From NCBI RefSeq assembly GCF_004010195.1, contig NC_057719.1:5651258-5700627 (forward strand): a stretch of DNA of 49,370 bases. The letters are read 5' to 3'. The DNA comes from Chiloscyllium plagiosum. Lineage: Eukaryota. The stretch's first letter is position 1. Every line of letters starts with the position of its first letter. Shown one piece after another: positions 1 to 49,370 of this stretch. The notes under the pieces were generated by a model. That model had not been told where the DNA came from, did no database searches, and saw only the letters and a list, made by a program, of their open reading frames with translations. The translations under genes and the position numbers were made by a program.

Positions 1-59
1 ACCATTAAAACACTGTCAAATCTCTTAGAATAGATTTGTTAAACAAACACCTGTACAGC

Positions 60-320
60 CATAAAGTCATACACTACAGAAACAGACTCTTTGGTCCAAT
101 TCACCCACACCAACCAGATATCCCAATCTGACCTATTCCTATTTGCCAGCGCTTGGCCCATATCCATCTTCCTATTCATATACCCATCTAGATGCTTTTC
201 AAATGTTGTAATTATACCCGTCACCACCACTTCCTCTGGCAGCTTGTTCCATACACACACCACTGTCTGTGTGAAAAAGATATCCATCAGGTCCTTTTTA
301 AATCTTTTCCCTCTCATCTT
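60..320 (-). mobile_element. CR1-clade LINE 3' fragment
   Basis: Minus ORF RGKRFKKDL..FFTQTVVCVWNKLPEEVV is typical of the CR1 ORF2 C-terminus. Similar to 30205-30480. Confidence 0.85.
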
Positions 321-339
321 AAACGTATGTCATTCAGCT

Positions 340-432
340 TTAGAGTCTGGGGAAGGGTCACTGGATTAAATCTGATTACTGTCAACAGATGCTGCCAGAC
401 CTGCTGAGCTTTTTTTGCAATTTCTCTTTTTG
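340..432 (+). mobile_element. Penelope-like terminal-repeat fragment with a decayed hammerhead motif
   Basis: ctggggaagggtcactgga...gatgctgccagacctgctgagc resembles 4508-4590. Confidence 0.6.
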
Positions 433-1544
433 CCTCTTTACAGCTAATCTGGTTCACCCCTGTCAGCATCCTGGTGAATTTACATTGTACCTCCTTCAGT
501 GCAATCACATCTGCCTTTTAGTGCGGTGAACAGAACTGCACACAGTATTCCAGTTGTGGTCAAACTATAGTCCTGTACCATTCCAACAAAAGCTCCCTGC
601 CTGTATAATCTTTGCCATGACTGATAAAGAAAAGTGTTCTGTATGTCTTCATAAGCAAAACGTTATCCTGTCCAGCTGTCTTTGGGGATCTGTGAACAAG
701 CACCCCAACATCCCTCTGTTCCTCCTCGTGTTCTGCTAGTCATTGAATACTCCTTTGTCTATTTGATCTGTTTGGGGAGGGTGGGGGAGGCCTACTTATA
801 AAGTATTCTTAAATAAAAAAAAGTCCACAGAAAATACTGTCACTTGTTAACTAAATAAAACTAACCATCTGTTATATTAGACACATAAAGTGTTAGAGGT
901 AGGCTGAATTGTATGATTCATGACTTGCAAAATGATAGTCCCATAATCTGGTTGCAGAAAAAGTCAAGTATTTTTGGCCACCCACTCCAAAACTGTTTCC
1001 GGCATTCTGGCATCACCAGTTGAAGCTCCCCTACATCAGAGTGAATTGGCATAAACTTGCTGTATAATTATGACACTAGAGGCCTTATACCCACTAACAA
1101 GGTCAAGACCCCAAAGGTATTTTCATTTAAATCTATTTTCTGAATGCAAACACGTCAGACCAACATTTACTGCTGCTGTTCACATGAAGCTATGTTAGTC
1201 AACAGTGCTAAATGTCATCACTTTTCAACAACAGTCAAATTATAACTTTTTTCAGTTTTATCCTTTTCATTTTTCTTGCACCTGTGATTTCAAATTCCTC
1301 TATTCAAAGAATTCTGTTAGCTGTTTCTAAAATGTCCTGTGATATATCATCTGCTAAAAATAATTGCTATTACTAGGAATGTACTAAAGCACAAGTGAAC
1401 TAATGAAAATTTCATGGCATACTTATATTAACTGTGACAAATCAGCACAACCAGAGGTTCGATGCTTCCAGCCAGGTCAGAAGAGGATATTTTTAGACAA
1501 GTAAAAGAGTCGTGATAGGAGAATGAATTAAGAGTACTATGTGG

Positions 1545-2135
1545 AAACAAACCAATGAACATGTAAGAGTGGAGGAGAAAAAAAGAGAGAGGATAGACAG
1601 AAGGGCAGGAGCAAAGAGGAAATGTGGGGTAGAGAGATTGAGGAAATGGGGAGAGACCTGTGGCAGAAAGAGATTAAGGGAGAAGTCAAAGAAAGAAAGG
1701 AGGTCGGAAGGAAGGAAAGAGTGAGGGAGGGAGAAAGAGAGGAAAGGGAAAGAGAGAGATTAAACTGTGGGGAGAGAAAAATAGAAAGACAGATAGAGAG
1801 AGGAAAGGTGGGGAGTTTGAGACAAGTGGGGGTAAAGAAAAAAGGGGGGGTAAGAAACAATGTAGAAAGTGAGAGAGGGAGAGACAGGACATGAGGGGGT
1901 AGGTGAGAAAGGTGGGATAAAAGGGGGAATAAAAGAGAGAGTGGAGGGGTAAGGGGGAAAGAGGGGAACAAGATGAGGAGTGCAGGGGAGACAGGAAATC
2001 TAAGGGACAGATGGGTACGGATGAAGGGAAATACTGAGGAGTGGAACTGAAGAAAGGAAATGAAGGAGAGGAAGAAAAAGGCGAAGAGAAGAGAGTGGAA
2101 GGGAGCGAAGGCAGGAAAGAAAATCTAAGGGAATG
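1545..2135. repeat. Purine-rich (GA) low-complexity tract
   Basis: About 600 bp almost entirely G/A on the + strand. It explains the spurious ORFs at 1537-2165. Confidence 0.9.
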
Positions 2136-2257
2136 AAAACTAATGCTGTTTCCTACCATTGGCATAGCCTGAATTAGAAAGTTGAGAGGAGAGAATTATC
2201 TAAATTTAATGGTCACACATCTTCTCTCATCACTGGTTGATTGTTATTGAAGTCTAG

Positions 2258-2436
2258 GTGAAAACAAGGACTGCAGATGCTGGAGATCAGAGTCAAGATT
2301 AGAGTGGTGCTGGAAAAGCACAGCAGTTCAGGCAGCATCCGAGAAGTAGGAAAATCAATGTTCTGATGATGGGCTGTTAATGTCGATTTTCCTGCTCCTT
2401 GGATGCTGCCTTTTCCAGCACCACACTAATCTTGAC
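2258..2436. mobile_element. Fold-back (inverted) PLE terminal-repeat mini-element
   Basis: gtcaagattagagtggtgctggaaaag...ggcagcatcc (from 2292) is reverse-complementary to ggatgctgcc-ttttccagcaccacactaatcttgac (to 2436). There is a central ctgatga remnant. Confidence 0.8.
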
Positions 2437-2512
2437 CCTGTGTCGTATGGGCAGATCAGCAAAAAATATCGCTCACGATCGCCCAAAAGTCTAACGCAAA
2501 GTATAGTGCAGC

Positions 2513-3270
2513 CTGATGCCATAGGGGTTGAAGTGTTCCGAGGTGGAAGATGAGGCGTTCTTCCTCCAGGCGTCGGGTGGTGAGGGAGCAGCGGTGGAGG
2601 ATACCCAGGACCTGCATGTCGTCGGCAGAGGGGAAGTTGAAATGTTGGGCCATGGGGCAGTGGGGTTGATTGGTGCGGGTGTCCCGGAGATGTTCCCTAA
2701 AGCGCTCTGCTCGGAGGCGTCCAGTCTCTCCAATGTAGAGGAGACCACATCAGGAGCAACGGATACAATAAATGATATTGGTGGGTGTGCAGGTAAAACT
2801 TTGATGGATGTGGAAGGCTCCTTTAGGGCCTTGGATGGAGGTGAGGGAGGAGGTGTGCGCACAGGTTTTGCAATTTCTGCGGTGGCAGGGGAGGGTGCCA
2901 GGAAGGGAGGGTGGGTTGTTGGGGGGCATGGACCTGACCAGGTAGTNNNNNNNNNNNNNNNNNNNNNNNNNNNNNNNNNNNNNNNNNNNNNNNNNNNNNN
3001 NNNNNNNNNNNNNNNNNNNNNNNNNNNNNNNNNNNNNNNNNNNNNNNNNNNNNNNNNNNNNNNNNNNNNNNNNNNNNGTCGGTGGGTTTGTAAAAAATGT
3101 CAGTGTCAAGTCGGTCATCATTAATGGAGGTGGAGAGGTCCAGGAAGGGGAGGGAGGTGTCAGAGATGGTCCAGGTAAATTTAAGGTCAGGGTGGAATGT
3201 GTTGGTGAAGTTGATGAATTGCTCAACCTCCTCGCGGGAGCACAAGGTGGCGCCAAGGTAGTCATCAAGT
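2513..3270 (-). mobile_element. Penelope-like element, 5'-truncated (RT C-terminus plus GIY-YIG endonuclease), spanning the gap
   Basis: DDYLGATLCSREEVEQFINFTNTFHPDLKFT..LPFLD..FYKPTD; CHRRNCKTCAH linker; IIYCIRCS; RRLEEERLIFHLGTLQP. Confidence 0.92.
2947..3077. other. Assembly gap (131 N)
   Basis: Run of N. Confidence 1.
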
Positions 3271-3669
3271 CTGTTCATTCTGTTTGAGTATCTGAACATC
3301 TCATCAATGATTGAGCAAATCCTATTGGTTATTTCATCAGTGAATTAGGATAAATGAGTGGTTTGTAAACAGTGTTTTACAGTCCTTAAAACAAAAGGTT
3401 TTGAATGAAGCAATGCCAAGCTTGTGTTGTCACTGTTCAGAGGAGAATTCCCTCTTCAGTGGACAACAGAATCGTAGGGAGAATAAGTTGTGCACTTCTG
3501 CTTTTCAGCCTGGGTGGGTCCGATTAAACACCAGGGGCCTTTGGTTACCTATCTCTTAATGTAAGAAGTAAGGAGCAGGCCATTCAAGCCTGCAGTGCCA
3601 GTGACTAGCTCATTTGGGAGTGAGGGACTGACATTAAAAAAGGAAACATTATGGCATTCAAGCCCTGGT

Positions 3670-3998
3670 CTTTTCAGCAAAGAGAAGGTTGAGAGGAGAT
3701 TTGATAACAATAATCAAAGTCATGAGGGGTGTGAACAGGGAGCAATTGTCCCTTTAGTGGAAAAATTGTGAACCAGTGGCTACATGTCTAAGGTGACTGG
3801 CAAAATAAGCAACCGTGGACATTGGTAAGGCCAGTTTAAGAATACTGAGTGCAATTCTGGTCATCCTTCTGCAGGAAAGATGTTAAATTTGAGAGGATGC
3901 AGAAAAGATTTATATGAATGCTGGTGGGACTGGAGAGTTTGAGTTATAGGGAGGAACTGAATAGGCTGGGGCTTTTTTGTCTGGAGTGATAGAGGTGA
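3670..3998 (+). mobile_element. Degenerate CR1 RT fragments
   Basis: ttggtaaggccagtttaagaatactgagtgcaattctgg (LVRP..EY.VQFW-like) and agttatagggaggaactgaatagg (SYRE.L). Confidence 0.7.
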
Positions 3999-3999
3999 G

Positions 4000-4640
4000 G
4001 GTGGTCTCCTCTACACTGGGGCAACAAAGTATAGACTGGGTAACTATTTCACAGAACACCTATATTTTGTCTGCAAAAAAGACCCTGAGCTTCCTGTTGC
4101 CTACCGCTTCAATACGCCACCCTGTTTCCCAGCCACCATCTCTGTCTCAGGCTTGCTGCAATGCTCCTGTGAAACTCAGTGCCAGCTGAAAGAACAGAAC
4201 TTCATTTTCCATGAAGGAACTGTACAGCTTTCTGGACTCCATATCGAGTTCAACAATGTTAGGGTTTGAAGCATCCTCTCCCATGTCCTTTTCCCAACAC
4301 CACACGTCAGGCCTTGTTATCACATGGTCTGCTATAACACACAGCTCATTGTTGGCCACTAATAGTCCCGGTTAGTAGCTGTTCATTCTCTCAGGCTGAT
4401 CCTCTGTCCAACTGTTCTCTCTCTTTGGACTCTATCTCCACCTATCATTCAATCCTTACCTCCTCCTCCCACTCTAACTTCTGAACAATATCCTAGGTGC
4501 CATCAGTCTGAGGAAGGGTCACTAGATCCGAAACATTAACTGTGACTTCTCTCCACAGGTGCTGTCTGACCTGCTGAGCTTTTCCAACAATTTCTGGGTT
4601 TTTTTATTTCTCAATCCGCAGTTTATTCGGTTTTTATTTT
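4000..4640 (+). mobile_element. Old Penelope-like 3' fragment (GIY-YIG remnant plus terminal repeat)
   Basis: ggtctcctctacactggggcaac (GLLY.G), gaacagaacttcattttcc (EQ.LIF), then a terminal repeat with a hammerhead motif. Confidence 0.8.
4504..4542 (+). ncRNA. Minimal hammerhead ribozyme motif, partly decayed
   Basis: CAGT-CTGAGGA-A-GGGTC-acta-GATCC-GAAA-CATTA-ACTG. Core boxes intact, 5-bp helix II with one G-U, CAGT/ACTG helix I. The ACGT palindrome has mutated to ACAT. Confidence 0.6.
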
Positions 4641-4794
4641 GTTATTAGGTGAGCCAGGTAGTGGGTTAAGTTGCTCGAATAAAGCACAGGTATTGATATG
4701 ATGGTCCAAATGGCCTTCCTGTATGCATTGAACATCTGTTTTTTAATGTAACTAACATTCAGATTAAAGGCTAATTTTTGTATCTTCTTATCAG

Positions 4795-4920
4795 GGCTAC
4801 TCTTTCATTGCACCCTCCATTCTCTTCAAACGTAATGCTGTTATGACTGATCCCATTCAGCTTCATCTGGGAGTGGATCGTCCTGGTAGTACTGCCATTG
4901 CACGCAGTGCTATGATGAAG
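4795..4920 (+). CDS. RPS6KA5: RPS6KA5/MSK1 internal coding exon (linker, hydrophobic motif)
   Basis: tcag|GGC..AAG|gtact, 126 bp, phase 0/0. Translates GYSFIAPSILFKRNAVMTDPIQLHLGVDRPGSTAIARSAMMK, matching the MSK1 linker with the (FQ)GYSF hydrophobic motif. Upstream exons lie outside the window. Confidence 0.96.
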
Positions 4921-5184
4921 GTACTTACAATGTTAACTAGGACTTAGTCATTGCATCTTTGAGTTTATTATTATCATAAGTGCCCATTTCAGATGAGCTA
5001 CACTTCGATCTGACATTTGTCAGTTTATCTTTGAAAAAACTTTAAATAATATAAATGAGGTCTTAACACTGGGAATGTCAAATGTTTTGTTTGAAGTGCA
5101 TCTCTACAATTATACTTAGGTGAATGTAAGTTACTCATATTTAACAGAATTTTTAAATTCCATCTCCCCGCCTACCTCTAATAG

Positions 5185-5319
<135 letters not shown>

Positions 5320-5489
5320 TAATGCCAAACCAAGATTGTATTAAAAATATACCATATAAGATTCCTGTTAATCCAGTATCTTGTATCCCTTTTATACGTA
5401 TCAGCTTTTTTTGCTTTATAGCAAGAAAATCTCAGAAACATCAATGTAGAGGTAAATATTAGACCTTTCTATTGAAAAAAAATTTGTGA

Positions 5490-5830
5490 GATGTGTGTGC
5501 AGCTGGCTAGGCCAGCATGTATTGCCCATCTCTAATTGTCCAGGGGACAATTGAATGTCAACCACATTGCTGTGTGACTGGAGTCGCATGTCAGTCAGAG
5601 CAGGTAAGACTGGCAGATTTCCTTTCCGAAATCATATTAGTGAACCAGATGGGTATTTACAACAACTGATAGTAGTACATGTTTATCATTAGCCGAGGTT
5701 TTAATTCCAGATCTTTTTTATATTGGATTCAGATTTCATCATCTGCCATGGTGGGATTTGAGTCCATACCCAAAGACTTTGCTTAGGGTTCTAAATTACT
5801 CGTCCAGTGACATTATCATTGCCTCCCCAC
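5490..5830 (-). mobile_element. tRNA-derived SINE, second family (not HE1)
   Basis: Shares blocks (ttgcccatc.ctaattg, ggcagatttcc, agtgaaccaga) with copies at 14125-14440, 15890-16100, 32460-32710 and 42545-42730. Degenerate B-box-like head near 5750-5765. Confidence 0.7.
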
Positions 5831-6267
5831 CCTTAAGAGTACTTGTATTTAAAGCATTATGGCCAAGATGATTGTTTGTACACTTAGAACATTGATTTGA
5901 CTTTATTTGTCCCTTATCCCTCATACAACATCCAGATTTGATATTTTGTGTTGAAGCAAAGATAACTATTTATTTCTTCTCCCTTATTGTAATATTTTCC
6001 TTATGAAGATTCTTCTTCATTTTCTTCGACATAAATAATATTGTCAGTTAGTAGGAGTGGGAAGTACCACATCCGAACTGCTTTCCAGCACTGTCACAAA
6101 TAGAGGTGATAAGTACTTGCCAGTACTCTTGCTGAAAGTCTCAAATACTTTGCAAGGTTTCTAATTTTGAGATCTTATGTTTTGACAAGTTATTTGTGTT
6201 TTTCCTTCTTAGAAGTTCATTAGGCTCTAAGATAACAGAAAGGATGAATATTCTAGAATCGATGAAG

Positions 6268-6463
6268 GGTATAAAGGTAAAGTTGCCATAGTCCTACTGG
6301 ACCAAGGGGCTGCTGACTCATTAGAGAGAGACAACTAGTGTGGGTTAATCGAGGCATGAGATAACCTTTTGGTAACTTCAGCTGGTGCAGGGATTGAATC
6401 CAATCTATTGGCTTTAATCTGTACTGCAAGCTAGCCATCCAATCAACTGAGCTAACTGTCCCC
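6268..6463 (-). mobile_element. tRNA-derived SINE, third family
   Basis: Minus strand reads ggggacagTTAGCTCAGTTG (A-box-like) ... GGATTCAATCCC (B-box-like), with a tttacc repeat tail. Confidence 0.6.
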
Positions 6464-6968
6464 CTGTATGAAGTGTAAAGTATATACACTGAAATTAAAT
6501 CATAAAATGCTGATAATATTTAGTAAGGCTGGCAGTAGCCATGAAGAAGGAAATGGATAGTGTGTTAGAATACAAACTTTTCTCAGTTCTAACAAAAGAT
6601 TCCACACGCTAAAAGTGACTCGATCCCCTGAAGTGACAATATTCTCCTGCTATGAGAAACTATTCTACCCTCTGAACTCTGGGTTCTTCTGGACTAAAAT
6701 TTTGAATCTCTATTCTGAAGTCAAAACTGAACTAATTGTATTTGTGCTGCCTGTCTTAAACCCCATAATATAAATATCATACCCATTAACACTTTGGCAA
6801 TCCCGAGGCAACCTATGACAATCACATATTTTCTTGAACCTGATATATTTAGGTCACTGTTCCAAATTCACATTCTGACCCTTTTTGCCTTGGTTATGAT
6901 GCCCCCATGTCATGTGTGAATTTTAAAAATGACACAATAACCTTGAGCAGTAGTGGAGAGGGGCTAGA

Positions 6969-7509
<541 letters not shown>

Positions 7510-8489
7510 TAGTTTGGCAATCCACATTAAATGATTTTCTGTTAAGTGTGCCTTGCCTTCCAGTAACAGTTGCAGTATATTTTCTTCAAATTAACTTGAT
7601 GGGAGTCATTTGATGATATCAGAAAAAAGTGTTCTTGTAACTTGAGAACCACAGATGCCAATAATGTGACATTATCCATCTCACCAGACACTACAAAGGC
7701 TGTGACATTATAAATGATGCAACTAAAGGGAGAGCAAGCAATCACTTCTAGCTTCTGAGAACATATTGAATTTTTGGGATTCCAGTCTTTGGATGAGGAA
7801 ATTAAACTCAGGTATAGTTTCCCTCCTTACATGGAATTGGAAGATCCCAAGGCAGTGTTTAAAAAACACTTGATGTAATTTATGTCTGAATTGATACTAA
7901 GCAAAACCACTGATCGGATTATTTATGTTAGCATTTTTATAGGACCTTATTACCTGCATATACCCACAAAGCAACAGAAAAAGTATTTCAATCTAAATCA
8001 TTAAATATAATGTGTAAGATGCTGTATACATTCAATTTTTACAGCTCTCCAGGAGTCTGAGGATGATGCTGCCCAATGGTCACATTGTCTCTTTCACTAA
8101 GCTCATGAAAAAACACATTAGCCACCTGTTTCCACATCCAGCGCTGAAATCAGAATTATCCAGTTAATGACAAGTTCCTACTTCCCAAGAGTAAAATAAA
8201 CTGTTCCCATTCCCAGCTCAAATTCCTTCTTGCTACTTCCACTCCCCTTCTCATGTGCCTTCCACCACAATGTGTCCACACTGTCGGCCGCATCACTCCT
8301 GCCAGCTGTCCACCACAGCTTCTTTCCCTGTCTCTCCATTCTCTGTCCTTCTGCTTTACGTTCCCATTTTTCCATAATGCTATCTATTTTGCCTCTGCTT
8401 GCTTTGCAATCTTAAATTCTCATTCTCTCAACATCAGCTACAATTGCCACGTCTACCGCCCCCTTCCTGCTAGTTGCATTTTCCATTAG

Positions 8490-9530
8490 CAGCAAGGTTC
8501 TGACCTGGATAGAGGATTGGCTGACTGGTAGAAAGCAGAGAGGAGGGATTAAGGCATCTTTTTCAGGATGTCAACCAGTGATTAGTGGAATTTCACAGGG
8601 ACCACAACTATACATGTTATATATTAACAATCTGGATGAAGGAACCGAGGGCATTATTGCTAAGTTTGCAGATGACACAAAGATGGAGGCACAGGTAATA
8701 TTGAAGAAGTGGAGAGGCTGCAGAAGGACTTGGACAATATGAGAGAGTAGGCAAAATAATAGCAGATGAAATACAGTGCGGGCTAAGTGTGAGACTATGC
8801 ACTTTGGTAGGAGGAACAGACATAGACAATTTTCTAGATGAGGAAAGGCTTTGGAAATCTAAAGCACAACAGGACTTAAGAATCCTAGTTCAGGATTCTC
8901 TTAAGGTTAAATGCAACGTTAGCATTTATTTCAAGATGTCTAGAGTATAAGAAAAGGAATATGCTACTGGGATTGTTTAAGGCTCTGGTCAGACCACATT
9001 TGGAATATTGTGAGCAGTTTTGGGCCTTGTATCTAAGGATGGATGTGCTGGCATTGGGGAGGGTCCAGAGGAGGTTTACAAGAATGATCCCAAGTTGAAG
9101 GGCTTATCGTATGAGGAGCAGTTGAGGACTCTGGATCTGTACTCAATGGGATTTAAAAAGATAAGGGAGGAACTCATTCAAAGTTACAGAATACAGAGAG
9201 GCCTGGAAAGAGTGGATGTGGAGAAAATATTTCCACTAGTAGGACAGACTAAGATCCAAGGGCATAGTCTCAGAGTGAAGAGATGGCCCTTTAGAACTGA
9301 GATGAGGAGGAATTTCTTCAGCAAGAGGTTGGTTAATCTTGGAACTCATTGCCGGAGTGGGCTATGAAGGCCAAGTCATTGAGTGTGTTTAAGACAGAGG
9401 TAGATAGGTTCTTGATTAGTAAGGAGATCAAGGGTTATGGGGAGAAGGCAGAAGAATGGGGTTGATTGAATGGTCTTGCAGACTCAGTGAGGTGAGTGGC
9501 CTAATACTCTTCCTGTATCTCATGATCTCA
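8490..9530 (+). mobile_element. CR1 LINE, 5'-truncated, degenerate
   Basis: YINNLDEG..AKFADDTK motif at about 8620-8682, FRTEMRRNFFSKRLVNL, and CR1 3' UTR. Confidence 0.88.
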
Positions 9531-9894
9531 CGCATTTACATTGACTGGCACCATGCCTCACATTGAGGGGATTTGCTAAGCAGAGATGCACTTAATTATG
9601 CTCTCTACTATGTTCTTTCTCTCCTCTCTTCCAAGTTGCCCTCCTTGCCTAACCCAACCTCTCTCTTAACCCCATCTTTCTCTTCCCTCTTTTCCTGTTT
9701 CCTCTTTTCTCCCTTGCACCTCAGCCTTCCCTCTCCACAAGGATTGTACAATTCCTGTCTTCTCTATGTGCAGATCCTATGCAAATCAGGTTGACATTTA
9801 TTACTTGTTTGCAACTCTTTTGGAGAGCAACCAATTTAAGAAAAGGCTGTATTAATGGAATTTGTTTAACTTTTAAATAGACGTTTAAATAATA

Positions 9895-10150
9895 ATTTTA
9901 AGGTGAAGGGCAGGAGGTTTAGAGGGGCTAGAAGGAAAAATATTTCACCCAATCTGGAATGGCAATCTGGAATGCACTGCCTAGCAAGGTAGTAAAGGTG
10001 GAAAACCTCACAATCTTTGAAATGTATGTGGATGAGCACTTGAAAGGTCATAACATTCAACATTATGAGCCAAGTGCTGGAGGTGGGATTAGTCCAAATA
10101 GGTCAGCCTAGGCTCAAAGGGCTGAAGGGCCTCTTCTGTGCTTTCTAATT
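9895..10150 (+). mobile_element. CR1 LINE 3' end fragment
   Basis: ttaaggtgaagggcaggaggtttagagggg..tggaatgcactgcct..gggctgaagggcct. Confidence 0.75.
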
Positions 10151-10801
10151 CTTAAGTCCACTTTGATAATTGTATGATGCAGTAAATGATTTAATTTCAT
10201 AAGGTATCCCTGGTATCAGTATCAGTACTTGAGGTATCACTCCCACACAATCAAACTGTACAGCTATTGTAAAGATGTGGCCTTGATATGTTCAATCTGT
10301 GACTGGGAGCTGAAAAGCTTGTGGGAATTTTAAAAGAACACCAGGTTTCCAAGGTTTTCTTCATCATTTCATTTCCATCTAGCTATCATAAATAATCCAA
10401 TTAATTTTCAGCTCAGCATTACATAAATACTTGCTTCGTGCTGTTTTTTTAAACAAAAATGCAGTCTACAGTCCTTTTCAATGATTTTGTGCAAGAGCAA
10501 ATCATTGCAATTCACCCTGAGAACCATATCCCTTCCCTCATCCTGCCTCACTTTATATTTCAACTGCATTTTCAGTCTCTATTACAGTACTGCAATCTCT
10601 GCCAAGTGACTGCAGTATGTTATTTTATGCGTGCTGGCTCTCTCTCTCTCACGCTTTCTGCTCCTGTCTCTCTGTGGGAGAGCAGGTTATACCTGGGATT
10701 ATAGAAATATAGTCCAAATAATGAGGCATTGAATGCATCATGTTTATTAGAGTTTTGAAAGAATAATCTGTCCATTTAGTCTCTGCAGTTTACCAGTAGT
10801 C

Positions 10802-11128
10802 ATAGAATCACTACGTGTGGAAGCAGGCCATTCAGCCCATTGAGTCCATGCCAACCCTCCAAAAAGCATCCCACTCTGATCCACCCTCTACCCTATAATC
10901 CTCCTATCCTCCACATCCCTGGACCCTATGGGCAATTTAGCATGATCAATCCACCTAACCTGTAGATTTTTGGATTGTGGGAGGAAACCAGAGCACCTGG
11001 AGGAAAACCATATAGACACAGGGTGAATGTGCAGACTCTACACAGACAGTCGCCAGAGGGCGGAATTGAACCCAGGTCCCTGGCGCTATGAGATATCAGT
11101 ATTAAACACTGAGCCACTGTGCGACCCT
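10802..11128 (-). mobile_element. HE1-type V-SINE, older copy
   Basis: Colinear with 6969-7286 (gaggaaaccagagcacctggaggaaaacc; ggaattgaaccc) but more diverged. Confidence 0.85.
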
Positions 11129-12263
11129 GCATATTTTCACTGTCAAGTAAAAAGAAATCAATGCCTTTAAGAAGTTTCTACTGAAGCTGTTTCTAGAACC
11201 CTTTAGGAAATGCATTTCAACTTGCTATGTAAAAAAAATGCTTCACTTCCCTCCCTTGTTCATTTGCTAATTATATCAAATTTTTGTCTGGTTACTGACA
11301 CCTTTGCCTCTTGGAAATAATTGCTCCATACTTTATCAAAATTCTTCATAATTTTGAAATACCTGGCCTGACCAAATCATGTTTGAGCAGTGCATACTGT
11401 AGTAGTTTGCTTTCTAAATTGTAGATGAGACCAGGTTTATTTCTTTTGCCCTGCCATTCAACAAGACTATGGCTGATACACCTCCGACTTCAATTCTTCC
11501 GTGCCAACTCCTCATAACAACTGCCCAATATTTCAAAGATCTATCAGACTCCACTTTAAATATTTTCTGTTATTTAGCCTCTATGACTCATTGGGGTAAA
11601 TAATTCCTGACATTCACTATCCCTGAAAGAAAAAAACTCTTCCCATTATTGTTTTCTCCTCTGTATCTTTTTGTTAAATCTGATTGCAATCCTCTTGTTG
11701 ATTAAATTTCACTAAGACACCAAACCATGCAAATACCTGTCAACTCTAAATATGTAAACATACTGTACAAATTCTTTAATGCCAAGTCTAATACTCAAAC
11801 CGTCAAAATTGTTAATTTCTTTTAAACTGTTGTGCCAATTACATGTTTGGTTTAGAGGTATGGATCAGAAGTGTACCTCAGTATGATAATGCAGCTTCTT
11901 CATCAATGAAAATTTACATATAAAATGAGTATTTTTGTGTAACATTAACTGTAACAATGAGAAAGTTAGTCTCTCCATGTAACTGAAGTCCATAATTTTT
12001 GTTGTGTCATGTGATTTGTTGGTTTGATTAAAGGACATCATGTCAAGTGCACTATCCATGAAATTGGGAAAAAATACTTTAATGAGTCTCTAGTATTGGA
12101 TTATAAAGGCTGTTTTCTCTTACATAGAAAGCATGTGAAAGTGTAGAAAGTCAGTGATGTCTCGCACATTAATTGAGAGTGACTGAAAGAACTTCTATTT
12201 TCCCTATTTTCTTATTTAAAAGAGTTTTGCATTAATTTTAGTTTCTTTCTCCTTCTTTCTTAG

Positions 12264-12458
<195 letters not shown>

Positions 12459-12589
12459 TAGAGCAAGGAAGGTGGAACATGTGTTTGGAGTTCTCATGTT
12501 AATTTATCCTGCCTATTTGACTTTAAGCTAAGTTTCCTTTCTACTCCCTGCACATATCCATTTCTATTCTCGGTCGTTACATACAAATA

Positions 12590-12775
12590 TGCCAGTTAGG
12601 AGCAGGAATAGGCCACTCGGCTTTTCGAGCCTCCTCCATCATTCAATAAGATCATGATTGATCTGTTTACATTGTTGTATTTCTTTGTAACCATTCACTC
12701 CCTTACATATCTAATTCTGATTTAAAGCTATCAAAGACTCTGTTTCCACCACCGTATTGAAGAAGAGTTATGCTC
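12590..12775 (-). mobile_element. CR1 3' end remnant
   Basis: aggagcaggaataggccactcggc..ccatcattcaataagatcatg is the reverse complement of a CR1 3' UTR like that at 21510-21590. Confidence 0.6.
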
Positions 12776-13914
12776 TCTACTTCAGGTTTCTGATACTTGT
12801 GAAATCATTCTGCTCTTAACTGGTGAAACTTTTCCAGTAAATCCAAAATTCATTTAATGACAATTTTTCTGTTCTAGTTTGTGATCACCAAAACCTGAAC
12901 AAGAATTCCTTGTTGCATTATTCAAGAACTGCCATATATAACCAAAACACCCAACTGGAAAAATCATAGGATAGTAATGGTTAGATGGAGGATATTCTGT
13001 ATCATTTTATATCAAGTATGTTTCTATGTAAGCCTTCCTGTGGAATGCATTCGCTTTCAACAACTGGAAAGTTGAGTTTATAAACAACTGTTAGAAACAC
13101 TTTGCCTTCAGACTTGCAGATTTTACGTAGTCTCACAGAATGGAAAATTACACAAATTCTACCTAGGTACTGTAAGCCTCTTCCAGTGAATATAGTTGTA
13201 TAATGCAGATGAGCAATATCTAGTGATGCAAGTCTCATGATTTAACTGGACAAAACTAAAGGGCTCCATTGTTAAATGTCCTATTCTACAAACCATTTCA
13301 TGATTTAACCTCAGGCCCTCTCTGCAGTTAACAATGATCATCAAAGTTTAAACTGTTCTATGTTTTCTTCTTTACTCTGCACTGACAACATGCCCAGCCT
13401 CCTTCTGCTCCGACTTCAAGAATCTGACTTTCTATAGGTTTATTCCCCATGACACCAAGTGCTCCTGCAACATTCCAGAAGCCCTCTATGTCTCCTCATC
13501 TGTCTCCACACATATAACAATTCCCTCATAGTATACCTCTTTGCCATTCCTCACCTTTAGTAAAATAATATACATAACTCTTCTCCCAAGCCTCTTTTTG
13601 ACAAGCAATGTCTCTTTACAAGGTGCCTGGAAACATGACAAGTATCTTTTTCCCAGTGTGATAATTACTGCCAAACAACCTCCCTGACACTGAAAATTAA
13701 CTATTGATAGGTGAAGAATCTCATTCCTGTAGGTTCTAATTGTTGCAGAGTATAAATATGTAAATTTGATTTATTTTTATTTTTCATCTATTTTTCTTTT
13801 CTCTCCTTTGTAACCAATTGTTCTTTTCCCCTTGTTTCCTCTTTCTTCACTTGATTCACATTGAATTCGCCCTTTTCAACTTACATTCCTGTTCCGTTGT
13901 TAACATTGGAGAAG

Positions 13915-14440
13915 ATAGTGGCCATAATGCCACTGGTCTAGTAATCCACAGATACAGGCTGTACTCTGATAACATGGGTTCAAATTCCATTGTGACAGCT
14001 GGTGAAATGTGAATTCAATAAATAGGAAATCTGGACTTGAAAGCTAGCCTCAGTGATGGTGACCATGAATTAGCATTTGGTTCACTTACAGTTCTTTGTG
14101 GTTTGATTTTTTTTCTTCTTGTTACAAGATGTGAATACAGGGGTGAGCACTTTGTTGCCCATCTCTAACTGTCCTTCAACTGAGGACCTTACTATGCTAT
14201 TTCCAAGGGCAGCTAAGAACCGGCTGTGTCAGTCTTGAGTCACATATAGACCAGACCAAGTAGGGATGACAGGTTTTCTTCCCTAACAGAAATGAGTGAA
14301 CTTAATCAGTTTTTACAACCCTCAGTGATATTTTCATGGCCACCGTTACTGAGGCTGGCTTTATTGACCAGCTGTCATGGTGGGAGCAATGGCCTTGGCC
14401 TTTGGATTACTCGCTCAGTGATGTTGTTGTATTGCCACTA
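13915..14440. mobile_element. Two oppositely oriented copies of the second SINE family (13915-14095 +, 14125-14440 -)
   Basis: The + copy has the head taatgccactggtctagtaatccaca..GGTTCAAATTCC. The - copy matches 5490-5830. Confidence 0.65.
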
Positions 14441-15889
14441 GTCCTTAACTGGTCTGTAATGTTGATTAGTTCCCATTTTCAGCAACTTCCCATGTTAAAA
14501 GTTTAAAAGCGTAAGTGCGGTGCAGTGGACATGTCCCTACGTCTGAGCCAGGAGGTCCAGGTTCAAATTCAACCTCCTGCTAAAGTGTGCAGTAACATAC
14601 CTGAACAGATTGATTTGAAAATATCTAAAACATAAGTGTGAAAAGGCAGGTTTAACTCACGGCAGATTCTGTCAGGTTCCCTCCTGAGGCAACATTGGCA
14701 GCAACAACAGTAATAATTTGTAGTTATACAGTGCTTTTAACACAGTAAAACTCTCAAAGGTGTTTCAGTGCCCCATCATTAGCTTTTGTTATTGATCAGT
14801 CACATTATCTGAGGCATTGAAAGTGGCAAATCTATTTTTACCCTGATTCTTTTTTAAATCTCCCTTTGCTTATTCACTTCTATTCTTGGATACTTTAGAT
14901 GAGCATTTTTAAAATTATGAGCAATGCTTTACATACATTATTTTAAATAAAGTGTTAAATTTAATTTCCCAACTGTCAGTCAAGTGCAGAACTGACCTGA
15001 ATTTTCTTGCTACAAATTGCCATTGCATAACTGTACTTCATTGCCATGAAAAGCTGCTTGCTGTATAGGGTGGTATCACACACTAATTATACACCAGAGA
15101 AATAAATTGTACCTTTGGTTCATAGTAACAAAGCATCATGTGAATTTTGGGATTTATTAATAGTCTGAAGGTCAGGGAGAATGATTTTCTTAACAGGTAA
15201 ATACATTAGCTTTGCTAATGAACTGTCACTTCCTGACTAGAATAACTATTTTTCTTTAATTGCATAGATTTATGTAGGAAACAACACAGAGGTATTGAAA
15301 GAGCTGTCTAATTGCCCTTATTATGTTAACCCACTGGAATGAGCATAGGTCATGTTGGCCACATACTCGACATTTGCACTTCATAGCATGGAACTTTAGT
15401 GCATATAGCTTGTTAAAATTGCATTGTGCATTCGTGCACACTAATTGTGGGAAGTTTTTTTGAAATCCACTTTGTCTGGTGTGGTGTAATTTCTTTACAT
15501 TTTGAATGCAGGCAGTGGAGCCCAAGGGAATGAGTTGTAAAGGCCACTCACTGTCTTGGCAGAGCTGCACCATGGCCGGGACATATACAGAGGGGATTGA
15601 ACTTACTCTATGGTATTGCATTGTATTTGCAGACAGTAATGTGACAAGACCATTAATAATAACTATTATTGTGGCAAGAGTGTTCCCAGAACAGAGTACA
15701 TTGTTGGAACTTTCCACTATATTAACATAGCTATGACATAAGGCTGACTAACAATTTTACTTTCTGACCCTTTGTCATTTACAGTAAAATTCTGCAGCTC
15801 TCTGACAATAAAATAAATTCTAGTATTTCTCTTGTTTGGGCTCATGTTGGGGATCTTTGATATAACACATGCTTTTTTTATTCTTAATT

Positions 15890-16100
15890 TTTTTACATGA
15901 TCTGGTTGTCATTGTCGTGGCCAATATTTGTTGCCCATCCCTAATTGCCCTTGAACTGAGTGGCTATTTCAGAATGCAGTTAAGAGTCACCCACATTGCT
16001 GTGGGTTCTGAGTCACATATAGGCTGGCAGATTTCCTTACTTAAAGAGCAGTAGTGAACCAGAAGGGTTTTTCTAATAATCATTGGTCACCATAACCTAA
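15890..16100 (-). mobile_element. Second SINE family, 3' part
   Basis: ttgcccatccctaattgcccttgaactgagtggc..cccacattgctgtggg..ggcagatttcc. Confidence 0.7.
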
Positions 16101-16641
16101 TTCTCGAAAGCGAATGTTGAGAATGGAGTTCTCAAGTGAGCTTCCCAGTGGATTTTGTTTGGGTGTGTGGCCTTCCGTAAAAGTATAATTAGAGCACCAA
16201 TGAGCGACAAAGTGTATGTTAAAGCATTGAGAAATGCCATGTGACAAGAGAGATAGTGCGAAATAATTGGCAATGTTCAACTGCCTTTGTTTTGGCAAAT
16301 TAAAATTATCAAGTTCACTTCTTGAGTATAAATCATATTTCTTCAACTTAATCTGATTTACATTTAGTTTTCTGAGGTGAACAGATGCTTGCCATATGAT
16401 TTTGCCGCAGAAAAAAAACTGATGTAATTGGTATTTTTAGTTTGCTGTGTCAGCTTTTAGAAAGACAAAGATTGATACTCATTTGCAGATAATAATCTAA
16501 TCTAATGAAACATTTTACAGGAACACGCTATAAAAAGGGTATCATGGTTCAGTGTTTCACAGAACATTTTGTAGCTACAAGTGATGATATTTATTAATAA
16601 CCCTGTTTCCTATTTTCCCCACCCCAACTCTTATTCTGTAG

Positions 16642-16857
<216 letters not shown>

Positions 16858-17044
16858 TGATATACCAGGGATACCTGGTGCAAGTTGCTTATTATTCCCT
16901 ACATATAAAATAGATCCTAATTAAAACATCAGCTCTTGGAAGATTACAGCACAAAATTAAATGATTAGCAATTTAGCCTATCACACTATCAATTCTAAGA
17001 TTGAATTATCTATATTCCCTTTGCTTTTCTTATCTATTAAGGAA

Positions 17045-18718
17045 CATTAAAAACATTCAGCCCATTGAGCCTGCTCTACCATTCAGTTAGACATGACTCA
17101 TAATCCAATTCAATTCCATTTTTCCACAATATCTCCATATCTCTTGATGTCATTGGGCTCCAGAAATCTGTTTTTTTATGTTGAATATGCTTAAGGATTT
17201 CCACAGCCCTTGGGGTAGAGAATTCCAAACATTCCCATCTTTCTGAGTAAGTAGGTTCCTCCATATGGCCTATTCCTTACCCTGAGATTATGATATTGGC
17301 TTGATTCACCAGCCAGGGGAAACATCTGTATTCACTTTGTCATGCCCTGTAAGAGTTTAATAAGTTTCAGAAATGTCACCCTTATTCTTCAAAAGTCTAG
17401 GGAATACAGACTCAGTTCCCTCAATCTGTCCTCTTAAAATAATCCCAACATCCTAATAATTAACTTTGGGAACCTCTGTCACACTCTCTGGCAAGTATAT
17501 TTGTCCTGAGGTAAGGGAATCAAAACAGTACACAGTAGTCCTGGTGAGATCTCACTAAGGCTGTACACAAATATTTAGGCACATGGACGTTAGTACAATG
17601 AAGGGTATGTAGGCTATTCTGATCTTAGAGCAGGATAGAAGGCCAACACAACATCGAGGGCTGAAGGGCCTGTACTGTTCTATGTTATATGACATCTTTA
17701 CTCCTGTATTCAACTCCCCTTGCAAAGAAGACCGATGTGTCACTTGCCTTCTTAATTACTTGCTGCATCTGCATGTTAACTCATGAGCCTGGTCACCCAG
17801 GTCCCTTTGGTTACCTGCATTTCCCAACCTCTTACTTTTATACCTTTCCGTCTTTTTCTACCAAAGTGAATGACTTCACATTTATTCACTTTATATTCTA
17901 TGTAGCATGTTCTAGCCCATTCACTTAGCTTGCCCAATTTCTGTTTAAGCTTTCTTGTATTTTCTTCACAATTTACTTACAACCTCCAACCAGTTTGAGT
18001 TGTCAGCAAATTTGGGAATATTACTATTGGATCCTACACCCAAATTGTTTCTATTGAATGTGAACAATTATGGATCCAGTGCTGATCCTTGCAGTATCCC
18101 ACTATTAACAGCCTACCTTGCTGAGTATGACGTTTATTTCTACTCTTTATCTATTAACTAATTCTCAATCCATACTAGTATATTTCCCCAAATCCCATGC
18201 ACTTTAAATTATTTACTAACCTCCTGTGAGGGACCTTATCAAAAGCCTTTAGAAAATTCAAATATACCACATCCACTGTCCTCTTTTATCAATGGTACAT
18301 TAACATCCTCAAAAAAATCAAGTTTGTCAAACATAATTTCTTTTTCATAAATCCATGATGATGTTTTAATTTGCCATTCTTTTCCAAATGTCCATTTGTG
18401 ACATCCTATATAATAGATTCCTGTATTTTCTCTACTATCGATGTCAAACTAAATGCCTTTAACTTTCCATTCTCCATCTTCTTCCCTTCTCAAATATTGG
18501 AGTTACTTTAGTTACTTTTCCAGAATCTATAGAATTTTGAAAGATAACCACTAATACATCCAGTATCTCCCTAGCCTCTTTGACACTCTGATGTGAAGTT
18601 AAGGGAATTTGTCAACCTTCAATCCATTAACTTCTCAAGTAAAATTCTTTTGAGTATTTCAGTTTCACCAGTTCTGTGGTTGCCTCATATTTCTGGAAGA
18701 TTTTCTGTATCTTTTTTT
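17045..18718 (-). mobile_element. Old CR1 LINE (3' part), interrupted by younger CR1s
   Basis: Reverse-complement CR1 hallmarks: ttgtcagcaaatttg (KFADN), accttatcaaaagcctt (KA.DKVP), tttgtcaaacataattt. A short + strand CR1 3' end is inserted at about 17570-17690. Confidence 0.75.
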
Positions 18719-18722
18719 AAGA

Positions 18723-21607
18723 AGTGGTTGGGGAAGTTTTAAACTAATATGCTAGGGGGCTGGGAACCGATGTAAGGAGTCAGTGAAGGGGGAAGCATGT
18801 TCAAATTTAAAAATAGAAAAGGGAATAAGAAAAGTGAAAGGCAGAGAAACCAAGGACAAAATTCCAACCGGGCTATTGAGGAAAGTATTAGAAGCAAGGC
18901 AAACAATGTTAAAAAGACAAGCTTAAAGGCTATTTGCCTTAATCCGTGGAGCATTTGCAATAAAATGGATGAACTAATCACACAGATAGTTGTAAACAGG
19001 TACGATATAATTGGGATTACGGAGACATGGCTTCAGGGTGACCAGGGATGGGAACTGAATATCCCAGGGTATTCAGTATTTTGGAACGACAGACAAAAAA
19101 GGAAAAGGTGATGGAAGGGCATTGCTAGTTGAAGTGATATTATTCACAAGGACTGACAATGTGGAGTCTATATGGGTAGAGTTGAGAAATACCAAAGGGC
19201 AAAATATGTTTGTAGGTGTCATGTATAGACCCCCAAACTGCACTGTTGATGTTGGGCATGGCATTGAACATAGAAATTAGAGATGCATACGATAAGGGAA
19301 TAACAGTGATCATGGGTGATTCTAATCTACACACAGATGGGGCAAATCAAATTAGCCACAATGCCACAGAGGAGGAATTCCTGGAGTATATATGGGATGG
19401 TTTTCTTGACCAGTATGTGGAGGAACCAAATGGAGAGCAGGCCAACTTAGACTGGGTACTGTGTATTGAAAAGGGAATCATTACCAATCCAGCTGTGCGT
19501 GACCCCTTGGGGATGAGCGACCATTACAATATTTTTTATCAAGGTGGAGAGTGAGATAGGTGAAGACTGGGGTGCTGAATCTTAATAAAGGAAACTATGA
19601 AGATGTGAGGCGTGAGCTGGCCTTGATAGATTGGGGAGAATTACTTAAAGGGATGACAGTGGGTAGACAATGGCAACATTCAAGGAATATATGCGAACAC
19701 TGAAATAACTGTTTATTCCTGTCCGGCACAAGACTATGGCTTGCAAAGGAAATTAGAGAGACGATCGATCCGAGGAAGAAGCACACAGATTGGCCAAGTA
19801 AAATAATAGGTCTGAGGATTGGGAGTAGATTCGAATTCAGCAAAGAAGGAGCGAAGGATTGAATAAGAAGGGAAAAATACAGTATGAAAGTAAACTTGCA
19901 TGGAACATAAAGACTAATACGAAGAGTTTCTTTAGGTAATTGAAGAAAAAGAGATTGATGAAGACAAATGTAAGTCCTCTACAGATATAACAGAACAAAA
20001 GAAATAGCTGAGCAACTGAATATAAACTATGGTTCTGTCTTTACAAAAGAGGACACAAATCAGAAATATTGGGAGATGCAAGATTTAGTGAGAGGAAAGA
20101 ACTGAGGGAGATCAACATTAGTAGAGAAATGGTGCTGGGAAAATTGAGGGGATTGAAGGTGGGTAAATCCCCAGTGCCTGAGAATCTACATCCCATAATA
20201 TGCAAGGAAGTGACTCCAGAAATGCAGGATGCATCGGTGGTCATCGTCCAGGATTCTATGGACTGTGGTATGGCTCCTGCAGATTGGAGGGTAGCTAATG
20301 TCACTCCAATATTCAAAAAGGGAGATAGAGAGAAACCAGGAAATTATGGACCAGTAAGTCTAATGTCAGTAGTGGAGAAAATTTTCGAATCCATTATCAA
20401 GGACTTTAGACAGGAGTGGCAAGATCAGATAGAATCAGCATGGATTTATGAAGGGGAAATCATGCTTGACAAATCTGTTGGAATTCTATTAAGATGTAAC
20501 TAGTAGAGTTGACAAGGGAGGGCCAGTTGACGTGATGTATTTGGACTTTCAGAAAGTGTTGGACACAGTCTCGCGTTAAGAGATTACTGTGCATGATTAA
20601 AGTGCATGGGATTGGAGAAGTGTATTGAGATGGATAAGAAACTGGTTGACAGAGAAGAAACAATGAATTAATGGATCCTTTTCAAATTGACAGGCAGTAA
20701 CCAGTGGGGGTGCCACAGGAATCGGTGCTAGAACCCCAGCTATTCACAATACATATTAATGATTTGAATGAGTGAACAAAATGTAACATCGTAAAGTTTG
20801 CAGATGATACCAAGTTGGGTGGGAGGGTCAACTGTGATGAGGATCTTCCAGCATGATCTGAACAGGTTGGGTGAGTGGGCAAATCAATGGCAGATACAGT
20901 ATAATTTGGATAAATGTAAGGTTATTCATTTTGGATGCAAAAACAAGAAGGCAGATTACTGCCTGAATGCCTGTGAATTGGGGAGGGGAGTGTGCAGTGG
21001 GGCCTGGGTGTCCTTGTGCATCAGTCGCTGAGGGTAAGCATGAAGGCAAATGGTATATTGGCCTTCATTGCAAGAGGTTTCGAGTACAGGAGCAAGGATG
21101 TGTTGTTGCAGTTAAACAGGGCCTTGGTGAAGCCACACCGAGAATATTGTGTGCAGTTTTGGCCTCCTTTTCTGAGGAAGGATGCTCTTGCTCTCGAGGG
21201 AGTGCAGCCAAGGTTTACCAGGCTGATTCCATGGATGGCGGGACTGATTTATGAGGAGCGATTACTAGGTTAGACTAGACAGGGTAGATGCAGGGGGAAT
21301 GTTCCATTGGTGGGTGCATCCAGAACCAGGTGCCACAGTCTGAAGATTTGAGGAGACATTTCTTCACTCAAAGAATTGTGAGCCTGTGGAATTTATTACC
21401 ACAGGAAGTAGTTGATGTCAAAGCACTGGGTATATCAAGAGAAGATTAGAGGAGCACTTGATGTGAATGGGATCAAATGTTATGGGGAGAAAGCAGGATT
21501 AGGCTATTGAGTTGGATGATCAGCTATGATTGTGATGAATGGCGGAGCAGACTCAAAGCACCAAATGGTTTCCTCCTGCTCCTATCTTCTATATTTTTAT
21601 GTTTCTA
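18723..21607 (+). mobile_element. CR1 LINE, near-complete ORF2 (APE endonuclease plus RT), frameshifted
   Basis: LKAICLNPWSICNKMDEL..YDIIGITETWL (APE); VIMGDSN; LDWVL; SDH; KSPVPENLHP; DWRVANVTPIFKKG; KFADDTKLGG; EYCVQFW; 3' UTR ending ctcctgctcctatcttctat. Confidence 0.93.
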
Positions 21608-21609
21608 AG

Positions 21610-22090
21610 ATAGGCATAAAGTGCTCCCTGTGCTCTATTATAGGTCTCTTCTCCCCACGGGTAACGGGTCAATGTTTGCCCTAATGTTTTCCTTTTAATA
21701 TACGTAAAGAAGCTTTTACAGTTTGCCTTTATGTTCCTTGCTAGTTTGTATATATGTTCTTTTTTCCCTTTTTAAACTGGTTTCTTGATTTTTCTGTGTT
21801 CTAAATTGCTCTCAATTCTTTAGCTTAACACTTTTTCTGGCATCCTTATAAGCCACTTCATGTTATCTAATGCAATGTTTGACCTTTTTCAATAACTAGG
21901 GTTGATTTTATTTTGTGTGTTCGTAATTTCAAGAAGTATGTATCTGTTCTGGACCACGTAGTATTTTTTAAAATGTAGCTATTGTCTGCCTATTGTCAAT
22001 TTTTTGTGTATTTTCCCATCCATCATGATCAACTTGCCCCCATATTTTCATACTTTATTTCTTTAGATTGAAGACCCTACTTTGATCTTA
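21610..22090 (-). mobile_element. Probable continuation of the old minus-strand CR1
   Basis: agaagcttttacagtttgcctttatgttccttgctagtttg is the reverse complement of KLARNIKANCKSF, the same CR1 segment seen on + at 19890-19930. Confidence 0.65.
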
Positions 22091-22417
22091 AGGATGGATT
22101 TTTTTTTCTTCACCTTTCTTTGTAGTAGTGTATTCTATGTCTGAGCAAATTAATAATTTGGTGAGAGAATAATGAGAAACTCCATTCGACAAAGTTGATG
22201 TTGGGGAAGCGGGGGATCATTGTATTTGGAGGAAAGCTGACTGTCTTAAATGAAAGCATTTAATATTTGCTCTGCAGCCTATTTTTAAAAGGTTGTGTTC
22301 TGCAATAAAATGTTATGGACCTAAGGACCTAAGTACATATGCAGTGACTAAGCAAAGATTTCTCCTTTCAGAGTTTAACCTCAGTGCATTTTCATTTCTG
22401 ACTGTTGTTACCTCTGA

Positions 22418-22645
<228 letters not shown>

Positions 22646-23115
22646 TGAAGTTAGATTTTAATCTGAGATTTGAATATGAAATTGTAAATTCATTTTCTAA
22701 AATATCACTGAATATTGATATTGCATCAAAGATCGGTGAGAATGTCCTCAGGTTTATTCTAGCTTCAAATAGTTAAAGCTTCATTGCAGTAAATGGAGCT
22801 TCCCTAGATGGCTTCTCATGGACAAATCACTCTGACCATACTCAAGCCTGTCGACTTTACCTTTGAGATGTGAAAGAGAGCTCATTGGGCTTCAATAAGT
22901 GGCACTCATTTTGGGAGTTGGAGAAAGAAAGTAAGAAATGTATTTCAGAGATTTTTTTAAATTTCTAATTGTTGAGTGCCAAACAGAATTCTATTTGATT
23001 CGGCAAGTTTAGGTTATTTGTTAAATATTTGTGAATTTGGGAACATTGTTGTGTTATGTCTCACAGCGATATACTTTTAAGAAATATTCTGAGGGTGTCA
23101 TGGCATATGACCTCA

Positions 23116-23350
23116 TGGTTGAGAGTGTGGTGCTGGAAAAGCACAGTAGGTCAGGCAGCATCTGAGGAGCAGGAGAATCAACATTTCGGGCAAAAGCCCT
23201 TCGTCAGGCATAAGCCCCTAATTCCTGATGAAGGGCTTATCCCCAAAACGTCGATTCTCCTGCTCCTTGGATGCTGCCTGACCTGCTGTGCTTTTCCAGC
23301 ACCACACTCTCAACTCTGATCTCCAGCATCTGCAGTCATCACTTTCTCCT
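23116..23350. mobile_element. Palindromic PLE-derived mini-element with 11-bp TSD
   Basis: 91-bp arms at 23118-23208 and 23224-23314 are reverse complements. Flanked by ATATGACCTCA at 23105-23115 and 23351-23361. Confidence 0.9.
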
Positions 23351-23620
23351 ATATGACCTCAAGGAATGAAGCTCTCAGGCTCCATCTGTCCTTTTGCAGC
23401 ATGCTTTTGCAAGCTGAGGGAAGCAAGTCCTGTGATTACAGTGAACATGCGTAAATACCAGGATACGTAATAAAAGTTCCTTCAATTCTTTAGTAATACA
23501 TAGCCCACATTTTGCCTTTGTGTTACAGGAGCTAACGTAAATATAACTGTGTGATAATGATAGATCATCAGTATATCTCACCACTATATCATGTGGTACC
23601 ATATAGTGATTTGCTTGTAA

Positions 23621-23881
<261 letters not shown>

Positions 23882-24039
23882 TAATTCCTTTAACAAACAA
23901 TAACTCTACCAAGGTTTTTGCAAAAGGGAAATACATAGACAATATTAGTAGAATGAAGGAATTGACTGCTAGTGCATAAGTTATTGCAGAAACAGATATG
24001 AAGAGGTTTTAACAGAGGGCATATGTTCTCTGACATACA

Positions 24040-24425
24040 TTCTCATCCTTGTTCATCTTCCTAATTTCCCTTGTTCCCCCCCTGCCCTATCTCTGTAACC
24101 ACACAAGAACGCTGCCTTCCTCCAATTCTTGCACATTCCCAATTTCTTTCGACTTATACACCAGCCTCCTCAATCCCAGCACAAGCTGCCCTCTATATTG
24201 GCAGTGTGCCTTCAGTTGTTGCTGCCCTAATACTGAAATTTCTTCCATAAACCTCTTGGCTTTCTTCCTCCTTTAAGATTCGCCTTAAAGACTTCACCTT
24301 TGACCACGCTTTTGGTCACTTGACCGAGTCTTTTTTATGTAGTCTGTGTCAAATTATTTTCCCCATAAAGCACCTTGTGATGTTTTACTTTATTAAAGGC
24401 ATTACACAAATGCAAGTTGTTGTTG
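24040..24425 (+). mobile_element. L2-like LINE 3' end
   Basis: ccttaaagacttcacctttgaccacgctttt..aagcaccttgtgatgttttac..aaatgcaagttgttgttg, an L2-type 3' terminus with a (TTG)n tail. Confidence 0.65.
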
Positions 24426-24493
24426 CTTTACTTGTTTTTGATGTGACTACTGCACATTCACTCTCTCTCTCAATTAATTTGATCTCTGCTTAG

Positions 24494-24733
24494 GCCTTCA
24501 ACAAATGCAAGAGGGAAGGCTTTTGCCTTCAGAATGTGGACAAGGCACCTCTGGCGAAAAGACGCAAGATGAAGAAAACCAGCACCAGTACTGAAACACG
24601 GAGCAGTTCTAGTGAAAGTTCCCACTCCTCCTCCTCTCAATCCCATGGCAAAACTACACCAACCACAAAACTACAGCCCAACAACCCAACAGACAGCAAT
24701 AATCCAGACAGTATCTTTCAATTCTCCGATTAA
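24494..24733 (+). CDS. RPS6KA5: RPS6KA5 terminal coding exon (MAPK docking/NLS, Ser-rich tail, stop)
   Basis: ttag|GCC..GAT TAA, 240 bp. AFNKCKREGFCLQNVDKAPLAKRRKMKKTSTSTETRSSSSESSHSSSSQSHGKTTPTTKLQPNNPTDSNNPDSIFQFSD*. This tail is MSK1-type rather than MSK2-type. Confidence 0.97.
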   Translation, partial: AFNKCKREGFCLQNVDKAPLAKRRKMKKTSTSTETRSSSSESSHSSSSQSHGKTTPTTKLQPNNPTDSNNPDSIFQFSD

Positions 24734-26003
24734 GCTGCTACAGTTACTCTTTCACAATTTAAAAAAAAATCTTATGCTTTTAATTGTACTTGATTCTCTG
24801 CGGAGCACAAGTTTCATTTTTTGTTATGAGTGCCCCTCCAAAATGCCTGAACTGTTTGGTGCTTTTAAATTACTGAAAAGCACACACATTTTTTAAAGAA
24901 ATTATATGTAGTTCCATACTTCCTCTGGCATCAATTGATAGCTTTTCTCTGAGAAATCCAAACTTAGTGTTCGTAAACATCACAATAAGTAAAACTCCAA
25001 TCAGGAATCCATAAAAGCTTACTACTGTACTGAGTAATTGAGTTGAATAGAAAATATGTCTTTCAGGGGACGTTAAATAAGTTCACGAGTGACAGAGGAG
25101 TAGAATGAAATGCTGATGAGTTCAAAGGGAGAAAGGTTGAAGAAAGCTCGTGTGGACCATGAACACAAACCAATTAGAATAAGTGGCGTGCTTTCCTACT
25201 GTAAATTCCACAATATGGAAAAGCGTAGAAAAAGGACAGTTTTAAAATAATTATAAATTATGCATTTCTAGGGAAAATAGAATCTCAACAGCCTGGCACT
25301 CAAAGGGCTTTTATTTATTTTTCTGTTTTTTTAAATTGTGAAAGGACGGTCGGTGTACATAAATGTTATTGGATGCACTTTTCAAAGAACATTTGCAGAT
25401 ATTTCTGTACTTCAGACCCTACAAGGTACAAAGTGTTTAATGTGTTTACCTTTTCCGAAAGACAGAATCAAAGCTAAGAAACTTACTGTACAAACAGATC
25501 TACGCTGGACATTACATATGCAAACGAAATGTGCAGACAGCTCAGATTTCTCATCTTGAATCACTTACACTATGTAGCTTTAGAACCAGTGACATTTTGC
25601 TTTTAATTCTTTCGGACTCTGACTTTGTATTCGTCCAATTGCGACTTCACTGTGGCTCAATGTGAGAATCACGCACGGCTATCTGTTCTATGTGCAGTCA
25701 TCCCTCTACCTCCAAAGCCTTTCCTTCTGTTCCCCTAAAGGCTCCAAGGTAGACGGTATGCTTTGCATCGAATGATTGATGGAGGGCATGGGAGCATGTT
25801 TACGATTAGATGCTGATTGTAAGTGCAAAATTAAGGCCTGAAAACAAAGGAAATTGGTTAGAAGTGGGGGTGAAAATCTTTTTGCCTTTCAAAATTTAAC
25901 TGTTATAGGCTCACCAGTTCTAACTTGTGCAATGTGCTTTATTTTTAAGCAAAATATGAAATAAGTGACCGATATGTGAAATCTGAGTCCTAACACATAT
26001 TAA

Positions 26004-26044
26004 AAATATATATAGATATATATATATATGTATAGATATGTATG
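26004..26044. repeat. Imperfect (TA)n microsatellite
   Basis: atatatatagatatatatatatatgtatagatatgtatg. Confidence 0.85.
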
Positions 26045-26761
26045 TTCTATTTTTAGGGGCCATCTGGGAAATTTGCTTCTATATTGAAATAATGGCTATT
26101 TAAGAGTAACGTGTGCTCCATATGCCACGTGCTTTGTTATTGATGTATTCTTTGGCATGTAGTCTGTTTAATTTTTGCATGAGTGGTAACGGTGTAGCCA
26201 AAGTGTACAAGTTTAACAAATTGTGTTGCAACCATTAATTTAACTTGTTCTGTGTCTCAGCCAACAATTTGACATTTTTGATGACTTTTATGTAATTGTT
26301 TTTCTGAGTGACAAGTAACTAGGTAGCTGAGTGGTGCAGGCTACCATCTTCAGATTAATACAATTAGTGCAAGAAATTCTGATCATGTAGCTCTGCATGA
26401 TTTTTGCTCCATATTTATGCAGTGGAGACTCCTAAAAAAAAGAAATGTGGGTTTATTTGGGTGGGTTTTTTTTCTGTGAGGTCTGCTAATAATGTTCAGG
26501 TTAGATATTAACAAATCATTGTGCTAAAGGTGATCCACAGGAATCCAAAAGAGTAGAAAGGAAGTAACTGCACTTGGCTTAGAGAGTTCCTGGAGGAAAT
26601 TGCTGCTGCTTTGTGGCAGCAAAAAGCACCTTTGTGAACATGTTAAATTTTTAAACTGCAGAAAAGCAGTGTTTCTCAGTTTGATTTTGATTTACCAATT
26701 TCAATTCTTCAGCTTTTGCACCGTGCAAACGGTATACTCAGCATAAAAGGGGAGGGGGAAT

Positions 26762-26958
26762 GCAAATTACTGCAGATACTAGAACTGTGCAATATGAACA
26801 GCACATGCTAGCAAAACTAAACGGGTCCGTCAACATCTGTGGAGAGAGAAACGTAGTGTTAACATTTTGGGCTGATTACTTTGCCACAGACCCATGTTTC
26901 TCTCTGAAACGATTCTGCCTGACCCACTATGTCTTTCTAGCATCTTCTATATTTATTA
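26762..26958. mobile_element. Old fold-back PLE terminal-repeat remnant
   Basis: atgctagcaaaac..gggtc..catctgtggagagagaaac is loosely reverse-complementary to gtttctctct..gacc..tttctagcat. It starts with the actgcagat motif seen at 2270. Confidence 0.55.
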
Positions 26959-29239
26959 CTAAACGTAAAGGATTTTTCTTTGTCAATCATAGTGAAACAG
27001 AGAATCTAAAAAGATTTATAAATTATCTTGGTATTCATACGATTCTGAAAGGAAATAACTACTTTTTATGTGAATAGGAAATTTTTAGGCTTTCAGAACC
27101 TGGTATTTTATTGAAATAAAACATATCTTCATGGTCTATGACTTTTTGACCAAATAAAAGGCCAAGTAACCTTTTCTACCAATGTGACCTAGCCCAGTAG
27201 CTGTCTTTTTGCAAAACAAAAGGCACAATTTCTTTGTGCTTATTCAGTTAATTTGGAGACGACATGCAATTTTTGCATCCTCTTTCAGTTTAGGGTTAGA
27301 GAAACATTGAAAGCCATTTCTGGCTTGAAGTTGGAACTAGAGACTGCTGACATAAATGTTCCCAAATTTCCTGGATCATGTTTGTGGAGAAATGATGACC
27401 AACTTTACATGTTTCTGCTGTGATCCTCCAACGGGAACTTGCGTGAAATTTCCTGTAGAGATCATTTTCCTATAGCTGGCATAAACCCGCATACATGCAG
27501 CTGAACAAGCGAGTGAGCTGCCATCTTCTGCCTAACATGAAGTCTCTGCTCCTTCATTGTTATGCAGAACACGATTTTGCCTGTTGGGAAGATCATTCCT
27601 CCTCCTCCTCAGAATGGGATGTGGTGGTAGGGTGGGGTTGGACATCTATAAATTTTGAGTAGGCTAAGGCTGACAGCTTTGCTTAAGTTATAGGGTGGCT
27701 TTTGTAAGAAACTCACTGTCAACCTCCATAAATTGCGCAAGCATCTGTTGATTTTAATCATGGTGCACACAAATCTATGGATGTAATTCTATGCCTGCAC
27801 ATTATTCAGCCAAATTCAGAAATCTGGGGAGGACCAATGTAAACAGGAGGCAAATGGTTTCAGCCAGTGTGTCTGGGAAGAAAGAGGCAATAGTCAAGGA
27901 AATTTATCCTTCAAAATATTCCAGTATAAAACTACCTGGAACTGGTTGTGTGCAAATTTCCTCGGATAAAACACTGTGCCACTCTTATGCGGAAACCTTT
28001 CAGAAAGTTTGCGCTATTGAGGTTGCATTGTCTCTAGAATTAACAGAGTGCTGGGCAGGTTGCACTGTAGTTTTTCTGTATTGTGCACAAATAATTCCAA
28101 ACTATTGGTGTCTGGGGGAAAGTTCACCTTTAAATGCCTTTTAAATGTGAGCTTTTTTTCTTTATTTATGAGACTATCTTAGTTTAAAAGGCTTTGCTAA
28201 GTACATAGAAACTAAGGACCTCCATATTGAGAGTGTCCAAGATGGTGTAATGTAGACAAATGGTTGTAGATCATTGGACTTCTGAAGATTTGATGCATGG
28301 CTCAGACTGAACTCTACAATCTCTTCTAAATGCTATTTTCATAGTAAATTCGATATCTGCGATAGAACATTGTAAATATTAACTTAAGCTACTGAACAGG
28401 CTGCAGTGTTGATTTTTCTTTTTGGCATCCAGGTTAGATGCAGCTGATAGTTTCAAAGTGTTGCAGATCTTTCTACAGCCTGTTTGAAATCAACTTTTTT
28501 CAAGGTTGTGCAAACTTCTTACTGCAAAACAATTCAAAGCCTTTTCTCTCAACAGATTTATCCTGTTGAGAAGGTTGAGCTTGCCTATTAACATATACTG
28601 AACATGTGTTTTTACATAACAGTTTTTAACTCTGTATAATACTTTTTCAGATAGCTTAAAGATTTAAACTGAAGTCAGAATATTGTTGATACAAGGCACT
28701 GCCGTGTTGCTGTATTTATTAGATATTTAAAGAATTTTAATGAGGGAGAATTAATTCAATCACTGAAGAGTTGTTGCAACTTTCTGGTGACTTGTACTAA
28801 TTTTTAAAAGTTGATAGCTTTATTCAGGTGAGTCAATAAAAGCTTTTAAGACTTTTTAGGACTTTATAGTCAATTTGATTTAACTATAGCTCCTTAAAGG
28901 AGGTTGGCAAATACTCATTGCAATTTTTTTAGTGAGAATTTAATTGTGGCTTTATTGTGTGTGGTGAGAATTGTCCCACTGTGCAAACGTGCGATAAAAT
29001 TGATGCAATTTAACAATTATTATTCATAACGAAACTCTCACTCATTAGTATTATAATTTATATAATGCCTCTTCAAGGAGGAGTGCTCCACACAAGAATT
29101 GTGCTTGTTTACATTTGCAAGACAATGGTATTCATTTTCTTATTCATTTTGGTTTACACTTTGAGCATTGCCGTCTAAGTGAATGAAATAACACCTGTGG
29201 CACTTAAAAGTGACAAAAGGGTAGAAACTTCAATTGATT

Positions 29240-29574
29240 TACAAGATGATTAGGGGTTTAGATAGGGTCGACAGTGAGAATCTTTTTCCACGTATGGAGT
29301 CAGCTATTACAAGGGGGCATAGCTTTAAATTAAGGGGGGGGTAGGTATAGGACAGATGTTAGGGGTAGGTTCTTTACTCAGCGAGTCGTGAGTTAATGGA
29401 ATGCCCTGCCAGTAGCAGTGGTGGACTCTCCCTCATTATAGGCATTTAAGCGGGCATTGGATAGGCATATGGAGGATAGTGGGCTAGTGTAGGTTAGGTG
29501 GGCTTGGATCCGCGCAACATCGAGGGCCGAAGGGCCTGTACTGCGCTGTATTCTTCTATGTTCTATGTTCTATG
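29240..29574 (+). mobile_element. Young CR1 (HER1-like) 3' end
   Basis: YKMIRGLDRVDSENLFP..RGHSFKL..RGRFFTQRVVS; CpG-rich; ends gggccgaagggcctgtactgcgctgt then (TTCTATG)n. Confidence 0.9.
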
Positions 29575-30028
29575 ATGCCATTCACATATAAATCCATAAA
29601 AAGTTGACATCATTTTGCTGGAGCAACCCAAAACTAAAATCCATTGTTCCATTCTGTCCACTGCAAACCATGCCCACCACCTCCAACCCTCTGAGGGTAT
29701 CTGACCCTCCTTGGAAAATTAATTCCTTTTCCCTTCAAAGTTTCAAGAGCCTATTCCTTACTACCATAATTTACATGCTCCTCCAGCCCTCAGCATAATT
29801 TCTCCTTACACCTCACCTCTTTCAATTAGCAATTATGTTTATATTGTTAGCCCCTCAAGAAATTTGTGGAGGTATTGCATGGTGAAGAACTTTTTTTTAA
29901 ATGCAGGGAGTGGCAAAGACCTGGAATTTGCTACCCATGAGGATGGTGAAAGCAGAGACTATAAGTGATTCCTGTAGGAATTTGAATGGATATTTGAGGG
30001 GAATAAATTTGCCAAGCTTCTATGGTAG

Positions 30029-30106
30029 TCGAGAGTGTGGTTCTGGAAAAGCACAGTAGGTCAGGCAGCATCTGAGAAGCAGGAGAATCGACGTTTCAGG
30101 CATAAG
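30029..30106 (-). mobile_element. Short PLE terminal-repeat fragment inserted in a CR1 3' remnant (29870-30200)
   Basis: Matches the left arm at 23121-23195. Flanked by GCTTCTATGGTAG (30016-30028) and GCTTCTGTGGTAG (30107-30119). Confidence 0.8.
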
Positions 30107-30204
30107 GCTTCTGTGGTAGAGCAGGAAAATGATTGTGACTGGATTATTCTGTGATAACTGATATACATTCAGTGGATTGAATTGCGTCTTTCTGTGCCAT
30201 ATTG

Positions 30205-31170
30205 AATCATAGAGCCATAGATATGTACAGTGTGGAATCAGATCAGTCCAACACATGCATGTCCACCAGGTATCCAAAATCAATCTAGTTCCATTTGCCA
30301 GCATTTGGCCCATATCGCTGTAAACCCTTCCTATTCATGTACCCATCCAGATGCCTTTTAAATGTTCGAATTGTACCAATATCCACCACTTCCTCTGGCA
30401 GCTCATTCCATACATGGTCCACCCTCTGCATGAAAACGTTGCCCTTTAGGTCCCTTTTACATCTTTCCCCTCTCACACAAACCTATGCCCTCTAGTTTTG
30501 GACTCCCCTACTCTGGGGAAAAAGACCTTGGCTATTCACTCTATCCATGTCCATCATGATTTTGTAGATCTCTATTAGGCCACCCCTCAGCCTCTGATGC
30601 TCGAGAGAAAACAGCTCCAACCTATTCAGCCTCTCCCTATAACTCAAACCTTCCAACACCCTTGCAAATCTTTTCTGCAACCTTTCAAGTTTACTAACAT
30701 CTTTACTATAGCAGGGCAACCAGAATTGATCGTAATGTTCCAAAAGTTACCTAACCAATGTCCTGTACAGCCACAACATAACCTCCCAACTCCTATACTT
30801 AATGCACTGACCGATAAAGACTAGTATACTGAATGCCTTCTTCACTACCCTGTCTACCTATGACTCCACCTTCAAGGAACAATGAGCCTGCATCCAATAG
30901 TTTTTTTTTATTTGGAATCACTCTCTAGTACCGTTAAGTGTATACGTTCTGCCCTGATTTGACTTGCCAAAATGCAACACCTCATACCTTTTCACATTTC
31001 TTTAAATTTCATCTGCTGCTCCTCAGCCCTTCTGAGTAAGATCCCGTTGTACTCTGAGATAACCTTCTTCACCGTCCACTATACCACCAGTTTTGGTGTT
31101 ATCTGCAAACTTACAAACCATTCATCCAATATTCATATCCAAATCATTTCTATAAATGACAACTGTAGCT
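30205..31170 (-). mobile_element. CR1 LINE, 5'-truncated
   Basis: ttatctgcaaactt (KFADN on minus), QFWLPCY..LSYRERL, FMQRVDHVWNELPEEVV. Confidence 0.9.
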
Positions 31171-32459
31171 AGTTACTGATGCCTCTACCAGAAAGATGTT
31201 TTATTTTACAATTAACTCTATCCAATCCTTTCATAATGCTGATCACCGATAATTAAATGCTCCCTTCAGCTTGCTTTATCTTCTGGGACTATTTACTATC
31301 TCAAGTGAGCACGTTCACTCACGGTAATGTTAATGCACATTCCAAACTGGCTTTTCAAAATATGCTACCACCTGACGTAACATACATTAAACACGTTTAA
31401 GTGCAGAGACAAGTCAGGAATGGCTGAATTAAGTGTACAAAAAGCACACCAAAGCATTTTTAACCTCAAAGTTAAAATGTAATTGGAGGAGCCTTAACTT
31501 GTGATTGTTTCCACATAGCTTTTGTCTTTGGAAACTAATGTTTACTCTGTGTAGGTATCACGCCAGAGATGTAGGGGGTGGGCAGTGGCACTGATGGTTG
31601 AGAAATATCAAGGGCAGGGTTCGCTGTCACTCTATAAACCCAAAAGGAAAATTGGTAAAAGTTAGCCATGCAAACATTGTGGAATTAGTTTGTTGGAAAT
31701 GGATGTATTTGTTTCATGTAAGTAGAAGTTTACAGAAAACTAATTTCTTGGAAAGATACCTTGAAAAAGTAAGGATCTGATTCTTTGCCTCAAGTATCAG
31801 AGTCACATAATTCTAAAATCGGCCCATCTCCTCCTGTTATATCGCTTCTGGTGACTAGTTTTTTGTTTTCAGTGGAAAAGATGTCTTTTATATTGACACA
31901 ATTCTGATATTGAATAGGTTCCTCATTCATATTAAAACATCTATTGGTAAAGCCACGCTGTGCAATATTGACATACATTTTATGGGCTAACAGCTCCAGT
32001 AAAAAAATGCAAGAATTTAATTTATATAGAATCACATTGAAATTACAACACAGATTCAGACTATTTGGCCCATATGCCAACTGTTTATATATCCTATGAG
32101 TCTTGTCTCGACCAATGTCATCTAACCATGTGAGCATATTACCGTATTAACCTCAATTTTGTTTGTTTATCTAGTTTCCCAACTAAATGCATCAGTATTA
32201 TTCATCTCAACTTCTGTGATAGCAAATTCCCCTTTCTAAGTGCTCTCTGAATACAGAAATTTCCTCTGAATTCCTAATGGATTTTCTTGTTGATTACGCT
32301 ATATTATGGCCTCTCATTTTGGTAATCCCTTAAATTGAAATAATCTTATTTATTTCCATCTTATCAAATCACATCATAATGTTATGTCTCTAATGTAGTC
32401 ATAAAATAGTACGACATGGCAGGAAATTATTTGGCTCAATTTGATAGGTTCCTGGCAGC

Positions 32460-32710
32460 AGTTGCTGGAATTTGAATGCAGCTAATAATAAAAAACTCTA
32501 GAATATGAGATTAATTTCAGTAATGGTACAATGGAACTGTCATTGAGCGGGAATATCCATCTAGTTCACTAATGTCCTTTAGGAAGGGAAATCTGCCATC
32601 CTTAGCTGATCTAGTTTACATGAAACTCCAGAAACACAGCAATTTTGTTGACTTTTAACTGCTGTCTGAAATGGCCAAGTAAACCACTCAGTTCCAGGGC
32701 AATTCAGGGA
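32460..32710 (+). mobile_element. Second SINE family copy
   Basis: gttcactaatgtcctttaggaagggaaatctgccatcctt..ccactcagttccagggcaatt. Confidence 0.7.
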
Positions 32711-35700
32711 CAGAGAGGTTTTCCATAAATAATCATGAAATTGACATAGCATTAAAGTTCAATTATACCTCACCCAACAATGTGTAACTTATCAAGGATT
32801 CTTGTAGCAATACTAATAGCAGCAAAGGGCAAATTCTCATTAAGTTTATAATTGATGAAATACTGCAGGAAATTCAATAGTAAACTATACGGAGGAGCCT
32901 AAAATATTTTTTGAGGCAAATGCTGTCAGTTTTGCTGTCGTTAATTACTGCAAATTCCAGGCCCCTGTTATTAGCATTTTCACAATATGTTACAATCAGA
33001 ATTAAAACTAAAATACTCTGCTCAATTGCATGCAGCATTTCCTGATCTTGATGTAGATTTGTTTAACGGGTGCCAAATTCACCTGGAATCTATAACAATG
33101 ATGGTTCAAGGCCATTTCCCATGTACAGTGAAATCAAATCAAAGCAGCAGCGGAATAGATCCAATAATGCTTCTTATTCAGTCACCAACCAGGAAAATGA
33201 AACAAGATTGTGTGTTTGTAGCTTTATGCTATTTTGTTTTTGTACGGTGTCTTTTTCAAAGTAAATCTGTGTGCACGGTAACCTTTCAAGCAGTTCAATG
33301 TCTTCTATAATGTATATGTTTATATTTTTGTACAGGCTGAGTCCTATTAATGTAGAAAGCAGTGATGAGATGTGAAACATGGCAGCTTATGTGTACAGAC
33401 TGTTTAGGGATTTTGGATCCCTGGTTGTTTATGCACAGTAATGTAACAATCATGTTTAAAATTGTGGTCATGTTTTCACATTTTTATAATATATGTTAAT
33501 TTTGTCTTTCACACTGTAACTAAATTGATATATGTTAAATAATTGGAAGGTTTTAATTTCAGTCTGCCACTTGTTTTTAATCCATTTTCCACAGTTACTA
33601 TGTCATAAAAGAGGGAGGAGAACGTGCTAGAAAATTCCAGAATATTGCATATTTAATTGCAGTGTGAAGAGGCCTTTAACTAGAGGTCCTCCCACTTTTT
33701 GTTCATAGGGAAGCTCTGTAACTATTGGTACATATAAGGAGATTGCCCAATAACTATAGTCTGACTGCCTGAGGTCTCTTGCAAATATTAACACGCCCAC
33801 AAAAAGTGACAAATATTAACTTCTAAAAGTCAGTTTATAAACTAACAGTTCCTTCCACTGACTTCAAAAGTAATCAGTCTCGAAGGAAAACGATGTTGTT
33901 AGTCAGATTACTGTTGCTGTAGGAAACCAAATTGTTGGACAGCAATGAAAATAGTGTGTCAGTGAATCAACTAGTGCACAGCAAGAGTATTTACAAGACG
34001 GAATCCCAGAGACAGTGTTTGTGAACATTTCCCCAAAGACCTTCATTTGAAAGCGTGCTTTGCAAATTCACATTGTGCTGTCATTTAGTGGGTGGACTAC
34101 AAACAATTATGGAGCATTAATTCTAGTCTGCAAAAACACTTGCTTTGGTTGCAGGAAAACCTGTGAGTTTGTTTTGTTCCAACTACGTATCTGAATTTTA
34201 AAGAAAAACTCAATTAAGGGATTACTGTTAATGTACACTAGATCTATTTGTGTGCCAAGAATGTTTTAACACAGTTTAAGAAACTAACATTAATTAATGC
34301 TATGTATATACCTTTTGAAAAAGTGTGCGCAAGTATTTGCATACATTACTACCTTTTTCTTAGAGTCTAGATTCTCCAGGAATTGAGTGTTGTGTTATCG
34401 TAACTTTATAATTCAGACATAAGGCAGCTCAACTGTAGATGATAGTGAGTGAGAAAACTATTTTTCAAGAGTTGGACTATTTGGGCAATACATCAAGTTC
34501 GTGAATTATACATACATACCTCAAACCTTTTGCCAAGGTGTGTGCTATTTTTTTGTACTCACTGTAAGTTGGATTGGATATCTCCCATTGGTGACAGTAA
34601 ATTTCTGGCCTTTATTCATTCTGAACAATTCGCTTGTAATGAGTTTTGCGCAAATCAAGGAATGAATGTGCAAGTCACCTTGGAGAGAAGTCCAACAATT
34701 CTACAATAAATTAAATTCTGAATGGTACTGGAAAATTTATGTTCCTCTTCATTCCTCTTTCCTAAATTATAGTTTAATGATTTGATTCAAATGCTAAACT
34801 TCTGCAATATACTAGTCACCAATCCCAAAACAGGAACTACAAACATGCTTCATCGGCACAGGGTATTCAGCCTACAGAGCTGTATTTGTTTTGATGATCC
34901 ATCCTACCTGCCGGCAGCCTCATCACATCCCCAGTACCTTCTCTCCTAGAAAGAAGGCAGGTTTTCTGAATTAATAACTGTCTGCTACAATTGTTACTTA
35001 CAAAAATAGAGACTGTTATAATGGACCAAAGAACACGTTGAGAATATTGTGGACATCGTAGTTTAATGAAGCACAATAATTTAGTGCTCATCCTTGTTTA
35101 CCTTCTTTCCAGCTTGGCACATTCAATCCTGGGGCAAATGATATGTCAGAGTCAGGCATGCGTTGACATAATTTCTTGTGGCAGGACTGGAAGAACAAGA
35201 CTATTTTTGCTGGTGAATTGTCCCACAGCATTGATATATTCAAGGATGTAATGCCGAGATTTTTAATCAGTAAGGGAATTAAGAATTATGAGGAGAAGGG
35301 CACAAAAGTTGAGGATTTACATCAAATCTTTGACGGGCATGAACTTCGCACAGATAACAAATCACTGATGTTGCTATCATGTAACTCCTATCTACTGAAA
35401 AGGACTGCTCAATCAGACCAGATTAGTCGATGAGGAAGAAATAGATGACGTCTGGGGCTGATTGTGTGAGTATGCAGATAATGGGGGCTGTCGGTATCAG
35501 ATCAGCCATGATCTCTCTGAATGGTCGAGCAGACCCAATGGGCTGAATGGCCTACTTCTGCTCCTACTTCTTGTTGAGTGGGTTTACCCCAACATGTAAG
35601 CAGGGAGTTCAATAAAAAGAGAGTTTATTTTCGAAAGTTCAGTGTCTACCAGTGTTTCTTGGCTGAAACTCTTCGTATATCCTCAAAAGGTTACCTTGCC

Positions 35701-35859
35701 TCTTTCTATTTACCCTCACTTTCATTTTCTAACTGAGTTGTTGTGCTTTTGAAGTATTTCCTGATTTTTATAAGATTTTTGTATCTTATAGCGTTATTAT
35801 GCTTGGAGACACCATACAAAACCTCCCAGACTTATATTACACTGCATGTATTCTGTAAA

Positions 35860-36378
35860 TAAAAACAAAGAACTGCAGGAAATCTGAAACAAAAACAAAA
35901 ATTGCTGGAGAAACTCAGCAGGCCTGGCAGTATCTGTGGAGAGAAAGCAAAGTTTTGGGTCCAGTGACCCTTCTCCAGAATTGATTGTAGCTAGTAAAAG
36001 GTGGCATTTTTTGCACCATCAGTGGCTGTAAATGGGTTGGCTGGTGATGAAAGCAGCATTACATGGGTTGCTTTCATCACAGCCAACCCGTTTTCCCCCA
36101 CCGATGGTCGTCATTAGCAGCTATTCTTTCTCCCCGGCTCATTATTACCCATTCCTTTGCCCAATTGCTATTCTCTCTCACTGGGAAATCTATTGGTCAC
36201 TTCCTTCCTCTTCCCCTCTCCCACCCTCCTCACCCCAGGTCTTCAGCATAAAAACCACACTTACCTCACTAAAATCAGATCTGAAGAAGGGCCACTGGAC
36301 CAGCAACAGTAACTCTGTTTTCTGCGCACAGAAACTGCTAGATCTGCTGAGGTTCTCCAGCAGTTTGTTTTTGATACA
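35860..36378. mobile_element. Inverted pair of PLE terminal repeats with spacer
   Basis: 35890-36005 (ttgctggagaaactcagcagg..gggtccagtgacccttctccag) is reverse-complementary to 36255-36375 (ctgaagaagggccactggacc..ctgctgaggttctccagca). Confidence 0.75.
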
Positions 36379-36399
36379 ATCTGTGGACCTGTTTTAGGT

Positions 36400-36940
36400 C
36401 TACAGGATAAGATTGGACTTTTCACAAAGAATTGGTGAGACCACATCTTAAATACTGTGCACAGTTTTGGTTACTTTGTTTGAAAAAAGATATAATTGTG
36501 TAAGATGCAATTCAGAGAAGGTTCACAACTTATTTTTCGGAGGAAGATTCGATGGGTTAAGCGTTTACTCATTGGAATTTCAAACAATGAGAGGTGAGCT
36601 TGTTGGAAATTGCAACATCTTGAGGCTATCGGAAAAACATTTTTACTTGTTGGGGTGACTAGAACTCAGAATAAGAGGTCTTCCTTTGAAGATGAAGATA
36701 ATTTATTTTATCTCTGAAATTTGTTAGTCTGTGAAACTCCCTTCCCCAGGAAGCAGTGGAGGCTGGTTCATTGAATTTGTACAAGATAGAGCTAGGTAGA
36801 TTTTGATAGACAAGGGAATCAAAGATTATTTGCAGCAAACTGGAAAGTGGAGTTGAGACCATAAAACCAGTCATGGTTTTATTGAATGGTGTAGGTGCAA
36901 AGAGGCCTAAAAGCTTGCTCCTCCTTCTCTGTCATATGTC
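36400..36940 (+). mobile_element. Degenerate CR1 3' portion
   Basis: ttggtgagaccacatcttaaatactgtgcacagttttgg (LVRPHLKYCAQFW), YSLEFQTMRGEL, and CR1 3' UTR. Confidence 0.75.
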
Positions 36941-38019
36941 TTGGGTCTGGGATCTTGATGAATCACTTACATTGAATGATAATACTTGATGGAGAGAGGC
37001 TGAGAGAAAGTCACCAGCAAAATAATCTCTCGGTCCCCATCTAGCAATTACCTAAGACTTCCTGACTTTGCACAAGCCTTTTGGTCAGCCCATCTACCAA
37101 GCACGACCAAATTTAAATAAGCTAAAGGATTTTTTTAAACAGTGGATTCGAAACAATATTTCATAGCAGAAAGTTTTTAGAAGTTTTAAAGGTGACCGGA
37201 TCTATAATGTGAATAGCTGATTGTCTTGTTTAATATGGCTTGATGTATTTGACTTGAGAATACTTATTTATATACCATTTATTTCACACACATTGCTGTT
37301 GTAACAGGGAAGAAAAGCACACAGCAGTCCTTGTGTGTCGTACAAGTATTTTTCCCTGTATAAGTTAAGCTACACACTGTGGAAATCTTACTAGCAGTTA
37401 TACTCTTTATGCAACACAATACTATATTCGTATGTTAAAGATCCAATAGTCTGTCAGAACTAGTCTCGTTTTTTTTCTAGCTGGGCTAGGAATTGAAAGT
37501 GTTGAAGCATTTCTGTGTAGAAGTTTTGCAACATCAAGCTGATTAGTGAAGGTTTTTAAAACAAACAGATGCCAAAGTATTGTATTTTCACCCCATGCTG
37601 TATATATCTGCTCATAGAGAGAGTTATCAGCTTGTTATATAAACTGATAAATTATGGTGATGGCTCATAGGGGAGTTTATTACATGATGACTTGGGTTTT
37701 GTAATATCTTTTATTTATTGCAGAGATGATATCCAAATGAGTATTTTGATGGTGCAGAGGTTAGAATTTGTTAACTTGGTGTTGGGAGTTAGTCAAAATG
37801 GAAACAAACTTTCCTTTGCTTTAGGGAATTTACTGAATAAGTTGTATCAACTTGACAACTTGTGTCGGGCAATGGGAAAACTTGTACTTTGTAAACTATG
37901 CTATTTTAAGAAGTGACGCAGTGTTTAGCATGTACTAATGTGCTTGCTTCAATTTATTCAGTTTAAGTATAGGATTACTATTGAAATCAAGGGCTCACAC
38001 TTTCAGAGACATTTGTGTG

Positions 38020-38110
38020 AATAAATGTACTTGTTACTGTCTGTCTTTTGAATTGAAATAAATTTGCCAAAAGTATGGAATAAGTGTTTTTGTTTTGTGT
38101 TATGGTTTAT
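38020..38110 (+). terminator. Candidate distal polyadenylation site
   Basis: AATAAA at 38020-38025 and 38057-38062, followed by a GT/T-rich tract (gtgtttttgttttgtgttatggttt, 38084-38108) with canonical spacing. Confidence 0.5.
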
Positions 38111-38989
38111 CAGTCATTGTGTCAGATTGCTGAAGGCAGCTGTTGCAACTCCATTGCTCAGCAAAGATATGCTCTGAAGCTGCAGGTCTGGCAGCCTCTG
38201 TAAGGCGGGAGAAATAGGGAGGTATTTATACGAGGCTGAGAGAAGGTGAGTCATGGCTCCAGAAGCAAAGGTAGCAATAAAGAGGTGATAATGACAGTAC
38301 ATAGAGAGATTATAGGGAGATTAGGAGCTGTGAGTGACCAAGGCTGAAGCCAGTGCTGTGTGACAAAATATGGGGGGGAATGGGTGAAGTAGAAGCAAAA
38401 TGGAAAACGGGAGAAGGGTAGCAAAGGGGGAAGAGGAGAGGAAAAAGGTGATAAGAGAGTGGGGAGTGAGAGAAAGACAATCAAGAAATATGAGGTCCAG
38501 AACGGTGAAAAAAAAAATTTAAAAACGGTAAATGAAATAAAATTACGGAGCAGAATGAAAACAGAGGGGTCGAGATGGGATAATCACCTGAAGTTGTTGA
38601 ATTCAGTGTTGAGACCGGCAGGCTGTAACGTGCCGAGTCGGAAGATGAGATGCTGTTCCTCCAGTCTGCGTTGAGCTTCACTGGAACATTGCAGCAGGCC
38701 AAGGACAGACATGTGGGCATGCGAGCAGGATTGGGTGGTGAAATGGCAAGCCACAGGAAGGTCTGGGACCTGATTGCTTACAGACCGAAGGTGCTCAGCA
38801 AAGCGATCACCCAGTCGGTGTTTTGTCTCTACGATATAGAGGAGACCACATTGGGAGCAACGAATGCAATAGACCAAATTGAAAGAGGTACAAGTGAAAC
38901 GCTGCTTAATCTGAAATGAGTGTTTAGGGCCTTGGATGGTGGGCATGGAAGAGGTAAAGGGGCAGGTGCTTCACCTTCTACGATTGCAT

Positions 38990-39071
38990 GGGAAGGTGCC
39001 ATGTGTGATGGGAGAGGAGTTAGGTGTGATGGGAAGGTGCCATGTGTGATGGGAGAGGAGTTAGGTGTGAT
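38990..39071. repeat. Tandem duplication, 2 x 41 bp, inside PLE A
   Basis: gggaaggtgccatgtgtgatgggagaggagttaggtgtgat occurs twice and frameshifts the ORF. Confidence 0.92.
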
Positions 39072-39187
39072 GGAGGAGTGGGCTAGGTTGTCCTGGAGGG
39101 AACAATCTCTGCGGAATGCAGACACGGGGAGGGAAGGGAAGATGTGTTTAGTGGAGGGCGGTGGAGGGCACCGTCGACCACGTCGGG

Positions 39188-39356
39188 GAACTGGTCCTCC
39201 TGGCTTGAAGAAGGAGGCCATCTGTGTTGTACGTATTTTGAACTGGTCCTCCTGGCTTAAAGAAGGAGGCCATCTGTGTTGTACGTATTTTGAACTGGTC
39301 CTCCTGGCTTGAAGAAGGAGGCCATCTGTGTTGTACGTATTTTGAACTGGTCCTCC
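39188..39356 (-). repeat. Tandem repeat, 3.25 x 52 bp, derived from PLE coding sequence
   Basis: Unit gaactggtcctcctggcttgaagaaggaggccatctgtgttgtacgtatttt starts at 39188, 39240, 39292 and 39344 (partial). One substitution in copy 2. Confidence 0.95.
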
Positions 39357-40443
39357 AACACAGATGGCCTCCTTCTTCAAGGACCGCAATTTCCCCCCCG
39401 GCGTGGTCAACGGTGCCCTCCACCGCATCTCCTCCACTTCCCGCTCCTCCGCCCTTGAGCCCCGCCCCTCCAACCGCCACCAGGACAGAACCCCACTGGT
39501 CCTCACCTACCACCCCACCAATCTCCATGTACAGCGCATCATCCGCCGTCACTTCCGCCACCTCCAAACAGACCCCAGCACCAAGGATATATTTCCCTCC
39601 CCTCCCCTATCAGCTTTCCGTAGAGACCACTCCCTCCGCGACTCCCTTGTCAGATCCACACCCCCCACCGACCCAACCACCACTCCCGGCACCTTCCCTT
39701 GCAACCGCAGGAGGTGCAACACTTGCGCCCACACCTCCCCCCTCACTTCTCTCCAAAGCCCCAAAGGAAACTTCCATATCCGCCACAGATTCACCTGCAC
39801 CTCCACCCACATCATCTACTGCATCCGCTGCAGCCGGTGTGGCCTCCTCTATATTGGGGAGACAGGCCGCCTACTTGCGGAGCGATTCAGAGAGCACCTC
39901 TGGGCCACCCGGACGAACCAACCCAACCAACCTGTGGCACAGCATTTCAACTCCCCCTCCCACTCCACCGAGGATATGCAGGTCATTGGACTCATCCACC
40001 GCCAAACCACAACAACCCGACGGTCGGAGGAGGAGCGTCTTATCTTCCGACTGGGAACCCTCCAACCACAGGGGATGAACATGGACTTCACCAGTTTCTT
40101 CATCCCCCCTCCCCCCACATTGTCTCAGCCGGATCCCTCCAGCCCGGCACCGCCTTCCTGACCTGCAGTCTTCTTCTTGACCTCTCCGCCTCCATCCTAC
40201 TCCGACCTATCACCCTCACCTTGACCTCTTTCCACCTATCACATTTCCAACGCCCCTCCTCCAAGTCCCTCCTCCCTACCTTTTATCTTCTCCTGCTGAA
40301 CACTCTCTGCTCATTCCTGAAGAAGGGCCTGTGCCCGAAACGTCGAATCTCCTGTTCCCTGGATGCTGCCTGACCTGCTGTGCTGTTCCAGCAATAAAGT
40401 TTCAACTTTGATCTCCAGCATCTGCAGACCTCACTTTCTCCTC
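39356..40443 (+). mobile_element. Penelope-like element B, young, 5'-truncated, nested in A
   Basis: Uninterrupted 265-aa frame at 39364-40161: RT thumb, CNRRRCNTCAH linker, IIYCIRCSRCGLLYIGET..RFREH..E..GMN (GIY-YIG). CpG-rich. Terminal repeat contains a hammerhead and AATAAA at 40393-40398. Confidence 0.95.
40313..40348 (+). ncRNA. Minimal type I hammerhead ribozyme (PLE type)
   Basis: ATTC-CTGAAGA-A-GGGC-ctgt-GCCC-GAAA-CGTC-GAAT. Helix I ATTC/GAAT, core CUGANGA and GAAA, 4-bp helix II, palindromic ACGU in place of helix III, GUC cleavage triplet ending at 40344. Confidence 0.8.
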
Positions 40444-42215
40444 GAGAACAAGAGGGACCCAATCCTTGTTCTGGGAGGGGAGGGAGGGGGTGAGGGTCGT
40501 GGCCCGGGAGATGGACCGCACGCTGTTGAGAGCCCTGTCAACAACTGTAGGTGGGAAGCCACGGTTGGAGAAGAAGGAGCATATATTAAGAGCACTACTT
40601 TGGAAAGTGGCCTCATCGGAACAAATGTGGCGGAGGCCGAAGGAGCTGAGAGAAAGGGATAGAGTCCTTACAGAACGTAGGGTGAGAAGAGCTGTAGTCC
40701 AGATAGCTGTGGGAGTCAGTGGGCTTGTAATGGATATTAGTGGATAGACTGTTGCCGGAAATGGAGACAGAAAGGTCAAAGAAAGGAAGGCAAGTGTCGG
40801 CGATGGACCAGGTGAAGGTGATGGAGGGATGGAAACTGGAAGCGAAGTTTATGAATTCTTCCAAGTCAGGACGAGAGCATGAAGCTGCACCGAAATAGTC
40901 ATCAATGTACCGATAAAGCAGTTGTGGGAAGGGACCCGGGTAGGCCTGGAACAAGAAATGTTCCACACACCCCATGAAAAGGCAGGCATAGCTAGGACCC
41001 ATGCGGGTACCCATTGCTACACCTTTGATTTGGAGAAAATGGGATGAGTTGAAGGAGAAGTTGAGAGAGAGAACAAGTTCAGCCAGGCGGAAGAGAGTGG
41101 TGGTGGATGGAGATTGTTCGGACCTCTTTTTGAGAAAGAAGCGAAGAGCTTTCAAGCCGTCTTGGTGTGGGATGGAGGTGTAAAGAGATTGCACATCCAT
41201 GGTGAACAGCATCTCATCTTCCGACTAGGCACGTTACAGCCTGCCGGTCTCAACATTGAATTCAACAACTTCAGATGATTTTCCCCATCTCAATCCCTCT
41301 GTTTTCATTCTGCTCTGTAATTTTATTTTATTTACCTTTTTTTAATTTTTTTTTCACTGTTCTGTACCTCATATTTCTTGATTGTCTCTCTTTCTCTTGC
41401 TCCCCACTCTCTTATCACCTTTTTCCTCTCCTCTTCCCCCTTTGCTACTCTTCTCCCCTGTTTTCCATTTTGCTTCTGCTTCACCCATCCTCCCCATTCC
41501 CCACATATTTTGTCACACAGCACTGGCTTCAGCCTTGGTCATTCACAGCTCCCAATCTCCCTATAATCTCTCTATGCACTGTCATTATCACCTCTTTATT
41601 GCTACCTTTGCTTCTGGAGCCATGACTCACCTTCTCTCAGCCTCGTATAAATACCTCCCTATTTCTCCCCTTTTTTTAGCTTTGACAAAGGGTCAGTTAG
41701 ACTCAAAATGTCAGCTCTTTTCTCTCCTTACAGAGGCTGCCAGACCGGCTGAGATTTTCCAGCATTTTCTCTTTTGGTTTCAGTTTCCAGCATCTGCAGT
41801 AATTTGCTTTTATCCAGAGGACACTGGCTTTTTTAGGGAAGGTCCACTAAACTGACTGTCAATTGTGAGTGTAGGGAGCCTTCTCCATGGACAGAAGTCC
41901 TGCCTGTTAAGATCTGCTAGTCAAACAGAGTCCGACACCTCCATTTGACAGCAGTGCCACTCAAGAGGCTGCTGCTGGTAGTACACACGAGCAATGCCTT
42001 GTACTTAGGAGTGACCCAAGCACGTGAGTGGTGTCAACAGTCAGAGTAGAGGTTTGGTTCTTAGGTTTGGTTCTTAGGTTCTCCTTTTCCTGATCCCTTG
42101 ATCAGGAGCAGACTCTCACAATGAGGGATCTCCTCCCCTCCCAGAGCCCCTCCAGCCACAGGGTTAATTTAATAACAGTGGTGGAGGGATGAGGGTAAAG
42201 ACCTCAATTCGTGGT

Positions 42216-42439
42216 AGATTAGATTACTTACAGATTACTTACAGTGTGGAAACAGGCCCTTCGGCCCAACAAGTCCACACCGACCCGCCGAAGCGCAACC
42301 CACCCATACCCCTACATTTACCCCTTACCTAGGGAGAATGTGCAAACTCCACACAGTCAGTCGCCTGAGGCGGGAATTGAACCCGGGTCTCCGGCGCTGT
42401 GAGGCAGCAGTGCTAACCACTGTGCCACCGTGCCGCCCA
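42216..42439 (-). mobile_element. HE1-type V-SINE, young, with ~100-bp internal deletion
   Basis: Nearly identical to 6969-7286 except that the segment equivalent to about 7080-7178 is missing. Confidence 0.9.
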
Positions 42440-42544
42440 CTTTTGGGAAGGTGTCCAGGGATCACTCTGCTGCAGGGCCTTTCTGCCACCAAATGCATCA
42501 TGGGATATAGCACAAAGATCTGTTCCATTACAACTACCAGATAC

Positions 42545-42730
42545 GCCATTGTCCTTTAGGGAAATAAATCTGATGTCTACTTAGTCTGACCTATTTGTGA
42601 ATCTACTCTCCCCGTCAAATAATGGATTAACTCATAACTGCCCCCTGAAATGCCATAGTAAGCCAGCCACGGACAAATCTAGATGTGTAATCTATGCTGG
42701 TTTTGCCAGTAACAGACATATCTTGCAATT
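42545..42730 (+). mobile_element. Second SINE family, decayed 3' part
   Basis: gtcctttagggaaataaatctg..taactgccccctgaaatg..aagcca. Confidence 0.55.
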
Positions 42731-43149
42731 GAAAAGGATTTTCAAAAGGTTACTATTTATCTTGGAGTAATTAGAAAGCAGTTTCAGTACATCATACCAA
42801 TATTCATGACGTGAAAGGTTTAGATTGTTAATTGGTCTATCAATTGATTAGTTGAGGTGTGACTGATGTCAATGGACATTCAGTTATTAGTGATTATAGT
42901 CTAACATTTCAATAGCTGTCTGACTGGTGGCAGCATTTTGCTTAATGTGGAACCCAGGTGGATTCTGTGCTGTGCCATTTGCTCCAATTCACTGCCATGG
43001 GGGACATCATGGTGCTTCGCTCCACTGGTTGGACTGCAGCAAACAAGTTTCTCTGAGGCAGTGGCCACTCTTCTTAGCTCTGTCTATGAGCAGAAGTGCA
43101 TCTTCCTCAATGGGGGGGTGAATTCAACTGCACCGCTAAGGTGAGAGAC

Positions 43150-43510
43150 CATGCAGCAAGAGCTAGACAACATTCAGGCTTGGGCTGTTAAGTAACAAGT
43201 AACATTCAAGTCACACAAGAGCCAGGCAATGACTATCCTCAGCAAATGAAATGATGTAACTATTACATCTTGACAATACCATCGCTGAATCCCCTATCTA
43301 CATCCTGGGAGTTCCATTGATTAGAAACTGAACTGGAACAGCCATATAAATACAGTCACTACAAGAGCAGGTCAAAGGCTGGGAGACCTATGGTGAGTAA
43401 CACCACTTGACTGTTCAAAACCAGGCCACCATTTACAAGGCACAAGTCTGGATTGTGATGGAATACTCCCCACCTGTCTGGATGAATGCAGCTCCAAAAC
43501 CACTCAAGAT
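43150..43510 (+). mobile_element. Non-LTR (CR1/L2-group) RT C-terminal fragment
   Basis: MQQELDNIQAWAVK*QVTF, ILGV, TIYKAQVWIVMEYSPPVW. Confidence 0.75.
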
Positions 43511-43764
43511 TTCACTCTGTAGATTTTTCTTTAGGTTTTCTTGGGTCGTCTTTTCTTCAACCTTTGGCTGCTTAACTTTTCTTATGACAGGTACCTTTCA
43601 GAGAGCTATTTGGCTAGCAGTCTATACTTGTTGGCTTTCTTGGCAGTTCTCCCCCTAACTGTTCAAAATGTCCCGTTTTATATCCCAAAACATCAGGTCA
43701 TTTCATTAGTTTGATGTCATCAAAACACTAAATTCAAATTTGATTGGAATTTGGTATCTTGGGG

Positions 43765-43939
43765 CATAATTTAAACTAATTGGCCAAATTCAAATTTGTT
43801 GTGTACCACGGCAACTCAGCTGCACTATTGGTTTCACAGTCAATTGTTAAATTCTTTCAGCACAGTCTGTGCCTCTCTAAGTCCGTGCCAGCTTCCTATC
43901 TCTCTTAAAGGTACAGTACCCACCTACTCCTTCATAACA
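43765..43939 (-). repeat. 3' LTR (part shared with 5' LTR), preceded by polypurine tract
   Basis: Direct repeat of 47251-47425. Minus strand reads AAGTGGGGAGG (PPT, 43950-43940) then TGTTATGAAGG. Confidence 0.88.
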
Positions 43940-44550
43940 CCTCCCCACTTAATAAAAAGATGAACCCCACACATATATAACATTGAATAGATACCAATCT
44001 TATCTATATTTATCAGTTAAATCCACAATAACACATCTGCGATTATATTCTTATGATCTGTAACATGTACGATTTGTAAATTAAAAGTCTGTAACATAAG
44101 ACTCCAATGAAATAGACTCATATTCTTGTCTTTAAAGCATTCCAAGAATGTAAGAGGATTGTGATCAGTGTACATAACTGTCTCCGACACATTATTCGTG
44201 ACGTACATATTAAATGCTGTAATGCTGCAGTACCAAACTCAATAGTTGTTTTTCTATCGTGACGTATTTCCTCTGGTGGTTGTTGAGTTTCTTTGCAAAG
44301 TTCTGGCAGTTCAATCCTCGCATCACCTTCCTGTAGCAGTACAGCTCCAACTCCTATGTCACTCGCTTCGATGGTAACTTTGAAAGGTTATGAAATGTTT
44401 GCTGTCGCTAAAACTGGTGCGATGGTTAATATTGCTTTTAAATGGCTGAATGCCTCCTGGCATTGTTCTTCTTCAACAAATCGGTTAATGGTGCCATTAC
44501 TCTGCTGAAGTTTGGAACAAACTTCTGATAGAATCTGCTTTGTCCCAAGA

Positions 44551-44860
44551 ATTAGATTAGATTAGATTCCCTACAGTTTGGAAACAGGCCCTTTGGCCCC
44601 ACAAGTCCACACTGACCCTCCTAAGAGTAACTCACCCTCCGACTAATGCACCTAACACTATGCACAATTTAGCATGGCCAATTCACCTGACCTGAACATC
44701 TTTGGACTGTGGGAGGAAAGCAGACTACCCGGAGGAAACCCAAGCATACACGGGGACAATGTGCAAACCCCACACAGACAGTCGCCCAAGGCTGGAATTG
44801 AACCTGGGTCCCTGGCGCTGTGAGGCAGCAGTGCTAACCACTGAGCCACTGTGCTGCCTC
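44551..44860 (-). mobile_element. HE1-type V-SINE inserted in the LTR element's pol region
   Basis: A/B boxes, V-core and (TAATC)n tail. Confidence 0.9.
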
Positions 44861-47250
44861 TTTTTTCGAGGTTGGTCATGGAAATTCCTCAATGGCCTTT
44901 GAATTTGCGTTCCGCAAGGTCAACCTTCCATGACTGATGTTATGTCCCAAGAACATCACCTCTGCTTTCACAAATTCAGTTTTGTTTCAGTTTATCACCA
45001 GTTTTGCTTCTTGTCGTCATCCAAGTAGCTCTGTCAACTGTACCATGTGATCTTTCCAGGACTTACTAAAAATCTGCACAGTTTGTTAACCCAGCCACAA
45101 CTCTGTTCATGAGTCTTTGGAATGTCTTTGGAAGGGCATTACTTTTAATTGATGTAGCCCATTTCGGATTACAAATGCAGAAATTTATTTTACCATATCT
45201 GATAATGGTACCTGCCAGTAACCACTCATTAAGTCCAACTTGGTGAAGTAACTGGCTTGTCCAATTTTCTTGATACAGTCCTCCGATCTTGGTATTGGAT
45301 ATGAGTCCAATTTTGTAATGGCATTGACCTTCCGATAATCTACAGAAAAATCACTGAGTCCCGTCCACTTTGAGAACTAAGACGATTGGCAAGCTCCACT
45401 TGCTCTGCCTGGTTCAGTGATATTCTCGTTGAGCATGGCCTCCACCTCAATCTGGACCTGTCTGAATTTGAAAGGATTAAGCCAATAGGGTTTTTTTAAA
45501 ATGGAACAGCATTCCCCATGTTTACTTCATGCACAATAACATTAATCCTCCCCATCTGATTTCCTACACATGAGATCATACTACAGTAACAAACGTTTCA
45601 AGTTTGTTCTTTGCTCCTGGGACAGATAGTTGACTAACCTATTCCATTCCTCAAGGACATCTTCATTTTTTAACATATTTTGAGGCACACCAAAATTCAC
45701 ATCATCTGGATTTGATTCCTCACTCTGCGAGGTAGTAAGTAATACCTGTTTCTCCAGTTGTTCCTCTCTTCTAGTTCTCTGGAGGGAACCTACACACTCA
45801 TTTATAAGCTGTGTAAAAGGTTCTTCGAATGCGGGAATTGGCAACAATGGTGATGGTTTTATTACCCCCTGTGGCTTACCTACCATTTGGCACGTATGTT
45901 ACATACAGCAAAAGTTAACCACATCCTTGTGCACTCCAGGCCAATAAAAATGTTTTTGTACCATAGCCTGAGTTCTTCATACCCCTAGGTGACCTCCGAC
46001 AGGTAGTCCTTGTGCTACCCGTAACACTTGCTGTCTGAATGCTACCGGCAACACAATCTGGTGCACTTTAGCCCATTTCTCATCTGCACTAAGCTGCTGT
46101 GGTCTCCATTTCCATCTTAGGATCCTATCTTTCAGAATATAACCCTCAGGAATATTCTCTGCCTCCTTTTCGGAGTACACATCCACATATATATATCATG
46201 TATTTCTGTTGCAAGTCCTTTAGCCTTTCAGGACTAAATACTTCTTTCTGTCTGACCCCCTGCCTGTTCAGGTTTTTTTCTGCACTATAACGTCAAACAG
46301 GGTGTCTGCTAACTGAACCTCAACTCCCTCATCTTTCTGTTTAGTGTTTGCATTGTGCTGTGACTTATGATTGTGCGATCTTGTTACTACACAGTCTGGG
46401 AAAATACCAGGATATTTTTCTTTTAGCTCCTCAGTTTCTTGGTCTTCCTTGAGCTTCTGCACAACAAGGGGTGTCACTCCCACCTTGGGCCCTGCTAAAT
46501 CATTCATTCCCAAGAACAAATTGAATTCGTGGAACTGACGCTGTGTCAATCATTCCCACTGTTACTTTCCCAGTCTTGAGTTGGCACTCCAACCTGATCT
46601 TATTTAGGAAATGCTAAATTTCTGTCCATCTATCCCACAAATTGCCACACTCTTGGGTAACAGATCATAAAGAGTGCATATTCACTCATCTGTTGCTATT
46701 AGAAATGGGTTAGATCCTGTATCTCAAAATGATAACTTTCTCTCCTTGTTCTTTCTGAGTAAACTTTTCCCACAAAGGCAAATTCTTTATAGAGGTCAGG
46801 CACTAACTTCATACCCAGCCCCTGCCCAGGCTGTGCACTCTCCTGCAGCTCCTTGGCTCTTGGGGTCTCCTTTACTATTTCACTAATGCCACTGGCTTAG
46901 TTTCTTTTACCACATCTTTTCCCACCATGCCTTTCTTTAGTGACCAGCACTCTGACTTGATGTGTCCCACTTTACCACAGTGGAAACACCCGAGGCTTTT
47001 CACCTCCTTTCCATCCTCTTGGACTTCTTTTTTAACCTGTGGTAAACACTTACCAGTACTCTCTACTCTTTGTTTCATAGTGTAGGATCTCCCTTTCTCC
47101 CAACTTTCCCTCACAGACAAAATTCTGGACAGGAAGCTTGTCTTATGCACCAATATGTATTCATCTGCTAATTCTGCTGTCCTTCTCACTTTCTGAACCT
47201 TCTGTTGGGGGTCAGAAGGTTCAGAAAGTGAGAAGTGAAAATGGTCCGAA

Positions 47251-47425
47251 CATAATTTAAACTGATTGGCCAAATTTGAATTTGTTGTGTACCATGGCAA
47301 CTCAGCTGCACTATTGGTTTCACAGTCAAATGTTACATTTTAATTCTTTCAGCACACTGTGCCTCTAAGTCCGTGCCAGCTTCCAGTCTCTCTTAAAGAG
47401 AGTACACACCTACACCTTCATAACA
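47251..47425 (-). repeat. 5' LTR, truncated to about 175 bp
   Basis: Begins TGTTATGAAGG on the minus strand at 47425 and is colinear with 43765-43939. Confidence 0.88.
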
Positions 47426-47564
47426 CTAAGTTTGAGAGTCTTAGTTGGATTCACGCACTTGGAAGAGACGGTTGGAGGTTCAGTTCAGATGCAAGCTTTG
47501 AGCAAGTAACCTACGATACTCACCGGTGTGGTACTCCTAATAAGATGTTCAATCAGGATCCCAT

Positions 47565-47950
47565 TTATATCATGCTTATTTCCGATATGTAAATGACACA
47601 TTTGCGATATTTAAATCTGATATTCTTCACACCTTAAACTCCATTCTGTGCTCAATTTACTATTGAAATAGAGCAGTCAAATTAGCTCCCTTTTTTCAAT
47701 GTATTAGTTGAGAATTCTGAGAGTGGTTGAGAATTCTTAACCACTCTCTACCAAAAGCCTTCTTTGACTGATCAGTTTGTATGTTGGAATTCCGATAGTC
47801 ATGGTAAATCTTATTGGCAACCTCATAAATAGGGCCCTAGCTGTCTCCCTCTCTATGGGAACTTGAGCTGAGATAGAGCATTTCCAAACTACCCTGTGTG
47901 ATAGTGAATGCCCTGACCAAATCATCACTCAGCATGTATCTGGAAAACTC
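47565..47950 (+). mobile_element. Degenerate Penelope-like RT fragment of a different PLE family
   Basis: YFRYVNDTFAIF, FTIEIEQSN*LPFFNVLV, TTLYQKP, NLIGNLINRALAV. Confidence 0.7.
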
Positions 47951-47954
47951 AAGA

Positions 47955-49370
47955 AAGGGCCTACACTCGTGCATCCTCCCCAGGTCAGCCGGGTCGGTGA
48001 AAGTGAGAAGCACGTCGTCGGTGTAGGCCGAGAGGACCACCCCTGTGCCCGCGCCGCGCAGAACCAGCCCGAACAACCTCCTCCACAAGAGGCGCAGGAA
48101 AGGCTCCATGCACAGGGAATACAGCTGGCCGGTCAGGGGGCAGCCTTGATGCACTCCTCTCCCGAAGCGAAGGGGCGCCGTCAGGGGCCCGTTAACTTTA
48201 ACCAAACACTCTGCGGCGGCGTACAAAAGTCGGATCCGGGCAACGAGCGTAGACGTTCACCAAGTGAAGCACCGCGCCCCCGGCTTAGCCTCCGGTGCCG
48301 GGGCCTGTGGTATTGACTTCGGGGGAGGGGGAATGTGTGCGGCAGCACCACCATCGGCGCGGGCTGGACGGCCTTCTGGGTGGGGCAGTTTTTCCTTATG
48401 TGCCCCACCTCGCGGCACAGGTCGCACCGCACGCCGTCCGCCGTCCAGAAGACGCGGTAGGCCACGCCCTCGTGGAGGACGGTAAAATTGCCCTCGGTGA
48501 CCTCCTCCCGGGCCAGGCAAATAAACACCTGGCGCCGGAAGGAGTAGATGTGTCTTAGGGCAGGGTCCTTCAGACCGAGCAGGAACGGCTGGACACCCGA
48601 CCGGATCTCCCCCAGGGTGGTGAGGTGGGGGAGAAGGAGCTCGCTGGCAATGAAGGGCGGGACATTAGAGATCACGACCCTCTGGGCCGTAACCTCCAAA
48701 GGGTCGATGGGCAAATGTGTCCCGCCCACGGTGAGCCCCCTCTCCACGGCCAGGTGGACCGCCTGCTCGGTCTTCAGGAAAAATACGGCCTTCCCGTACA
48801 TCCGGGCCACAGCGACGATGGCCAGTGGGCCGACCACACTAGCCATGGCCTTGCTGCAGGCCTCGATGGTCATGTTGGGGTGGGGATAGGCCTTGACCCC
48901 TAGGCGTTTGGTCAGGTGCCTGAAGGGGCTTGCAGTCGAGACCGGGGTTGTGACAGCCGAGCCTAAGGCAGCGGCTACCCCGGCGTAGGTGCGGCTGGGC
49001 CCGGCGACCTTCGGGCTCGCCATATTCTGCTGCTGGATATTATTGTGCCCCAGGCAGCGGTGGAGGTGGGCCCCTGGTAGCAGCAGTGGTGGAGGTTGTG
49101 GGGAGGGGCCCAAGGCGAGTCACCCAAGGCAAGTCCCAGGCAGCGACAGTGGAGACCTGCCTCAGGCAACAGCAGTGGTGGAAGCAGGCCTCGGGCGAGT
49201 CCAAGGTAAGCCCTCGGTCGCAGTGGTGGGGGCAGACCTGTTGGGGAGAGTCCCCGAGGCAAGTCCCAGGCAGCCCCAAAGTCGAGTCCCAGGCAGTAGT
49301 GGTGGAGATGGGCCCAAGGCGAGTCCCACGCAGCAGCGGTGGAGGCAGGCCTCAGGCGAGTCTACGGTAG
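47955..49370 (-). mobile_element. Tx1-like (L1 clade) non-LTR retrotransposon, internally deleted
   Basis: ORF1 probably from ATG at 49023 (MASPK..ARMYGKAVFFLKTE..RVVISNVPPFI..CDLCREVGHIRKNC zinc knuckle) joined near 48250-48300 to the RT core (RGVHQGCPLTGQLY..EPFL..SAYTDD). GC/CpG-rich. Confidence 0.88.
49050..49370. repeat. Degenerate GC-rich tandem array upstream of Tx1-like ORF1
   Basis: Recurring ggcagcagtggtggagg and ggccc/tc-aaggcgagtcc blocks at variable ~25-60 bp spacing. Runs off the window edge. Confidence 0.75.

What the first reader, a model, noticed from the sequence alone, without database searches (positions are those of the whole stretch)
40313..40348. Apparently intact minimal hammerhead ribozyme in a young Penelope terminal repeat
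Seen: ATTC CTGAAGA A GGGC ctgt GCCC GAAA CGTC GAAT. This gives both catalytic boxes, paired helices I and II, a GUC triplet, and a loop-less palindromic ACGU where helix III should be. It lies about 45 nt upstream of AATAAA. Established: PLEs carry minimal hammerheads with a vestigial, palindromic helix III that are thought to cleave as dimers. Inference: this copy could self-cleave after 40344 when two motifs pair. It has an extra A between the CUGANGA box and helix II.
Basis: partly seen in the sequence, partly recalled or inferred. Interest (0 to 1): 0.7.

Follow-up and report, generated by a model that had tools for sequence, protein, structure and literature searches.

The report
Penelope retroelement minimal hammerhead, lone copy
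The motif is a real, undamaged copy of the small self-cutting RNA that Penelope-like jumping genes are already known to carry in their end repeats; here it sits alone in a truncated copy in a shark-like genome and is most likely an inert passenger.

Summary
Observation confirmed base for base. The motif is the only hit of the published min-HHR descriptor in the 49-kb window (chance 0.007 per window). It lies in the 3' repeat of a 5'-truncated Penelope-like element (Neptune/Nematis-type endonuclease; best hits carpet sharks), nested in an older one. It meets every testable sequence feature of the minimal hammerheads of Cervera and De la Pena 2014. The 'extra A' is part of that consensus, not an oddity. 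Against activity here: no intact partner in the window; a double hammerhead is not favoured over two monomers; helix I barely forms in context; RNA reads of the family come from both strands and show no end pile-up at 40344/40345 (weak test). About 69% of DNA depth and 75% of RNA reads carry a sister form with a U-U mismatch in helix I, and most RNA reads lack AATAAA, so neither feature is family-wide. Relative youth suffices to explain intactness. I found no shark example in print, but one key paper was unreadable. The scan has reported this motif many times on other DNA of this and other genomes. New member of a known kind; low interest.

The parts
40313..40348 (+). Type I minimal hammerhead (min-HHR); predicted cut between 40344 and 40345
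   Evidence: Sequence; sole descriptor hit in the window
40313..40316 (+). Helix I, 5' strand; pairs with 40345-40348 (4 bp)
   Evidence: Pairing probability 0.31-0.50 in the 36-mer and about 0.01 in 196-546 nt of context
40317..40324 (+). CUGANGA box (N7 = A) plus the class-typical extra nucleotide (A, 40324)
   Evidence: consensus in PMC4209133 Fig. S3
40325..40336 (+). Helix II (4 bp, G10.1-C11.1) with 4-nt loop 40329-40332
   Evidence: Pairing probability 0.84-1.0 in all contexts. Loop positions 40329 and 40331 vary in 73% and 49% of RNA reads
40337..40344 (+). GAAA box, loop-less palindrome ACGU (40340-40343) in place of helix III, and GUC triplet ending at C17 = 40344
40345..40348 (+). 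Helix I, 3' strand; 40347 is A here and T in the more numerous sister form
   Evidence: T in 894 of 1193 RNA reads (X21), 69% of contig depth in X2, 30% in X16
39346..40161 (+). 3' part of the PLE ORF (RT thumb, CX4CX2C linker, GIY-YIG endonuclease with CCHH); 5'-truncated, RT core absent
   Evidence: motif definitions
40162..40312 (+). Pyrimidine-rich stretch of the 3' repeat between the ORF stop and the hammerhead
40349..40445 (+). Tail of the element; family copies end at about 40440-40443. Holds a predicted hairpin (40376-40380 with 40389-40393) inside an outer helix (40360-40368 with 40416-40424)
   Evidence: Loose ends at 40440-40443 in all three runs with reads, mostly with unrelated flanks. 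Folds; energies not unusual
40393..40398 (+). AATAAA, present in this subfamily only; no poly(A) at the element's end
39150..39356 (-). Inverted 5' junction piece of the same element with three 52-nt tandem units
   Evidence: (D7, I25)
40444..41215 (-). Older PLE that was interrupted: RT and thumb, frameshift near 40636
38587..39155 (-). Older PLE, continued: linker and endonuclease
41678..41716 (+). Decayed hammerhead of the older element's family (U3, A8, G12>A; different helix I and II); nearest same-strand motif, not a usable partner

Best explanation
The motif is the standard minimal hammerhead of a Penelope-like element's terminal repeat (pLTR), copied in with the 3' 1.1 kb of the element. 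Shown: the anatomy, the PLE context, the high copy number, and the lack of an intact partner in the window. From the literature: such motifs do not cut as monomers; two copies pair through ACGU to supply helix III and swap helix I strands, cutting slowly after the GUC, probably helped by the element's protein. In a source element the two motifs sit in tandem repeats on one transcript and process the multimeric RNA. Inferred: this copy has lost the 5' repeat and RT and has only one motif, so it is an inert passenger. It is intact because it is recent, not because it is selected. My odds: member of the class 0.97; cuts after 40344 in vitro when helix III is supplied about 0.7; cut appreciably in vivo at this locus about 0.1.
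For: Sole descriptor hit, 7 of 1000 shuffles. Same layout as published rows, for example Adineta(2), Nematostella(2) and Acropora Neptune. Lies about 150 nt after a GIY-YIG ORF stop, like the 3'-only motifs of truncated PLEs in Table S1. A second PLE family in the window has the same core with compensatory helix changes (C-G vs U-A at the core-proximal pair of helix I in 3 vs 5 rows; C-G vs U-A at the fourth pair of helix II in 3 vs 4 rows; 82% of cells paired against 28-42% when slid). 57,730 contig pieces of one DNA run lie on 39700-40520. Of 10 window copies aligned, only this one keeps core, palindrome and both helices. Double hammerhead -13.1 against -14.2 kcal/mol for two monomers. Monomer inactive and dimer weak in S. 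mansoni; protein-assisted and dispensable for insertion in Anolis. About one RNA read lies beyond the right junction (depth 0.04/0.79 at 40456-40483).
Against: No cleavage assay exists for this sequence. The covariation count rests on 10 related, partly decayed copies, three of them with non-homologous 5' ends; RNAalifold did not recover the hammerhead helices. Core conservation across the family could not be read directly: no core position is among the 40 variant rows shown, but 158 rows were hidden. The RNA run is a poly(A) single-cell library sampled at about 2%, so it is a weak test of both locus expression and cut ends. Partners beyond the window were not searched, because no genome is held.
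Confidence: 0.8

Rival explanations
1. The site is cut in vivo by pairing in trans with other family RNAs, or with the help of PLE protein. The 5' half of most family copies is complementary to this subfamily's 3' helix I strand.
For: Family RNA is plentiful (2,982 reads in 1,943 million letters). The 5' strand is shared with the copy at 23218. The Anolis hammerhead cuts once its protein is added.
Against: Only 4+4 bp hold two strands together, and the dimer is not favoured. No end pile-up was seen (table 6). About one read crosses the locus junction.
Confidence: 0.1
2. In this shark family the motif is kept mainly as a structural or protein-binding landmark (template start, RT stop or switch), and cleavage is incidental.
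For: The more numerous sister form has U-U at the third pair of helix I. In X2 the only T>A and T>G places are 40304 and 40291, so no compensating change at 40314 reaches 4%; the copy at 23218 shows the mismatch directly. Short window copies begin within or just before the motif, upstream of the cut site. Catalytic mutants still insert in Anolis.
Against: Both catalytic boxes, the cleavage triplet and the palindrome persist across two families with different helices and across phyla. A 2-bp helix I is known in D. virilis, whose extended form cleaved weakly. A bulged 4-bp register is possible for the sister form (inference). Local-alignment clipping could hide a change at 40314.
Confidence: 0.08
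3. The host has co-opted the motif with the AATAAA to end read-through transcripts from the kinase gene upstream.
For: Same strand as an RPS6KA5/MSK1-like gene whose stop codon lies at 24731-24733, 15.6 kb upstream.
Against: One of very many copies, nested in another element; no locus-specific reads; AATAAA is a subfamily trait.
Confidence: 0.02
4. Chance look-alike.
For: No Rfam hammerhead hit; fold energy is ordinary.
Against: 0.007 expected per window, at the position where PLEs are known to carry it.
Confidence: 0.005

Closest known systems
[quoted passage not shown]
   Same: Type I topology, CUGANGAH box with extra nucleotide, G10.1-C11.1, GAAA, palindromic 15.2-16.2 with no loop 3, short helix I, 3'-only motif in 5'-truncated copies, opposite-strand pairs nearby.
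   Different: Host is a shark; no cartilaginous fish is in Table S1 or among the Fig. S3 rows I read. Helix II (4 bp) is at the short end of the range.
Hammerhead of the Anolis Poseidon element PAc (PMC11167929)
   Same: Stems I and II only. The element's 3' end lies a similar distance after the cut site (98-101 nt here; 85-92 nt by my subtraction from their numbers). No RNA-seq ends at the cut site.
   Different: PAc is Poseidon clade with the start codon at stem II. This element has the CX2-5CxxC linker of Neptune/Nematis and no ATG in the motif. Protein assistance was not tested here.
Non-LTR retrozymes (bioRxiv 10.64898/2026.07.22.740005; PMC7229834 seen as listing only)
   Same: Type I hammerheads related to PLE pLTRs; reported in one chondrichthyan genome.
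   Different: Retrozymes are non-coding tandem repeats with a motif in each unit; this is a single motif behind an endonuclease ORF.
Canonical hammerheads (Rfam families; CChMVd plus-strand hammerhead)
   Same: Same catalytic core. The extra A after A9 occurs in CChMVd, where it moderately lowers the trans-cleavage rate (PMC3705267, passage).
   Different: No stable helix III, and no Rfam hit.

Membership tests
Metazoan PLE min-HHR | Matches the published descriptor (stem I 3-7 bp, CUGANGA(N), stem II 3-7 bp, GAAANNUH) | tested here: met
   descriptor
Metazoan PLE min-HHR | Extra nucleotide (H) between positions 9 and 10.1 | tested here: met
   A40324
Metazoan PLE min-HHR | G10.1-C11.1 pair | tested here: met
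   G40325-C40336
Metazoan PLE min-HHR | Palindromic 15.2-16.2, helix III absent | tested here: met
   ACGT at 40340-40343
Metazoan PLE min-HHR | Lies in the terminal repeat of a PLE | tested here: met
Metazoan PLE min-HHR | Covariation of helices among families | tested here: inconclusive
   Compensatory changes between two window families, but n = 10 related rows, and the third pair of helix I is mismatched in the majority form
Metazoan PLE min-HHR | Self-cleavage as a dimer or with protein help | not testable with these tools
   Only indirect: no end pile-up in a poorly suited library; dimer energy
Canonical (monomer-active) hammerhead | Stable helix III; Rfam model match | tested here: not met
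Neptune/Nematis EN+ PLE | CX2-5CxxC linker before a C-terminal GIY-YIG with CCHH | tested here: met
   C-x4-C-x2-C, then CxxC inside the GIY-YIG core and two His, in the ORF; definition
Neptune/Nematis EN+ PLE | RT phylogeny separating Neptune from Nematis | not tested
   RT core absent in this copy; no reference set at hand
Autonomous PLE copy | Full RT and two flanking pLTRs with hammerheads | tested here: not met
   Homology starts at residue 555 of P0020; single descriptor hit
Non-LTR retrozyme | Non-coding tandem units, each with a hammerhead | tested here: not met
   Single motif behind an ORF; no tandem of it in the window

The most novel reading that the evidence does not exclude
Sharks carry so many PLE hammerheads with one shared ACGU palindrome that motifs from separate insertions can complement each other inside host pre-mRNAs or in trans. 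The perfect-helix subfamily (this copy) is then the cleavable substrate for the far more abundant mismatched subfamily. Intact sense-strand copies would be a genome-wide, transposon-protein-dependent load of RNA cutting, visible as a depletion of intact sense copies in introns.
Probability: 0.07. Interest if true: 0.6.

Novelty: new member of a known kind. Interest (0 to 1): 0.12.

Why it matters
As a single locus it matters little: it is one clean copy of a class described in 2014. Its use is practical. It is a short, undamaged natural example of the perfect-helix subfamily that can be assayed beside the mismatched sister form. That comparison bears on the open question of whether PLE hammerheads are kept for cutting, since in vitro they are slow, protein-dependent and dispensable for insertion.

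Tried and rejected
Own-genome search: no genome held, so there is no genome-wide copy census. Rfam: no hammerhead. Tail-motif scans: 0 loci in viral contigs, 7 in metagenomes, 3 in prokaryote genomes; all 10 match only 22-27 nt and are chance hits. Endonuclease relatives in viral contigs: none confirmed. Reading subfamily variation from spurious translations of the motif: 0 hits among 4 candidates and 1 unrelated repeat protein. No RNA holder was listed (not evidence). Run X22 laid 0 reads (no test). Extra A as a novelty: rejected. AATAAA as part of a cleave-and-polyadenylate unit: rejected. Downstream tail structure as a firm finding: not established (z -0.43 to -1.64 for 6 of 6 tails; no compensatory change in the inner hairpin). 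U3-A8 variant at 41678: cannot be told from decay, because G8>A and G12>A both sit where a CpG could have been (inference). Lunse et al. 2017 (PMC5785218) is not held; I know it only from the citation and summary in PMC6765202. Its lists and the closed bioRxiv supplements could contain shark examples. A look-up by sequence in the scan's notes found nothing.

Full report
OBSERVATION. AATAAA starts at 40393. I re-coded the descriptor printed in Fig. S7 of PMC4209133. It hits this site alone on both strands of the 49,370 bases, and 7 of 1000 shuffles gave any hit. The two boxes without pairing are not significant. The fold energy is ordinary (z -0.81). Rfam found no hammerhead at E<=10 in 39800-40900; I infer that its models need helix III.

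CONTEXT. The motif lies about 150 nt after the stop of a 271-codon open frame (39346-40161). This frame holds an RT thumb, a C-x4-C-x2-C linker and a GIY-YIG endonuclease (Pfam E 1.8e-4, 22.2 bits against a cut-off of 22.6). Among 20 hits from 1,864 longer candidates, the best are Chiloscyllium (72%) and Stegostoma (61%) proteins. The linker marks Neptune or Nematis PLEs (passages of bioRxiv 2021.04.23.441226); I did not separate the two. The copy is 5'-truncated: homology to P0020 begins at residue 555. It has an inverted 5' piece with three 52-nt tandem units. It interrupts an older, frameshifted PLE on the minus strand, whose reading stops at about 40444 and resumes near 39155. Family copies end at about 40440-40443, mostly with unrelated flanks (loose ends). 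An RPS6KA5/MSK1-like gene ends 15.6 kb upstream on the same strand.

YOUTH. Supported in relative terms only. CpG o/e is 0.60 against 0.31 for the window. All three CpGs of the motif survive, while most other copies lost some. The frame is open and the element is nested. Among the 40 variant rows shown (158 hidden), three in the ORF region are private to this copy (97-100% of X2 depth differs). Youth alone can explain an unbroken core (inference).

FAMILY EVIDENCE. No genome is held, so I used the window and one lay of four runs on 39700-40520. X2 (DNA contigs) laid 57,730 pieces, X16 14,201, X21 (single-cell poly(A) RNA, about 2% read) 2,982 reads, and X22 none. These numbers show a very abundant family but are not copy numbers. 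Depth rises about four-fold at the motif's 5' edge. Within the motif, the rows shown are loop II (40329, 40331) and 40347. No core position is among them, but the hidden rows leave core conservation unmeasured. At 40347, T replaces A in 894 of 1193 RNA reads, 69% of X2 depth and 30% of X16 depth. The only T>A and T>G places in X2 are 40304 and 40291, so no pairing partner appears at 40314 at 4% or more, though alignment clipping could hide one. The copy at 23218 shows the U-U form directly. So the perfect helix I is a subfamily trait, and the mismatched form amplified more in this species. AATAAA is also subfamily-specific: 524 of 724 RNA reads carry C at 40395, although only 2% of X2 depth does, probably because contigs of the other subfamily break off at 40393-40394. 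RNA reads lie on both strands. Table 6 lists no place where many molecules begin or end, and about one read lies beyond the right junction. This library is a weak test.

I aligned 10 of the 12 tail copies found, leaving out those at 26911 and 38198, which lack a recognisable hammerhead. They fall into two families with the same core and different helices. On my named structure 82% of cells pair, against 28-42% when slid, and 7 of 22 pairs show a two-sided change. The rows are few and related, three have non-homologous 5' ends, and RNAalifold recovered only a downstream 5-bp hairpin. This is modest support. Only the 40313 copy keeps core, palindrome and both helices. Those at 23222(-) and 4497 keep the scored core but lost the palindrome and fail the descriptor. 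The extra nucleotide is A in all 8 copies that keep that part.

MECHANISM. Cervera and De la Pena 2014 (PMC4209133; I read main-text parts 1-2 of 4 and the supplementary PDF as text) define this class. They list the extra nucleotide, G10.1-C11.1 and the palindrome as conserved. Their monomer was inactive; dimers and trimers cut weakly. In Anolis (PMC11167929; passages and the second half of the main text) the motif cut only with the element's protein, was dispensable for insertion, and left no RNA-seq ends. In Xenopus retrozyme dimers 1 of 9 cut (bioRxiv 2026.07.22.740005; parts 1-3 of 5). An extra A moderately slows a viroid hammerhead (PMC3705267, passage). For this sequence, helix II is stable (p 0.84-1.0), helix I falls to about 0.01 in context, and the double hammerhead (-13.1 kcal/mol) is not favoured over two monomers (-14.2). 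It needs a tethered partner or a chaperone. The nearest same-strand motifs, at 41678 and 23218, are both broken at G12. I conclude that the motif works in source elements, where two repeats share a transcript, and is a passenger here. Cleavage itself is inferred, not shown.

NOVELTY. The kind is known. No cartilaginous fish is in Table S1 or the Fig. S3 rows. Searches for Penelope + shark + ribozyme (2 papers, listings only), hammerhead ribozyme + elasmobranch + retrotransposon (0) and a wider one (46 papers, 20 listings seen) showed no paper on shark PLE hammerheads. The 2026 preprint reports hammerhead-bearing tandem repeats in one chondrichthyan; its supplements are closed. Lunse et al. 2017 could not be read (cited in the review passages). 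So 'first in sharks' is not established. The scan's own notes hold many reports of this motif in this genome and others (103 of 187 notes fit the look-up). They are unchecked and add no support; they agree with the reading I had recorded before looking.

VERDICT. Real motif, correct class, ordinary locus. New member of a known kind; interest 0.12. The boldest reading left open is complementation between separate insertions (probability 0.07).

Noticed in passing
window 41678-41716 (+): Hammerhead of the second PLE family with a UUGACAA box (U3-A8, a published variant) and a self-complementary helix I, but G12>A and a lost palindrome; true variant or CpG decay cannot be told.
   Followed up: partly
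window 23113-23350 and 2253-2440: Two head-to-head inverted pairs of the same tail, with junctions in or just before the hammerhead; the copy at 30027-30106 (-) starts inside helix II. All start upstream of the cut site, which fits uncut RNA as template.
   Followed up: partly
window 40360-40424 and matching tails: A 5-bp hairpin is shared by both PLE families (90% of cells paired), with an enclosing 9-bp helix where tails are complete. It lies just upstream of the element's 3' end and is a candidate protein or RT-start signal. Fold energies are not unusual and the inner hairpin shows no compensatory change.
   Followed up: partly
window 38207-41790: The older PLE has inverted 3' repeats (90-96% in the longest arms) and lacks about 25 codons of linker at the site where the younger PLE inserted in the opposite direction.
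   Followed up: partly
window 39188-39356: Three near-perfect 52-nt tandem units at the 5' inversion junction, suggesting repeated template switching.
   Followed up: no
window 12264-24733 (+): Exons of an RPS6KA5/MSK1-like kinase; the inverted hammerhead pair at 23113-23350 lies between two of its exons.
   Followed up: partly
window 338-460, 4497-4640, 35860-35992 (-), 36272-36400: Four more decayed hammerhead-headed tails of the second family.
   Followed up: partly
window 2504-3299 (-): Another PLE fragment (RT, gap of N, endonuclease), 82% identical to P0001 over 149 residues.
   Followed up: no
window 47837-49370 (-): GC-rich retroelement piece with a 312-codon open frame and an RT fragment (Pfam RVT_1, E 9.6e-7); resembles a Tx1/L1-type element (recalled, not tested).
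   Followed up: no
P0002, last 20 residues: The C-terminus of this Stegostoma protein reads like a translation through a hammerhead of the same layout, hinting at the motif in another shark.
   Followed up: no
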